64,000 nt of DNA, taken from Candidatus Cloacimonadales bacterium. GTDB taxonomy: Bacteria > Cloacimonadota > Cloacimonadia > Cloacimonadales > JAIOQZ01. Shown here in pieces: positions 1 through 64,000 of this stretch. Each line of letters begins with the position of its first letter. Positions within the stretch are counted from its first letter, which is position 1. The DNA lies in assembly GCA_963665815.1 (NCBI GenBank), contig OY762463.1, forward strand, positions 2,240,001 through 2,304,000. The letters are read 5' to 3'. Both the position numbers and the translations under genes were made by a program. The notes beneath the pieces are model-generated. The model did no database searches, was not told the origin of the DNA, and saw only the letters and a program-made list of their open reading frames with translations.

Positions 1-544
1 ATCTCTATCAGCAATTGAAAATCCTTCACATGTTATTGCGTTGCGAACTGATAAGTCTGATAGTGAAAAACTTCTGATGTACAGCAGTAAATCCGGAATT
101 GCTGCCGTTTATATGGTTGATCAGGGAAACAATCTTGTGAAGATTACTGATGAGTTTAACCTGCAAAAAGGATTTGATCAGCTTATTGCAACAAATACAA
201 ATGGTGACAAAATCTCAGAATTGATGCTCCTGAACAAGAAAAAGCAGTTTTACAAACTCGTGACCTTTAAAGAAAACAATGTAAATACTATTCTGGATAG
301 TGTTAAAGTATCAATAAAGTGGGATAACGTAATCAATGGTAATTTTGGTTCAGGAAGATCTCAAGGGGATTTCATTTTCAACAGTAAGTCTTCTGGTAAA
401 CAGCATATTTTTAAGCTGGATTTTAATGGACTCCTTGTTCCTTTCAAATATCCTACATGTAATTTAGGTGCAAAATGGGACATGATTGTTCCCGGAAAGT
501 TCTCTTACAATTACACAGATGGAATACTTTTATATAAAAACTGA
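1..544 (+). CDS. 5'-truncated protein with FG-GAP/VCBS-like repeats
   Basis: Frame is open from position 2 (SLSAIENPSHVIALR...), so the gene starts before the window. Repeats of the type W..I..G.F....D (WDNVINGNFGS, WDMIVPGKFS) and NTNGDKISELML. Confidence 0.5.
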   Translation, partial: SLSAIENPSHVIALRTDKSDSEKLLMYSSKSGIAAVYMVDQGNNLVKITDEFNLQKGFDQLIATNTNGDKISELMLLNKKKQFYKLVTFKENNVNTILDSVKVSIKWDNVINGNFGSGRSQGDFIFNSKSSGKQHIFKLDFNGLLVPFKYPTCNLGAKWDMIVPGKFSYNYTDGILLYKN

Positions 545-1771
545 TCAAGACATTATCAGAGGAATTGCATAAGGTGTAAGCTGTTCATGCAGCATATCTC
601 TGATTTTCTCTACCTGCTTATCATACAGCTTTTTTCTTTCACCTTTCAACTTAAGCGCTCCAACCATTTTCAATCTCTTAGGATTAATCCATCTACCACG
701 TTGTTTCAGTCCAAAATGAAGGTGTGGTCCGGTTGAATTACCTGTTGATCCTACAACACCGATCTTAGTTCCTTTTGTAACCCTTTGTCCTCTTCTTACA
801 TAAATTTTATTTAGATGCGCATATTGAGAAGTCATATTTGAATGCTGAATTCGTACTTCATTTCCATAACCTCCGTTTCTTCCTGCAGAGATTACTTTTC
901 CACTGGAAACAGCATATACGGGTGTTCCTCGAGAACCTCTGTAATCTATACCGTTATGATGAATTCTTCTTCCGTAAATTGGATGAAGTCTGTAACCAAA
1001 TGGAGACGTAACATGAAGACTGTTCAGAGGAGCTCTGACAGCATTCTGTAGTAGTGTTTTTCCCTCTGGTGTATACATCCCGTTATATGCAGACGATTCG
1101 TCACTGTCTATGAAACGAAAAGCTTCATGGAAATTAGTTCTCTTTCCTGAATAAGCAGTATAAATTACGCGAGATCTTGGTAGTTTAACTCCCTTGAAAT
1201 ATCTGTCTTCAATAAGAACATAAAAGAAATCTCCGTTTCTGGCGTCTGTCTGAAAACTGATTTCTGACTCAAGAGCATTATTTACTACCTGCTTAACTCC
1301 CTGCTCCAGTCCAAGGCTCAGAAGCGAGTTATTAAGATTGTTTTTCACTGTTCCGGTTAAAAATCTCATTCGCTTTTCAACAGGCAGAGTTTTTCTCTCA
1401 TATTTATATTGTTCACCATTAATATTCAGGATATGAGCTGTTATTACGTCCGGTTTATAGATTATTGCAAGCGAATCGTCTTTTTGAGCTGCCCTTACAA
1501 TAATTAAACTATCTCCGGGTTGAATTGTACTTACATCAACATATTGTCCAAGTTCGTAAGTGTATTTTGCCACCTGCATATTAGTCAGTTTTGATTTTAT
1601 CATCAGTTCGTACAGGCTTTGCCCAGGTTTGATTTCAAACGCATAAGCATCTGAGGTTGTTTTATTTTTTTTTATTTTTATTACTGAATCTACTGTTTTC
1701 TTTTCTTCTTTTTTGCATCCCAAGATTGAAATTAAAATAACTATCAGGCAGAACAGATTTTTTTTAAGCAT
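545..1771 (-). CDS. M23 family (LytM/MepM-like) peptidoglycan endopeptidase, lipoprotein
   Basis: Lipobox ILGC; SPFGYRLHPI, HNGIDY (HxxxD), YAHL and STGPHLHF (HxH) M23 motifs. Confidence 0.92.
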   Translation of the reverse strand: MLKKNLFCLIVILISILGCKKEEKKTVDSVIKIKKNKTTSDAYAFEIKPGQSLYELMIKSKLTNMQVAKYTYELGQYVDVSTIQPGDSLIIVRAAQKDDSLAIIYKPDVITAHILNINGEQYKYERKTLPVEKRMRFLTGTVKNNLNNSLLSLGLEQGVKQVVNNALESEISFQTDARNGDFFYVLIEDRYFKGVKLPRSRVIYTAYSGKRTNFHEAFRFIDSDESSAYNGMYTPEGKTLLQNAVRAPLNSLHVTSPFGYRLHPIYGRRIHHNGIDYRGSRGTPVYAVSSGKVISAGRNGGYGNEVRIQHSNMTSQYAHLNKIYVRRGQRVTKGTKIGVVGSTGNSTGPHLHFGLKQRGRWINPKRLKMVGALKLKGERKKLYDKQVEKIRDMLHEQLTPYAIPLIMS

Positions 1772-2049
1772 AATACTTCCTTGAATATAGTCAACTCACA
1801 ATTGAGTAATACAGACTAAAATTGCAAGCAAAATCTACAGGTTTTTGTTTCTTCACAGACCTTAGGGAGAAAATCCGAAAATCAATTTTGAGAATTTCCT
1901 TTAATCATTGAGCTGAATGAACCGAAAATCAATAATATGTTTCTTATTGTTATCATTGACGTTACATACAGCAAAAAGATGTAAAATTTATTCTGAAATA
2001 AATTGACGGTATTTCTTGTTAATATAGTTTATCATTGAGAGAGGTATAT

Positions 2050-5000
2050 ATGAAATTATTAAGCTTAAGTTTCTTTATGTGCCTGTTATGTATTGCTTTC
2101 AATATTGTGGCTGCAGAACAGGTATATGACTCTAAGATCAGTGATGATCTTAATGAAGCAATGTCTACCAACGATAGTTTTATTGATGTTAATATTCATC
2201 TAATCGGTTATCCTCAGGGCGAGTTACTGAAAATGGTGAAGGGAATGAAAAATTCTGAAAAGCGTCAATTTGTTCGTAATGAACTGACTGAGTTCAATCA
2301 AAACAGGCAGAAACAGGTAATCAGTATTCTCGAAAATAATCCGGATAAAGTAGATTCTTATAATACATACTGGATTGCCAATGTTGTTACAGCCCGAATT
2401 AAACCGGAACTGATTTCCAAGCTTTCGGATATTAACAATGTATTCATGCTTGATCATGATAAAAACAAGAAAATGCTGGTTGAACCGGCAACAAGAAACG
2501 GTGAAACACGTTTGAATACTGAACGTGATATTACTCAGAATGTGCTGGATGTTCAGGCAGACATGGTCTGGAATAACGGCTATTATGGAAACGGCATTAT
2601 TGTTGCTGTGCTTGATACAGGTGTAAATTACAATCATAATGATTTAGCAGGAAATATGTGGTCAGACACTCAATATCCGAATCATGGTTATGATTTTGCA
2701 TACGATGATAACGATCCAATGGATGGAGACGGTCACGGTACTCATTGTGCCGGAACTATTGCCGGTCAGGGTGCTTCAGGTACTCAGACTGGTATTGCTC
2801 CTCAGGCTACAATAATGGCATTGAAGGTTCTTGATGATAATGGCGGTGGACAAGAGTCCAGTGTATGGAATGCTGCTCAGTTTGCTATTGATCATGGTGC
2901 AAATGTATTAAGCATTTCTCTTGGCTGGTCACATTGGAACAATCCCGTATACTCAACTTGGAGATCTACTTTTGAAACTGTTCAGGCTGCCGGTATTGTT
3001 GCATTGGTTGCAGCCGGGAATGATGGTGGCTCACATTGGTTACAACCGCCAAGAAATGTAGGTACACCCGGAAATTGTCCTCCTCCATGGCTTCATCCGG
3101 ACCAGACCCTTACCGGGGGAACAACCGCTGTTGTAAGTATCGGAGCCTCAGATGGAACATCCGGTGTTGCCCAATTCTCCAGTAGAGGACCATGTATATG
3201 GAGTGATGTAAGTCCTTATAATGATTATCCATACAATCCTGAAATGGGACTCATCAGACCTGACGTATGTGCTCCGGGTGTTGGAATTACATCCCTGGAT
3301 TACAATGATACTTACGGATATGAACATGGTTGGGATGGTACATCTATGGCAACACCATGTACTGCCGGAATTGCAGCTCTTATGCTTTCAAAGAATCCTG
3401 ACTTGAGTCCTGCTGATATTAATCAGATTCTGGAAACAACAGCGACTCCATTAGTTCAGGGGAAAAATAATGACTCAGGATCAGGAATTGTAAATGCATA
3501 TCAGGCAGTTCAAGCAGTATCTCTTCCGAATACACCTCCGGGACAGGCTATAAATCCTGTTCCTGCTGATGCAGCAATTAACATTGGAACATCACCTGAA
3601 TTGCGCTGGGAAAGACCCTCAGGTGCAAGAAACTATAAATTCTATTTTGGAACAGATCTACCTCCAACAAATATTGTATACGCTGACAGTTTAAACACTA
3701 CACATTTCAGCCTTGATTCTCTTCTTTCATATAATACAACTTATTACTGGAGAGTTGATGCTGTTAACAGTTTTGCAGAAACACAAGGAAATACATGGAG
3801 TTTTACAACAGGTTCAGAACCGGATATAGATTTTGAGGAAGGTCATTTTGTTGATTACCAATGGTTTAATCAAACTCTTTATCTTTGGAACTTCAATCAG
3901 CAACAGGCTTATAGTGGTAATTATAGCTTAAAATCCGGTGGAGTTCCAGATAATCAAGCTTCAGAGCTTCTGCTTACTCTCAATGTTCTGGAAGATGGTT
4001 ATATCTCATTCTATCGAAAAGTCTCCTGTCAGGATTCTGATAATGACTATGCTGACTTCCTTTCATTCACTATTGATGATACAGAGCTGGATAGATGGGA
4101 TGGCGAAGAGAACTGGGATATTGCAACATATCCTGTGACAGCTGGTCAACATTCATTCAGCTGGAAATATCAAAAAAACGGAACAACTGTTTCAGGTTCT
4201 GATTGTGCCTGGATTGACTATATAATATTACCGCCGCATGCAAGAAAGCTGAAGAATGTAAATTATTCTTTAGAAAATGTTAACGAATTATCGGTTAACT
4301 GGGAGAGTCCTTATACATCAAACGGATCATATCTTGGTTGTCGCATTTTCAAGAATAACGAAGACTATGCTTTTGTGGATTATAATTCTCCATCTTCATT
4401 TGTGGACACAGGACTTGAACTTGGTGACACAGAATATAAGCTTCGTGCTGAATATCAGAATAATATATTCAGAGATATTGAGTTCACTATCAATGTAGCT
4501 TTTGAAGATCCATATAATCTTACAGGAACAAATACCGAACATAATGACTACGAGTTTACATGGAGCTACAATTTCCCATCAGACAGAATTTTCTCACAGT
4601 TTGAACTATTCATGGATGATGAACTGATAGGTACAACAACGGATACATCATTTGTAATAAATGACCTAACCGCCGGAGAACATATATTCAAAGTAAGAGC
4701 TGACTATGATGGAGCATACAGCAATTTCTCTCCTGAATATACTCTTTTAATAATCAGTAATGATGATGCAGATGTCCCGGAATTACTTCCAACAGGTATT
4801 AACAGCATTTATCCATCACCATTCAATCCGGAAACAACGGTTTCATTCAGTCTTGAAAAAGAATCAAATTCTGAAGTCTCTGTATATAACATTAAAGGGG
4901 AGAGAGTAACAGTACTGTCCAAAGGTGTTATTAATGCAGGAAATCACAGTGTTAAATGGACAGGAAACAATGATGCAGGTAAATCAGTATCATCCGGTGT

Positions 5001-5064
5001 TTATTTCTTTGTCCTTAAAACAAACAATTCTCAGGATGTTAAAAAAGCTATCCTGCTGAAATAG
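2050..5064 (+). CDS. Secreted S8 subtilisin-like serine protease with C-terminal sorting (T9SS-type/FlgD-Ig) domain
   Basis: RBS GAGG before ATG 2050; signal peptide; catalytic motifs VLDTG, HGTHCAG, AAGN, GTSMATP; CTD YPSPFNPETT...SGVYF...KKAILLK. Confidence 0.93.
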   Translation: MKLLSLSFFMCLLCIAFNIVAAEQVYDSKISDDLNEAMSTNDSFIDVNIHLIGYPQGELLKMVKGMKNSEKRQFVRNELTEFNQNRQKQVISILENNPDKVDSYNTYWIANVVTARIKPELISKLSDINNVFMLDHDKNKKMLVEPATRNGETRLNTERDITQNVLDVQADMVWNNGYYGNGIIVAVLDTGVNYNHNDLAGNMWSDTQYPNHGYDFAYDDNDPMDGDGHGTHCAGTIAGQGASGTQTGIAPQATIMALKVLDDNGGGQESSVWNAAQFAIDHGANVLSISLGWSHWNNPVYSTWRSTFETVQAAGIVALVAAGNDGGSHWLQPPRNVGTPGNCPPPWLHPDQTLTGGTTAVVSIGASDGTSGVAQFSSRGPCIWSDVSPYNDYPYNPEMGLIRPDVCAPGVGITSLDYNDTYGYEHGWDGTSMATPCTAGIAALMLSKNPDLSPADINQILETTATPLVQGKNNDSGSGIVNAYQAVQAVSLPNTPPGQAINPVPADAAINIGTSPELRWERPSGARNYKFYFGTDLPPTNIVYADSLNTTHFSLDSLLSYNTTYYWRVDAVNSFAETQGNTWSFTTGSEPDIDFEEGHFVDYQWFNQTLYLWNFNQQQAYSGNYSLKSGGVPDNQASELLLTLNVLEDGYISFYRKVSCQDSDNDYADFLSFTIDDTELDRWDGEENWDIATYPVTAGQHSFSWKYQKNGTTVSGSDCAWIDYIILPPHARKLKNVNYSLENVNELSVNWESPYTSNGSYLGCRIFKNNEDYAFVDYNSPSSFVDTGLELGDTEYKLRAEYQNNIFRDIEFTINVAFEDPYNLTGTNTEHNDYEFTWSYNFPSDRIFSQFELFMDDELIGTTTDTSFVINDLTAGEHIFKVRADYDGAYSNFSPEYTLLIISNDDADVPELLPTGINSIYPSPFNPETTVSFSLEKESNSEVSVYNIKGERVTVLSKGVINAGNHSVKWTGNNDAGKSVSSGVYFFVLKTNNSQDVKKAILLK

Positions 5065-5084
5065 ATATCACATTTGAAAAAGAT

Positions 5085-5114
5085 AAGCCTGCGGATAAAC
5101 TCTGCAGGCTTTTT
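5085..5114. terminator. Rho-independent terminator between convergent genes
   Basis: AAGCCTGCGGA-TAAAC-TCTGCAGGCTT stem-loop followed by a T tract. Confidence 0.8.
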
Positions 5115-5134
5115 ATAATTATGCTAAGCTCTTT

Positions 5135-5926
5135 TTACTTTTTCAGTTCTTTTCGTTCTATCTCAATCCCTTTTTCTTTCAGATATGCAATCAGTTTCTC
5201 AATCTCGAGCCTTTCCTGATCTTCTTTGGGCCAGGTAAGCCATCTTGCTACATAATCCTGAATATACTCATCTCCGTTCCATGAAGTATTCAAAGGTAAA
5301 GTTAAATCTACTCCAAGAGAATCAACAAGATAGTAAATAACATCAATTCTTGCGTATGATGCTGCAGCACCGAGAGTAGACTGATTAATCTCTGTGACAG
5401 GTTTTGCTCCATATTTTACAAGAAGCTTAACTGCCTCTAAATCCATTCCGGCTGCTTCTGTTATGGGATGTTTCGGTTTTGTATCTGCTCTGGACATTCT
5501 TTTAAATAAGAATTTTGGTTGGTTTGGATCTGCTCCATAGTCAAGTAGCAACTTCGTAAACTCAAAATTGGTTCTCCATTCAAATTGACTACCATGATAT
5601 TTCAATGAAGAATGCAGTACAACTTTCGAACTGTCTTCATTTACATAGTTTGGATTTGCTCCAAGCTCAAGCAGTTTTTTGAATGCCTCGAGTTTTTCAA
5701 GATCAATGCATAGCTGAAGAAGGTTTGTTTCATAATTAGAAATTGCATGAATTGATTTTGGATTTTTCTTAACGAGTTTATCTATCTTCACAACATCATT
5801 TTTTTCACAGGCTTTTGCTATCCTGAACCCATTTGTGTCCTCGAAAGCTTTCACATGCCTGTGCTCTGCTGATAAACTCATAAGTAATGTCAGCACAGTA
5901 ATGAGAAATATTGTTCTTTTTATCAT
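5135..5926 (-). CDS. Secreted ankyrin-repeat protein
   Basis: Signal peptide; ankyrin-type segments KKLLELGANPN, KLLLDYGADPN, KLLVKYGA. Confidence 0.85.
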   Translation of the reverse strand: MIKRTIFLITVLTLLMSLSAEHRHVKAFEDTNGFRIAKACEKNDVVKIDKLVKKNPKSIHAISNYETNLLQLCIDLEKLEAFKKLLELGANPNYVNEDSSKVVLHSSLKYHGSQFEWRTNFEFTKLLLDYGADPNQPKFLFKRMSRADTKPKHPITEAAGMDLEAVKLLVKYGAKPVTEINQSTLGAAASYARIDVIYYLVDSLGVDLTLPLNTSWNGDEYIQDYVARWLTWPKEDQERLEIEKLIAYLKEKGIEIERKELKK

Positions 5927-6157
5927 AATGACTCCTTAACAAAAAGTAAGATAAATATCAAAATCAGTCAATTTAATGCTTTAACAAAATTCATATCCTC
6001 ATCCACATATTTACTTAAATCTTAATAGCTGATCAAATGCATGTGATCTATTGATTCAATGCACATCTAATAAGTAAAAATTTTCCTGCCCTAGTAATAA
6101 ATTCCCTCCGGTTGGTCAAAAATATCTCTAAAACAGTATACATTTAGTAAAATCTAT

Positions 6158-6173
6158 TGGCACAGACTATGCA
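6158..6173 (+). promoter_or_regulatory. Putative sigma-54 (-24/-12) promoter
   Basis: TGGCAC-AGACT-ATGCA: exact GG-N10-GC spacing, one mismatch to TGGCAC-N5-TTGCA, 46 nt upstream of ATG 6220. Confidence 0.55.
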
Positions 6174-6219
6174 TTAATACTGCTGAGTGTTTGTTTATTA
6201 TGAGAGAAACGGAGGATCG

Positions 6220-6627
6220 ATGAGATACTATCGTGTGACAGGAATAAGTCAGAATGAAGATATGCAGGTTTATTGTCTTGATTTTGAAGACTTCCAAAGA
6301 AACTATCCTGAGTTCTATCAGGGTAAATTATCGTTTGCTTTTTTAAAAGATTTTGTATTAGTTTTGAGAATGGATCTTGCTCTTATGTTGACAGAAAAAT
6401 ATGAAGAACTTCATATTGTTGACGATTTTGGCAATATAATTGATTATGAAGATGATCTGGATCATCAGCATGAAAACTCAGCCCTGAGACTGGCATACTT
6501 GTACCAGCAGGCAGCAGATTTCGATGTTGATGTCGATGGTCTGTCTGAGCTCGAAATTAAATTCGCAATCAGGGAAAAGAAAAACGAAAAGAAAATGCTG
6601 CAGAAGATTCTGCAGGAAGTATCTTAG
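6220..6627 (+). CDS. Acidic hypothetical protein (135 aa)
   Basis: GGAGG RBS at 6211-6215 before ATG 6220; no recognised motif. Confidence 0.7.
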   Translation: MRYYRVTGISQNEDMQVYCLDFEDFQRNYPEFYQGKLSFAFLKDFVLVLRMDLALMLTEKYEELHIVDDFGNIIDYEDDLDHQHENSALRLAYLYQQAADFDVDVDGLSELEIKFAIREKKNEKKMLQKILQEVS

Positions 6628-7518
6628 GATAAACATACGAAGAAAAGCACAATACTGGCTTTAACAGCCACATTATTCTGGTCAACGGCAGCTACAGCAT
6701 TTAAGACAGGATTGAAGTACATTGGTTTTATTGAATTACTTCTATTCTCGGTGCTTACATCTGCCTTTTTTTTATTTGTCTACTCACTTGTAAAAGGTGA
6801 CTTGATTTCATCATTTAAAATATCTGTAAAAGATTATCTCTCTTCAGCAATTATGGGGTTCTTGAATCCTTTTTTTTATTATTTTATTCTTTTCAAAGCT
6901 TACGCACTTCTTCCTGCACAAGTAGCCCAATCACTTAACTATTCATGGGCGATTGTCCTGACAATCTTCTCTGCAATACTACTGAAAAAGAAAATTACAC
7001 TAAAAGATCTTACAGGTATGTTGATAAGTTTTTGCGGTTTTCTTCTTGTTGTGGGTATTTTTGGTAAGTCTGAAGAAGAATACCTCAGCACATTCGGTAT
7101 CTTACTAGCTATTGGAAGTTCTATTTTCTGGGCTTTGTTCTGGATTTTAAATCTCAAAGATAAAAGAGAAGCACATTTGAAGCTGCTGCATTCATTCCTG
7201 TTTGGTTGTATATATTTATTTATTTTCATTTTAGTTTCAGGAATAAAACCTAATGTTTCCGCAGCGGGGATCATGTCCTCTCTTTATATTGGTATATTTG
7301 AAATGAGTCTTACTTTTTTAATTTGGTTGAAAGCGTTGGAATGCTCCGAATCAACAGCCAAAACCGCAAATATCGTTTTTCTGTCTCCATTTGTATCTCT
7401 GCTTCTGATCAATGTAATACTGAAGGAAGCAATTATGTGGAATACCATAGCCGGACTAACACTGATTATAGCCGGAATTGTTTTTCAAAGAATCAGAAAA
7501 CCGATTAAGAAGAAATAA
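6628..7518 (+). CDS. DMT/EamA family transporter (start uncertain)
   Basis: About 10 hydrophobic helices; QSLNYSWAI and FLSPFVSLLL EamA-like motifs. The first helix (KKSTILALTATLFWSTAATAFK) lies upstream of the track's TTG 6712, directly after the in-frame TAG of the previous gene. Confidence 0.8.
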   Translation, partial: DKHTKKSTILALTATLFWSTAATAFKTGLKYIGFIELLLFSVLTSAFFLFVYSLVKGDLISSFKISVKDYLSSAIMGFLNPFFYYFILFKAYALLPAQVAQSLNYSWAIVLTIFSAILLKKKITLKDLTGMLISFCGFLLVVGIFGKSEEEYLSTFGILLAIGSSIFWALFWILNLKDKREAHLKLLHSFLFGCIYLFIFILVSGIKPNVSAAGIMSSLYIGIFEMSLTFLIWLKALECSESTAKTANIVFLSPFVSLLLINVILKEAIMWNTIAGLTLIIAGIVFQRIRKPIKKK

Positions 7519-7638
7519 CAACTAATACTACATCTTTATTTAATGAAATTTGCTGAAGGTTTCATATCATTCAAAAAAAATATAGACACATTAATTCAAC
7601 TTACTCAGATATATCCTAAACAGTTGAAAGGATTTTTA

Positions 7639-8352
7639 ATGCGTAAATTTATTGTACTTGTACTGATTTTTGGTCTATTCGCGTGTCAGAAAGTGAATAA
7701 AAAGCAGACTTTAGTTGTTGCTGTTGATCTTAACAATCCACCTTTTGAATATGAGAACAGAGAGGGATTTCCTTCCGGAAAAACAATTGATTATGCTGAA
7801 AAGCTTGCAGATTACCTGCATTATGAGTTGAAACTTGTATCTTGTGATAGAGATCAACTGACACAAAAACTTAAATCAGGTAAAGCAGATATTGTACTGT
7901 CTTCCTACGCAATAAGTGATGACAGGAAAAATGATGTACTGTTTTCTAATCCATATTATGAAGCAACTCCTGCGATCCTCATCAGTAAGGAATCAAATTT
8001 TGCATCTTTTAGTGAAGTTGTCGAAGGAGAGATCAGTATGGCTGTAAGGTCCGGTTCCTGGGAAGCAAAGCTGATGCATGAGTATTTTAATAGATACAAT
8101 CTCATCATTTGTGATGGACTGTATGAATGTGCCGAGGCAGTCATCAAAGGCAAAGCTGATGCTATGCTGAGCAACAGGAAATCAATAGAAGAGTGTGCAT
8201 ACAGGTATGAAAATTATACTGAAATTATGAAAGATACATTTCCTGAAGTTGTAGTAAAATGGGGTGTAGCTGTGAAATATGACCAACCTGAATTACTTGA
8301 GAAAATCAATACCTTCATTAAGAAGAATCCATTTGAAATTGAGGGTCCGTGA
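7639..8352 (+). CDS. Amino-acid-type substrate-binding lipoprotein (SBP family 3)
   Basis: Lipobox LFAC; NPPFEY, LKSGKADIV, FSNPYY motifs; ATG 7639 follows AAGGA. Confidence 0.85.
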   Translation: MRKFIVLVLIFGLFACQKVNKKQTLVVAVDLNNPPFEYENREGFPSGKTIDYAEKLADYLHYELKLVSCDRDQLTQKLKSGKADIVLSSYAISDDRKNDVLFSNPYYEATPAILISKESNFASFSEVVEGEISMAVRSGSWEAKLMHEYFNRYNLIICDGLYECAEAVIKGKADAMLSNRKSIEECAYRYENYTEIMKDTFPEVVVKWGVAVKYDQPELLEKINTFIKKNPFEIEGP

Positions 8353-8659
8353 AGAAGTAAGTTTATCGTTTTTCAGCCATGTTACTAAATTTTTGAACCA
8401 TGATACTCTGTTATCAGAATCTACCTAAACTTCAAAGCAAAAAAATCACGGGACTGTCTTGTTGATTTTTTTAACCTCATCTATATTTTTTAAGTTTATC
8501 TCGATACATAAGCTGTTGCATTTTGGAGTTTTGCTTCACTCTTACAAGTGTTTATTTGAAGGAAAAAGCATTTCACTAATTATATATTTTTCTTGACTTC
8601 TCATCTCTTTTATTTGCCTATATGTAAAATTGACACTATCATGATAGATTGGAGGAAAA

Positions 8660-9937
8660 ATGGCTGACTATACTCAAATGTGGAAGGATCTGAATATTAA
8701 TCTGGAAGCACACGATCAACTAATGAATGTATTATCTCAAGGTTACAATCAATTATTTTTATCTCAGAAGGATAGACCTGATGCAATGCAGTATTTCGAC
8801 TTCGTTGTATCAGAAATTCATGGATTGAGAATACAAGAGCTGGTAAAGGCAAAGGAAGAAGGAAGAAAAGTAATAGGTTCATTTTGTGTTTATGTTCCTG
8901 AAGAACTTGTACTTGCATTCGATGCAATTTCAGTAGGTCTTTGTACCGGAGCTGAGTTAGCATCGGAAATGGCCGAACAATATTTACCAAGAAATACCTG
9001 TGCTCTAATTAAATCTGCATTTGGATTCAAATTGGCTCAAGTATGTCCTTATATGGAAGTATCCGACATGATTGTTGGTGAAAATACTTGTGATGGTAAA
9101 AAGAAGTCATATGAACAATTCAGTAAAATTGTAAAAAACTTGTATGTAATGGATCTTCCTCAAATCAAAGGAGAATCTGGAAGAGCTTATCTCAAAAGTG
9201 AATATGAAAGATTTATTAATGCTTTGGAAGAATTGACAGGCAAGAAATTAGAAATTAAAAAACTGAAGAACAGTATTAATATCGTGAACAAAAAGAGAAA
9301 AGCAGTTACCAGGCTTGCTGAATTGAGATCATCATCTCCTGTTCCAATTTCAGGACTTGATGCACTTTTGATTAATCAAATCTATTTTAATGATGATCCT
9401 GTAAGATTTACTGCTAAAGTTAATGAGCTTTGCGATGAACTCGAGAAGAGAAATAAAGATAAAAATGGTGTCTCAGCTATAAATGCAACAAGATTACTTG
9501 TCAGTGGTTGTCCTATGGCAGTACCAAACTGGAAGATTCCTGCGTTAGTCGAAAAAACTGGAGCAGTAATTGTAGGAGAAGAATTGTGCACAGGAGAACG
9601 CGGATTCTCCGGAAAAACTAATAACTCAACGGATTCTGTAGATGCTTTGCTGGATGCAATTGTAGACAGATATTTCAATATTCACTGTGCTGTTTTCACT
9701 CCAAATTCTGAAAGACTGGAAATGATTAAAAAGATATATAAGCGCTCAAATGCTGAAGGTGTTATTCTTTATAATTTACAGTTCTGTCAACCTTACCAGA
9801 TAGAAGATGGAATGTTTGAGAACAAACTGGAAGAAGCTGGAATTCCTGTGTTAACTATTGATACAGACTACTCACAGGAAGATATGGGACAATTATCCAC
9901 AAGGATTGAAGCATTTATAGAACGTATCAGGAACTAG
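8660..9937 (+). CDS. Double-cubane-cluster protein (DCCP)-like anaerobic reductase, 2-hydroxyacyl-CoA dehydratase (HgdB/FldB) superfamily
   Basis: Conserved Cys pattern FCVYVPEE, GLC, RNTCALIKS, CPY, ENTCDGKKK, EELCTG, HCAVF, QFCQPY; C-terminal TDYS...QLSTRIEAFIE. Confidence 0.85.
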   Translation: MADYTQMWKDLNINLEAHDQLMNVLSQGYNQLFLSQKDRPDAMQYFDFVVSEIHGLRIQELVKAKEEGRKVIGSFCVYVPEELVLAFDAISVGLCTGAELASEMAEQYLPRNTCALIKSAFGFKLAQVCPYMEVSDMIVGENTCDGKKKSYEQFSKIVKNLYVMDLPQIKGESGRAYLKSEYERFINALEELTGKKLEIKKLKNSINIVNKKRKAVTRLAELRSSSPVPISGLDALLINQIYFNDDPVRFTAKVNELCDELEKRNKDKNGVSAINATRLLVSGCPMAVPNWKIPALVEKTGAVIVGEELCTGERGFSGKTNNSTDSVDALLDAIVDRYFNIHCAVFTPNSERLEMIKKIYKRSNAEGVILYNLQFCQPYQIEDGMFENKLEEAGIPVLTIDTDYSQEDMGQLSTRIEAFIERIRN

Positions 9938-9966
9938 TAGTTTCGAAACACAATAAAGGAATATAT

Positions 9967-10710
9967 ATGAAATCTCTTGGAATTGATATCGGCTCCAGAA
10001 CAATTAAGCTGGTTTTGCTGGAAAATGGAGTCATTGTTCATTCTAAAGTTATGAGAAATACATATAATCATGAGAAGGTTCTGCCAGAGCTGATAGCTGA
10101 TATTGATTATGATGTCATGACAGCTACAGGTTACGGCAGGCATTTCTTTGAAGAAACAAATAAACATTGTATTATAACAGAGATAAAAGCTTTTGCAATC
10201 GGTATGAAACATTTGTATCCTGAAGTGGACACAATCTTAGATATTGGTGGACAGGATACAAAGGCAATATCTTTAGATTTGAATGGGCGTATTCGTAAAT
10301 TTTTCATGAATGATAAGTGTGCTGCAGGAACGGGTAGATTTCTGGAAATTATGGCTTCAGCATTGAACTTGGATCTGAGGGAATTTGGAAAAACTGCGTT
10401 AATGGCAAAGAGATCAGAGAAGATAAACAATATGTGTGCTGTATTTGCCGAATCAGAAGTAATTTCGTCTCTCAGTAAGGGAGCAAAACGTGAAGAAGTT
10501 GCACGTGGAATTCATGAATCTGTTGTGAAAAGATCATTAGTTTTACTGCAGAAGATATATATTGGTAAATCCGTAGCATTTGGTGGCGGGGTTGCTATGA
10601 ATCCATGTGTAAAGCATTTGCTGGAAGATGTACTCAAAAAGAAAATTCATGTCCCTGATGCACCTCAGTTAATTGGAGCACTTGGATGTGCATTATATGG
10701 TTCTCTTTAG
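9967..10710 (+). CDS. ATP-dependent electron-transfer activase (HgdC/BadF-BadG-BcrA-BcrD ASKHA ATPase; DCCP reductase-like)
   Basis: GIDIGSRTIK, TATGYGR, DIGGQDTK, MNDKCAAGTGRFLE, CAVFAESE, GGVAMN, GALG motifs. Confidence 0.92.
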   Translation: MKSLGIDIGSRTIKLVLLENGVIVHSKVMRNTYNHEKVLPELIADIDYDVMTATGYGRHFFEETNKHCIITEIKAFAIGMKHLYPEVDTILDIGGQDTKAISLDLNGRIRKFFMNDKCAAGTGRFLEIMASALNLDLREFGKTALMAKRSEKINNMCAVFAESEVISSLSKGAKREEVARGIHESVVKRSLVLLQKIYIGKSVAFGGGVAMNPCVKHLLEDVLKKKIHVPDAPQLIGALGCALYGSL

Positions 10711-10738
10711 ATTAATAGTAATCGTATTATAATTAATG

Positions 10739-10766
10739 AAAACAGGCTGCGTAAGCAGCCTGTTTT
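10739..10766. terminator. Bidirectional Rho-independent terminator
   Basis: AAAACAGGCTGC-GTAA-GCAGCCTGTTTT perfect inverted repeat between convergent genes. Confidence 0.88.
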
Positions 10767-10786
10767 ATAGTATCAGGTCGAATGAA

Positions 10787-12430
10787 TTATTTCATTAAGA
10801 CCATTTTAGATGTTTTTGTGTAATCAGGAGTCACGAGTTTATAGAAATAAACACCTGAACTTACGTTATTACCGCTTGCATCTTTTCCTTCCCAGATAAC
10901 ACTGTCAGTTTCTTTCACTTCTCTTTTGTCGAATAATGTTACAACTTTTTGACCTTTGATGTTGTAAATTACGAGAGATGCATCAACTGTTTCACCGATT
11001 TGACCTTTAATTGAAAAATCGATTTTTGTTTTTGGGTTGAAAGGATTTGGGTAGTTTGATAAAAGATTAGTTGCTTCAACATATTCTGTAACACTTTTAC
11101 CAATTGTAATTGTTTGTGGTCCGTAGAATCCACCTGTGTTATTATCAGCTTGAACTACTTCAATCCAGTAGTAATATGTTTCATTAACAAGAACATCTTC
11201 ATCTGTATGTTGATATTCCTGAGTTCCTGATGTATTAGTAGCAGCGATGAGCTGATTACTGTTGATTGGTTCTGCATCAGTAAGATCTGCTTTAAGGCTA
11301 CGGAATAATTTGAATCCGATAAGATCTGTTTCTGATTTGGTTGACCATGTAATATTTACAAACTGATTAGCATCTTCTGAAAGATAGAAGCCTGCAAATT
11401 CAACAGGAAGTGATTGCCCAAGGCTGTTAGCACCAGGGTCAGCTGTATCTGGTGTTGTTGCCGGAGTCCAAACTGTAGGTGTTGTTTGAATTACACGTTC
11501 GTCGTTGTTAACAACAGGTGTTGTATCAATTGCCATACGTACATCCGGGATGTTAAGTGCATATGCATATCCATTACCGATTTCTAATTGTGCATCACCT
11601 TGAACAAACAAAGTATACATGTTAAGTGATACTCCCCAGGCTGCTTCAAAAGTTGCCTGATCAGCACCGTTAGAGATAATAACTGCACCGTAAGCCGGAA
11701 CTGTTCCTGAAAGTGCCACAGAAATAGCTGTTGTAACTTTTTCAATTGTTACGTTAGTAAGCTCTACTTCATCGCCTGTTACGTTTTTCACTTCGATAAA
11801 TGCTGTTGTTTCTGCTTGACCAACAAGATTATCAGAAATCTCACTGAAGAAGAGTGAACCGTCTGTAGGTTCTACAGGACCTGTGCCACCAAGAACGATG
11901 TCATGATCGCCGAAGTATGTGCCGTTATCAACTGGAGATGCATCATATTGAGTAATCTGGTTTTGAACACCACTGATGTCCCATCTTAAGTTTGTATTTT
12001 GAGCAGCATCTGCTACGTCAAATACCATTACTGCACAATCTGTCCATACGTCACCGAGCATGTAGCACATCATAGGTGTGGTACTTACTCCATTATATAC
12101 ACCATTGATACCGCATTTAATGGCTGACATTTCTGCAGGTACAAGTTGATAGATATCCATTTCGAAAAATATATGATCTTCGATTGGACCAAGACTGTAA
12201 GATTCTGCATTGTTATAAGTAAGACAAGCATTGTTAAAAAGTATACGAAGGTTAAAGAAACCAACAGGAACATCTCCTGCATTTGATTTCACTTGTAGTT
12301 TTACTTTGTATTTTCCATTTGCTGCATCGTATCCCATGCCATCTGCATCGTATACCATGTTATAGTCAATGGAAGCAAAAATTGTGCTTATTAATGTTAA
12401 AACAAACACTAAAGCTAATAATTTTTTCAT
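10787..12430 (-). CDS. Secreted protein: cohesin-like N-domain, lamin-tail-like domain, LPVEF Ig-like domain, C-terminal sorting domain
   Basis: Signal peptide; KVKLQVKS...VGFFNLRILFNNACLTY beta-sandwich; FSEISDN..AFIEVKN; LPVEFAGF; NYPNPFNP...SGVYFYKL...KMVLMK. The CDS is certain; the cohesin call is inference. Confidence 0.75.
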   Translation of the reverse strand: MKKLLALVFVLTLISTIFASIDYNMVYDADGMGYDAANGKYKVKLQVKSNAGDVPVGFFNLRILFNNACLTYNNAESYSLGPIEDHIFFEMDIYQLVPAEMSAIKCGINGVYNGVSTTPMMCYMLGDVWTDCAVMVFDVADAAQNTNLRWDISGVQNQITQYDASPVDNGTYFGDHDIVLGGTGPVEPTDGSLFFSEISDNLVGQAETTAFIEVKNVTGDEVELTNVTIEKVTTAISVALSGTVPAYGAVIISNGADQATFEAAWGVSLNMYTLFVQGDAQLEIGNGYAYALNIPDVRMAIDTTPVVNNDERVIQTTPTVWTPATTPDTADPGANSLGQSLPVEFAGFYLSEDANQFVNITWSTKSETDLIGFKLFRSLKADLTDAEPINSNQLIAATNTSGTQEYQHTDEDVLVNETYYYWIEVVQADNNTGGFYGPQTITIGKSVTEYVEATNLLSNYPNPFNPKTKIDFSIKGQIGETVDASLVIYNIKGQKVVTLFDKREVKETDSVIWEGKDASGNNVSSGVYFYKLVTPDYTKTSKMVLMK

Positions 12431-12446
12431 ATCGACTCCTTTTACA

Positions 12447-15400
12447 TTATCTAGCTAATTTTTTAACTTGTTTGTGAGTAGAACTATCTATTCTATTTAT
12501 TCGGTTTTCTCTTTTACTGAATACGTTAGTTGCAGTTGCAGAGTTATCAGGAACTTGAGAGTCCGGAGCACCGGCTGAGAAATGTGTTTTCCAAACAACA
12601 TTATCAGCAGCAAGAACTGAACTGTCAAAGTCGAGATCTTCTACATTATATCCATCAGGAGTACCACTTGTAAATGCAGCCTGCCATATTGTAGCATCAT
12701 CAGCAATAATAGAACCATCTCCATTAATGTCACCAGGATACATAGCATAGACACCAGTCTCAACTTCGTATACAGGAGCAGGACCTGTTGAGTATGTATT
12801 AGCTGCATCTGAAGTGAAGTCAACAACTGTAGCAGTTGAAGCATCAGCTGGTAATGTAGCAGCAACAGCACTCATAATATCAGAGTGGTTTCTGTGACGG
12901 AGAACTACAAAGTAGTCACCTGCAGCTGCATTAAGGAAGTTAACGTAATCTACAGTATTATCTGTTTCGTAAGCAACGTCCACAATCATACCTGAATCAA
13001 GAAGAAGTCCTGATCTCTGTTCGATTGTAGCACCGTCAGCTGTTTGACGAAGTTCAACAGAAATCCAGTCAACAACGTCTGTAGGCATAGCTGTTACAGC
13101 AATACCGTCAGCGTAAGGTGATGTTGCAGGAAGGAATCCATTAACAGCAGTGCTCATGTTGTCATTATCAACTGAGTAAGCTCCACCAAGGAATACGTTA
13201 ACCTTAGCTTTTGCTGTAGGTGGTACGTATGTGTTTACACCGAAGTTATCTACGTAGAAGTTTGGTCCGTAACCTGAAACACCAACAACCTGGAAGAATA
13301 CTGTTTGTCCAAGGTATGCATCAAGTGGGAATGTTTCTGTAACACCAGTTCCTGGTGCAGTATCTCCAGCTCCGTCATTTGAATCAAAAGCTGTACCTGT
13401 TAAGTTCCAGAGTTCAGTCCAGTTAATTCCATCTGTTGAGATTTGTACAATACCCTGATCGTCAGGGTAAGTAGAATGGTATTTGTGAGACCAATCGAAA
13501 TTAAGAGCCCACATTCCTGTTGAAGGTAACTGAACAGGAGGAGTAGTCATTATAGCAGTTCCAGTGCTCCATCCCCAGAAGTTACAATATGCAGCTTCTC
13601 CGCCGTATTGAGCCCAAGTTCTGTCACCACTGAGAGTCCAGTTTGTTGGAGCCCAGCTTGTGAATTCTTCTAACCATGGGAATACTGTGATTGTTGGGTC
13701 TGCTCTCACAGTAAATGATTGTTCTGCACAGCCTGTTGCAGGGCCAACAGCGTTTTCAGGAACTACCATCCAATAATATGTGTTACCATAAGTCAAACCA
13801 CTATAATCATATGATGTAGCAGTTAAGGCCATACCGTTAACAATGTCATATGTTCCGGATGCTGTACCGAAGTACAGATTGTAAGTTGAAGCATAATCTG
13901 TTGTATCCCAATCTAATGTACCGTTTTCTAACTGATCAATTGCAGCATCTGCAGGTGCAGTATATGCAGCACAACCAGGAGTTACAGCGACTGTGGAGAA
14001 TGACCATTCAGGGCAACCGGTTGCATAACCGTTTGCGTTACCCGGTTCAACTTTCCAGTAATATGTTTGTGCTGGAGATAATGTATAGTTGTAGGATGTA
14101 TTAGTAAGAACCAGACCGTTTACTATATCATAAGTACCAGCATCAGTACCAAGGTATAACTTGTAAGTTTGTGCGAGGAATGCTTCATCCCAGGTTAATG
14201 CACCAGAGTCAAGCTGATCAACAGATGCATCAACAGGAGTTGGATCATTTGTACATGCAGGAGGATTAGAATTAGAGAAAATTCTGAAATCATCAATACA
14301 TACGTCACTGTAGTAAGAAGTTGTTCCTTCTGCTCTGAACTTGAATGTAGTTGTAGCAGTAAATGAAGATAAATCTATGGTTACAGCTGTCCATTGACCG
14401 GTATATCCCCAGTTTTCAGGATAAGTTGTCCATGTTGATCCGTCAAATGTATCAAGATACAATGTAGATTGATCATTTGTTGTATCTCCAGGATCTCCAA
14501 TCCAATAGAAGAAAGAAAGAGTTGGGTTGGTCAATGCTGAAAAATCAAATGGGTTAGTCTCAATATGAGCAACGTCTACAGTTGAAGTACCTGAATCATC
14601 AAATCCAATATAACCTGTTGAGTTATATCCTGATGTAGCACCATGGCCAATTGATCCTGTTTCAGCTGCCCAGTCATCATCATGGGAGGTTCCTTCTGCA
14701 ACATTAACCCAATTAGCAGGCATACCTGATTCGAAGTCTTCTAACCATTCACCGACAATTGTTGGATCACTTCTTACTGTAAAGTTTTGCTCTGGACATG
14801 TAGTATTTGGACCATTGCCGTTTACAGGTCGAACAGTCCAGTAATATGTTGCATCATATGTTAAGCCTGAATAATCATATTCAGTTCCGGTTACACTCAT
14901 TCCATTGACAATATCATAGTTTCCTGAAGAAGTTCCAAAATAAACAAGATATTCTGTTGCTGAAACACTTGTATTCCACAATAATTGACCATACTCGTAT
15001 TGAACTCCATCTGCATCTGTTGGGTAATAACCTGTAGAACATTCCGGAGGTGTCATAAGTGTAGAGAATGACCATTCAGGACAACCTGTAGCAAAACCAT
15101 TTACATTACCTGGAACTACCATCCAGTAGTAAGTGTTACCAAGTGTAGCAGTATAATCGTAACTTGTTGTTGTTAAAGTCATACCGTTAACTATATCATA
15201 ATTTCCTGTTGAAGATCCGAAATAGAATATGTATGATGTTGCTCCACCAGGATTTCCCCATGAAAGTGTAATATCTTCGAGCAAGTCAGTTGTACCATCA
15301 GCAGGTGAGAGTGTTGTTACACATGCCGGAGGTGTTGCATTGCTGAATACTCTAAAGTTATCAATACCAATGTCTGACTGATATGATGTAGAACCTACAG

Positions 15401-16811
15401 CTCTGAATCTGAATGTCATAGTTGTGTTCATAGCTGAAAGGTCTATGTTTGCTTCATTCCAGGCAGCATTGTAAGTCCAGCCGGCACCATATTGTGTCCA
15501 GCCTGAACCATCATCAATGTCAAGATACAATGTAGAAGTTTCTGCATCTGGATATGATGTATCACCAACCCAATATTGAAAACTGAGTGTTGGGTTTGAG
15601 AGCCCTGTAATATCAAAAGTATTGGTTGTGATATGAGCTTCATCAGCTCCTGAGCCTGAATCGTCAAAACCGAGTAAATATGTTGATCCGCCAGCTGCAT
15701 TATCCGGTCCATAAGATATATTTGGAAGAACAGACCAGTTATCATCATCGTCTGTAGCTTGTGACCAGCATGATGAAATTGAAGCTGATTCGAAGTCTTC
15801 AAGGAATGGATATGTGTTTATACTTCCACACTGGGTCTGGAATGTCCATGAAATACCAGTTGTAGAAAGACCAGATGTTGAGTTATGTGTATCTACTCTC
15901 CATTCATAATCTGCTGTATAAGCCAGACCTGAGTAAGTATATGAACCTGTTGCTCCGGCTGCTGCACCTGAGACAACCTGAGTCATATTACCTGCAGGAC
16001 CAAACCATAAATCATATGTATCTGTATCCGCACCAAAATCCCATGTAAGTGTACCGTCAACTGGAACTCCTATTGAAGCAGTTGCAGGGTTTGGATTAAT
16101 TGGGAGACCTGGTGTACCTGCAGCAGGTGGAGCAAAACTGATAGCCATTGCATCTGAAAAGTTTGATGCATCGTTATAGCAGTATGTTAAACCCAATGTG
16201 CCATCAGCATTTTCAATACCGACAGTACATCCAGCCTGATCAATTCCACCGTTGAATGATGAGTATTGAAATATAATATCACCATCATCACAAAGTATTA
16301 CCTGAGCATCAAGATAACCGGTACCTTCACCACTATATTCATGATAGTTCATGAAAGTTACAAGAAGAGCATTACCGCCATCATATGTGATGTTTTCGTA
16401 AGTTACAGTTGCATTGTTTGCTGGTGCAGAAGTACTTACAGGATCCAGATCATCCCAGAACCAGGCGATTATATCGTTTGGTGTTCCTGCATTGGGTAGA
16501 AGTACATTAGATAAGCTGCTTCCGTTATTAAAAGCAATAAAGCCATTAGAACATAGATAAAAGTCAGTTTTATCCGCGCCATAATATGGGAAGTTAAAAC
16601 CAATTGGGAATGGACCAACTGAGTTATCATCAGCTTGTCCGGTTACTACTGTTGCACTTGCATCAGGAGTAATCCAGCTATATGCAGGTCCACTTCCGTC
16701 GTTACTGTTTCGCCATGTATACCCAAAACCATCAGGACCACCTGAGGTCTGAGCATAAATGAAACTTAATGAAAACAGTATTAAAAAGATTGAAACTAGT
16801 CTTTTTTTCAT
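12447..16811 (-). CDS. Large secreted adhesin-like protein (NIDO-like N-domain, repeated FN3-like and MAM/cleaved-adhesin-like domains) with C-terminal dockerin-like domain
   Basis: Signal peptide; GGPDGFGYTW...IGFNFPYYG...WDDL; repeats PxC...P.D...L.W....A..Y..YFG...G.YDIVNG...YYW.V.P.N..G...C.E.SF; LEDFE...W domains; C-terminal VFLGGAY...VDWISVELR...RHRNH...GDINGDGSIIADD...EDLDFDSSVLAAD. No FlgD-type CTD. Confidence 0.8.
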   Translation of the reverse strand: MKKRLVSIFLILFSLSFIYAQTSGGPDGFGYTWRNSNDGSGPAYSWITPDASATVVTGQADDNSVGPFPIGFNFPYYGADKTDFYLCSNGFIAFNNGSSLSNVLLPNAGTPNDIIAWFWDDLDPVSTSAPANNATVTYENITYDGGNALLVTFMNYHEYSGEGTGYLDAQVILCDDGDIIFQYSSFNGGIDQAGCTVGIENADGTLGLTYCYNDASNFSDAMAISFAPPAAGTPGLPINPNPATASIGVPVDGTLTWDFGADTDTYDLWFGPAGNMTQVVSGAAAGATGSYTYSGLAYTADYEWRVDTHNSTSGLSTTGISWTFQTQCGSINTYPFLEDFESASISSCWSQATDDDDNWSVLPNISYGPDNAAGGSTYLLGFDDSGSGADEAHITTNTFDITGLSNPTLSFQYWVGDTSYPDAETSTLYLDIDDGSGWTQYGAGWTYNAAWNEANIDLSAMNTTMTFRFRAVGSTSYQSDIGIDNFRVFSNATPPACVTTLSPADGTTDLLEDITLSWGNPGGATSYIFYFGSSTGNYDIVNGMTLTTTSYDYTATLGNTYYWMVVPGNVNGFATGCPEWSFSTLMTPPECSTGYYPTDADGVQYEYGQLLWNTSVSATEYLVYFGTSSGNYDIVNGMSVTGTEYDYSGLTYDATYYWTVRPVNGNGPNTTCPEQNFTVRSDPTIVGEWLEDFESGMPANWVNVAEGTSHDDDWAAETGSIGHGATSGYNSTGYIGFDDSGTSTVDVAHIETNPFDFSALTNPTLSFFYWIGDPGDTTNDQSTLYLDTFDGSTWTTYPENWGYTGQWTAVTIDLSSFTATTTFKFRAEGTTSYYSDVCIDDFRIFSNSNPPACTNDPTPVDASVDQLDSGALTWDEAFLAQTYKLYLGTDAGTYDIVNGLVLTNTSYNYTLSPAQTYYWKVEPGNANGYATGCPEWSFSTVAVTPGCAAYTAPADAAIDQLENGTLDWDTTDYASTYNLYFGTASGTYDIVNGMALTATSYDYSGLTYGNTYYWMVVPENAVGPATGCAEQSFTVRADPTITVFPWLEEFTSWAPTNWTLSGDRTWAQYGGEAAYCNFWGWSTGTAIMTTPPVQLPSTGMWALNFDWSHKYHSTYPDDQGIVQISTDGINWTELWNLTGTAFDSNDGAGDTAPGTGVTETFPLDAYLGQTVFFQVVGVSGYGPNFYVDNFGVNTYVPPTAKAKVNVFLGGAYSVDNDNMSTAVNGFLPATSPYADGIAVTAMPTDVVDWISVELRQTADGATIEQRSGLLLDSGMIVDVAYETDNTVDYVNFLNAAAGDYFVVLRHRNHSDIMSAVAATLPADASTATVVDFTSDAANTYSTGPAPVYEVETGVYAMYPGDINGDGSIIADDATIWQAAFTSGTPDGYNVEDLDFDSSVLAADNVVWKTHFSAGAPDSQVPDNSATATNVFSKRENRINRIDSSTHKQVKKLAR

Positions 16812-17066
16812 ACTTTCTCCTTCTTTAGATTAATAGAAATTTATTTTAATTAAGTAATTTTACCTTGCATTACTCCTTTTAATTTACTGTTATCCTTGCA
16901 GTTATTTACTTTTAGAGAAATTACGCCAATCTATAACATATTTTTAATTATTGTCAATTTTTTTACTTTCAACTTGATCTTTTTCAGATAATATTCGCTA
17001 ATATGATAAATCTTTGATAGTGTATAAATTACATTGTAACATTTATAAATATCAACAAATTCGACC

Positions 17067-19724
17067 TTATTCATTTATTTTGTCATCAAGTAACTTCTTC
17101 ACAGCAGATGTCAGTTTAAAATGCGTATATGGTTTTGATACAAAATTGAATTCAGTTGAATTTATTCCCTTGCTTTTAAGTATATCATCAGTATATCCTG
17201 ATCCGAACAATATTTTTATATGTGGGTATTTTTCTTTTATAATTGATGAAAGTGTTCCTCCGTCCATTTCAGGCATAATTACATCAGTAAGTATTAGTTT
17301 GATATCCCGATTCATTGTTTTCAGTTTGTTCAGAGCCTCTCTACCGTTTACAGCAGTGATAATGTTATAACCTGCTGAAAGCAGAATCTGTCTGGTTATA
17401 TCCATTACTGCCTCATCATCTTCTACAATCAGAATCAGTTCCTGATTACCCTTTATGATGGTTCTGCTTTCTTCAATTTGCCTTGATTCTCCTGTTTCCT
17501 TTACCGGCCACAAAATCCTGAATTCGGTACCGATATTTACTTCACTCTCAACTGAGACATAACCCATATTCTGTTTTACAATACCATAGATCGTTGATAG
17601 TCCAAGCCCTGTACCTTTATTAACTCTTTTAGAAGTAAAGAACGGTTCAAAAATCTTATCAATAATATTATCGGGTATTCCTTTCCCATTGTCTTTTACA
17701 ATAATAAGAAGATAAAGTCCATCCTCAAGATCTCTGAATTCAGGATTAAACTCCTTACAGACTAATAGTTCATCGGTTTCAATCTGAATCACTCTGCGTC
17801 TGTTGAACAGTTCCTTTTCCTGTATTGCGTCTTTTGCATTAACAATAAGATTAATAAAAATTTGCTCTAATTGACCGGGGTCAGCTTCCACCTGATGAAG
17901 ATTACTCTGAAGATTCAATTCAATATCAATATCCTCAGGTACAAGCCTTCTTAACATTTTATACATATTATCAAGAAGATCATTGATGTCAATATGAACC
18001 GGATGCATTATTTCTTTTCTACTGAAAGCAAGAAGCTGTCTTGTCAAAAATGAAGCTTTGTTACCAGCATCAGAAATTTCATTTACAATATTTCTTATAT
18101 TCTCAGGAATTCCCGCATTGTGAATCAGAAGCTCAGCATAACCATTTATAATAGTTAAAAGATTGTTAAAATCGTGAGCAACACCTCCTGCAAGATTGCC
18201 GATAGCTTCCATTTTCTGTGATTGTCTTACGTGCTGCTCAAGCATTGTACTCTGAGTAATATCCCTAATAATAACGTGAAAAGCCGGTGTATTCCGGAAA
18301 TTTATCCTGTGACCAAGAGCCTCGTAATAATGCTTATCATCCATATTGTGAACAAGTTCAAAGCTATACAATTTCTTAGCTTCAGAGTCTTTCGACTCAA
18401 TGCTGGATTTTATATTGTTCCAGATTTTCTGACCGAAAATATCCTGAACTTTTATGTCTTCTGAATTATTATGATCAATATCAAAAAGCCTGCATATTGT
18501 ATTATTTGTAAAAACTAATTTGTCATTTTGAACAATAAAAATCCCTTCAAGTGAGCTTTCAACAAGATTTCTGTATTTCTCTTCACTTTCCTTCAAGTCT
18601 TTTTCAGCTTTTACTCGCGTTTCTATCTCTTTCTGTAAGTGTTCATTACTTTGTAATAAATTTTGAGTTCTTTCTGCAACCATCAGCTCAAGAATGTCCT
18701 TTGAATTTTCCAGTTCCTGCTGAGTTCGCAGTAACTCATTTACCATAAAATTGAAATTGCTGTAAAGTAATTCAATCTCATCGTCCTTGTGGGAAGAGTA
18801 TCGGATATTCTGAATATTACCATTGGCAATTGATTTAGATACTTGAGCAAGATTAATTATAGGCTCAGATATACTTCTGCTCAAAAAGAAACTTACAGCA
18901 ACAATGACAAGAATTAGAATAAGCATTATCAATATTGATGTAATGAAAAGACTATTCTGAATATGGTGATATTCTGAAAAGTTTACAAAAATAACGACTT
19001 TTCCTATAACCTCCTCATTATAGTCCCGGAGATTATCAACGCTGTAAAAGTATCTTCCAAACCTGAATAAATTGCCTGTTTCAGTAAACATCTTCGCGGT
19101 ATTGAGATGGCTTCTCTGTTCCAGATCATGATAACTGTCTGTTGCTGTTATTGTAAAATTATTCATTATCAATGCACAGTTTATGGGAAAATCATCAATA
19201 GCATATTTTTTTGTAATTACTAATCTGCCAAGAAACTTGTTCTTATACTCCAAAGGTATGATATTTGAAATGAGAATATTTGTGCTGTCGCTCCATATAA
19301 ATGGCTCATCATACTTGAATTTATTAAAATCGTAATATTTGGTTTCTCTTGAAAAATCAGATGTGGATTTATCGGAAACAAGAGGTTTCATCTCTTCACT
19401 GAGAATAATAATATTCTCAAACTGTTCCTGGGCTTTAAATTTTTTCAATGCATCATGTACCTGATAATAAACTTCATAGTATAATGGAACAATAAGATTT
19501 GCATTCTGGCTTATTTTAGCAGTTTGCTCTCTGTAACGCTTCTTACTGATCAATTCATGGTTCTTGTATGAAGCATTATGTATTTCCAGAAAATCTCTGG
19601 AGAAATTCTCGGAAGAAATTTTTATTACATGTAATTCAATAAAAAAGAATATTACAATTATTACAAAAGGTATAAAGAAGATTGTTCTGGAAATCTTCCA
19701 TTTGATTGATTTCATTTTATCCAT
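17067..19724 (-). CDS. Hybrid sensor histidine kinase/response regulator (2 TM, HAMP, PAS, HisKA, HATPase, REC)
   Basis: QSQKMEAIGNLAGGVAHDFNNLL H-box; EQIFINLIVNAKDA; DNGKGI; FEPFFTSK; GTGLGLS; receiver VEDD...LTDVIMPEMDG...KP. Confidence 0.95.
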   Translation of the reverse strand: MDKMKSIKWKISRTIFFIPFVIIVIFFFIELHVIKISSENFSRDFLEIHNASYKNHELISKKRYREQTAKISQNANLIVPLYYEVYYQVHDALKKFKAQEQFENIIILSEEMKPLVSDKSTSDFSRETKYYDFNKFKYDEPFIWSDSTNILISNIIPLEYKNKFLGRLVITKKYAIDDFPINCALIMNNFTITATDSYHDLEQRSHLNTAKMFTETGNLFRFGRYFYSVDNLRDYNEEVIGKVVIFVNFSEYHHIQNSLFITSILIMLILILVIVAVSFFLSRSISEPIINLAQVSKSIANGNIQNIRYSSHKDDEIELLYSNFNFMVNELLRTQQELENSKDILELMVAERTQNLLQSNEHLQKEIETRVKAEKDLKESEEKYRNLVESSLEGIFIVQNDKLVFTNNTICRLFDIDHNNSEDIKVQDIFGQKIWNNIKSSIESKDSEAKKLYSFELVHNMDDKHYYEALGHRINFRNTPAFHVIIRDITQSTMLEQHVRQSQKMEAIGNLAGGVAHDFNNLLTIINGYAELLIHNAGIPENIRNIVNEISDAGNKASFLTRQLLAFSRKEIMHPVHIDINDLLDNMYKMLRRLVPEDIDIELNLQSNLHQVEADPGQLEQIFINLIVNAKDAIQEKELFNRRRVIQIETDELLVCKEFNPEFRDLEDGLYLLIIVKDNGKGIPDNIIDKIFEPFFTSKRVNKGTGLGLSTIYGIVKQNMGYVSVESEVNIGTEFRILWPVKETGESRQIEESRTIIKGNQELILIVEDDEAVMDITRQILLSAGYNIITAVNGREALNKLKTMNRDIKLILTDVIMPEMDGGTLSSIIKEKYPHIKILFGSGYTDDILKSKGINSTEFNFVSKPYTHFKLTSAVKKLLDDKINE

Positions 19725-19725
19725 A

Positions 19726-20811
19726 TCATTTTTCTAATAGAGGAATTGTCTCATACAACTCATCAGCTATCATTTCGATATCCTTAGGAATATTTATTTT
19801 TAACTGTTCTGCCCTTTTCTTATTAAATACGATCATATAGCTTTTTGAATACAGAACAGGAACTTCATTAATCGACTTTTCATTTCTGAGCAGTTGTAAT
19901 GCAATATCAGCTGTTTCATTACCCATTTTCTGGAAATTTATTGCAACACCACCAAACAATCCAAGTCTGCAGAAATCGTAGTTTATTGCTATACCTGGTT
20001 TTTTGCTGTGCTCAAGGAAATATTTGAATGTAACAGGAGTACTTACCTGTTCGCCTTTCTTATTCAGGAGCCCAATAGCAGCATTATAAATAGCTCCGAC
20101 ATCTTTATCGTTATTCAATTTTTCTATGGCGACAGAAAGATCATTAAGAGTTTTCAGTCTTACGGTCTCAACCTCAAAATTCAATTTTTCATTTTTAAGT
20201 TCCAGATCTAATTGCTTTTTAATTGCATCTCCAGTTGTAGTCATATCGATAATTGCCACTATTTTTTTCATATCAGGAAAAATCTGATGCATTGTTTTAA
20301 AAGAACGGGCAAGATGGAGGTATTCATAAACTCCGGTCATGTTTTTTTCAGGATACCACTTATCCCCTACTTTCCTGAATGCACTGCTATAGTCCTCAGG
20401 CTGTTTATTCATACCTGAGAAAATAATGTGGAAATCTTCATCATATAGTTGAGATGCAACATATTTTATTGCATTATCATCTAAAACAAACAATATATCA
20501 GGCTTGAAAGCTTTGATTTTTTTTATAACAATTTCAGCCTGTTTAATCTTGTTTTCCTCGGATGCATTTACTGTTTTAGTCATCATAAAATAGTGCTCAT
20601 AGATGAAATGGAATTCGCTCTGCTCAAGAGTTTGCTTGATACCAACAGTCTGAGGAAAATCGCAAACATTCTTTTCATTGTAACTGTGCAGGATGAACAC
20701 TTTTTTTACTTTGCTCTTTAAAGTAGATTTCTGATTCTCAGCAACAAGTAAGCACAAGGATAAAAACAATATTATCAGAACGAGTATTCTTTTAAAAGTA
20801 TAATAAGACAT
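19726..20811 (-). CDS. Periplasmic ABC-type substrate-binding-like sensor protein
   Basis: Signal peptide; KVFILHSY, FKPDILFVLDDNA, IFSGMN, TGVYE, N...AEQLKINIP motifs; ends 1 nt before the kinase start. Confidence 0.8.
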   Translation of the reverse strand: MSYYTFKRILVLIILFLSLCLLVAENQKSTLKSKVKKVFILHSYNEKNVCDFPQTVGIKQTLEQSEFHFIYEHYFMMTKTVNASEENKIKQAEIVIKKIKAFKPDILFVLDDNAIKYVASQLYDEDFHIIFSGMNKQPEDYSSAFRKVGDKWYPEKNMTGVYEYLHLARSFKTMHQIFPDMKKIVAIIDMTTTGDAIKKQLDLELKNEKLNFEVETVRLKTLNDLSVAIEKLNNDKDVGAIYNAAIGLLNKKGEQVSTPVTFKYFLEHSKKPGIAINYDFCRLGLFGGVAINFQKMGNETADIALQLLRNEKSINEVPVLYSKSYMIVFNKKRAEQLKINIPKDIEMIADELYETIPLLEK

Positions 20812-21346
20812 AAAGATCTCCGGAATTCTAAATAGAATTAATATAATAAGCTATGAGAGCTTTGCATAATAGCAAAATCAAACAGCTTTATTAAAAAAGT
20901 ATCGATGAGATTTTTGAATTCATCAAGTGAACTTCTTAGAGAAGCTTATTCTTAGTCAAAGCTTGATAAATTTTAAAATCGACTCAACTACTATAATTAT
21001 GCAAAGGTTTCACTATTTATAATTACAATATAATCTCTTTTTAAATCTATTAACACAAAAATAATATAAATAATGATCCCCGAACATGGGAGTATGTTGA
21101 CTTTGGCTTTTGAACTACTAAATATTTACCAACAACAACAGACTAATGAGTACCTTCATGAGATTTCTAATGTTCCTCAAAAATCCGATACAAACTAAGT
21201 CAGATTCTGCTGTTTGGGGACAAAATCCCTTTATGAAATTAATTCATATCTTCTGTCAGGTTTTGTCAAATAAAAGAATACAAAATCAAATAATTGACAT
21301 AAAACAAGGATTATTTTTATTTAGAAAAAAAGATTTGAAGGTGATC

Positions 21347-22186
21347 ATGAATTTTCAGAACATGGTATTCAGTTTACAAAAATATTGGGCAGAACATAAC
21401 TGTAATGTAATACAACCATATGACGTTGAAATGGGAGCAGGTACTTTCCATCCGGCAACATTCTTCGGAGCTCTCGGGAGTAAACCTACATCTGTAGCAT
21501 ATATTCAACCTTGCAGAAGACCTAAAGACGGTCGTTATGGTGAAAATCCCAACAGACTTCAGCATTATTATCAGTTTCAGGTAATTATAAAACCAACACC
21601 GGATAATATTCAGGACTTATATCTTAAAAGTCTGGAAGCTATCGGAGTAAATATAAAAGAGCACGATATCCGTTTTGTTGAAGATGACTGGGAATCTCCT
21701 ACACTCGGTGCCTGGGGACTTGGCTGGGAGGTCTGGCTTGACGGTATGGAAATATCTCAGTTTACATATTTCCAGCAGGTTGGCGGTATAGACTGTTTTC
21801 CTGTGACTGTTGAGCTTACTTACGGACTTGAACGTCTCGCAATGTATATCCAGAATGTAGATGACTATAGAGATCTGCAATGGAATGATACAACTAAGTA
21901 CGGAGAACTGTTCTTTCAGAAGGAAGTAGAATACAGTAATTTTAACTTCCATGAAGCGAATATAGAATTGAAAAGACAGGAGTTTGAGAACTTCGAGAAG
22001 GAAATACCAAGGCTGCTTGATAAAAAACTCACTTTCCCGGCTTATGATTATCTTCTGAAAGCTTCCCACGTGTTCAATCTGTTAGATTCTCGCGGAGTTG
22101 TAAGCGTGACGGAAAGAGCGGCGTATATCCTCAGAATACGCAATATGGCTAAAAAATGTGCTGAAACTTATATAGACTCTGAATAG
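21347..22186 (+). CDS. glyQ: Glycine--tRNA ligase alpha subunit
   Basis: [91 protein letters not shown]. True start is ATG 21347 after GAAGG. Confidence 0.98.
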
Positions 22187-22206
22187 AAAACAAGAGCAAA
22201 AATTTT

Positions 22207-22242
22207 TACAGGCTGCGGATTTTTCTGTGGCCTTTTTTTATT
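22207..22242 (+). terminator. glyQ terminator; copy 1 of a ~35-bp direct repeat
   Basis: AGGCTGCGGA-TTTT-TCTGTGGCCT hairpin plus T tract; near-identical to 24961-24994. Confidence 0.8.
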
Positions 22243-22420
22243 GACAAATTCCTGAAACGCTATTAACAATTGCATTGTTATTTTGTTTTGTGGGTGGAAA
22301 ATACCCGATAATGTAGAATTGGTAACGCTTAACAGCATTTGTGTGTGAATTTCAAAAACCGGATACCTTATTAAAATGCCCTCTAATCAAGAAATTTCTG
22401 CATCATGTTTCTTTATCATT

Positions 22421-22564
22421 GTATAGTAAATTTTTCCGTTTAGAAATCCTGAAGCCTTGGAAGGATTTCAGGGAAGATTTACGGTTACAGCTTGCTGTAA
22501 ATACATTTTGATAAAGATGTCATTTCTTTTGCTTCGTTTTCTTTGGACATTCAAAGAAAATGAA
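22421..22564 (+). repeat. Structured dispersed intergenic element, copy A (ncRNA or MITE-like)
   Basis: Aligns to the reverse complement of 51680-51820 (about 85% identity over 22421-22530 by manual count), with conserved hairpins. Confidence 0.85.
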
Positions 22565-22746
22565 GGTAGCTCAACTTCGAAAACAAGAAAGGCAAATTAT
22601 AACCCCCAAAAAGTGAGGATTACAGTATGAAACACTGGTTTTTTCCATAAGCAGGAATATTGAAATATAAAGAAATAACTAACAACATAACTGTAAAAAT
22701 TTGACAAGCAAAACGATTTAACTATAATTAAGAAAAAAGAAAAAGT

Positions 22747-23685
22747 ATGAAAAATATATTAATTATAATATTTGCTGCAAATCTATCAATTATTCTTTTT
22801 GGTGAAAATCAAATTCGATTCGAACCAGACAACATCGAAGTTATTGATGGAAAATCTTACATATTGTTTCATTTAGAAGATCATTATGCATCTAGAGATG
22901 ATATGAGCCGAGAAAGTGTTAGCAACACGAACACAAGAGTTTCATCAGGTGTAGATGGTGGAGTCCAACCTAAGTTCACCTCAGCATTCAAGAAAAGCAG
23001 AGATTTTGTGAAGTTCAGTTATCAGAATCCAAAATTTATTTTCTCAAACTTATCTTACAAAGACTTTGAACAATATGGAAAGAATTATGACAAAATACCT
23101 TATCAATTACCTGAAGAAATTTTAGGGAGCCTTACAACTGAAGAACTGATTCTTTATTGCTGTGACCACCCAAGTCTGAAATTTGCATCAATAAGAACAT
23201 GTGCTAAAAGTAAGTTGGCAATAGAAAAGGATGAGCCTGAAGCTCTATCACAATTTAATGGTTACAAGGAACTAATCAGAAGAAGCAATTTCATCCTTGA
23301 AATATTGGACTTATTAGAAGAAAGTTGCATTGAAAATTCAGAGAGGAAAAAAAACATTGAAAAATATATAGTAACGGGTAATATATACAAGAATTATGAT
23401 GATATATCCATACTAGCAGGTGCTTTGTTTAGCTTAATATCTTCCAGATCAATTTATCATTCTATTACTGAGCAAGACAGAATAAATGTTACATTGTTAG
23501 TAAAAAAAATGTACGAATCGAGATTATTTAGCTCTTCAGTGGGACTTTATGCATTTCTTATTAACTACCACTATGAACACATTGCTAAATGGAGAGAGTA
23601 TTTTGTTTATGAAAGCCCAGTAATAATTAGTATAAAAAAGGACTTGAGTGATGTTTTTTACCTGCTTGCACGAGGTGCAGAATGA
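22747..23685 (+). CDS. Secreted hypothetical protein
   Basis: 312-aa ORF with a signal-peptide-like N-terminus; its stop overlaps the next ATG (ATGA). Confidence 0.7.
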   Translation: MKNILIIIFAANLSIILFGENQIRFEPDNIEVIDGKSYILFHLEDHYASRDDMSRESVSNTNTRVSSGVDGGVQPKFTSAFKKSRDFVKFSYQNPKFIFSNLSYKDFEQYGKNYDKIPYQLPEEILGSLTTEELILYCCDHPSLKFASIRTCAKSKLAIEKDEPEALSQFNGYKELIRRSNFILEILDLLEESCIENSERKKNIEKYIVTGNIYKNYDDISILAGALFSLISSRSIYHSITEQDRINVTLLVKKMYESRLFSSSVGLYAFLINYHYEHIAKWREYFVYESPVIISIKKDLSDVFYLLARGAE

Positions 23686-24999
23686 AACGCAATTATATTT
23701 TCATGATTGTTCTAGTCACATTCTCATCCCTTTTCTGTGATTTTGATTTAGGTGATGTTCACTATCAAATTTCACCTCAGGTTCCAGAAGGACACTTCGT
23801 TTTGATACTGAATATACGGTATTAGATGGACCAGACTTAGCGGACAACAGTGTAGTTATAAGACCTGGCGTTGGTACTTTTTATGGAATAATTGATTCGC
23901 AACTTCAAACAGAGGATAGAATTTATTCGATTTCAGGGCTTAACACTACTTGCCGGACATACATCTATGCTACGGATAATAGAAACATTGACATATCTCT
24001 AACCATGCCTCAGGGTGTTAATTATACATTCTATGTTAAAGAATGTATAAATCATACAATAGTTGCATCAAATAACACTTTTGGAAACAAAAGTACTTCA
24101 TTTGCACCTCCTTCAGTAACTCAGTACAATATATATTTCACAAGACAACATGATCCAGATTTGTTAGGATTCACATTCACAATAAATTATAACTGCTATC
24201 AGGAAATGGATTTAAAGTTAAGATATCCTGCACCAGATTTAACATTAGCTGGCTGGACTGATACATGGGGATACTTAAGTCTTATGGCATTAACCATACC
24301 TGATGAGGATCCTGATCCAACAATAACTAAAACATATGAATACTACACTTTGGAGCTTATAATGTATAATTATGTTGAAGATACAGATTTATCATTGAAG
24401 TACATGTTCGATACAAATTTTCCACGATATACTCTTTTAGGCGATGATGTTATCCTTGAGAATAGATGGAATGGTCATGGACACGGAGACCTATATTGGG
24501 CAGTAAGACCAATGTCACTTGAGTGGGACTTCTATTATGTTGTATACGAAACAGATTCATTCTATGAGGGGGCAGTATCTATACAGGGAACTCACACTGT
24601 AGACAATAATTGTCATAGTTATGCATGACTACCTTCTGAAACATATCCCAATTATTGGATGAATTATCCAACAAATCATACAGAAGGTTGTGTTATAACA
24701 AATACACTGGATGAGCATGCAGAAGTTGCAATTTATGAAACTACAAATGCAGATGGTACAACAACCCCAATCCTTTTAATCCATCAACTACAATTTCGTA
24801 TAATCTTGCTAAGAACACTTCAAGACCTGAAATCTGCATATACAACATAAAAGGACAGAAAGTGAAGACCTTTAAGCTGCAAGCAGAAGAGGGAGAAAAC
24901 AAAGTTATCTGGAACGGAGAGGACGAGAATAACAAATCTGTTGCATCCGGAGTGTACTTCTACAGGCTGCAGATTTTCTGTGGCCTTTTTATTATTAGT
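23682..24999 (+). pseudogene. Disrupted secreted protein with C-terminal sorting domain
   Basis: Signal peptide MKRNYIFMIVLVTFSSLFC from ATG 23682; frameshift between 23756 and 23823; in-frame TGA at 24626-24628; second frame change at ~24760 into NPNPFNPSTTISYNL...IYNIKGQKVK...WNGEDENNKSVASGVYFYRLQ; normal CTD tail missing. Confidence 0.8.
24961..24994 (+). repeat. Copy 2 of the glyQ-terminator direct repeat
   Basis: TACAGGCTGCAGATTTTCTGTGGCCTTTTTTATT vs TACAGGCTGCGGATTTTTCTGTGGCCTTTTTTTATT at 22207. Confidence 0.85.
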
Positions 25000-25198
25000 C
25001 CTCTATATTTATCCTGAACTCCATTTCCACAACTAACACAAAACATTAACAAGTATCAAACAAAGTTTCAAAGTAACTGACATGGAATCGAGATGTATAA
25101 AGGAATGAAGACAGAATCATTAAAAAAATGTCAGAAAATAGTTTGACATTATAAAATGACTGAAGCTTATTTTTGATAGCAAAAAAATTGGAGTCTAT

Positions 25199-27793
25199 AT
25201 GAAGCAAATTACAATTCTATTTTTATTTCTCACCATAAGTACGTTCATCTCATCCACTCCCGTTCAACCTGTAGGTTCAGGAACTGAAATTGATCCGTAT
25301 ATTATTGAAACTTTAGATAATTTGGAATGGCTCAGTACAACCAGCTCAAGCTGGGGTGGGTACTTCATCCAGACAACAGATATTGATGCATCAGATACAC
25401 AGAACTGGAACGGAGGAGAAGGTTTTATGCCTATTGGCACCGGAAGCTCTTTCTATGGAACTTATGATGGACAATACAATAAAATCAGTAATCTGAATAT
25501 TAACAGATCTTCAACTAATAATCAAGCATTTTTTTACAAGCTTCATACAACTGGAACACTTAGTAACATAGTTCTTGAAAACGTTAGTGTGACAGGTAAC
25601 TACAATGTAAGTGCTCTTGTAAGCTTTGTTAATCAGGGACATGTAAGAAACTGTTCTTCTTCAGGATCTGTTTCTGCAACAGGAACTGCTGGTGGTTTGA
25701 TTGGTACAACTTATAATGGAGCTGAAGTATCTAAGTGTTTCAGCTCATGTAATGTCAGTGGTCAAACTTATCTTGGTGGGTTAATTGGTAACATGTCTGA
25801 CTATTGCTTAATAGCTAATTGCTATGCACGAGGAAATGTTACCGGAACAAACACAAAAGGCGGATTAATAGGGTCAAGCTACTATCTGTATCAAAGTCAA
25901 GTACACAACTCCTATAGTACCGGATATGTATCTTCAGGATCATGGAGTGGTGGTCTCATAGGTGATGATGGAGTTGCTCATAATTGCTTCTGGGATATGC
26001 AGACTTCCTCAATGACATCAAGTGATGGAGGAACAGGAAAAGTTACATCTGAAATGCAGACTATTTCAACTTATACGGATTTAACAACTGCAGGCCTCGA
26101 TGCTGCCTGGGATTTTACAGGAACACAGTTTGATGATGCTGCGACAGAAGATATCTGGGCTTTCTCAGTTGGATTTAACGACAACTATCCTGTTCTTTCA
26201 TGGCAGATTCTGAAAGCAGAATTCACATCAGTAACAGCTACAACAACAGGAGATACAATATATTTCTCAGACCTCTCAACAGGTAATCCAACATCCTGGG
26301 CGTGGGATTTTGACAATAATGGCTCAATAGATTCAAATGATGAGAATCCGCAATGGGTTTATTCTTCACCAGGCGTCTACACAGTAAAACTCACCGTGTC
26401 CGGAGCTCAAGGTTCTGACACTGAAATAAAAACAGATTATATTACAATTACAACAGCAAGCACGACAAACGGACTCGTTGCCTACTATCCGCTTGGTGAT
26501 GATTCAGACGATTACAGTGGAAATAATTACCATGGAACAGGTTCTAACCTTACTCCTGCAGTCGATAGATTTGGGATAAGCGACAAAGCCTACAGCTTTA
26601 ACGGTACATCATTAATTGAGATTCCGAGAATGGTTCAGGATGATTTCACAATAGCTTTCTGGTTGAAAACTGACATGAACGCTGGTGGAACTGCTAATTT
26701 CTGGGATGGTCCTGGACTTGTCTGCGGAGAAGTAAACGGAGTTACGAATGATTATGGTATTACTTATGGTACCGGTCAGGTAAACTACGGAACAGGTAGT
26801 CCGGATGTGACAATATCCAGTTCAAACCTGTCAGATGACCAATGGCATTTTGTTACTGCAACCAGAAATATGAGTACCGGAGAAATAAAATTGTATGTTG
26901 ATGGTGAACTCGTTTCCTCAGACACAGGCTCAACAAACTCTTTGAATGCAGAAACAACTCTTCGAATTGGTAAATCCAGATATAACGCATATTTTGACGG
27001 ATTGATGGATGATTTCCGATTCTATGACAGAGTTTTGTATGATTCTGAGATTGGGTTACTTTTCAACGAACCTTCCTCAAATGCTACGAGAGAAATTACT
27101 CTTGATTCTGACAGCAGTATTGATTTTGGTCAGGTTTATTACGATTCTGATAGTTCGGTAAATGTTGTTCTGACAAATACAGGCAATGTTATTGTTGATG
27201 TTTCAGATATCAGTTTTGTTAATGCTTCAGCGATATTCGTAACCTCAGATGAATCTATGATGTTGAATCCGGGACAAACTGACACAATCATGGTTACATT
27301 TACACCGGCTGCAGAAACGGTATATTCCGATACATTGAGAATTGTAAATAACTCGACAAACAATCCTGTAATTAATATTCCTCTTATAGGGGAAGGAGTT
27401 TACGATAACATACCTGCACCTCAAAACGTTAACATTGCTCTGGTAAACGGTAATGCGGAAATCACCTGGGATGCTGTGACACAAACCGAACATGGTATAG
27501 ATGTCAGCATTGATTTCTATGTTATAAACTACAGCGAAACCGCAGAGAACGACCCTGATGCTTACTATCACCTGACAGCCACAACAAACATAAGCTTTAT
27601 CCATAACAGAGTGGCTCAGTTCAGCGAAAGCATGTACTATCAGGTTATAGCGATAAGGGATTATCAGGGCGAATATACAACTCAGGCGAACGGTAATGTT
27701 ATCCTTTCTTCAGACAGAAGCAATTCGTCAAATACATCAGATACAACCCGTAAAACCTGGGGAGAATTAAAAAGAGAATTGAATATAGATTAG
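25199..27793 (+). CDS. Secreted multidomain surface protein (GLUG-type beta-repeats, PKD, LamG-like, ASH/choice-of-anchor-D-like Ig, C-terminal FN3-like domain)
   Basis: Signal peptide; GSGTEIDPYII and GGLIG repeats; F.DLSTGNPTSWAWDFD...PGVYTVKLTV (PKD); GLVAYYP...FTIAFW...WHFV...MDDFRFYDR (LamG); DFGQV...LTNTG...VTFTP. Confidence 0.85.
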   Translation: MKQITILFLFLTISTFISSTPVQPVGSGTEIDPYIIETLDNLEWLSTTSSSWGGYFIQTTDIDASDTQNWNGGEGFMPIGTGSSFYGTYDGQYNKISNLNINRSSTNNQAFFYKLHTTGTLSNIVLENVSVTGNYNVSALVSFVNQGHVRNCSSSGSVSATGTAGGLIGTTYNGAEVSKCFSSCNVSGQTYLGGLIGNMSDYCLIANCYARGNVTGTNTKGGLIGSSYYLYQSQVHNSYSTGYVSSGSWSGGLIGDDGVAHNCFWDMQTSSMTSSDGGTGKVTSEMQTISTYTDLTTAGLDAAWDFTGTQFDDAATEDIWAFSVGFNDNYPVLSWQILKAEFTSVTATTTGDTIYFSDLSTGNPTSWAWDFDNNGSIDSNDENPQWVYSSPGVYTVKLTVSGAQGSDTEIKTDYITITTASTTNGLVAYYPLGDDSDDYSGNNYHGTGSNLTPAVDRFGISDKAYSFNGTSLIEIPRMVQDDFTIAFWLKTDMNAGGTANFWDGPGLVCGEVNGVTNDYGITYGTGQVNYGTGSPDVTISSSNLSDDQWHFVTATRNMSTGEIKLYVDGELVSSDTGSTNSLNAETTLRIGKSRYNAYFDGLMDDFRFYDRVLYDSEIGLLFNEPSSNATREITLDSDSSIDFGQVYYDSDSSVNVVLTNTGNVIVDVSDISFVNASAIFVTSDESMMLNPGQTDTIMVTFTPAAETVYSDTLRIVNNSTNNPVINIPLIGEGVYDNIPAPQNVNIALVNGNAEITWDAVTQTEHGIDVSIDFYVINYSETAENDPDAYYHLTATTNISFIHNRVAQFSESMYYQVIAIRDYQGEYTTQANGNVILSSDRSNSSNTSDTTRKTWGELKRELNID

Positions 27794-27816
27794 TAATCAG
27801 CTTAAGATATAAAGAC

Positions 27817-27847
27817 GCAGGCTTCCATAATCGGGAGCCTGTTTTTT
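27817..27847 (+). terminator. Rho-independent terminator
   Basis: GCAGGCTTCC-ATAATC-GGGAGCCTGT plus T tract. Confidence 0.8.
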
Positions 27848-27938
27848 CTTTAGAATAGGAAATTCTCTACTTCATTCTTTCCTTGACTGCAATGAAGTGG
27901 AATTCAATAATCTGGCATTACTGAATAGTGAGGTGCAT

Positions 27939-29270
27939 ATGAGCAATATAGAATTTTCTCCGGAACAACTTATAGAAGACTTCAACCTTATGATCAAAAC
28001 CATGGAAGATGTACACCCTGATCTGTATTTCAATATTTCAAAGATGGATGCCGAGACAGCCATGGATAGAGTAACAAGCAAGTTAACAAAATCTATGTCT
28101 ATTCTGGAGTTCTACAAAGTTATTGGTACATTTCCACCACTGTTGGGAGATAATCATACTGCCATCCATCCTTTTGCATATCTGGGATTCAGCGAGCAGG
28201 ACTATAGTTTTCCCGCAGTAAAAATCGATTCAATACGCAAAGAGGTTCGGATAAAAAATGATCTGGGAGAAATCCTGAAAAAGAACGACCTTGTACTAGA
28301 AGTTAACGGTATTAAAGCAGTGGATATACTAACGGAGATTTCCCGATATATTGCTGCTGAGACAGAATCATTCCATTATGCAATGCTGGAATTCTACTTT
28401 TCCTATATGCTGCCAGCTTTGTTCAACATCACACCTTCTTTCAATCTGAAAGTGAAGAGAGATAGTGAACTGCTTGGTGTTACTATTCCTGAATTAGAAA
28501 AGCCAGCCGAGGAAGATAAAGCAGCTTCTGAGCCAGGTGTTAATTCTTCTATACTGCTGAAAATATACGATGACACAGCATTACTCACCATTAAGCACTT
28601 CCAGTTTCAGAGAGAACAATTTCAGGAAGCTCTTAAGCTTATTGACAGTATATTTTTGGAACTAAAGGAAAAAGATGTCAGGAGACTCATTATTGATGTC
28701 AGAGATAATGGAGGTGGTAACTCTTCCGTTGCAAACCACATTACAGACTATCTCACTGAAAAATCTACCTATAGTTTCAGAAGTATGAAATGGAGGAGCA
28801 GTCAACAAGTAAGAAATTTTGTTAGAGAGAACCTGAAGCTTGGAGAACACAGCTTTTATTCACCTAAAATTCTGGAAATGCTGGAAGATCTTGAAATTGG
28901 TGATTTCCTGGAATATGACTGTCGAAAAACCTATAAAAGTATTAATGAAAAGAATGTATTTCAGGGAGATGTTGTTGTTTTGAGCAATCCAATGTGTTTT
29001 TCTTCAACAACAGCCTTCTTGTGTATGATCAGGGATTTCAATCTGGGCAGGATTATTGGTACGGAATCAGGCGGAAAACCTAATCATTACGGAGACTGTT
29101 ATACATTCTACCTTCCCAATACCGGACTCAGAGTAACAGTTTCTCAAAAGTTTTTTGTGCGAGCATCAGGGAATGAAGCGGACAACAGAGTTATTCCGGA
29201 TATTTATTTGTCTGATGATCAAATAGATATCATACAGAGCAATAATGGTTTCAACAGATTTTTCTCATAA
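27939..29270 (+). CDS. S41 family peptidase
   Basis: VHPDLY, GDNHT, PDZ-like LEVNG, IIDVRDNGGGNS, FSSTTAF, IGTESGG, VIPDI; ATG 27939 after GAGG. Confidence 0.85.
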   Translation: MSNIEFSPEQLIEDFNLMIKTMEDVHPDLYFNISKMDAETAMDRVTSKLTKSMSILEFYKVIGTFPPLLGDNHTAIHPFAYLGFSEQDYSFPAVKIDSIRKEVRIKNDLGEILKKNDLVLEVNGIKAVDILTEISRYIAAETESFHYAMLEFYFSYMLPALFNITPSFNLKVKRDSELLGVTIPELEKPAEEDKAASEPGVNSSILLKIYDDTALLTIKHFQFQREQFQEALKLIDSIFLELKEKDVRRLIIDVRDNGGGNSSVANHITDYLTEKSTYSFRSMKWRSSQQVRNFVRENLKLGEHSFYSPKILEMLEDLEIGDFLEYDCRKTYKSINEKNVFQGDVVVLSNPMCFSSTTAFLCMIRDFNLGRIIGTESGGKPNHYGDCYTFYLPNTGLRVTVSQKFFVRASGNEADNRVIPDIYLSDDQIDIIQSNNGFNRFFS

Positions 29271-29271
29271 T

Positions 29272-29655
29272 CTACTTTCCTCCCAGAAATTCAATAATGT
29301 TTCCGCAAGGATCGTAACACTGAAACCAGAAATCACCCTGTCCCATGTCCATAGGTTTGTCATGAATCATTCTTATGTTGTGCTGAAGGAGTTTTGCGTG
29401 CAGCTCGTTAGCAGATTTAACGGAAAGGACAAATGCCGGACGTGATGATGACTCTTTAAAATCAGCTTTATCGTTGCCGCCCTGAAGATACATTCCTTCT
29501 TTTCCCTCTTTACCGTAATTAAGAAAACAGGCGAGACTGCCCATATCAAAAGATTTTGTCATGCCAAGTACATCAGTATAGAATTTATATGCTTTTTCAA
29601 AGTCATCAACATAAACTGAAATAAATGCCACTCCGATTAATTCCGTATTACTCAT
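29272..29655 (-). CDS. VOC/glyoxalase-bleomycin resistance family protein
   Basis: VYVDDFEKAYKFYTDVLG...FQCYDPCGNIIEF. Confidence 0.9.
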   Translation of the reverse strand: MSNTELIGVAFISVYVDDFEKAYKFYTDVLGMTKSFDMGSLACFLNYGKEGKEGMYLQGGNDKADFKESSSRPAFVLSVKSANELHAKLLQHNIRMIHDKPMDMGQGDFWFQCYDPCGNIIEFLGGK

Positions 29656-29798
29656 ACTTTATCTCCTTTAATTGAGTCTCATTCAATAATGTATATATTT
29701 GAAGTTTCTGGCAAGATAATTATATCAGTGTAATTGGTGTGAGAAAAATAACTTGTCACCCTATAATAATTATTCCTCTTTTTGATCAGGAGAAATTC

Positions 29799-30482
29799 AT
29801 GAAAATACCCCAAATTATTATAATAATTATACTGTTTTCTACAGGAGTTATACTGAGTGCAGAGAACTCAGTCTTTAGTGACAGTTTTCAGGATAACATT
29901 AAAAAGAGACTGCAGATATGCTTAGGATATTCAGGTCAATATAACAGCTCAATAGAGTATCATAGTCCGGTTTTAGCAAGAATTAAGTATGATTTAGAAA
30001 GCACTCCTTTCTCAATAGAGTCGAATGTCTTAAATCTCACATTCATAGACATGGGGCATAAAAGGCATTATTCACTCAATACCTGGTTGTATCCCGCAGC
30101 GCTTCTAACTGAGGGTGCAACAAGCATAATTGCGGATAGTCTGGCTGAAAAGCAAGTAAGAAAAAACTGGATTTATAAAACTATTACTGCACCCTTAGTA
30201 TTGGGTGCAATCGCAAATGCTGCAACAAATCTTGAAGTTCAGTATGCTCTGGATAAAAAGAGAAATTTCAGCATCTTCTGTGGAACAACCGGGGATTTAT
30301 ACAGGATTAACAAAGCTGAAAGATTCCGCTACACATTTACTACAGGTATATCCCTGTTCAGACCAATCAATCTTAAAATATTCTATACGAAGGATATCAA
30401 TAAGTTTATGGGTATTAAAGACAGAGAAATGATTGGAGTGTCTTTGATGTATATTGTCAGAACCGACAATATAAAAGAGTAG
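29799..30482 (+). CDS. Secreted/outer-membrane hypothetical protein
   Basis: AGGAG RBS, signal peptide, alternating beta-strand-like segments; no family recognised. Confidence 0.65.
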   Translation: MKIPQIIIIIILFSTGVILSAENSVFSDSFQDNIKKRLQICLGYSGQYNSSIEYHSPVLARIKYDLESTPFSIESNVLNLTFIDMGHKRHYSLNTWLYPAALLTEGATSIIADSLAEKQVRKNWIYKTITAPLVLGAIANAATNLEVQYALDKKRNFSIFCGTTGDLYRINKAERFRYTFTTGISLFRPINLKIFYTKDINKFMGIKDREMIGVSLMYIVRTDNIKE

Positions 30483-30491
30483 AATAGGTTT

Positions 30492-30520
30492 AAAAAAAGC
30501 TCAGTCCGAAAACTGAGCTC
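30492..30520. terminator. Terminator hairpin identical to those of the 857-aa and 839-aa paralogs
   Basis: AAAAAAAGCTCAGTCCGAAAACTGAGCT, also present at 34085 and 36833. Confidence 0.85.
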
Positions 30521-30543
30521 TATATTTTTGTATAAGTTGTATA

Positions 30544-30770
30544 TTACTTCAGTAAAACTGCTTTTCATATTTTTACATTATTTCCGGTTTAAGGTGATAA
30601 GGAAGGGTTTTGAAAGTTTATTGTCATATTGAAATCAACCTAAAGAATATTATAATTGTTGATATTGTGCATAATGGACATTGTTATACTAATTCCGGGT
30701 CAGCTGCAAAGGATTTTTCGGGTAGTGCTGCAGATGGTTGTTGGATGATAATTGTCCAGCTGTCTTTAAA
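30544..30770 (-). pseudogene. Decayed relic of a CTD-bearing surface-protein gene
   Basis: Minus strand reads TGNNVKI*KAVLLK* (paralogs end SGNTVETRKAVLLK*) just before the shared terminator; degenerate HYPKNP segment near 30710-30740. Confidence 0.55.
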
Positions 30771-30993
30771 TATACTAACAATAAACTTTACAATACTTTA
30801 CAGCTTCTTACATCATTTGCTAAGCAGGATATTAGGCATTTAAGTTTAATCGGCTTCAGGAATAGAAATGATTTGACAAATTGGACATACTTAAATAATA
30901 ATTGAACAAAAATTAAAAATATGCTTATGCATAGTTGTTTAAACAGCTTGATTTTGCTGTTATGTTAAGAAATCAAAAATAGTGAGGAGCTTT

Positions 30994-33933
30994 ATGAAAA
31001 AAAATTTGACTTTACTTTTTATTTTTATAATTGCAAGTACTATATTTGCTTCCATTGACTACAATATGGTGTATGATAGCGATGGAATGGGATATGATTC
31101 ATTAAACTGCAAATACAAGGTAAAACTTCAAGTGAAATCCAATGACGGTGATGTGCCGGTTGGTTTCTTTAACCTTCGTGTGCTTTACAATAACTCCTGT
31201 CTTACCTACAATATTAACGAATCTTACAGCCTTGGACCAATAGAAGACCATGAGTTCAATTCTATTGATGTCTATACTCTTGTCCCTGTTGAAATGTCAT
31301 CTGAGAAATGTGGGATCAACGGTGTATACAACGGTGGAGATAGTAGTCCTGTGATGTGTTATAATCTTGATAACACATGGACTGATTGTGCGGTCCTTGT
31401 TTTTGATGTTGTCGAGCCAGCCCAAAGTACAGATTTAAGGTGGGACTCCAATGGTGTGCAGAATCAGATAACATTATATGATTCATCTCCTGTCAGTAAT
31501 GGGACATTTAACGGAGATCATGATATTGTGATTACTCCTGGGTTACTTTCTATACCTGCGGATGACACCTTGATTTACTTCAGTGAAATATCTGACAACC
31601 TTTCCGACCAATCGCAATTAACAGCTTTCATTGAATTAAGTAATGTGACTCAAGATAATTTGAATCTTGCCGGAGTAAGTGTAGTAAATCTGACTTCAGG
31701 ATATACTGTAAACCTATCCGGAATTGTTCCTGCCAACGGTATTGTAATTATCTCAAATGGAGCGGATCAGGCAACTTTCGAAGCAGCCTGTAATGTAACA
31801 CTTGATATGAGTAGAACAGTATTCATACAAGGAGATACTTCAATCAGTATTGGTAATGGATATAATTACTCACTAAGAGTTCCGGATTCTCGTTTAGAAA
31901 TAGACAGAACCCATACTATATATAGCAATGAGCAAAAGCTTCACTTATCTCCTGAAATATGGAGCAGTAAATCAACTCCTGAGGATGCAAATCCCGGAGT
32001 CATGACTCAATCTTTTATTCTCCCTGTAGAATATGCTACTTTCTATCTTACAGAGACTATTGATCAGTATGTTAATGTTAATTGGACAGCAGAATCTGAA
32101 AACAACCTTCTTGGCTACAGATTATACCGAAGTATCAGTAACAGACTTACAGATGCAGTTCCATTAAACAATGGTCAGGTTATTGCAGCTACTAATAATT
32201 CACAAACTTGCAACTACCAATATACAGACTCTAATGCAGTAACAGGTGTGAAAAATTATTACTGGATTGAAATAGTCCAGGCTGACAACAACTCAGGTGG
32301 TTTTCTTGGGCCACAAAATATTAATGTTTCAGAATATTCTGTTGATTCCATTGATTACAATATAGTATATGATACAGATGGTATGGGATATGACGATGCA
32401 AATGATAAATACAGAATAAAACTTCAGATCAAATATAACAATGGCGTTGCTCCAATTGGTTTCTTTAACCTTCGTATACTCTATAATGATGCATGTCTAG
32501 CGTACAACAATGCTGAATCTTACAGCCTTGGTCCAATTGAGGACTTTGAATTCTTCGGAATGGATATATACAACCTTGAACCAATTGAAATGTCTTCCAT
32601 CAAATGCGGTATCAATGGTGTATACGCTGGAATAATCGATTACCCAATGTTCTGCTATAATCTTGATAACACATGGACAGACTGTGCAGTTATGGTATTT
32701 GACGTAGTAGATTTTACTCAAGGCACTAACATAAGGTGGGACATGAACGATGCTCAAAATCAGGTGACATTATATGATGCATCACCACTTCCTAACGGCA
32801 TATTCACAGGTGACCATAATATAGCACTCAATGCTGGGACACCTGTTGCCTATTATATGCTTTTTTTCAGTGAAATTTCAGACAATCTTTCAGGTCAATT
32901 AGAAACAACAGCATTCATAGAACTAATAAATATAACTCATTATGACTTAGATCTTACAGGAGTAACCGTAGTAAATGTTATGACATCATATACAGAAACC
33001 CTTTCCGGTATAATTCCTCCTTACGGTTCAGTTGTTATTTCCAATGGAGCAGATCAGGCATCTTTCGAAAATGCGTGGGGAATATCATTTGATACGGCTT
33101 ACTCAGTTTTTATTCAAGGTAGCCCACAATTAGAAATTGGTAATGGATATGCCTACTCTCTCAACATTCCTGATTCTCGTGAAGTAATAGATACAACACC
33201 AGTTATATATAACAATGAACGTCATTATCAGCGGGGTCCTTCAATATGGGTTCCGCCAACAACTCCAGATACAGCTGACCCTGGTAATGACAGTCCCGGA
33301 CAAACACTTCCTGTAGAGTTTTCATCATTTACATTGTCAAAGACTAATAATGATTTTGTCAGTATAACATGGTCAACAAAATCAGAAACAGACCTTATCG
33401 GTTTCAGATTGCTGCGTAGCGATAATGATGAAATTTCATCAGCTATTCCACTAAACAATGCTCAGCTTATTGCAGCCACAAACACTTCAGGAACAACAGA
33501 CTACAGTTATGTAGACGATGAAGTTGCTTTAGAAACAACTTATTACTACTGGATTGAAATAGTTCAAGCTGATAATAACTCAGGTGGATTCCACGGACCG
33601 CAAGCTATTACCATCGAGAAAGATGCTGTTGACTTCTGCGACGCAACAGTTCTTAAAGGTAACTATCCTAATCCGTTCAACCCCGAAACAACTATCAGTT
33701 TTTCACTCAAAGGGTACTCAGATGAGCAAGTTGACGTTTCTCTTGAAGTATATAACATCAAGGGACAAAAGGTTAAAACATTACTGAACGGAAAAATTAA
33801 TCCTATGAGTCAGCATGATGTAAAATGGAATGGTAAAGATTCAAATGGTAATTCTTTAAGCTCTGGTGTGTATTTCTATAAACTAGTGACTCCGGATTAC
33901 ACCAAAACAGCTAAAATGCTCTTAATGAAATAA
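30994..33933 (+). CDS. Secreted protein with two tandem [cohesin-like, lamin-tail-like, LPVE Ig-like] modules and C-terminal sorting domain
   Basis: Module starts SIDYN at 31051 and 32347 (1296-nt period); each module is closely similar to 10787-12430; CTD NYPNPFNP...SGVYFYKLVTPDYTKTAKMLLMK. Confidence 0.8.
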   Translation: MKKNLTLLFIFIIASTIFASIDYNMVYDSDGMGYDSLNCKYKVKLQVKSNDGDVPVGFFNLRVLYNNSCLTYNINESYSLGPIEDHEFNSIDVYTLVPVEMSSEKCGINGVYNGGDSSPVMCYNLDNTWTDCAVLVFDVVEPAQSTDLRWDSNGVQNQITLYDSSPVSNGTFNGDHDIVITPGLLSIPADDTLIYFSEISDNLSDQSQLTAFIELSNVTQDNLNLAGVSVVNLTSGYTVNLSGIVPANGIVIISNGADQATFEAACNVTLDMSRTVFIQGDTSISIGNGYNYSLRVPDSRLEIDRTHTIYSNEQKLHLSPEIWSSKSTPEDANPGVMTQSFILPVEYATFYLTETIDQYVNVNWTAESENNLLGYRLYRSISNRLTDAVPLNNGQVIAATNNSQTCNYQYTDSNAVTGVKNYYWIEIVQADNNSGGFLGPQNINVSEYSVDSIDYNIVYDTDGMGYDDANDKYRIKLQIKYNNGVAPIGFFNLRILYNDACLAYNNAESYSLGPIEDFEFFGMDIYNLEPIEMSSIKCGINGVYAGIIDYPMFCYNLDNTWTDCAVMVFDVVDFTQGTNIRWDMNDAQNQVTLYDASPLPNGIFTGDHNIALNAGTPVAYYMLFFSEISDNLSGQLETTAFIELINITHYDLDLTGVTVVNVMTSYTETLSGIIPPYGSVVISNGADQASFENAWGISFDTAYSVFIQGSPQLEIGNGYAYSLNIPDSREVIDTTPVIYNNERHYQRGPSIWVPPTTPDTADPGNDSPGQTLPVEFSSFTLSKTNNDFVSITWSTKSETDLIGFRLLRSDNDEISSAIPLNNAQLIAATNTSGTTDYSYVDDEVALETTYYYWIEIVQADNNSGGFHGPQAITIEKDAVDFCDATVLKGNYPNPFNPETTISFSLKGYSDEQVDVSLEVYNIKGQKVKTLLNGKINPMSQHDVKWNGKDSNGNSLSSGVYFYKLVTPDYTKTAKMLLMK

Positions 33934-33955
33934 GAGACTGAGAATATATAATATT

Positions 33956-33984
33956 AAACGGACTGTTGCAAGCAGTCCGTTTTT
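33956..33984 (+). terminator. Rho-independent terminator
   Basis: AAACGGACTG-TTGCAAG-CAGTCCGTTT plus T tract. Confidence 0.85.
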
Positions 33985-34084
33985 GCTTTTTAAGATGCAG
34001 TTATGACTTTTCAATATCAGTTCTCTAAAGGCTTGCTTGATTTAGGTTGTATTCTTTATTAATAAATTGAGATGTCCTCTAAAT

Positions 34085-34130
34085 AAAAAAGCTCAGTCCG
34101 AAAACTGAGCTTTAAACTATAGTAACTTTT
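34085..34130 (-). terminator. Terminator/3' UTR repeat of the 857-aa gene
   Basis: AAAAAAGCTCAGTCCGAAAACTGAGCTTTAAACTATAGTAACTTTT, identical to 36833-36880. Confidence 0.85.
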
Positions 34131-34133
34131 TTA

Positions 34134-36707
34134 TTATTTCAATAAGACAGCTTTTCTTGTTTCAACTGTATTACCTGATTCTATTCTGATGAAATAAACC
34201 CCTGAAGAAACATTGCCTGAATTGCTATCTTTTCCATCCCAGACAACTTCTTCAATCTTATTAGCTTCTTTGAATCCTTCATTAAATGTTCTGATAAGCT
34301 GTCCTTTAATGTTGTATACGGAAATCATAACATCACCATCTTCATAGATGCTGTATTCAATAGTTGTGCGTGGATTGAACGGATTAGGGTATATTCTATG
34401 AATACCGGATGCGATTGTTACATCAGGTGTATCATCATCTTTATCACGTTTAATTGTGATACTTACAGGTCCGAAATACTTGCTGTTACTGTTGAAGTCC
34501 AGTGATTCCAACCAGTAAAAGTACTCTGTTTCATACTCAATGTCTTCATCAGTAAAACTGTAAGTATGTTCTGTAGATGTATTAGTTCCTGCAATCATGT
34601 TTCCATTGACATTTACAGCATCAGCAACATCTTTTAAATTACTTCTGAGAACATTAAAACCGAGGTTATTGTTTTCGGATTGAGTTACCCAATTTAGCTG
34701 AGCAAAATCTGAGATGGTCTGAACAGCATTGAAAGAAGCAAGCTCAACAGGCAGGGTTGTGTCACCACCACCGTTAACAACAAATTCTTCGGTTCCTCTT
34801 GCAGAGGATGTCCATGTAAATGTAACCTGCCCGGGAGTTGAGAAGTCTGCACCGGATGAAACACTTACATCACTCCAGTCAGATCCGTTCCAATAAACAA
34901 GTTCATTAGGCGAAAGAGTATTACTGAAGTAGAAGGTTGTTGTTGTTTGAATCCCTGTTGGATAGAATGCACTGAAAGATGCCGCACAGTTTTCCGGTTG
35001 TGGAAGAGGATTTGAAGGTTGATCACTAACCTGTACAGGTATGATTGGTATAAGTGGCACAGATGCAAAGACAAAGTTTAGTGTTGGCTGGATATCACCC
35101 TGTCCTAAGTCAATAGCAGGCATGACCAAAGTAGGAGGGTTTGTTACGTTTACATTTTCGAGTTGGTTATATACGACCTCAGTCGGTTCCTGAGGGGAAT
35201 TTTCTCCGGGATCATCCATAACAGTGAAGGATGATGTAATTGGGTATTGATTATCCCCATAACCATTATAGGCAACAACTGACCATTCAACTGTTCTTCC
35301 ATACTCACTAATTGGCAAAATCTGACTATATAGTTTATCTGTTGTGTACGGCACATTAGCAATCATGTTTTCGTCACAATAAACCTTGAATCCTGTAGGG
35401 AGGTTACCACCTGCATACTTCCAGTTTACAGTAACCTGTCTCGGCATATCAGTAGACATATGCACAGGAAATACATTAAGAGTTGCAGAAGGAATTGCAA
35501 TACTATTATATATATGAACAGTACTGGAGTTTGGGATACTATTGTATTCATTTGCGGATGCAATAAAAACATCATTGTCTGAGACAGCAACTGATTTACC
35601 AAAGTGTTCTCCTCCGGAAGGAGTTGTAAGCTTAATCTTCTGTGTTTGATTCCAGTGAATAGTGTTATCGCGAGTAAATACATACGCAGCACCGGAGGCA
35701 GAAGATGATTCGATGTCAGCAAATCTTGCACCGATAACAGCAGTATCTCCATTAAGGGCAACGTATTCTCCAAAGCAGTCTCCGGCAGCATTATCTGTTG
35801 GACAGATACTTGGGGTCAACATCCACCTGCCAAAATTGTCAAAGTAGTAATAAATAAATGCTTCACCGGATGTTGAACCATTAATATTTCCACCCGGTGC
35901 TCCAATAAGAACTTGATCATCATAAACTGCTACCGAAGCACCAAAATCTCTTGTGTTATCATGATTTAAAGGTCTTGCTATTTCTAAAAAACTAAGTGAG
36001 TTCAAACTGTAAAATCTGAATAAAGACACAGATCCATATACACTATCATTACCAAGTGTATATACTTCATCAGGATCACCCACTGCAATTAATGTACTGT
36101 CGATATCTACTGAAGTACCAAACGACATAGAGTTAGGAGAATTATATGCTTCCAGTTTCACTATTTGAGACCATGTATTTATGTTGCGCTTAAAAACATA
36201 GGCTGCTCCAGTACCACATCCTTTTGCACCTATAACTGCATAATTTCCATCAATCGCAACGTCACAACCAAAATAGTCTCCTGCACTTCCGTCCGATGCT
36301 GTAAACTTATAAATCTGTGTCCATGTCATATCACTGACTTTTTTAAAGAGATAAGCTGCTCCTGCACTATCACCGTTATCATTATCTCCTTGAGCTCCGA
36401 TTATTGCAAAATCTCCTGAAATATCGACAGAACGACCAAAGAAGTTTTGTTCAGCCGGATCAGAAGGAGTAAGCCTGGCCTGTTGAACCCACAATGAACC
36501 TGCATTTACAAATATATAGGCAGCCCCGTTGTTGATGCCTGAATCATTCTCATCAGCACCAATAATGGCATTATTCTCATCTATTGCAACACTATATCCA
36601 AATTCATCTCCTGAAAAATCTGAAGAATAAATATCTTGAGTTGGAAGCCAGTCACAATGAAGGAGGAGGTTGATTAGAACAAATGAAATAAAGAATAGTC
36701 TTCTCAT
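34134..36707 (-). CDS. Secreted protein: N-terminal FG-GAP beta-propeller, conserved stalk, C-terminal sorting domain
   Basis: Repeats FGxSVxI.G..A.IGA...GAAY.F; stalk PRQVTVNW...; LPVELASF; IYPNPFNPRTTIEYS...RKAVLLK. Confidence 0.88.
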   Translation of the reverse strand: MRRLFFISFVLINLLLHCDWLPTQDIYSSDFSGDEFGYSVAIDENNAIIGADENDSGINNGAAYIFVNAGSLWVQQARLTPSDPAEQNFFGRSVDISGDFAIIGAQGDNDNGDSAGAAYLFKKVSDMTWTQIYKFTASDGSAGDYFGCDVAIDGNYAVIGAKGCGTGAAYVFKRNINTWSQIVKLEAYNSPNSMSFGTSVDIDSTLIAVGDPDEVYTLGNDSVYGSVSLFRFYSLNSLSFLEIARPLNHDNTRDFGASVAVYDDQVLIGAPGGNINGSTSGEAFIYYYFDNFGRWMLTPSICPTDNAAGDCFGEYVALNGDTAVIGARFADIESSSASGAAYVFTRDNTIHWNQTQKIKLTTPSGGEHFGKSVAVSDNDVFIASANEYNSIPNSSTVHIYNSIAIPSATLNVFPVHMSTDMPRQVTVNWKYAGGNLPTGFKVYCDENMIANVPYTTDKLYSQILPISEYGRTVEWSVVAYNGYGDNQYPITSSFTVMDDPGENSPQEPTEVVYNQLENVNVTNPPTLVMPAIDLGQGDIQPTLNFVFASVPLIPIIPVQVSDQPSNPLPQPENCAASFSAFYPTGIQTTTTFYFSNTLSPNELVYWNGSDWSDVSVSSGADFSTPGQVTFTWTSSARGTEEFVVNGGGDTTLPVELASFNAVQTISDFAQLNWVTQSENNNLGFNVLRSNLKDVADAVNVNGNMIAGTNTSTEHTYSFTDEDIEYETEYFYWLESLDFNSNSKYFGPVSITIKRDKDDDTPDVTIASGIHRIYPNPFNPRTTIEYSIYEDGDVMISVYNIKGQLIRTFNEGFKEANKIEEVVWDGKDSNSGNVSSGVYFIRIESGNTVETRKAVLLK

Positions 36708-36832
36708 ATTATCTCCAAAGGATTTTTATTTTACACTAAACAATGAATTTAGGTTCAGGTTGTCAACTAAATATTATTTTGACAGGAAAACTTGTTATGA
36801 AAAAAATGTAAAAAATATTTGTTTTTATACAC

Positions 36833-36880
36833 AAAAAAAGCTCAGTCCGAAAACTGAGCTTTAAACTATAGTAACTTTTT
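36833..36880 (-). terminator. Terminator/3' UTR repeat of the 839-aa gene
   Basis: Same hairpin and flank as 34085-34130. Confidence 0.85.
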
Positions 36881-36882
36881 CA

Positions 36883-39402
36883 TTATTTCAATAAGACAGC
36901 TTTTCTTGTTTCAACTGTATTACCTGATTCTATTCTGATGAAATAAACCCCTGAAGAAACATTGCCTGAATTGTTATCTTTTCCATCCCATACAACTTCT
37001 TCAATTTTGTTCGCTTCTTTGAATCCTTCATTAAATGTTCTGATAAGCTGTCCTTTAATGTTGTATACAGAGATCATAACATCACCGTCTTCATAGATGC
37101 TGTACTCAATTGTTGTGCGAGGATTGAACGGATTAGGGTATATTTTGTGGATTCCTGCACCAATCTGTACGTCAGGTGTATCATCATCCTTGTCACGCTC
37201 AATTGTGATTCTTACAGGTCCGAAATACTTGCTGTTACTGTTGAAGTCCAGTGATTCCAGCCAGTAGAAGTATTCTGTTTCATACTCAATGTCTTCATCA
37301 GTAAAACTGTAAGTATGTTCTGCAGATGTGTTTGTTCCGGCAATAATGTCATAATTTACCTTTACAGCTTCAGCAACATCTTTGTAGTTACTTCTGAGAA
37401 TATTAAAACCAAGGTTGTTGTTTTCGGATTGAGTTACCCAGTTGAGTTGTGCAAAATCTGAGCTTGTCTGAACAGCATTGAAAGAAGAAAGCTCAACAGG
37501 CAGGGTTGAATCTCCTCCACCGTTAACTGCAAACTCTTCATCAGCTCTGCTTGATGATGTCCATGTGAAAGTTACCTGTCCCGGAGTAGAAAAGTCTGCC
37601 CCGGAAGTAACAGTAACATCATCCCAATCAGCACCGTTCCAGTGTACAAGTTCATTTGGGGAAGTAGTGTTACTGAAATAGAAGACGATTGTAGTCTGGT
37701 TGTTCACTGGGAAGAATGCACTCAAAGCAGCAGCACAGTTTTGTGGCTGAGGAAGAGGGTTTGAAGGTTGGTCCATCACTTGTACGGAAAGAGTTGGAAT
37801 TGTTGGAGCATTATCATAATTGAAATTCAGAGTAGGCTGAATATCTCCCTGTCCAAGATTAATTGGCGGCATTGTAATGGTAGGTGGATTAGTCACTGTG
37901 ACATTTTCCAGCTCGTTGTAAACAACTTCATCAGGTTCTTCTGCTTCACCCGTACCGGGATCATTCATTATATAGAATGTCCATGTTACAGGACCCGAAC
38001 ATTCGCCAGCCACGTTGTATGGCACAACTTTCCAGATTACGGTAGAGCCGTAAGCAGCAATATCAAGATCTTTATAGTAAAGTTTATCGGTTGTATAAAG
38101 TATGTTTGATCCTATTTGAGAACCATTCTGGTAAACTTTGAAACCTGTTGGAGTTCCGGATCCACTATACCGCCAGTTAACTGTAACACTTCTGGGCATA
38201 TCAATGCTGTTGTTGGCTGGGAAAACATTGGTTGCAGCATCGGGAAGAGTTGTGAAGGAATTGTTTGCACCATACGTTGTACCTTCGGAATTAACTGCTT
38301 TCACTCTAAAGTTATACTCTGTAGCATCATCCAGACCTGTAATACTTTTAGATACGGGAGTGTTCGTTCCTCCCGTCAAAGGACTTTGATCTGCAGTTAC
38401 AGTTGAACCATAGGCAACAGTTTCACCATATTCAAATGTAATTGTCGTTTCTGCTCCATTATCGTTAACTGTACCGTTGAGTATTGCTGAGGAAGATGTA
38501 ACACTTCCTGCTGCATTTGATACAGCAGTTGGTGCTGATGCTGATGAACCAAAGGTTTGCCCTATCTCAATATCAAATCCATCATACGACTTGAATGTGC
38601 TGAGACCAGAGCCATCAAGATTACATTTTGCAATTCTTGATTGTGTGTTGTCCTCTTCAATATAATAAAGCTTTTCATTAACAGTATCAATGGCTATTCC
38701 AAATATCTGACCTGTTACTGCATCACTTAGAGCTGCAACAAAAGCATCATTACTTCCGTCAATATCACACTTTCTTAAATTCCATGTCCCTTCGGAAAGT
38801 GCATAATATATCTTCCCATTGTAATATGCAAGAGCCTGGGCACTAACACTTTTCACTGTTGATACATTTGTTCCGTCCGGATCACAGCTTTTAATGGCTC
38901 CACTTCCGGAAACGTTGTCAGCAAAGTACAACTTATTATTATCACCATCATATACAACTGCATCAATTTTCCCTGTAGATGGATTTCCAGGAAGTAACAG
39001 CTGAGTATCTCCTGTTCCATCAACATTACACGATCTCAAATCCCAATCACCGGAATTTTTTGCGTAGAATAATTTCCCATCACCATATGCGATAGGTTTA
39101 GCTTTTTGAGCAATTACTGTTCCTGCTCCTGTACCATTAGTATTGATTTTTCTGATATAACTCGTCCCGGTATTGCTTTGATGAGTGAAATAGACAACAT
39201 TGTTTGTTACATCCACGGCTATTCCCGGAATATAATCATTAATATCCGGTAAAGCGTAAAATTCTGATTCTGAAGATCCATCTAAATTGCTTTTCTGCAA
39301 ATTAGAGGAACTGTCCTCGTTTAAAGAAAAGAAAACTGAATTTTGTGCCGAAAGAGACACTAACAAAAACAATAAAATCGATAAAAACACCATTTTCTTC
39401 AT
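36883..39402 (-). CDS. Secreted protein: N-terminal YWTD/DUF5050-like beta-propeller, FN3-like domain, conserved stalk, C-terminal sorting domain
   Basis: Repeats GIA.D..N.K.Y....I.(K/S)C(N/D).DG(S/T); SAILNGTVN.NG..T...FEYG; C-terminal ~450 aa paralogous to 34134-36707. Confidence 0.88.
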   Translation of the reverse strand: MKKMVFLSILLFLLVSLSAQNSVFFSLNEDSSSNLQKSNLDGSSESEFYALPDINDYIPGIAVDVTNNVVYFTHQSNTGTSYIRKINTNGTGAGTVIAQKAKPIAYGDGKLFYAKNSGDWDLRSCNVDGTGDTQLLLPGNPSTGKIDAVVYDGDNNKLYFADNVSGSGAIKSCDPDGTNVSTVKSVSAQALAYYNGKIYYALSEGTWNLRKCDIDGSNDAFVAALSDAVTGQIFGIAIDTVNEKLYYIEEDNTQSRIAKCNLDGSGLSTFKSYDGFDIEIGQTFGSSASAPTAVSNAAGSVTSSSAILNGTVNDNGAETTITFEYGETVAYGSTVTADQSPLTGGTNTPVSKSITGLDDATEYNFRVKAVNSEGTTYGANNSFTTLPDAATNVFPANNSIDMPRSVTVNWRYSGSGTPTGFKVYQNGSQIGSNILYTTDKLYYKDLDIAAYGSTVIWKVVPYNVAGECSGPVTWTFYIMNDPGTGEAEEPDEVVYNELENVTVTNPPTITMPPINLGQGDIQPTLNFNYDNAPTIPTLSVQVMDQPSNPLPQPQNCAAALSAFFPVNNQTTIVFYFSNTTSPNELVHWNGADWDDVTVTSGADFSTPGQVTFTWTSSSRADEEFAVNGGGDSTLPVELSSFNAVQTSSDFAQLNWVTQSENNNLGFNILRSNYKDVAEAVKVNYDIIAGTNTSAEHTYSFTDEDIEYETEYFYWLESLDFNSNSKYFGPVRITIERDKDDDTPDVQIGAGIHKIYPNPFNPRTTIEYSIYEDGDVMISVYNIKGQLIRTFNEGFKEANKIEEVVWDGKDNNSGNVSSGVYFIRIESGNTVETRKAVLLK

Positions 39403-39696
39403 AGTTCCTCCAAGTAAGTGTTACTTAATTTATATATGTATATAATTAAAAAATAATATAATAGATAGAGGGGGATTCTGGCAATATAAAAATATTATTA
39501 ATCGCTGAAATGATATCTATTATAGATAATATAATTTGATTACCCAATTAACTTATTGACATTTTTTCTGAACTTTGTTAGTATGAAGAGCTAAGATATT
39601 AGTTCACAGGAAAATAATATTCATTTAACATTCCTGTATAATACTTGTGCAAAGATGATTTATACTGCTAATAAACATAACAGGAGAATAGATAAT

Positions 39697-42600
39697 ATGA
39701 AAAGAACACTCTTCTCACTTTTAATTTTGATTTTTATAGTGAACCTTACCGCTACCGTTACAGAAACCTTTGAAAACGGTTCTAAAAGCAGTTATGCACT
39801 TGGCTCTGTTGATCTGGATTCCGGAAACTGGTCTTTTGAAAATGCTCTGCTCGGAACACTTGATAATGACAGGAAATTCGATTCCAAATCTGTACGAGTT
39901 AGATATGAATCTGCTCTTCCGGGAAACTTTTTCATGAATTTCGATAAAACCGATGGTGTTGGAGAGTTCAAAATCTATCATGCCAGATATGGTTCTGATC
40001 TTAACCAGAGCTGGACTCTTTACATGTCGACAGACTCAGGCTCTTCCTGGAATCAGGTCGGTTCAGAAGTACAGACTACAAGTACGACTCTTGCTCAGGA
40101 AACATTTTCCATTAACCAGTCTGGTAATGTCCGATTCAAAATTGTTATTACAAGCGGTGTTGCCAGTGATAGATTAAACTTCGATAATGTTGAAATAACT
40201 GATTACGGCAGTGGATCAAGTGTTGTTGCCCCACAGGCTTTTACTGCAACTGCAAACGGAGAAAATGATATACAGCTTGCTTTCCAGACTAACGGAACCG
40301 ATCCGGTATTTATTGTTTACGATATGAACAATACATTCTCTTCACCGACAGACGGAGATGCTGTGCCTTCTGTAGGTTCTGCATATGTCGGTGGGACAGT
40401 GCTATATAACGGTTCAGGAACTTCATACAATCATACAGGTTTGAATGCAGGAGATCACGTTTATTACAGAATATACTCAGTAGACACTAATAATGACTAC
40501 TCAACATATCTTTCTGATGATGCAACAACAGAGACGAATTATTATTCAGGAATCTCAGGAACCGGTGCAACTCTTAAAGCTCAGCTTTCAAATCTTATAG
40601 ACGGACATACAAGTATTTCCTATACTGCTGCAAGATATGCTTTGGAAGTTCTTGATGCCGATCCGGAAATTCCGGGAAATATCGTATCTTTCTATACAGG
40701 CTGGTCATTCTCAAACACATTATGGAACGTAAGTAATGGCTGGAACAGAGAACACGTCTGGTCTCAATCTCATGGAGATCTTGATGACAATAATTCTGAT
40801 GGTTACACAGATCTTCACCATTTAAGAGCAGAAGACGCAACCGTTAATGCTGCCAAAAACAACAGAGATTTTGATGAAGGTGGATCAGCATATACGGACT
40901 CTTCTCCTGCAGAAGGAACAAGCGGAGTTACAGGCTGTTATTCTGATGATGCAAATTGGACATGGGAACCAAGGGACGAAGTAAAAGGCGATGTTGCTCG
41001 AGCTATACTCTATATGGATACACGTTATGAAGGTAACAACGGTGAACTTGATCTGGAAATTCTGGATGATACAGATGTAGCCCCTAATCATGAGCCTTAT
41101 TACGGCAAACTTACTACATTGCTCAGATGGCACAATGAAGACCCTGTAAGCACTGAAGAAGCAGCCCGAAATGAGTTGATATATACAGATTATCAGCATA
41201 ACAGAAATCCGTATATTGATCATCCTGAATATGCAGGATTGGTTTACGGTAATCCTGTAACCAATCAATCTATAAGCAGCTACAACTTCGGTAATGTTGA
41301 AGTTGGCTATGAATCTGATGAGGTATCCTTCACTGTTACCGGAACAGACCTTTATGATGATGTAACTGTTACCGCTCCTTCAGGATTTATGGTTTCACAT
41401 ACTTCCGGTTCAGGATTTACACAATCAATTACTCTACCGATGTTTACAAGATCTGTTAATACAACAGTATATATGAAGTTTGCTCCTCTTGTGGAAACAG
41501 CTTATATTGGTGATGTAATTGTCAGCAGCCCTTACGATGATGGTGTTAATATTATATCTGTTTCCGGAATTGGTGGAGGTGGCGCAGCAGGAGCTGAACT
41601 TGTTATTAATGAATGGTCTCAGGGATCTGACGGAGCTAAAGAATGGGTAGAACTCCTGATTCTTTCCGAGAATGCTGACATCAGCGGTTATCACCTGACA
41701 GACGGAAATGGTTCACTTGATATTGAATTTTCAGGAACAGGATTTAACAATCTTGCTCAGGGTTCAGTGATTGTGATATATAACGGTGGCGATGTTGATG
41801 GAGTTATTACTCCTGATCTTAACTATGACGGAGCAGGCGACAAATCATTACAAATATCTTCTCTGAATGATACAGGTGATTGGGCTCTAACCAGAAACAC
41901 AGGCTGGAGCAATACAAGTGGAGCTTTCTCCAACAGTACATCTACGGATGTTCCACAAATAGCTGATGGAAGAACAATTCTATTTACATGTCCTAAGCAT
42001 GCTGCAGGTAATGAAACAGCGTATTTTACAGAAAACTCAGTTCAACTTGCTCAAGACTCAGCTAACTGGGTAACTGACGTATCTACAAACGCCTCACCGG
42101 CAACCGGAAACGGTGGCAACAATACAATCTGGGTTGTTACTCTTCCTGTAACACTTTCTTCTTTCAATGGTGTATTTACTGCTGAAGAAGAAGTGGAACT
42201 TAACTGGATTACAGAATCTGAATCAGAAATGATGGGATATAAAGTATTCAGAGCTCCAGAAGATAATTTTGCAATTACACAGATTGTCTCAAATCTCATC
42301 CCGGCTCTTAATAATTCTACTCAGACTCAATACAGTTATACTGACACAGATATTGAGACAAACAGCATGTACTATTACTGGATAGAAAGTATTGATAATG
42401 CAGGAATGGCGAGGTATTATGGACCGGTTACGGTTTCTACGGAAGTTGAAGATGTTGTTGAACCTGACTTCTACCCAAGCACCGGTATTGTAGGAAACTA
42501 TCCTAACCCATTCAATCCCGAAACAAAAATTGTATATAGCATAAAAGGAACTGAAAACGAGTATACCCATGTTGATTTAAGGATATATAACATCAGAGGA

Positions 42601-42768
42601 CAGCTTGTTAAAAAGCTTATTGATGAATCTCAAACGCCGGGAGAAAACAAACATGTTACCTGGTACGGCAAGGATAAAGATAATAATGCCGTAGGGTCAG
42701 GTGTATATTTCGTCAAGCTACAGACAAACGACAATGTAACGATAAAGAAAATTACATTACTTAAATAG
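39697..42768 (+). CDS. Secreted endonuclease I (Bsn/EndA-type His-Me finger) multidomain nuclease with lamin-tail-like and C-terminal sorting domains
   Basis: WNREHVWSQS, TDLHHLRAED..VN..KNNRDF, WEPRDEVKGDVARAILYMDTRY, QHNRNPYIDHPE; LVINEW...EWVEL; LPVTLSSF; NYPNPFNP CTD. Start ATG 39697 after AGGAG. Confidence 0.92.
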   Translation: MKRTLFSLLILIFIVNLTATVTETFENGSKSSYALGSVDLDSGNWSFENALLGTLDNDRKFDSKSVRVRYESALPGNFFMNFDKTDGVGEFKIYHARYGSDLNQSWTLYMSTDSGSSWNQVGSEVQTTSTTLAQETFSINQSGNVRFKIVITSGVASDRLNFDNVEITDYGSGSSVVAPQAFTATANGENDIQLAFQTNGTDPVFIVYDMNNTFSSPTDGDAVPSVGSAYVGGTVLYNGSGTSYNHTGLNAGDHVYYRIYSVDTNNDYSTYLSDDATTETNYYSGISGTGATLKAQLSNLIDGHTSISYTAARYALEVLDADPEIPGNIVSFYTGWSFSNTLWNVSNGWNREHVWSQSHGDLDDNNSDGYTDLHHLRAEDATVNAAKNNRDFDEGGSAYTDSSPAEGTSGVTGCYSDDANWTWEPRDEVKGDVARAILYMDTRYEGNNGELDLEILDDTDVAPNHEPYYGKLTTLLRWHNEDPVSTEEAARNELIYTDYQHNRNPYIDHPEYAGLVYGNPVTNQSISSYNFGNVEVGYESDEVSFTVTGTDLYDDVTVTAPSGFMVSHTSGSGFTQSITLPMFTRSVNTTVYMKFAPLVETAYIGDVIVSSPYDDGVNIISVSGIGGGGAAGAELVINEWSQGSDGAKEWVELLILSENADISGYHLTDGNGSLDIEFSGTGFNNLAQGSVIVIYNGGDVDGVITPDLNYDGAGDKSLQISSLNDTGDWALTRNTGWSNTSGAFSNSTSTDVPQIADGRTILFTCPKHAAGNETAYFTENSVQLAQDSANWVTDVSTNASPATGNGGNNTIWVVTLPVTLSSFNGVFTAEEEVELNWITESESEMMGYKVFRAPEDNFAITQIVSNLIPALNNSTQTQYSYTDTDIETNSMYYYWIESIDNAGMARYYGPVTVSTEVEDVVEPDFYPSTGIVGNYPNPFNPETKIVYSIKGTENEYTHVDLRIYNIRGQLVKKLIDESQTPGENKHVTWYGKDKDNNAVGSGVYFVKLQTNDNVTIKKITLLK

Positions 42769-42790
42769 CAGATTCATTTAAGGTATTGTT

Positions 42791-42819
42791 AACAGGACAC
42801 TTTCGAGTGTCCTGTTTTT
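42791..42819 (+). terminator. Rho-independent terminator
   Basis: AACAGGACACT-TTCG-AGTGTCCTGTT plus T tract. Confidence 0.88.
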
Positions 42820-42874
42820 GTTGTTGACTACAATCAGCAATCTGTTACTAATTGAAAAAACTCAGGACAGATAT

Positions 42875-44134
42875 ATGAACTATAAACTACCTTATGGAAA
42901 AGCATACAAAGAATTCGAGCTTGATGATAAAAACCTGATTGATATTCTGCAGATGGAAGACTTAGAACAGATTGATGATCTGAGCCGTTATTTCAAAGCG
43001 AAACTTGAAAGCCCGATTGCTTCAGATTCCTTTTTTGAGTCTGTCAGGAAATCCAATGCTGAATCAGTAGCTGTTATTGTGTCGGATAACACCAGATCAT
43101 GCCCCTACAAGATCATCCTGCCGATAATTACAGATAATATGATACGCTGCGGGATAGATAAAGATAATATTACATTCATAATTGCAACAGGAACTCATCC
43201 AGCAATGTCGAAAGAAGATATTACTGAGCATTACGGAGAGGAAACAGCAACGCAGTTCAGGTTTCTCTGTCATGACTGCTATGCAGAGGATCTGGTGGAA
43301 GTTGGAAAACTGGAGAACGGCTATCCTCTGAAGATCAACAGATATGTTTTTGAAGCGGATTTTGTGATTACAACCGGGATTTTGAATACACACTATCTCG
43401 CAGGATTTTCCGGAGGACGTAAATCTATTCTACCGGGTGTCAGTGATTACGATTCTATCCGGAGGAATCATTCTCAAGTATGCCACGAGGATGTTCAACT
43501 GGCGAATATCAGCACAAATCCGATCCACAGACAAATGGTAGAAGCGGCTCGTCTTGCCGGGGTTGACTTCAATATTAACTTTGTTCTGAACAACAAAAAA
43601 CAGGTTGCAGAGGTATTCTGTGGTGCTCTGGAAGAATCATTCAGAGCTGGTGCAGAGTTTATTCGTGACAACTATTCGGTAAATTATTCAGAATTGGCAG
43701 ATATTGTAATTACTTCTGCCGGAGGTTACCCGAAAGACAAAACGCTTTACCATACTCAAAAATGTCTGAATAACGTGGAATGCCTTGTAAAACCGGGAGG
43801 AATGATTATTGTTGTAAGTTCCTGCGTTGATGGACATGGTTCCAGTACAATGCTGGATGTAATGAGTTCCCATGATTCAATTGGGTCGGTGCTGGCCATT
43901 CCTCAAAGCGAGATTTCTATTGGTGGACACAGAGCTGTTGCAACTGCCAGACTGCTGAGTAAGTTCGACATAGATATCATCTGCGAAATGGACAGAGCTG
44001 AGCTGAAAGCAATGCATTTTGAATTATCAGAGTCAGTTAAGCAGTCTATCGAGAATGTTAAAATCAAATACGGAACAGATTTTAAGGCATATGTTGTGCC
44101 TAACGGTACTTTCTTTTATGGGGTTAAGAAATAA
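42875..44134 (+). CDS. larA: LarA-family nickel-pincer-dependent 2-hydroxyacid racemase/epimerase
   Basis: VSDNTR, IATGTH, HYLAGFSGGRKSILPG, NHS, SAGGYPKD.TLYH.QK motifs. Substrate cannot be determined from sequence. Confidence 0.85.
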   Translation: MNYKLPYGKAYKEFELDDKNLIDILQMEDLEQIDDLSRYFKAKLESPIASDSFFESVRKSNAESVAVIVSDNTRSCPYKIILPIITDNMIRCGIDKDNITFIIATGTHPAMSKEDITEHYGEETATQFRFLCHDCYAEDLVEVGKLENGYPLKINRYVFEADFVITTGILNTHYLAGFSGGRKSILPGVSDYDSIRRNHSQVCHEDVQLANISTNPIHRQMVEAARLAGVDFNINFVLNNKKQVAEVFCGALEESFRAGAEFIRDNYSVNYSELADIVITSAGGYPKDKTLYHTQKCLNNVECLVKPGGMIIVVSSCVDGHGSSTMLDVMSSHDSIGSVLAIPQSEISIGGHRAVATARLLSKFDIDIICEMDRAELKAMHFELSESVKQSIENVKIKYGTDFKAYVVPNGTFFYGVKK

Positions 44135-44194
44135 CATTGTTATTCTCTGAATTAGAGTCTAAATCATTTGCACTTGAGCGATAAGGAGTGAAAC

Positions 44195-45238
44195 ATGTCT
44201 AAGGTATACTGGAAAAGAATAAATAATAATACTTCCGTTGAGGAGGTTCAGCAGATTTCTGTTACATTGATGGACCGAATTGTTAAAGATGAGAATATAG
44301 AACTGGAAAAGACTGTCCCACTCAAAGTGCATTTCGGGGAGAAGGGAAATCAGACTTTTATCAGATCGGAAAACTACCTCGGGATAATTGACTACCTGAA
44401 GGAAAGAGATATAGAAACATCTTACATGGAAACGAGTGTTATGTATGGCGGACAGCGTCATAAGCGTGATCTGCACATAAAAACAGCTCAGGAGCATGGA
44501 TTTACTCAGCTTCCGATTGTTATTGCAGATGGTGAACAGGGAGAAGCTTTTACAGAAGTTAAAATTGATAAAAACCACTTCACAACCTGTAAGATTGGCA
44601 AGGAGTTCGAGAAATACAGACAGATGGTTGTGATTTCACACTTCAAGGGGCATATGCTGGCAGGATTTGGCGGAGCGATCAAACAGCTTTCCATGGGGAT
44701 GGCTTCCAAAGGTGGAAAACTGGCTATGCATATGGGAATCAAGCCGCATATAGTTTCCCGCAAGTGTAAACACTGTAACCTTTGCATGACTCGCTGCAAC
44801 GAAAATGCAATTACTATTGGCAAGAAGAGTTTTATTGATCACGATAAATGTGTTGGCTGCGGTGCCTGTGTTTCGATTTGCCCTCATAAAGCGGTTTCGA
44901 TAATGTCGGTTAAGGGGATAATGAGAATGTTCGGTATTGGCAACCCGTTTCAGGAGAAACTTGTTGAGTACGCTTACGCAGCAGCCAAGGATAAGGACTT
45001 CATTTATATGAATTTTGCCATGAACATAACAGCCGGTTGTGATTGTGAACCCCGCAAGATGAAACCGTTGATGGAAGATCTGGGGATTTTCGTCTCAACT
45101 GATCCTGTAGCAATAGACAAAGCCTGTCATGTTATGATTAAAGAGAAAGGTAAGAAGTTCAGGGGATCAAAACAGTTTGAATATGCCGAAAGCATTGGAC
45201 TTGGTTCAGCTGACTATGAACTGGTGGAGGTGGAGTAG
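44195..45238 (+). CDS. DUF362 domain Fe-S protein with 2x[4Fe-4S] ferredoxin insert
   Basis: LKVHFGEKGN, SHFKGH..AGFGGAIKQLSMG, CKHCNLC...C and CVGCGACVSICP, CDC, STDPVAIDKAC. Confidence 0.9.
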   Translation: MSKVYWKRINNNTSVEEVQQISVTLMDRIVKDENIELEKTVPLKVHFGEKGNQTFIRSENYLGIIDYLKERDIETSYMETSVMYGGQRHKRDLHIKTAQEHGFTQLPIVIADGEQGEAFTEVKIDKNHFTTCKIGKEFEKYRQMVVISHFKGHMLAGFGGAIKQLSMGMASKGGKLAMHMGIKPHIVSRKCKHCNLCMTRCNENAITIGKKSFIDHDKCVGCGACVSICPHKAVSIMSVKGIMRMFGIGNPFQEKLVEYAYAAAKDKDFIYMNFAMNITAGCDCEPRKMKPLMEDLGIFVSTDPVAIDKACHVMIKEKGKKFRGSKQFEYAESIGLGSADYELVEVE

Positions 45239-45260
45239 GCAACTAATCTGATTACACAAA

Positions 45261-46094
45261 CTAAGTAATGATTGTTGTTTCTTTTGATTTAAAGATGTCC
45301 TTTGATTTAAAGTCAATCTCTGGAGCAGATGGTCCCGGAGTGATTGTTTTTTCTTTTATATGGTATACTATATCCCTGCTTTTACAGTAATTTATAGTTG
45401 TTTCTGATAGTTTGTTGTAGAACTCTTTATAGTGTTCGTATTGAGAGACTGATTTGTTATAATGAAGTCTTCCAAATATAATTTTATCGGCAAATGAAAC
45501 TGATTCAAGAATTTCATCAAAATTTTGGTTTATAATATTAGGGGTAGGATAAGGCTCAATACTCACCCATGTTTTAAATCCATTTTCATGGATTTTCTTC
45601 AAACTTTCAATTCTGTCAATGTACTTAGCTGAAAAAGGTTCCATAGATTTTCTGAAATCTTCGTTGAGAGAAATTAATGTAATGCCGTATTCATTGTTTC
45701 TTGAGAACTCAGTGAGTTTAGCTGGAAGAGTTCCCTTTGTAAGTAATGTGACTTTTATACTATTTGCATTAAGATACTCAATGATTTGCAAAGTTAAATC
45801 ATGTATTTCAGGATAACCCACCATGAATGGGTCAGTCGTGAATGAAAGATGAACAGATTTTATCTTGTCTTTAAGTCTTGGAACTTCTTTGCGCAATAAA
45901 GACATAGCATTAGACACAACTGATGGATTGCACCAGTCTTGATATGTTTTAACTTTACCAAATCGTTTGGCTAGCATGAAAGCATAGCATGGGTAAAGGC
46001 ATCCATGTGAACAACCTTGAACATGGTTGATCGTGTAGTCACCATATTCCACACCAGTTTTATATAGTAGAGATTTACGTTTGATACTTTTCAT
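45261..46094 (-). CDS. Radical SAM protein (SPL-like/TcmP-partner type) with CX3CX3C motif
   Basis: INHVQGCSHGCLYPCYA, SFTTDPF, LLTKG, EP.SA...RIESLK..H..G.KTWVSIEPYP. Confidence 0.85.
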   Translation of the reverse strand: MKSIKRKSLLYKTGVEYGDYTINHVQGCSHGCLYPCYAFMLAKRFGKVKTYQDWCNPSVVSNAMSLLRKEVPRLKDKIKSVHLSFTTDPFMVGYPEIHDLTLQIIEYLNANSIKVTLLTKGTLPAKLTEFSRNNEYGITLISLNEDFRKSMEPFSAKYIDRIESLKKIHENGFKTWVSIEPYPTPNIINQNFDEILESVSFADKIIFGRLHYNKSVSQYEHYKEFYNKLSETTINYCKSRDIVYHIKEKTITPGPSAPEIDFKSKDIFKSKETTIIT

Positions 46095-46100
46095 TTTTCC

Positions 46101-47156
46101 TCAAAATGTAATTAAATCATTACCTTTTAAACCAGTTTTTAAACTATCAATTCTTTGTACAATAATTTTACCTTCTTTTTCAAGTTTTTTCAATGAATTT
46201 CTTATTTCAGATTCAAGAAATGGTGACTCATCAATACATTCTTCTATAATTCTCTCATATGTTCTTCGAGAATTCCAATATTTATTATACAGAAAATCAG
46301 CACATTCACGTTTTTTTAGTAAATCAAAAATCGTTGTTTGATTTTTCATTTTTCCAATATATTCAATATTACCAAAATTATATTTTGCGAAACTTGATTT
46401 CATAATTGATGCACCCTTATAATGATTTGTTAGGTGAAAAAGATAATAATACGTTCTATTCTGATCTGGGAATGATATTCTATATGGATAAACAAAGCTG
46501 GCAATTTCTTTACATTTATTTCTATAAAGGCTAACAAGTTGCTCTTCTCTTTCAGAACCAGATAATTCAATACACTTTCTCCACTGTTTTGTATTGAACA
46601 AAATATCCAACGTAGAATCTACTTTCCCAGAGGAAATTCCTCTGTTGATTCCATTGAACATGAAATTCAAGATAATCTCAGTCCTACTCTTGGTCATAAT
46701 CTCTTTCAAAATAGAAAAATCAATGCTATATCCAAATGGGTCAATGAAAAAAAGATTTGCACTTGTTGTTTTGTTGTTAATTAATGATAAGGCAACGGCA
46801 TTAAAATCATTATTTATTAACTCACAGAAATCCATCAAATTGTTCTGAATTATTACTTTTTCAAGATTATGTAATATTGTCGGATCTTTTTCAATTATAA
46901 TTAACTTTGTGTTTCTATTTAATTTTAAATTGTTATCCTTGATACTTTTTAAAATAATAATTGGAGAACCATCATGCTCAATATTATTCTCATCTTTGTA
47001 GATTCCATTTCCTCCATAACAGTCAAAAATAGTTAAATCATTGAATTTTCCGAGAATTTTAATCCATATATTGATGTAGTCACCAACTGTTTTATGCTTT
47101 ACTTTAGTATGATCCTCAATATCCCAGTAATTAATTTCGTAATTTTTGTCTGTCAT
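46101..47156 (-). CDS. tcmP: Three-Cys-motif partner protein (TcmP family, SAM-binding methyltransferase-like fold plus C-terminal wHTH-like region)
   Basis: HTKVKH...YINIW, IFDCYGGNG.Y, GSPIII, IEKD, NDFN, FFIDPFG, TEIILNF, YYLFHLTNH.KG..IMK; ATG 47156 after AAGGAG. Confidence 0.85.
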   Translation of the reverse strand: MTDKNYEINYWDIEDHTKVKHKTVGDYINIWIKILGKFNDLTIFDCYGGNGIYKDENNIEHDGSPIIILKSIKDNNLKLNRNTKLIIIEKDPTILHNLEKVIIQNNLMDFCELINNDFNAVALSLINNKTTSANLFFIDPFGYSIDFSILKEIMTKSRTEIILNFMFNGINRGISSGKVDSTLDILFNTKQWRKCIELSGSEREEQLVSLYRNKCKEIASFVYPYRISFPDQNRTYYYLFHLTNHYKGASIMKSSFAKYNFGNIEYIGKMKNQTTIFDLLKKRECADFLYNKYWNSRRTYERIIEECIDESPFLESEIRNSLKKLEKEGKIIVQRIDSLKTGLKGNDLITF

Positions 47157-47295
47157 GTTCACTCCTTACATGTTTATACAATTACATATATTACTACAGA
47201 GTTTGTCAAGCCCATAATCATTTGCTATAAACTTTCAAGCTTGACTTTAATCTCAATACTGTAAAAATTTTGGAAACCCACATCAGGACCGAAAT

Positions 47296-48297
47296 ATGCA
47301 AACAAAAGTATTGTTTTACTGGGATGCTCGTGCTGAGCTGAAAGATTATCTAAAAGCCGGATTAACTAATTCTGAGATAGAAATGTTCTTCAAGGACGAG
47401 ATTAGCGAGGAAGCTCTGAACAAGATTGTCCCGGAAATGGATATTCTTGTCTGCTGGAGACCTCCAAAAGAAATGCTGGAGAAAGCTTCCAAGCTAACTG
47501 TTTTGATAAACCCCGGTGCCGGAGTTCAGCACTTAAAAGAATTCGAACAATTTTTCAGGGAACGAAGAATAACTTTGATCAATGGGCATGGGAACGCTTA
47601 TTTTACTGCACAGCATGTTGTTGCCATGCTCCTAACTGTGACAAACATGATAATCCCTCACCATAATGCAATGAAATCCGGTATGTGGAGGCTAGGAGAT
47701 GATTTTGCAGCATCTGTTCCACTGCGTAACAGACATATTGGTCTGCTTGGTTATGGTCATGTCAATAGGCTTGTACATAAGTTTCTTAGTGGTTTTGATA
47801 TGGAGTTATCCATCCTTAAAAGACATCTGTCGGAATCCGAAATTATCAGCAGGAAGTACTATTCTGTGGAACAACTTCACGATTTTCTCAAGGGTATCGA
47901 CACGCTTATCATTGCAGTTCCATACACAGAAAAAACACATAATATGATTGATAAACATGAACTTGAACTGCTTGGCAAAAATGGGATTATTATCAATGCC
48001 GGACGTGGTCCTGTTGTCAATGAAGAGGCTTTTTACAACAGTCTGAAAGACAGAACAATAATGATGGCAGCAATTGATGTCTGGTATAATTACAGACCAG
48101 AGCCAGATATAAACAGAGAGCTTCATCCTGCGGAATATCCATTTCATGAACTTGATAATGTTTTGTTATCTCCCCATAGAGCAGCATCTCCTTTCAGTGA
48201 TTTGAAGAGATGGGATGAGGTTATTAAAAATATTTCATTATTCTCTACCGGAAGCAAAGATCTTGTAAACATTGTAGATATCGAAGAAGGATATTGA
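47296..48297 (+). CDS. D-isomer-specific 2-hydroxyacid dehydrogenase family protein
   Basis: GAGV, GLLGYGHV Rossmann motif, P.T..T.NMI, INAGRG.VV.EEA, AIDVW, SPHRA. Confidence 0.9.
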   Translation: MQTKVLFYWDARAELKDYLKAGLTNSEIEMFFKDEISEEALNKIVPEMDILVCWRPPKEMLEKASKLTVLINPGAGVQHLKEFEQFFRERRITLINGHGNAYFTAQHVVAMLLTVTNMIIPHHNAMKSGMWRLGDDFAASVPLRNRHIGLLGYGHVNRLVHKFLSGFDMELSILKRHLSESEIISRKYYSVEQLHDFLKGIDTLIIAVPYTEKTHNMIDKHELELLGKNGIIINAGRGPVVNEEAFYNSLKDRTIMMAAIDVWYNYRPEPDINRELHPAEYPFHELDNVLLSPHRAASPFSDLKRWDEVIKNISLFSTGSKDLVNIVDIEEGY

Positions 48298-48461
48298 TTT
48301 TCGAATAAGCGTTCATATAATCATTTAATTCAATTACTTATTAATCTTGAGCAGAATTCATTTTGTATTGACAAAACCCTTCCACTGTATTACTTTTTGT
48401 TAAGTTATAGTAAACAACAGTATTATGAACAGAGCAAAATAACGGAAAGAAGGAGTAAGTA

Positions 48462-49205
48462 GTGAAGTATTATATTTTAGTTTTATGCCTGCTGATTAGC
48501 TTGTCTATCTCTGCTGAGACAATTACATTAGGATATTTTGATAATGCACCTCATGCATTCAAAGATGGAAATGGTGCTTGTGATGGAGCTTTAAAAGAAT
48601 TTTTACAGAAGAAAATTGGACCCGAAATGGGGGTATCAGTTAATCTTGTGTCTCAGCCAATTGCGAGAATTCTTCAATCTATGAGTGATGGAACTATTGA
48701 CGGAGCAGTATTGTTCGGTTTCACAAAAGAAAGAGCTGAAAAATACAACTTTCCAACAAATAATTTCTTTGAACTCGTACCGGTGATAATCGTTCCAATT
48801 GATAGCAAGATCAAAAATATCAAAACAGCTGAAGACTTGAAGGATCTCAAAATTGGTTATGCTCTTAAAGCAATCGAAAGTCCTTTTGTCAGAGGGAAGG
48901 GATTGGAATTTGATAAGATTGGTGGAACAGATGCACTGGAAGTCAACTTCAGGAAACTGACCGGCAAAAGAATAGATGCTATCTATTGGCCTGATAAGCC
49001 CGTTGTTGTTCAATTAGTTAAAAAACTGGGACTGGAAGGGAAAGTAAGGATTATACAACTGCCAGAGAAAGCTATTCCACTTTATACAATTTTCTCAAAG
49101 AAATCAAGCCATAAGGATTTATCCTCGCGGTACGATAAAGCATTTGAGAAGATTAATGGTAAGAAATTATATATGGCAATGTTAACTCCGTTTCTTTCAA
49201 AATAG
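48462..49205 (+). CDS. Periplasmic substrate-binding protein (SBP family 3-like)
   Basis: GTG start after AAGGAG; signal peptide; PH.F, ARIL..M..G.IDG, T.ER, KL..KRIDA. Confidence 0.8.
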   Translation: MKYYILVLCLLISLSISAETITLGYFDNAPHAFKDGNGACDGALKEFLQKKIGPEMGVSVNLVSQPIARILQSMSDGTIDGAVLFGFTKERAEKYNFPTNNFFELVPVIIVPIDSKIKNIKTAEDLKDLKIGYALKAIESPFVRGKGLEFDKIGGTDALEVNFRKLTGKRIDAIYWPDKPVVVQLVKKLGLEGKVRIIQLPEKAIPLYTIFSKKSSHKDLSSRYDKAFEKINGKKLYMAMLTPFLSK

Positions 49206-49228
49206 TATTCTTAGATTCACAAATTGCT

Positions 49229-49254
49229 GGACTGCAAATGCAGTCCTTTTTTTT
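49229..49254 (+). terminator. Rho-independent terminator
   Basis: GGACTGC-AAAT-GCAGTCC plus T8. Confidence 0.85.
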
Positions 49255-49318
49255 ATAGATTAAGGTCTATAGATACATAGGTTGACTTGAATTTCATGAT
49301 AAGTATTTGGAGAAAGGA

Positions 49319-50521
49319 ATGAACATAAAAAAATATATAATTATCGCTTTTTCGTGTTTAGCATTTATCGGATGCACAACTAACACAAAATCCGTAGTAC
49401 CGAATAAAACTGAGCCGGTGAAACAGATTGAACCAATTGAGAAAGCTCAGATTTCAGAAGCTCCGGTAAAGGCAGAGTCTGCTCCCACAAAAATTATAGG
49501 AGCTGCAAAAATTGATTCTGTCAGAAAGATTGAACAACCTGCAGAAACTCAGGAACCTGAACGTAATTATACTATTATCGGGACAGGCGATATAATGCCC
49601 GGAACTAACTTCCCGTCGGTGAAGTACCTTCCACCAGATAACGGCAGGAATCTCATTTCTGCTGAAGTTACAGAAATTCTTAAGTCGGCAGATGTAACTT
49701 TCGGAAATCTGGAAGGTGCTGTACTTAACGAGGGTGATTCACCTAAGACCAAGAAATACCTGTTCCGTATCCCGGAAGACCTTACCTGGATTCTCACCCA
49801 TAACGGATATGACGTAATGAGTTTGGCAAATAACCATGCGGGAGATTTTGTCGATCTTGGCAGAAAAGGCACAATGCGGACTCTTGACAGACTGGGGATA
49901 GAGTATGCCGGCTTGACCGAGTGTCCTCAGACAACATTTGTAAAAGATGGAGTAAAATATGGTTTTGCTGCGTTTGCTCCGTTTCGCGGATGTAAAAATA
50001 ATCACTTGAAGAGTGAGATGACCGGGATTATAAACAATCTGGCAAAGGAAAACGATATTGTCATAGTCTCCTACCATGTCGGAGCAGAAGGGGCTAAAGC
50101 AACCCATGTGACGAGAGAAACAGATTATTTTATGGGGGAAGACAGAGGAAACGTATATCAGATTGCCAGAGATGCAATTGATGCCGGAGCGGATATTGTT
50201 TTCATGCATGGTCCGCACGTAGTCAGAGCAGTAGATTTATATAAAGATCGTTTTATCGCATATAGCCTGGGTAACTTCTGTACCTGGGGAAGATTCAACC
50301 TGAATGGTCCTAACGCAATTGCTCCCATTGTGAAAGTTGAAGTCAACAAAGAAGGTGAGTTCCAGTCTGGTAATATATTCTCTGCACACCAGAATTATGC
50401 TCATGGTCCCTGGCTTGATGCTCAGAACAGAGCGGTCAAAGAGATTTCCCGTCTGACTTCTGAGGATATTCCAGAAGCTGAACTGATTATCCACGAAGAC
50501 GGCAGGATCGAGAGGAAATGA
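49319..50521 (+). CDS. CapA/PGA_cap family metallophosphoesterase-like lipoprotein
   Basis: Lipobox FIGC; GDIM, GNLEG, SLANNH..D, VSYH.G.E, HGPHV, AYSLGNF. Confidence 0.9.
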   Translation: MNIKKYIIIAFSCLAFIGCTTNTKSVVPNKTEPVKQIEPIEKAQISEAPVKAESAPTKIIGAAKIDSVRKIEQPAETQEPERNYTIIGTGDIMPGTNFPSVKYLPPDNGRNLISAEVTEILKSADVTFGNLEGAVLNEGDSPKTKKYLFRIPEDLTWILTHNGYDVMSLANNHAGDFVDLGRKGTMRTLDRLGIEYAGLTECPQTTFVKDGVKYGFAAFAPFRGCKNNHLKSEMTGIINNLAKENDIVIVSYHVGAEGAKATHVTRETDYFMGEDRGNVYQIARDAIDAGADIVFMHGPHVVRAVDLYKDRFIAYSLGNFCTWGRFNLNGPNAIAPIVKVEVNKEGEFQSGNIFSAHQNYAHGPWLDAQNRAVKEISRLTSEDIPEAELIIHEDGRIERK

Positions 50522-50583
50522 GTAAATTAGCTGAGTTATCTTGATTTACTTGACAAAATAAATATCGTTCTTATAAAAAAAAT

Positions 50584-50889
50584 TTGATTTTATCAAAATT
50601 GACCATAGATGAAGCAGCAATTGCTCAGTACGCAGAACAACACCATATTGCAGAAATGTATGTGTTTGACTCAGCTCTCAGAGATGATTTTAATGATTCA
50701 AGTGATATTGATATTCTTGTTTCATTTGATCAGAACACTGAAATTTCTTATTTTGATATACTGGAAATAAAACGGGTGCTATCTGATTTCTTCAACAGAA
50801 AAGTTGATCTCGTAGAGAAAGAAGCACTTGTAAATCCATATAGAAAAAAAGAAATATTCAGAACAGCGAGGAAGCTCTATGGAAGTTAG
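50584..50889 (+). CDS. Minimal nucleotidyltransferase (MNT/MntA-type antitoxin), orphan, possibly inactive
   Basis: VFDSALRDDF...SDIDILV...RKVDLV...NPY; the canonical FGS reads FDS. Confidence 0.8.
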   Translation: MILSKLTIDEAAIAQYAEQHHIAEMYVFDSALRDDFNDSSDIDILVSFDQNTEISYFDILEIKRVLSDFFNRKVDLVEKEALVNPYRKKEIFRTARKLYGS

Positions 50890-50904
50890 TCTCTGCGAAA
50901 CCTT

Positions 50905-51534
50905 CTAATACTCATACACTTTATCAAAATTCCTGATAAACTCATTTCTGATTGCAGAAATTATCTGCTGATGTGTTAAACTATAACCTTCTTTTACAAT
51001 AGAAGTCACAAACTCATCGTGAGAACGCCCTTTACGGTAATCCGGTTCTCTTTCAGGATGAGCCAGATACTGTGTGATTCTGCTGATCTCCTCTCCCAGA
51101 TTAAGCACAGCATGATAGAATATGTGGTTCTCTCTTCGGTAGATAGAACAGCCTAGAATCTTTTTGTCGTTTATGCAGATATCTGATATACCCTTGTAAT
51201 ACAGATTCCTGATTCCGATAGTTTCCAATGCTTTTATAATAACCGTGTTAATCTGCTCAAAGAAATCTTTCGATCTTATTCTGCTCTCGGGATTGTATGA
51301 CAGAGATATAATAACCATTCTGGGTGACAAAAATACTGTTTCACCACCTGATGGGCGTTTCATGATTACAGTATTGTCCTTTTCCACAGCTTCTTTGTTT
51401 ACAACATTCTCTGCTTTATTGCTCTGCCCGATAACGATATAGTCCTGATCCGGTATCCATAACTTGAAATGGAATCCGGGTTCGGTCTTCAGGTAAAGGA
51501 ACTGATCCGGTAAGTTATATTCTATAATATTCAT
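50905..51534 (-). CDS. Lipoate-protein ligase A family (BPL/LplA/LipB) catalytic domain protein
   Basis: VIGQSN, KRPSGGETV, GISDICINDKKILG, YHAVL, P.REPDYRKGRSHDEFVT. Confidence 0.85.
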   Translation of the reverse strand: MNIIEYNLPDQFLYLKTEPGFHFKLWIPDQDYIVIGQSNKAENVVNKEAVEKDNTVIMKRPSGGETVFLSPRMVIISLSYNPESRIRSKDFFEQINTVIIKALETIGIRNLYYKGISDICINDKKILGCSIYRRENHIFYHAVLNLGEEISRITQYLAHPEREPDYRKGRSHDEFVTSIVKEGYSLTHQQIISAIRNEFIRNFDKVYEY

Positions 51535-51679
51535 CAATATCCCTTTAAGTGTTTTCCATGAATGTAGAAATAGATGATAAATTGTCCAGAGAAAATAAAA
51601 ATTGGCAATTCTCATTTTCGATAAATCTTAATCTTTAATCGAAATATAATAACTTGTGCTTTGCAGGAAAAATGCCCTC

Positions 51680-51820
51680 TTCATTTTCTTTGATGCCAAA
51701 GAAAAGAAGCAAAAGAAAGTCACTCTTTTTCAAAATGTATTTCCAGTAAACTGGAACCATAAATCTTCCCTAAAATCCTTCCAAGGCTTCAGGATTTCTT
51801 AACGGAAAGATTTCTTATAC
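51680..51820 (-). repeat. Structured dispersed intergenic element, copy B
   Basis: Reverse complement matches 22421-22564. Confidence 0.85.
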
Positions 51821-51905
51821 GGATGAAAAAGAGAAAATTCCATGAATTTATTTGTAGTACTTTATATACACATTATTCAGAACTTTTGGAGATTTTACTC
51901 AAGAT

Positions 51906-51948
51906 AAAAACTGCCGGACAGAATCCGCCTCTTGATTCGGTCCGACAG
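51906..51948 (-). terminator. Rho-independent terminator of the oxidoreductase gene
   Basis: Minus strand CTGTCGGACCGAATC-AAGAGGCG-GATTCTGTCCGGCAG-TTTTT. Confidence 0.7.
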
Positions 51949-52047
51949 AATATCACTCAACTTAGTCAGCTTCACATCCTCCAGACATTGCAAAGCTCAA
52001 AAGGAGTAATTATGTACGAAGGTTACTTTGATTTATGTTAAACTTTT

Positions 52048-53517
52048 TTAAGCACTCTCTGCGAATATATTTTTCTCAGGAACATTTTTTTGTTTCAAGG
52101 TGTTAACCGTTGCATCAATCATTGGTTTTGGACCGCACATATAGACTTTTCTGTCAGATACTTCCAGATCCTTGATTACATCTGTAACAAAACCTTTTTG
52201 TCCTGCCCAGTTCTCATCGCTGGCAACAACCTTTATTAACTCAAGTCTGTGACACATGCTTTCCAGCTCTTTATACTGCTCTTCATAGAGGAACTCCTCT
52301 TCCTTGTTAACGCCATAAACAAGCGTCATTTTCTTCACATTCCCTGATTCCTGCATAATATCCTTAATCAATGGAATAAACGGAGTAATACCGATGCCAC
52401 CGGCAACAAACAAAAGGTTTTCAGCTTTTTTATCAACTATCAGTTCGTGTCCAAGCGGACCTTCCAGGGTGACTTTATCACCGAGTTTAAACTGATCAAA
52501 AATGATGTGAGTTCCATAGCCTTTATTGACCTTTTTAACAGTTATGGAAAGACTTCTGCCATCCTCGTTAAATGATGAGATTGTGTATGATCTGTACATT
52601 ACAGGTTCTTCCTTAATTCTCACCATAATAAACTGTCCCGCTTTGTAGTCGATCTTTTCCGGTGTAATAAAACTGAATGTGTATTCTCTTGTGTCATCTT
52701 TGAGTTGCCTCACAGATAAAATCTCTGCCTTGATAATCTGTCGCTGCTCAAATCCTGCCAGATCAGCTTCAGCAGCAATCTTCTCGGCCTTTTTCTGAGT
52801 AGCAAGAGACAATAGACTTGATCCGCAATTGTAAACACATGTAGCGCATTTAATGCAGCGTTCATCTTCTATCTGGTTTGTTTCAGGATTGAAACTCAGA
52901 TACGGATCAAGCTGCATAGGACAAACTCGGGCACATTTTCCACATGCCTGACATTTCTCAACAGCCTCAACTGTTACAAGCTTATCTGTTTTAATATTTG
53001 CTTTAGTTTTTTTGGCTGCTTTGTAACTTAACCCCTGGATTGATCCCATAGGACAAACCTTACACCATGACCTTGGAGCAACCAGTAATGAAAAGGCTGT
53101 TCCGAGCACTGTTGTTATCAGATAATTTACTACGAATATATAACCGAATTTATCGAAAAATGAAACTGTGCCCCAGATTCTGGATACACTATAAATTCTT
53201 TTGCCGAACATATACATGAACCAGATAAACATAAGGCTGATTACTATTTTAGACTTAAAGAATTTCGGAAATTGCTTATTAAGACTGAAAGGCATTATGA
53301 ACCTGTCGAAAAGCGATCCGTGGGGACATATGTTTCCACACCAATAACGTCCCTTGAGAAACCCGGTTACCATAAGAGCCAGCATCATGGGGATAATCAG
53401 CAATCCCAGTTTAGGGTACCATAAACCGCCAACAGCAACAAGCGGGATGAATATCCAGGCATGCTTCCTTACCGGAGTAAAGATTCTGTTAGTTTTAATG
53501 TTATAATACTTTTCCAT
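52048..53517 (-). CDS. Membrane 4Fe-4S (NapH/RdxA-like) protein fused to an FAD/NAD(P)H-binding ferredoxin-reductase domain
   Basis: 4 TM helices; WCGNICP and WCKVCP; CQACGKCARVCP and CIKCATCVYNC; RSYTI, GPLG, AGGIGITP, YMCGP. Start ATG 53517 after AGGAG. Confidence 0.9.
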   Translation of the reverse strand: MEKYYNIKTNRIFTPVRKHAWIFIPLVAVGGLWYPKLGLLIIPMMLALMVTGFLKGRYWCGNICPHGSLFDRFIMPFSLNKQFPKFFKSKIVISLMFIWFMYMFGKRIYSVSRIWGTVSFFDKFGYIFVVNYLITTVLGTAFSLLVAPRSWCKVCPMGSIQGLSYKAAKKTKANIKTDKLVTVEAVEKCQACGKCARVCPMQLDPYLSFNPETNQIEDERCIKCATCVYNCGSSLLSLATQKKAEKIAAEADLAGFEQRQIIKAEILSVRQLKDDTREYTFSFITPEKIDYKAGQFIMVRIKEEPVMYRSYTISSFNEDGRSLSITVKKVNKGYGTHIIFDQFKLGDKVTLEGPLGHELIVDKKAENLLFVAGGIGITPFIPLIKDIMQESGNVKKMTLVYGVNKEEEFLYEEQYKELESMCHRLELIKVVASDENWAGQKGFVTDVIKDLEVSDRKVYMCGPKPMIDATVNTLKQKNVPEKNIFAESA

Positions 53518-53889
53518 GAATTCTCCTGTAATTTTGTTTTGATGCAAAATTCTTGACAGTATGAAATATGTCAACATATTTTTCATACTTATCATATTTG
53601 ATATATTTGTTTTATTCAGGATTGATCATTTAAGTGGATATATAATATTTAATTGTAGAGAGTTAAAGCTATAAATGAAGTTAAAGACACTATTTGGCAA
53701 AGTCTATGATGTTATAACGTTATTGAAGGGACAAATAGCATTTGAGGGACATTACATCAACGATGCAAAGCGGTTTTATCAACAAATCCTTAATCCAGAT
53801 GGTCAAGTTCACACAAGCTATAGCAATGCATGCACTGCGTATTCAATTCACAAAAACCAGATACTCGTTTGTCTATGCGATGCGCTATC

Positions 53890-56415
53890 CTAACTCTCTG
53901 TTACAACCTCTTCTGTTTTCTTTCTGATATTAAACCAGTATCCCACACCAAGCAGGGCAAGATTAATCAACAAAGCAAACAATGACAGATAATGGGTATG
54001 AGTGAAAACAGCCGGAGCAAATTTCAGTTCAACCTTATGGTTTCCGGCAGGAACAACAATTGACTGAATTGCATGGTTAGTCTTGTAGATTTCGGTTTCC
54101 TTGCCGTCAATAAAAGCTTTCCAGCCCGGTTTATAATGAACATCGGAGAGCACCATCAGAGATGTACTGTCATTCTTTGTATCGTAGTCAATCCTGTTAG
54201 GATCAAGATGAGTTACTTTAATGGATGCGTTTGCCGGAATGTTTATTTCTGCTTGCAGTTCCTGTTCAAGAATCGCACTGTGTAAAACATTGAACTTATC
54301 ACTATTCAGCAGTTTAAACCTATCTGCTCTCGTTTCTGCAATTGTTAAATCACCAACAAACCAGGCTCTACCGGGGGCTTCCAGATTTTCATAGAGGAAT
54401 TTCTTAGCTATCCTATCCATTTTCACAAACTTAAACTTATCGAATGGAGCTTGTTGAGGTAATTGAGAATCAGCAATAACGTATTTAGCATTGAGCATAT
54501 TAGGAATGTTTCTGCTGAACACAGGCACCTGCCCCATCTGACCTATTACACCAAAATCACGCACATCCTGATAAATCCGCAGTTTAGCGGGATTGTATCC
54601 GCCAATTGACTGATAATAAAATGAATAATCATTTGAGTTCCATATGTTTCCATTCAGCGGATAGACTCTGAAAGAGCTGAAATCGAGATCTTTATCATGA
54701 TGATTTATTATATATTTATCTATCTCTGTTTTCTTGAATACTGTGTTCTTCATCTCTGAATTCAAGGAGATATTTTGATATTCTCCATCAATTTTCCTGA
54801 GCAGATAACGGTGCTGAATCTGAATCATATCCACGAAAGAAACAAGGATAAGAATTACTGCGAGAAGATACTTATTCTTGAGCATTCCTCTTACAAATGC
54901 AATCATAGAAAGTAGTCCTATTATGGAGAACACCAGATATCTTACAGTATCAGAAGTAAGCATATCTTTCCTGATCGTTTTGAATATTTTAATATTCTGC
55001 TGATCATACTGAGATGCTTCTCTTGCAGTTGAATACTCGAATGCTCCAGATTGAATAAATGTAAATATTCCGATCAGAACAACTATTGCAGACACAATAT
55101 AAACTGTTTTTGCGACCTTTTTTCTGTCTTCATGGAAAAGTAGACTCTGTAAACCGAATCCTGCAAAAAGCAGAATTGAGAAGTTTATCATTACCACAAT
55201 CATGGCTGGAACCCTGAACTTATTGAATGCCGGAACATAGTTAAAGAAAAGATTATATAGTGCAGGAAAGTGTCTTCCCATTGAAAGCAGGAACGCAAAA
55301 AATGCAAATGTCAGAAAGGATATCACCAGTCTGGATCTGATGTTAAGTATAACACCTATCAATGCCAGAATAAATACAATTGCACCCATGTATTCAGATG
55401 TCTGAGTGAAAGGCATGTGCCCCCAGTATCCGGGAACAGCTCTGTCCTTAAGCTGAGGGAGAGAAGGATTACTTACGTCATAGAATTCCTGACTGGTTCC
55501 ACCGTGATAGCGTGGAATTATCATTCCCATTACTTCTGATGGGTGGAATGACCAGCCTGTTGCATAATCAATGCTGACACCTGTTGAATTTTCTTCACCT
55601 GTACCTCCACGGATTGAGTATGGAGTATATTCGGATATCAATGCCAGCATCTGATAAGAAACTCCAATAATCAATACTGCCGCAATCAGCAGAAAAACCA
55701 TTGATTTACCACGAAGATTCTTATTTCTGATCAGCTCTGCAATCATAACAAAGAACAACATGACTGCTGTATAAAAGATAATCTGATAGTGCTGGGTTCT
55801 TATCTGCCAGGTCTGAATCAAAGCAAACAAAGCCATGTTAAACAGATTAGGATTTCTCATCAGTTTCAAGAACAGATAAAGAATTAACGGCAGCAGCATA
55901 ATAGGTTTGAATTTCATGAAATGACCAATCTCGAGAAGATTAGCCCAGTGAATAGTAAACACAAAACTAATTGCACCAAAAAGGCAGACAGCATGTGAGA
56001 ATTTGAGATATCTGAATAAGAGGATAAAACCGATAGCTCCCATTATATAGTAAAGAATAGGTGTATAAAGAATAAATCCCATATAGCTGAACAACAGTTC
56101 CAGATGCCAGACAGATTTAATACTGTAATACAATGGCATACCTGAGAAAACCGTAGGGTTCCACAAAGCTTTTTCATGTGATTGTTTCTGCCATTCCTTG
56201 ACCAGATTCTGAGCCCCCTGATTTCCTATTACATCAACACCACCCGGACGGTAGCCCTGAAAAGCAAGAGGAAAAAATACTATTCCTATCAGCAGTACGA
56301 CAATTGCAATATTGATAAGAGTAGCATGCTTGAATAATACTTCCTGAATAGGCAGCTTTGCTGCTGTCTCATTGTTGTTAACAACTTTTTCCTGTTTTAC
56401 TTTCTTCTTTGCCAT
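53890..56415 (-). CDS. YfhO-family membrane protein (GT-C glycosyltransferase-like)
   Basis: LWNPTVFSGMP, HYQI.FY, WSFHP.E, YWG.MPFT...EY.G, FNKFRVP, SIGGY.PAKL..YQD, Y.PGWKA.IDG...VP.G.H.VE..F.P. Confidence 0.9.
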   Translation of the reverse strand: MAKKKVKQEKVVNNNETAAKLPIQEVLFKHATLINIAIVVLLIGIVFFPLAFQGYRPGGVDVIGNQGAQNLVKEWQKQSHEKALWNPTVFSGMPLYYSIKSVWHLELLFSYMGFILYTPILYYIMGAIGFILLFRYLKFSHAVCLFGAISFVFTIHWANLLEIGHFMKFKPIMLLPLILYLFLKLMRNPNLFNMALFALIQTWQIRTQHYQIIFYTAVMLFFVMIAELIRNKNLRGKSMVFLLIAAVLIIGVSYQMLALISEYTPYSIRGGTGEENSTGVSIDYATGWSFHPSEVMGMIIPRYHGGTSQEFYDVSNPSLPQLKDRAVPGYWGHMPFTQTSEYMGAIVFILALIGVILNIRSRLVISFLTFAFFAFLLSMGRHFPALYNLFFNYVPAFNKFRVPAMIVVMINFSILLFAGFGLQSLLFHEDRKKVAKTVYIVSAIVVLIGIFTFIQSGAFEYSTAREASQYDQQNIKIFKTIRKDMLTSDTVRYLVFSIIGLLSMIAFVRGMLKNKYLLAVILILVSFVDMIQIQHRYLLRKIDGEYQNISLNSEMKNTVFKKTEIDKYIINHHDKDLDFSSFRVYPLNGNIWNSNDYSFYYQSIGGYNPAKLRIYQDVRDFGVIGQMGQVPVFSRNIPNMLNAKYVIADSQLPQQAPFDKFKFVKMDRIAKKFLYENLEAPGRAWFVGDLTIAETRADRFKLLNSDKFNVLHSAILEQELQAEINIPANASIKVTHLDPNRIDYDTKNDSTSLMVLSDVHYKPGWKAFIDGKETEIYKTNHAIQSIVVPAGNHKVELKFAPAVFTHTHYLSLFALLINLALLGVGYWFNIRKKTEEVVTES

Positions 56416-56426
56416 TATATCCTCTC

Positions 56427-57710
56427 TCAGCAGAGTTTCTCGAATAATCCTGCCAGTTTTTGTGTTTGTTTCTTTCTGGAATACTCTTCCGGAATCCTAA
56501 CGGAAAGGTCAATACCTTTATTTTTTCTGTCAATCATCTCTTTAATAAAATTTGTTACACCCGAAACATCATTGTAATCAAACATATCTCCTGCTTCTGT
56601 ATTCTGCAGAATTTCAGAAGCTTCACCATTTACAGGTCCAATTCCCAGAGTTCTTACTCCTGAACCAAGGTAATCAAAAATTTTACCGGTAATAATACCC
56701 TTGTTATCCGGAACATTGTTAATTACAAGCAGTAAAAGATCGGACTCACACAGGCTCTTCAGCACTTCATTGTGAGGTACATAAGGCAGTTCTCTGAACA
56801 TATCCTCCACAGATGCTTCCTCTGTCAGTTTTCTCAGCATTGGACTTACATTACCAATGATTCTAACCTGCAAATTGTATCCTTCATCTTTCAGTATTCT
56901 TACGGATTTAATAAGCACATGTGGTACTCTGTCTTCGGTCATTGCTCCGGTGTATGTAATTGTAAAGATATCCCTTTTAGTCTTAGACATTGCAGAAAAA
57001 TCATCCTCATCAAATCCATTGGGGATAACTGCTGTATCCTTCAGGCGAGTTTTATCTTTGAAATATTCGATATTAACATCACTGATTGTTGTAACCATAT
57101 TTGAGTTACGCAATACAGATTTTTCCAGACCTTTATCAATCTTCACTGTCAGAGGAAACCTTTTAATACTCTGATAATGCACAAACTCAGACCAGGGATC
57201 TCGAAAATCCGTCACAATAGGAATTCCACTCAGTTCCGACAGTATTTTCGCGCCAATCTGTAAAGAATGAGGAGGAGATGTACAGAAAATAACATCCGGT
57301 TTTTCCTGCTTAATGATTTTCATCCCATTGTAAATCAAGAACGGAATCCAACCAACTCTGGCATCAGGAATAAACATGTTGAATCTGACCCAACGAGCCA
57401 GTTTCTTTTTAATAGACTCGTTTTCTCTGGCTATCAGTACATTTGTGGATATTTTACTGTCTTCCTTCTGTCCGGTAAATTTTTTATATAAATTGAACGG
57501 CTCAAGTGTGCGTGTTTTGTATATTTTGCAGTTTTCCGGAATTTCATTAATCAGAGAATTGTCAACAGCAGAATAATCTCCATCTTTGACTGTAAGTACA
57601 ATCGGTTTCCATCCGAACTCAGGCAGGTATTTCACAAATTTCAATACTCTCTGAACTCCGGGACCTCCGGCCGGCGGCCAGTAATATGTTATGAAAAGTG
57701 CTTTTCTCAT
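56427..57710 (-). CDS. Glycosyltransferase family 4
   Basis: YYWPPAGGPGVQRVLKFVKYL, IPDARVGW, TSPPHS, DFRDPW, IPNGFD, GKIFDYL. Confidence 0.92.
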   Translation of the reverse strand: MRKALFITYYWPPAGGPGVQRVLKFVKYLPEFGWKPIVLTVKDGDYSAVDNSLINEIPENCKIYKTRTLEPFNLYKKFTGQKEDSKISTNVLIARENESIKKKLARWVRFNMFIPDARVGWIPFLIYNGMKIIKQEKPDVIFCTSPPHSLQIGAKILSELSGIPIVTDFRDPWSEFVHYQSIKRFPLTVKIDKGLEKSVLRNSNMVTTISDVNIEYFKDKTRLKDTAVIPNGFDEDDFSAMSKTKRDIFTITYTGAMTEDRVPHVLIKSVRILKDEGYNLQVRIIGNVSPMLRKLTEEASVEDMFRELPYVPHNEVLKSLCESDLLLLVINNVPDNKGIITGKIFDYLGSGVRTLGIGPVNGEASEILQNTEAGDMFDYNDVSGVTNFIKEMIDRKNKGIDLSVRIPEEYSRKKQTQKLAGLFEKLC

Positions 57711-58705
57711 TTGTAAAAGTTTTTCTTGAAAGCAGAGAATGTAGCTTCCCCACTTGTTTTATTCTTCCAAAGGGCATCCAGAAATCCGGTTCCATAGCCC
57801 CAAAGTTGAGTGAATGATGCAACAATAGATAACCCGGCAACAAGAATGCTCTTGTTTTTCCTAAATGAGTCTGAAAAAATGATGATCTTGAATAATATCA
57901 GTGGAAGAGCAAATTTCTTCTTGAAAAAAGATAGAAAAATAAGAAGAAAAGATCCAAGTGTAAACACTGAAGGCAGCAAATGTACTATCTTGAGTGAACC
58001 TGGATGTTTTACAGAAAGGCTGATTCGCGCCATACCGGAATTGTATACCTGCTTGTAGAACTGCCAGAAGTTTGTACGTCGTTTATGGAAAACAAATGCT
58101 GCAGCTATCAATTTTGTTTTGAATCCTGATTTGATAATTCTGGTGCTGAAGTCTACATCTTCTCCGAATCGCATCCTGGCGAATCCACCGGTTTCTTCAA
58201 AAACTATTCGGGAAATCCCCATATTGAATGAACGGGGGTAAAATCTGTCCATTTTCTTCTTTCCACCACGAATTCCTCCTGTTGTGAGGAATGATGTCAT
58301 GGAATAGTTGATAGCTTTCTGCACAGGTGTAAATGAAGGATGTGCTTTGTCCGGTCCCCCAAATGCATCTACAGGGTTTTCCATCAGTTCATCTGTGACA
58401 ATCTGAGTATAATCTTCAGGTATGACACAATCAGAATCGAAAAAGATGAAGTAATCACCTTTTGCACGTTCTGCACCGTAATTTCTGGACAAACCCGGAC
58501 CAGAGTTTGATTTAAAGAAGTATTTTATTTTAAGATACGGATTGTATTTATCAAGCAGGTGATCGCATTTTTGAGAAGATCCATCTTCCACAATCACTAC
58601 CTCAAAGTTTTTTACTGTCTGAGAAACAAGACTTTCCAGAAGCTCATCAACTTCTTCAGGCCTGTTGTATACCGGGATTATGTATGATAACTCAGGCGTT
58701 TTCAT
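57707..58705 (-). CDS. Glycosyltransferase family 2
   Basis: IIPVYNRP, VEDGS, NSGPG.SRN.G, FFDSDC, RSFNMG, GEDVDFS; real start ATG 58705 overlaps the upstream gene end. Confidence 0.92.
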   Translation of the reverse strand: MKTPELSYIIPVYNRPEEVDELLESLVSQTVKNFEVVIVEDGSSQKCDHLLDKYNPYLKIKYFFKSNSGPGLSRNYGAERAKGDYFIFFDSDCVIPEDYTQIVTDELMENPVDAFGGPDKAHPSFTPVQKAINYSMTSFLTTGGIRGGKKKMDRFYPRSFNMGISRIVFEETGGFARMRFGEDVDFSTRIIKSGFKTKLIAAAFVFHKRRTNFWQFYKQVYNSGMARISLSVKHPGSLKIVHLLPSVFTLGSFLLIFLSFFKKKFALPLILFKIIIFSDSFRKNKSILVAGLSIVASFTQLWGYGTGFLDALWKNKTSGEATFSAFKKNFYK

Positions 58706-59246
58706 TATTTTGTTCAGTTTCCTGCTTTGGCTGTATTTTGTTAACAACAATAATATTCTTGAGAATTTCTCCGAATTCAATATTCAGATTTGTCTCCGCA
58801 ATACTATTCAGTATTTCCAGCATATTCGGGAAAGAAGCTGTGAAGGTCAGAGATTTTTCTCCACTATCGGTTTTATAGTTTATTGTAATGGATCTGGACT
58901 TACCTTTACCAAATTTTAGTTTGATAATATCTTTATAGTTTATTGCAACATTAGATTTTGCGATGTAGCAGAAAATCAGTTTATCTGATTCAAACCGGAT
59001 ATTATTAAGAGAATACATATTTTTCAAAAGAGAGTTCAATGCGAAAAAGATAATGAAGAATGGAGCAAATCTCGAAAATTTTGAAGCGTCCGGTCCTATC
59101 ATATACATGATGATATACATTCCATATACAATTGCTGCAATAGAAAGCAGCATAACAAACCATCTTACAAATTGATTAAAACTGTATGTCCTGGGAAATC
59201 CCTTCTTCTTATTTATATCAATTAAATCCTTTGTTCCGCTATTCAT
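58692..59246 (-). CDS. Hypothetical membrane protein (2 TM plus soluble domain)
   Basis: Two hydrophobic helices; overlaps both neighbours in an operon. Confidence 0.7.
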   Translation of the reverse strand: MNSGTKDLIDINKKKGFPRTYSFNQFVRWFVMLLSIAAIVYGMYIIMYMIGPDASKFSRFAPFFIIFFALNSLLKNMYSLNNIRFESDKLIFCYIAKSNVAINYKDIIKLKFGKGKSRSITINYKTDSGEKSLTFTASFPNMLEILNSIAETNLNIEFGEILKNIIVVNKIQPKQETEQNNENA

Positions 59247-60069
59247 TGTTTATTTTCTCCTTAAGCTCATATAGCATCTCAACGCACTCAAATGGTGCTG
59301 AAAAACTTCCCAGATTAACTATATCATTAGGTAATCCATGGAAATCTGTTCCTCCGGTATAAATCAGATTGTATTTCTCTGTAATGCTTTTGTAAAACTT
59401 AATACTATAAGGCAAATGCTTTATGTAATAAACCTCTATCCCCATTATACCCATATCTATCAAATCAAGCACTATAAAATCATCATTCAGTAAAATCGGA
59501 TGAGCCAGAACAGGTATCCCTTTTGATTTTTTAATCATTGCAATTACTTCTTTAGGTGAAGGAGTCTGCTTGGGAACAAAACCTTTGCATTTATCTCCGA
59601 TATATTCATCAAAAGCCTGCTGATAATGTGAAACATATTTTTTTTCCAGTAAGGCTCTGGCAATATGAGGTCGACCAATAATATTTCTATCCCCGGCAAT
59701 TCTCATAAGCTGATCCATATCAATAGAGAATTTCCAGAGATCATATAGTTTTTTAATAATTTTCTCAGCTCTGTAAATCCTCTCGTCTTTGATCAGATTG
59801 AGCATAGAGATCAATTCTTCGTTCTGCTCGAAATTATAGCCGAGAATATGAACATCTCTGCCATTATAAGTCGCACTAATTTCCACTCCCGGAATAATAT
59901 GCGGATCATCAGGTTCAAGATTGTCATAAAGATCATTATATGCATCAATGTTATCATGATCAGTAATGGACAGGTACTTATAGCCTTTTTTCTTGTACAT
60001 ATTCAGAATTGACCTGACATCAAGTGTTCCATCCGAGTTATCCGAGTGTATATGTAAATCTACTTTCAT
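59239..60069 (-). CDS. PHP domain metal-dependent phosphoesterase (TrpH/YciV-like)
   Basis: DLHIHS..SDG, ITDHD, GVEIS, HILGY, GRPHIA, VLAHP, GGTDFHG. Confidence 0.93.
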   Translation of the reverse strand: MKVDLHIHSDNSDGTLDVRSILNMYKKKGYKYLSITDHDNIDAYNDLYDNLEPDDPHIIPGVEISATYNGRDVHILGYNFEQNEELISMLNLIKDERIYRAEKIIKKLYDLWKFSIDMDQLMRIAGDRNIIGRPHIARALLEKKYVSHYQQAFDEYIGDKCKGFVPKQTPSPKEVIAMIKKSKGIPVLAHPILLNDDFIVLDLIDMGIMGIEVYYIKHLPYSIKFYKSITEKYNLIYTGGTDFHGLPNDIVNLGSFSAPFECVEMLYELKEKINNE

Positions 60070-60169
60070 GTTTATCCTATGTTAAAAATTAATATATCAG
60101 TAAACAAAAAAGTTGAAATAAGGTCAAGAATTTTGTTGATACCGTATATACAAAGCTATCTAAAAGTTA

Positions 60170-60685
60170 CTATTTTTTGATTTTTTCGATACTGTTAATT
60201 GACTTCTCTATTATTGGAGCAAACTCTTTCATGTAAGAGCTTTTCATATAGAAATCTATTCTATAAACAGCATCCAGTTTAAGATATACGTGTATCATCG
60301 GCTTGGGGTGAGATCCTATTATATACTGCTTTATGGGGATATCATTTATTTCTCTTGCCCTGTAGAGAAGTTTCAATCCTTTGAATTCTCCTTTCTGCTT
60401 AAGCTGATAGATTTTTTCAATATTCTCCCATTTCACTTTGTTGATTTTTGTCAGCATTACAGTAAAATCAGAATCATCTTTTCTTGTATATACAGAAATT
60501 AGCTGAGTTCTGTTGAGACTATCCTGAACAGCAACATAAATACCCATCTGCTGTAGATTTTTACCAAGTATTCTCACCATGGAATCCGGAACTGTATATG
60601 AAAATGTTCCTTCAATATCTATTTTTTCTGCACATGCGATTGCAGAGATAACCATTATTATCAATATCAACATTAATCTTTTCAT
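60170..60685 (-). CDS. Secreted hypothetical protein
   Basis: GGAG RBS, signal peptide, 171 aa. Confidence 0.65.
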   Translation of the reverse strand: MKRLMLILIIMVISAIACAEKIDIEGTFSYTVPDSMVRILGKNLQQMGIYVAVQDSLNRTQLISVYTRKDDSDFTVMLTKINKVKWENIEKIYQLKQKGEFKGLKLLYRAREINDIPIKQYIIGSHPKPMIHVYLKLDAVYRIDFYMKSSYMKEFAPIIEKSINSIEKIKK

Positions 60686-60848
60686 TTTTTTTCTCCATTA
60701 CTGAACTATGTGGCGAAGTTGGGTTTATATGTCAAGGATAAGGTTCACGATTGTTTCATCCAATCAAATATCCTTATCATTACACTATTTTATTGACATT
60801 TTTCCTTATTATAGCAATTATCCGGATATAAAAATATAGAGGGGTGAT

Positions 60849-61793
60849 ATGAGACTCAAATTTTTACTAATTATTCTTATCGGTATTTTGTTTTGGGGAT
60901 GTAACAACAGTAATAATGTTACCGTTCTTAATCCGGTTGACTCCCTTGGCTGGCAGGAAAGTGAAGAATTCTATTTTACGCTTGTTAATTCAATATGTTC
61001 CAGTGGAGACTTACTCATTGTTAATGATGCTATGGATAGATCTATTAATGTATTTGATAAAAACACACTGGAGTTCAAATATAAATTTGGTGAAGAAGGC
61101 AATGGCCCTGGTGAGTTCTATACGATTTTTTATATTGCTGCTGACAATGAACATATTTATACTGCGGATTTACCAATGTCCCGATTAAGTATGTTCTCGT
61201 TGACAGGAGACTATATTAACTCCTTCAAAGCAGATAATATCTATCACATGGCTGCATCAAACAATTATGTCTATGGAACAGCAACACCATTTCTCGATAA
61301 TGCAGAAGTATATAGAATTCAGGCAGATTCCGTTATGAATATTTTTGACGTACATAAATGGGCTGCAAAGAAATATGGAGTAACTTATGAAGAAAAAAAT
61401 AAGTTGAACAAATGGTACAACATTGAAACTTTAGGAGATAACCTTCTCATCTCATTGAGATTACTACCCCATAAGGTTTTGATAGATAACAACGGAAAGA
61501 TCCTCTATGATGAATACGAGAAACCTGTTATCACAGAAAACGTCGACATGATCTGGTATGGACAGATTAAGGAATACAAACAAGGATTTATTCAACCTGC
61601 TTCGTTAATAGAGAATAATAAGATATTCAAAGTCAATCTGTATTATTACAAAGATAACAAGATTGTAAAAGCATGGGAAATGAACACCGGCAGCAAACAA
61701 TTTATCCATGAGTATAATTGGCTTCTTGATGAAGATAATATCTGGATGTTTGATATTAATAAACCCGTTCTTTACAAGTATTCATTGAAATAA
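60849..61793 (+). CDS. 6-bladed beta-propeller (NHL-like) lipoprotein, paralog 1
   Basis: Lipobox FWGC; KFGEEGNGPGEF; RLSMFSLTGDYI. Confidence 0.82.
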   Translation: MRLKFLLIILIGILFWGCNNSNNVTVLNPVDSLGWQESEEFYFTLVNSICSSGDLLIVNDAMDRSINVFDKNTLEFKYKFGEEGNGPGEFYTIFYIAADNEHIYTADLPMSRLSMFSLTGDYINSFKADNIYHMAASNNYVYGTATPFLDNAEVYRIQADSVMNIFDVHKWAAKKYGVTYEEKNKLNKWYNIETLGDNLLISLRLLPHKVLIDNNGKILYDEYEKPVITENVDMIWYGQIKEYKQGFIQPASLIENNKIFKVNLYYYKDNKIVKAWEMNTGSKQFIHEYNWLLDEDNIWMFDINKPVLYKYSLK

Positions 61794-61830
61794 CTCAGAG
61801 ATCGAAAAGAATTAAAAAGGATGAAGCATT

Positions 61831-62775
61831 TTGAAACACATTTATTCACTAATTATTCTTACAGGTATTTTGCTTTGGGGATGTAACAACAGCGGTAAAA
61901 CCAAAGTTCTCAATCCTGTTGATTCTCTCGGCTGGCAGGAAAGTGAAGAATATTACTTCCAACAGGCTAACGTAATAAAAAGCTATAACAACACATTATA
62001 CATTGGAAACAATGCCTCCGGAGAGATATTTGCATTTGATTCTGCCAGTAAACTATTTAAATTCAAGTTTGGTAAAAACGGCAAAGGTCCGGGTGAATTC
62101 ACAAACATAACTGATATAGAAGTGTTTAAAGATAAGATTTTTACAGCAGATTTCAGAGGTTCCAGAATTTCCGTATTCTCACTCGAAGGTGATTTTGTGA
62201 GACAATTCAAATCTGACCTTGCTTTCTTCCTCGAAAGTACAGATAAAACCATATTTGGTTCCAGATTTCCCGTTGCACCCGATTCAAAGCTGTTTAGTAT
62301 TGATGGAGATTCCCTGAAGCACATATTTGATGCACATGAATGGGCAGCTGAAAACTACGGATTGAAATACGAAGACAAAAACGTACTGAACAGATGGTAT
62401 AATTTCAATACAATTGATGATAATCTTCTTATTGCCATGAGATTTGCTCCTTATATGGTACTTGTTAATGAATCAGGAAATATTCTTGATCAGAATTATG
62501 AAGATCCACCTGTTAAGCATGATGCCGATATGATGGTCTATGGAAAACCGCAACAGTATGAAGAAGGCTTCATTCTACCTGTCAGTTATTTCTGGAATAA
62601 AGATGACGAAAAAAGCTATTTGTACTACTATAAGAACAACAAAATAGTACGAGAATGGTATCTTGATCTAAATAGTCAAAGAGCTATGCTTTTCTATAAC
62701 TGGGATCTTACCGATAACGTTGCCTGGATTCCTATGCTGGAAGGAGACAGGCTTTATAAGTTCGTGATTGAGTAG
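61831..62775 (+). CDS. 6-bladed beta-propeller (NHL-like) lipoprotein, paralog 2
   Basis: TTG start; lipobox LWGC; KFGKNGKGPGEF; shares VLNPVDSLGWQESEE with paralog 1. Confidence 0.82.
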   Translation: MKHIYSLIILTGILLWGCNNSGKTKVLNPVDSLGWQESEEYYFQQANVIKSYNNTLYIGNNASGEIFAFDSASKLFKFKFGKNGKGPGEFTNITDIEVFKDKIFTADFRGSRISVFSLEGDFVRQFKSDLAFFLESTDKTIFGSRFPVAPDSKLFSIDGDSLKHIFDAHEWAAENYGLKYEDKNVLNRWYNFNTIDDNLLIAMRFAPYMVLVNESGNILDQNYEDPPVKHDADMMVYGKPQQYEEGFILPVSYFWNKDDEKSYLYYYKNNKIVREWYLDLNSQRAMLFYNWDLTDNVAWIPMLEGDRLYKFVIE

Positions 62776-62801
62776 TAAAATGGCAAAAATAATTGCTATA
62801 T

Positions 62802-62831
62802 AAAAAAAGCACCTGCTGATGCAGATGCTTT
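62802..62831. terminator. Terminator between the beta-propeller genes and the tRNA operon
   Basis: A7-GCACCTGC-TGAT-GCAGATGCTTT hairpin; T tract on the minus strand. Confidence 0.7.
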
Positions 62832-62842
62832 GTATATTAAAG

Positions 62843-62917
62843 TGGCAATCCCTAGGGGAGTCGAACCCCTGTTGCAGGAATGAAAATCCTGAGTCCTAAC
62901 CACTAGACGAAGGGATC
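62843..62917 (-). tRNA. tRNA-Glu (anticodon TTC)
   Basis: GATCCCTTCGTCTAGTGGTTAGGACTCAGGATTTTCATTCCTGCAACAGGGGTTCGACTCCCCTAGGGATTGCCA: cloverleaf, T-loop GTTCGA, encoded CCA. Confidence 0.97.
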
Positions 62918-62938
62918 GTCAAATTTTAAAGATCAAAA

Positions 62939-63013
62939 TGGTGAGCCTGGATGGATTCGAACCATCGACTCTCTGCTTAAAAGGCAGATACTCTACCACT
63001 GAGTTACAAGCCC
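62939..63013 (-). tRNA. tRNA-Lys (anticodon TTT)
   Basis: GGGCTTGTAACTCAGTGGTAGAGTATCTGCCTTTTAAGCAGAGAGTCGATGGTTCGAATCCATCCAGGCTCACCA. Confidence 0.97.
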
Positions 63014-63091
63014 ATATCGATTTACGTGTGTCAACTTATGAAAGGCGTTTTTTGCTGTCAAGAATAAATTTTGAAAAAAATAAAATTCACC

Positions 63092-63733
63092 CTAAATCTG
63101 CGATAAAGCCCCTACAAATGGGTTCTGAATCTTCTCATCACCAATTGTAGTTTCATCTCCATGACCAGGTAAAACCTTTGTGTCATCATCCAGTTGCCAC
63201 AACTTTTCTTTGATTGATTCAATGATCTTTTCCATGGAACCGTCCGGAAAATCCGTTCGACCAATACTGTTTTCAAATATAGTATCACCTGAAAACAGCA
63301 GATTGTCAACTAAAAAACATACAGATCCGGAAGTATGTCCCGGAGTATGTATTACCATTATATTACTACCACCAATATTGATGATATCTCCATCATTCAG
63401 TATTCTGTCTGCAGGATCAAATTTTATCTCATTATCCATAAAACTGCTTAAGTTTTTTTCAGGATTTATCAGCTTCTCCGCATCATGCTTATGAATGGCA
63501 ACACTGGCATTGGTCTTTTCTTTGAAAAAATCCAATCCACCAATATGATCCCCATGACCATGAGTCAGAAGAATATGACTGATTTCAATTTCTTCCTTTT
63601 TGAGGAAATTTACAACTTTATCCGATGCATCTGCCGGATCAACCAGCACACCGCAACTGCAGTCCTTATCATAAATAACATAAGTATTTGTGCCAAAAGA
63701 CGGCAGAAGATTAAAAACTTTATACTTTACCAT
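63092..63733 (-). CDS. MBL-fold metallo-hydrolase (glyoxalase II-like)
   Basis: THGHGDHIGG, HTPGHTSGS, FSGDT.F..SIGRTDFP.G, PGHG. Confidence 0.93.
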   Translation of the reverse strand: MVKYKVFNLLPSFGTNTYVIYDKDCSCGVLVDPADASDKVVNFLKKEEIEISHILLTHGHGDHIGGLDFFKEKTNASVAIHKHDAEKLINPEKNLSSFMDNEIKFDPADRILNDGDIINIGGSNIMVIHTPGHTSGSVCFLVDNLLFSGDTIFENSIGRTDFPDGSMEKIIESIKEKLWQLDDDTKVLPGHGDETTIGDEKIQNPFVGALSQI

Positions 63734-63741
63734 TGCTTCCC

Positions 63742-64000
63742 CTATAGCTTGTATTCATTTACAAAATCTTCATTAACATTCTCAACTATGATGGCATTGT
63801 TAAGAGCATAGTTCTGACCGTATCGTACTTCAGCAGATTTAACATCTTTATTCGTGTAATAAAGCACTAATCTCGCTGCAAGTTCGATTTCAGGTTTTGA
63901 TACTACTCCGAGATGAAAGATCACTCCGATTGGTCCACGCATATTCGGCACCTTAAGAACAGGTTCTGTAGTAACTTTATCAGCCATAATCTTGATGTCA
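63742..64000 (-). CDS. 5'-truncated gene; C-terminus resembles the DUF814/NFACT-R RNA-binding tail of tRNA-thiolation-type proteins
   Basis: Frame is open to the window edge; GPIGVI...EIELAARLVLYYT pattern. Confidence 0.45.
   Translation of the reverse strand, partial: DIKIMADKVTTEPVLKVPNMRGPIGVIFHLGVVSKPEIELAARLVLYYTNKDVKSAEVRYGQNYALNNAIIVENVNEDFVNEYKL

Follow-up and report, generated by a model that had tools for sequence, protein, structure and literature searches.

An intergenic sequence that occurs twice in a 64,000-nt stretch of a Candidatus Cloacimonadales genome (the window, by which we mean the whole stretch analysed) raises the question of whether its copies represent a structured RNA, a regulatory leader of the genes that follow or the trace of a mobile element, all of which had been entertained in a preliminary description of this DNA. 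Both copies were located where that description had placed them and are 87.3% identical over an alignment of 158 nt; a 24-mer common to the two occurs exactly twice in the window, against 0.00 occurrences expected. The element proved to be longer than first described, its outer helix (P0, see below) lying partly beyond the proposed start. According to the covariance model, the whole of copy A spans positions 22402-22565 of the forward strand (cmsearch score of 184.9 bits, E = 5e-35), with a folded core that begins at 22411, and copy B spans positions 51679-51840 of the reverse strand (162.4 bits).

The two copies belong to a family of at least 32: two in the window, 18 in a single Candidatus Cloacimonadales MAG and 12 spread over seven Flavobacteriaceae genomes, the flavobacterial carriers including cultured marine Leeuwenhoekiella, Aquimarina and Kordia. 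A scan for an exact 18-mer spanning the apical loop of helix P1 returned the 18 copies in this MAG and copies in eight flavobacterial loci; altogether, 28 of the 32 copies were recovered via this 18-mer and four by the covariance model alone, and the copy counts are lower bounds because the genome scan required the exact 18-mer. The model separates the family cleanly from other sequences: its 32 matches score 74.7-184.9 bits, the next best one 33.7 bits, and 29 loci with only a chance match to the 18-mer score 16.6-21.3 bits. Copies from Cloacimonadales and Flavobacteriaceae are 70-80% identical to each other. The count of copies called for in the preliminary description thus shows the element to be multi-copy and dispersed, and at times tandem or clustered.

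At the gathering score, Rfam 15 matched only two tRNAs in the whole window, leaving the element unmatched, and returned no matches for 14 loci; when two regions were searched at E ≤10, the best overlapping scores were far under gathering (21.6 vs 45 and 25.7 vs 51). Neither the SAM-II, SAM-V and preQ1-II models (at E ≤10) nor the guide-RNA families of Rfam matched, and ARAGORN detected no tRNA or tmRNA gene in positions 22200-22800. By blastn, one Cloacimonadales and one flavobacterial copy had no match in 72,556 plasmid and 50,697 phage records. Literature searches, part of them poorly aimed, yielded no account of the element. A degenerate third copy near copy A, considered as the source of a shared 12-mer, was not found with filters off. 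The earlier suggestion of an unannotated structured RNA outside any named family is supported, and we tentatively regard the element as an undescribed multi-copy RNA family common to Cloacimonadales and Flavobacteriaceae, a degree of caution that applies to the whole of the explanation developed below.

The element, which is ~155-165 nt long, folds into a three-way junction of helices P0, P1 and P2, followed by an H-type pseudoknot at the 3′ end. In copy A (forward strand), the junction is closed by P0, in which CTTTATCA (22411-22418) pairs with TGATAAAG (22509-22516); all of its 7+1 pairs change on both sides among the copies. P1 is a long hairpin (22426-22482) that comprises a lower stem (22426-22437 with 22471-22482), a conserved asymmetric internal loop (22438-22442), an upper stem, P1b (22443-22450 with 22462-22469), and an 11-nt apical loop, GAAGCCTTGGA (22451-22461). 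This loop is identical in 32/32 copies from both phyla, including the four copies found without the 18-mer; no target for it emerged in the window, where its complement is confined to the two copies themselves, save for a single site with one mismatch, against 0.95 expected. Both-side changes affect 11 of the 12 pairs of P1 and four of the eight pairs of P1b (e.g. CCU/AGG to UUC/GAA and UUU/AAA). The replacement of U.G by C-G in the enclosing stem, corresponding to P1, had been recognized correctly. Conversely, the inner hairpin CCTGAA..TTCAGG had been set in the wrong register, covariation among the other copies favouring GAAATCCT/AGGATTTC with the 11-nt loop. P2 (22485-22500) is a hairpin with the stem TTACAG/CTGTAA and a variable loop; its conversion to TTCCAG/CTGGAA is a compensatory change, as had been claimed, both sides vary in four of its six pairs, and the pair 22487/22498 holds rank 2 in a structure-blind mutual-information list.

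Copy B has the same parts on the reverse strand, namely P0 (51824-51831 with 51725-51732), P1 (51804-51815 with 51759-51770), P1b (51791-51798 with 51772-51779) with its apical loop (51780-51790), P2 (51751-51756 with 51741-51746), the pseudoknot strand S1 (51720-51724), a candidate third strand (51710-51718) and P4 (51697-51709 with 51679-51692, loop 51693-51696). The minimum free energy (MFE) of copy A is -51.3 kcal/mol, vs -40.2 for the antisense strand (z of -6.49), and 100% of the consensus pairs are present in its MFE fold; for copy B this proportion is 96%.

As judged from the alignments, the fold is shown to be maintained by compensating changes in both phyla, all five helices and the pseudoknot covarying. 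In an alignment fitted to the covariance model, 95.1% of the cells pair, vs 46.8-63.4% in slid controls, both sides change in 34 of 52 pairs, and the covariation score is 0.397 vs 0.055-0.103, with none of 500 shuffles as high. A structure-blind MAFFT alignment gave 91.0% pairing (vs 44.7-61.1%) and both-side changes in 25 of 53 pairs, and the ten best APC-corrected mutual-information column pairs all correspond to base pairs of the proposed structure. The larger alignment that the preliminary description had named as a check thus revealed strong covariation. Cells with G.U far outnumber those with A.C (98 vs 14), so the fold is that of the sense-strand RNA. The sense MFE is below the antisense one in 31/31 copies (median z of -4.42), and single-sequence MFE folds recover a median of 83% of the consensus pairs. 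The element is non-coding. Its purine strand terminates in AAAAUGAAR in 28/31 copies, the AUG being lost in the other three, and a coding reading was rejected, as the frames starting from this conserved AUG are 2-31 codons long and mutually unrelated. In three related loci, an 87-aa ORF runs across the element, and Pfam offers no match for it.

In the 3′ domain, the 5′ strand of the pseudoknot, S1 (ATGTC; 22517-22521), pairs with the loop of hairpin P4 (GACAT; 22546-22550), and the pair 22520/22547 is the top mutual-information pair. Runs of at least four contiguous base pairs between S1 and the P4 loop are present in 11 of 17 distinct combinations, vs 20% of 254 mismatched combinations, and the flavobacterial copies possess six different complementary S1/P4-loop sequences. 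The pseudoknot is weaker in one Cloacimonadales subfamily; it contains an internal mismatch in the subfamily with a GTCATA loop, and copy B retains 3 bp only. P4 (22532-22565) is a 14-bp hairpin (22532-22545 with 22552-22565, loop 22546-22551), rather than one of 9 bp as initially described, and the second pyrimidine tract reported on its 5′ side is present. The foot of P4 forms the exact 3′ boundary of the element and is also where the similarity between genera stops. Pairs at the ends of P4 covary (C-G, U-A and G-C at the foot; G-C or A-U at the top), and the central 8 bp show no variation in 30/30 rows.

Between S1 and P4 lies a candidate third (Hoogsteen) strand (22522-22531), which consists of a variable nucleotide N (22522), the invariant TTTCTTTT (22523-22530) and a linker G (22531). 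TTTCTTTT matches AAAGAAAA (22553-22560) of P4 base for base and in parallel orientation, and the arrangement of the invariant UUUCUUUU parallel to AAAGAAAA suggests a nine-layer major-groove triple helix. UUUCUUUU would thereby occupy the major groove of P4 as about nine stacked triples, i.e. seven U.A-U, one C.G-C and a variable top layer. The three tracts of this putative triplex are invariant (30/30 rows) and hence provide no covariation of their own, and the flanking pairs on either side covary; the invariance of the tracts could be equally explained by protein binding. The nucleotide N covaries with the top pair of P4: it is G in six of seven distinct copies with an A-U top pair vs 1 of 23 with G-C (Fisher p = 8e-5), an association that comes from two independent lineages only. 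In L003 and L012, which carry a mini-insertion, N comes from the insert, and the T of the L019 insert was counted as non-G; without these three copies, the counts are 5/6 and 0/21. PMC7583470 counts C or U over C-G as one of the most stable non-canonical triples and describes a G.U-A triple in the SAM-V triplex. Since AAAGAAA is mirror-symmetric, the third strand could instead form an alternative Watson-Crick hairpin of 7 bp. The loop left for crossing the pseudoknot stem is 0-3 nt long (0 nt in ten Cloacimonadales copies), so that space would be tight if the top of P4 did not open.

The account that we tentatively favour is that of a family of discrete RNA genes with a knotted fold, a triplex cap at the 3′ end and P1 loops that bind a partner. 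The RNA, ~155-165 nt in length, would be transcribed as a discrete unit from the sense strand (forward for copy A). Its knotted 3′ end would set the RNA 3′ terminus and block 3′-to-5′ exonucleases, and the invariant loops of P1 would provide the working surface for a conserved partner, whether protein or RNA; the copies would have been duplicated within each lineage and kept as RNA genes. Our best guess is an RNP or small RNA module whose 3′ cap would resist nucleases. When the 160 nt preceding the copies were scanned with sigma-70-like and Bacteroidetes-type motifs, no promoter site emerged at a fixed distance, and terminator-like sites within 200 nt downstream were found for 0/31 copies. Terminator-like sites do lie upstream of both window copies (22210-22233 on the forward strand for copy A; 51927-51915 on the reverse strand for copy B), as the preliminary description had stated, but a position after a terminator is not a trait of the family: it applies to 8/31 copies, and one of these eight sites falls inside a neighbouring copy.

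Large pseudoknotted bacterial RNAs with such covariation and no home in Rfam are now rare, and RNAs of this kind, such as riboswitches, ribozymes and guide RNAs, have often opened new biochemistry. Here, sequence and fold have been kept across two phyla in a multi-copy element, and the candidate triplex looks to be among the longest natural RNA triple helices. A more far-reaching version, which we hold to be doubtful, is that the family constitutes a new bacterial RNA class with a nine-layer U.A-U/C.G-C triplex within a 3′ pseudoknot, a prokaryotic counterpart of MALAT1/ENE present in numerous copies per genome throughout the Fibrobacteres-Chlorobi-Bacteroidetes (FCB) group and serving as a stable RNP scaffold; if true, its triplex would have about the same length as the longest RNA triplex known from nature. 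In a still bolder variant, the variable bases past the element would be guides, and an RNA-guided protein could draw on the copies as a natural library. As the family is present in cultured Leeuwenhoekiella, Aquimarina and Kordia, transcript ends, triplex and partner are directly testable.

The strand order of the 3′ domain is that of the H-type pseudoknot triplex RNAs (telomerase RNA, e.g. that of Kluyveromyces lactis, SAM-II, SAM-V and preQ1-II): stem 1, U-rich loop 1, stem 2 and a short loop 3 follow one another, the U-rich loop has the same polarity as the purine strand of stem 2, and stem 1 arises where a strand further upstream pairs with the stem 2 loop. The triples of K. lactis telomerase RNA, U.A-U with one C.G-C (PMC7583470), are also those proposed for the element. 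It would have about nine layers, however, vs 2-6 in these H-type triplexes, and differs from these RNAs in being dispersed and multi-copy, in its extra three-way-junction domain and in leaving the Rfam models unmatched; it is linked neither to methionine or queuosine genes nor to a telomerase context. The element further resembles ENE/MALAT1 in that two U-rich strands would clamp an A-rich tract at the 3′ end of the conserved RNA, a single C.G-C being placed among U.A-U layers. In ENEs, known from viruses and eukaryotes, the U-rich strands face each other across the internal loop of a single stem-loop, whereas those of the element are consecutive (22523-22530 and 22537-22544) and arranged in pseudoknot topology. 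The MALAT1 triplex comprises nine U.A-U and one C.G-C (PMC7583470), a length comparable to that of the candidate described here, and the prokaryotic triple helices named in the consulted passages of two reviews are short and belong to riboswitches and group II introns (PMC7583470, PMC13541005).

The main rival explanation is that the element supplies the RNA component of a mobile or RNA-guided system and is mobilised, or put to use in trans, by a protein whose gene lies elsewhere; it would be either a non-autonomous derivative retaining a scaffold that resembles TnpB omegaRNA/TldR gRNA or a reverse-transcriptase template. Fold and loops would be a protein handle, and the variable 3′ DNA would be a guide or an insertion flank. 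We consider this possible, if rather unlikely. Its multi-copy, dispersed and sometimes tandem occurrence in two phyla would be expected of such an RNA, as would the outcome of comparisons between genera, in which the core alone is common, with sharp ends and differing sequence past the 3′ end. In three flavobacterial genomes, the element separates a radical-SAM gene from a DUF4130 gene, two genes that usually form one operon; this within-operon insertion, the cross-phylum similarity and the tandem or clustered copies fit a mobile element equally well as a gene family. One MAG contig bears eight consecutive copies on the same strand, and GC skew, examined as a test of replication-linked orientation, is positive in 11/17 loci and lends no support to a replication-linked strand bias. 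However, neither the window (42 ORFs) nor the checked neighbours of 25 loci yielded a transposase, TnpB, tnpA, IscB or reverse-transcriptase domain, and the plasmid and phage records as well as the Rfam guide-RNA families were without a match.

ERIC, Bacillus bcr1, MITEs and REP/BIME are repeats of similar size, multi-copy, intergenic, present in either orientation and with compensating changes between copies, and like them the element is interspersed with other small repeats to form a mosaic. It differs from them by its multi-helix pseudoknotted fold, in place of a single imperfect palindrome, and by its conservation across phyla. A MITE was rejected on account of both ends and flanks: the P0 strand at the 5′ end has its partner midway along the element rather than at the 3′ end, the two termini lack complementarity and thus form no terminal inverted repeats, and flank matches of 5-6 nt occur in 11/31 copies only, at scattered offsets, instead of a consistent target duplication. 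Both window copies have counterparts at orthologous MAG loci, and the tree pairs each with its orthologue (100/98 and 99/99); in Leeuwenhoekiella, b-type copies from two species likewise group together (100/99). Paralogues are therefore older than speciation and still at orthologous loci, so that the element is not a decaying insertion.

Guide RNAs offer a structural parallel. According to PMC10097598 and PMC13622181, TnpB omegaRNAs (reRNAs) and TldR gRNAs are ~100-130 nt long and combine stems with a triple helix and a pseudoknot, this scaffold stopping right before the variable 3′ guide segment; the element has the same kinds of parts, the triplex being putative, and a sharp 3′ end. Yet no tnpB-like gene is present in the checked neighbours, and the pseudoknot partners are different: in ISDra2, the pre-guide nucleotides form a pseudoknot with a distant 5′ segment, and the equivalent last 14 nt of the element pair locally within the P4 hairpin. 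Several copies also have 3′ flanks in common, unlike distinct guides. As for reverse-transcriptase templates, the ncRNA units of UG27 RTs, as described in bioRxiv 10.64898/2026.09.22.753630, are 149 or 167 nt long and possess a main hairpin, interrupted by an asymmetric internal loop that contains short conserved motifs, as well as a pseudoknot and an extra hairpin; these units, from phages of Bacteroidota, form tandem arrays beside the RT genes of prophages, and their sequences diverge widely. The element is chromosomal, scattered and highly conserved in sequence, with no RT in the checked loci.

It is improbable that the element acts in cis as a leader or riboswitch-like switch, in which the A-rich 3′ strand of P4, with its conserved AUG, would be a region of translation initiation that the pseudoknot and triplex hide or free so as to control a short uORF or the next gene. 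The AAAAUGAAR end and the H-type pseudoknot-plus-triplex plan, which recalls SAM-II, SAM-V and preQ1-II as tabulated in PMC7583470, would agree with this, as would the orientation of the downstream gene, which is the same as that of the element at 14/19 sites and, in keeping with the preliminary description, for both window copies (one hypothetical and one lipoyl-ligase-like protein). The cis-regulatory reading offered there is not supported, though: the element faces a convergent gene at 5/19 sites and is antisense to both neighbours at 3/19, and the downstream genes are unrelated (e.g. GroEL, glycine cleavage P protein, lipoyl ligase, hypotheticals), the element having no tie to any gene family. 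The next co-oriented gene is about 120-440 nt away, and that of copy A has a 12/12 promoter-like site of its own past the element (22701-22728). Short unrelated frames, the AUG missing from three copies and the failure of the SAM-II, SAM-V and preQ1-II models to match also argue against a leader. Action at the DNA level, through H-DNA or cruciforms in replication, recombination or chromosome organisation, or as a REP/ERIC-like selfish repeat with no role as RNA, is most improbable, for although TTTCTTTT ... TTTTCTTT is a homopyrimidine mirror repeat, the intergenic copies are numerous and form a same-strand run on one contig, and a second, small hairpin repeat inserts into the element, the excess of G.U over A.C and the sense-stable folds of 31/31 copies show that selection acts on one strand only, either as RNA or in single-stranded form, five covarying helices plus a pseudoknot exceed what a cruciform needs, and the element is not one long palindrome.

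Some further observations concern the surroundings of individual copies. A 605-aa ORF upstream of the tandem copies of locus L053 has no Pfam, NCBIfam or PDB relative, and was rejected as a nuclease candidate, no zinc-ribbon-like C terminus being discernible by eye. Finally, AAAATGCCCTCT, previously noted beside both window copies, is indeed present at 22373 and 51669, in each case as read on the forward strand.

The two similar stretches noted in the preliminary description do lie where it placed them (copy A, 22402-22565 on the plus strand; copy B, 51679-51840 on the minus strand), and share 87.3% identity across 158 nt. A 24-nt block common to both occurs exactly twice in the 64-kb window (0.00 occurrences expected from shuffles), and a covariance model search of the window retrieved no copies beyond these two. 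The comparison with Rfam that had been proposed matched no known family: Rfam 15 gave the element no match at the gathering score, whether in the window or the loci, and far-sub-threshold noise only at E-values up to 10. ARAGORN did not match the element either, nor did blastn against 72,556 plasmid and 50,697 phage records. A single scan of 185,579 species genomes, in which an exact match to the invariant 18-mer was required, retrieved 54 loci. Seventeen of these (18 matches) belong to a single metagenome-assembled genome (MAG) labelled Candidatus Cloacimonadales, and each has about 110-177 nt in common with copy A at 82-97% identity (blastn). The source of the window is a relative of this MAG, one of whose loci (L012) matches window 49424-53597 at 86-89%, while another (L002) matches the copy-A region. 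Extended similarity, reaching 70-80% over ~135 nt in the best cases, was found at eight loci from Flavobacteriaceae (Aquimarina, two Leeuwenhoekiella, two Croceivirga, strain GF1, Kordia and a Flavobacterium MAG); the other 29 loci, with the seed 18-mer alone in common with the element, served as a negative control. A covariance model built on 27 copies and searched against 320,995 bases yielded 32 hits at 74.7-184.9 bits, the next best scoring 33.7 bits and the chance loci 16.6-21.3 bits. Since four of the 32 hits, all second copies within flavobacterial loci, lack the exact 18-mer, the true copy number is higher than the scan figure.

The fold, given here in copy A coordinates, begins with helix P0 (22411-22418 with 22509-22516), which closes a three-way junction and had been left out by the earlier start at 22421. 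A conserved asymmetric internal loop links P1 (22426-22437 with 22471-22482) to P1b (22443-22450 with 22462-22469), the capping loop of which, GAAGCCTTGGA, is unchanged across all 32 copies. The small hairpin seen in the preliminary description is part of the fold (P2). The hairpin CCTGAA/TTCAGG of that description is in the wrong register: where CCT/AGG is replaced by TTC/GAA or TTT/AAA, P1b remains whole and three pairs of that register are lost (alignment read by eye). The five bases following P0 (22517-21) form the pseudoknot strand, which pairs with the loop of the last hairpin, the 14-bp P4 (22532-22545 with 22552-22565). One variable base, the invariant TTTCTTTT and a G separate this strand from P4, whose foot is the 3' end of the element.

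Covariation, which the preliminary description had suggested seeking in a larger alignment, proved strong. In the model-fitted alignment of 32 copies, standard pairs occupy 95.1% of cells (46.8-63.4% with partners slid by 1-3 columns), both partners change in 34 of 52 pairs, covariation scores 0.397 versus 0.055-0.103, and none of 500 shuffles attains any of five measures. Such an alignment is biased towards the model, and the count was therefore redone on a plain MAFFT alignment of 27 copies, where 91.0% of cells pair (versus 44.7-61.1%) and both partners change in 25 of 53 pairs. The top ten of a structure-blind mutual-information ranking are ten pairs of the proposed structure, a pseudoknot pair being first. 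Single-sequence folds recover a median of 83% of the consensus pairs, with a median z of -4.42 against mononucleotide shuffles. The excess of G.U over A.C cells (98 versus 14) and the greater stability of the sense fold in 31/31 copies indicate that the selected structure is that of the sense strand, which would most simply act as RNA. A coding function was rejected: frames from a conserved ATG span 2-31 codons and are mutually unrelated, and the ATG is missing in 3 of 31 copies. At three loci (L023 and L024, both 2430-2693; L052, 2326-2589), where a radical-SAM/HhH gene and a DUF4130 gene flank the element, an 87-codon ORF spans it; this ORF has no Pfam match and is probably spurious.

The strand 5' of the pyrimidine tract is complementary to the start of the P4 loop; six sequence versions of this match occur among flavobacterial copies, and at least four contiguous pairs are formed in 11 of 17 distinct combinations versus 20% of 254 mismatched ones. 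The resulting topology is of the H-type, with stem 1 followed by loop 1, stem 2 (P4) and a loop 3 of just 0-3 nt. Read in parallel, UUUCUUUU of loop 1 and AAAGAAAA of P4 correspond at every base; UUUUCUUU, the Watson-Crick partner, matches the latter in antiparallel orientation. None of the three tracts varies (30/30 rows), while the P4 pairs flanking them on both sides covary. The base preceding this candidate third strand covaries with the top P4 pair, being G in 6 of 7 distinct A-U copies and in 1 of 23 G-C copies (p = 8e-5). In two rows (L003 and L012) that base is supplied by an inserted mini-repeat, also present in L019; without these three copies, G is found in 5 of 6 A-U and 0 of 21 G-C copies. 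The combination of G with A-U has separate origins in a Cloacimonadales subfamily and in Leeuwenhoekiella. A review on triple helices (PMC7583470) counts C and U over C-G with the most stable of the non-canonical triples and includes G.U-A in the SAM-V triplex. On our own geometric reasoning, the one-base linker and the 5-bp extension of P4 would reflect the need of the strand to leave the major groove. The rules for DNA triplexes are likewise G over T-A and T over C-G. Taken together, the parallel match, the invariant tracts, the covariation with the top pair, the triple rules and the linker geometry point to a putative array of about nine stacked triples in P4. Against the triplex stand a 7-bp Watson-Crick alternative that the mirror symmetry would permit, the very short loop 3, absent in ten copies, and a stem 1 mismatch in one subfamily.

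Copy A is separated by a terminator-like hairpin (22210-22233) from the upstream glycyl-tRNA synthetase alpha gene (21146-22186); the hypothetical gene downstream (22747-23685) has a promoter-like site of its own (22701-22728, 12/12). Copy B, on the opposite strand, is flanked by an Fe-S/FAD oxidoreductase gene and a lipoyl-ligase-like gene and preceded by a terminator-like site (51927-51915). The description of the element as lying after a terminator thus holds for both window copies and fails across the family, where 8 of 31 copies have such a site upstream; none of the 31 has one within 200 nt downstream, and no promoter-like site was found at a fixed distance from the element. The 170 nt upstream of copy A (22229-22401) are 93% identical to those of its MAG orthologue (L002, 2283-2454), begin directly after the T-run of the terminator and contain a TTGACA box. 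The genes upstream of them differ (glyQ in the window, an amino-acid permease/EIIA fusion in the MAG), and those downstream share only 76.6% identity, all of which hints that a transcription unit may be conserved here. The 12-mer AAAATGCCCTCT noted earlier at 22373 and 51669 was located at both (22373-22384 and 51669-51680, each read on the plus strand), 27 nt 5' of the fold of copy A and flush against the 3' end of copy B. A promoter-like -10 box overlaps it at copy A, where a search for a degenerate inverted copy of the element found none; akin 3' flanks (AGAGTGCATTTTT) come after three MAG copies.

In the tree, a single clade (97/97) unites the 20 Cloacimonadales-type copies. Copies A and B each pair with their own MAG orthologue (100/98 and 99/99), so that their divergence predates that of the two species. 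Likewise, b-type copies from two Leeuwenhoekiella species group together (100/99). Across flavobacterial genera the 165-nt core alone is common, and copies within genomes are sometimes tandem or clustered. The family is therefore old, is maintained at fixed loci and has been amplified within lineages. On MAG contig CALODV010000013.1 (150-725 kb), eight consecutive copies lie on one strand (L042, L019, L007, L048, L005, L045 and L032) beside genes of both directions, and the GC skew of the 5-kb loci gives no clear link between copy strand and replication direction.

We tentatively favour, at somewhat less than even confidence, a family of genes encoding a stable, structured RNA; its 3' pseudoknot and putative triplex would set the 3' end and shield it, and its invariant P1 loops would serve to bind a conserved partner. 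The main competing explanation, possible but somewhat less probable, is the RNA of a mobile or RNA-guided system. Guide RNAs of TnpB and TldR (PMC10097598; PMC13622181) likewise have stems, a triple helix (putative in our element) and a pseudoknot and end at a variable 3' segment; arrays of similar-sized units occur at Bacteroidota phage UG27 reverse-transcriptase loci, according to bioRxiv 10.64898/2026.09.22.753630. However, no such protein is encoded nearby (transposase, TnpB, IscB and reverse-transcriptase domains were found in none of the 42 window ORFs or the neighbours checked), the pseudoknot partners differ from those of guide RNAs, and 3' flanks are common to several copies. Two further explanations are less likely than either an RNA gene family or a guide-type RNA. 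A cis-regulatory switch is improbable, and a regulon leader was rejected, the neighbours being unrelated housekeeping genes. Co-orientation with the element was counted for the downstream gene at 14 of 19 sites and for the upstream one at 11 of 18 scorable sites (mechanical ORF lists, read by eye); the element is antisense to both neighbours at 3 of 19. A DNA-level repeat is very unlikely. A classical MITE was rejected, the ends of the element not being inverted repeats and the flank matches being scattered.

A second, ~32-nt repeat consists of a hairpin, GATGAAATT...AATTTCATC, followed by AAC and nearly always preceded by TTTC (L003 2424, L012 2420, L019 2579, L048 2376/2677/2749/3050 and, diverged, window 20904); it resembles a REP/PATE-type element whose target is fixed. 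In three MAG copies of the structured element it interrupts the third-strand tract, each time at one and the same TTTC. The orthologue of copy B, L012, is among them, whereas copy B has no such insertion; the tandem pair of L048 is flanked by four repeat copies. In Leeuwenhoekiella aestuarii, a variant of the element (L018 2454-2798 and 3050-3290) has an insertion in P2 and ~130 nt in place of the Watson-Crick strand of P4; it retains the third and purine strands, and its 3' half is present twice in the locus. Leeuwenhoekiella elements are embedded in larger repeated blocks (L050 2241-2453, 2768-2842 and 2932-3114; L018 2811-3100, 4225-4545 and 4789-5018), which include a GC-rich ~100-nt module and, directly 3' of the element, a conserved ~100-nt stretch with two small hairpins, neither of them found in other genera. 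A 605-aa ORF upstream of tandem copies (L053 3201-5018, minus strand, open at the locus end) has no relative in Pfam, NCBIfam or PDB. The window itself encodes six large proteins with type IX secretion C-terminal sorting domains (2035-5064, 10787-12430, 30982-33933, 34134-36707, 36883-39402 and 39655-42768), among them a subtilase and an Endonuclease I protein, which fits an FCB-group organism.
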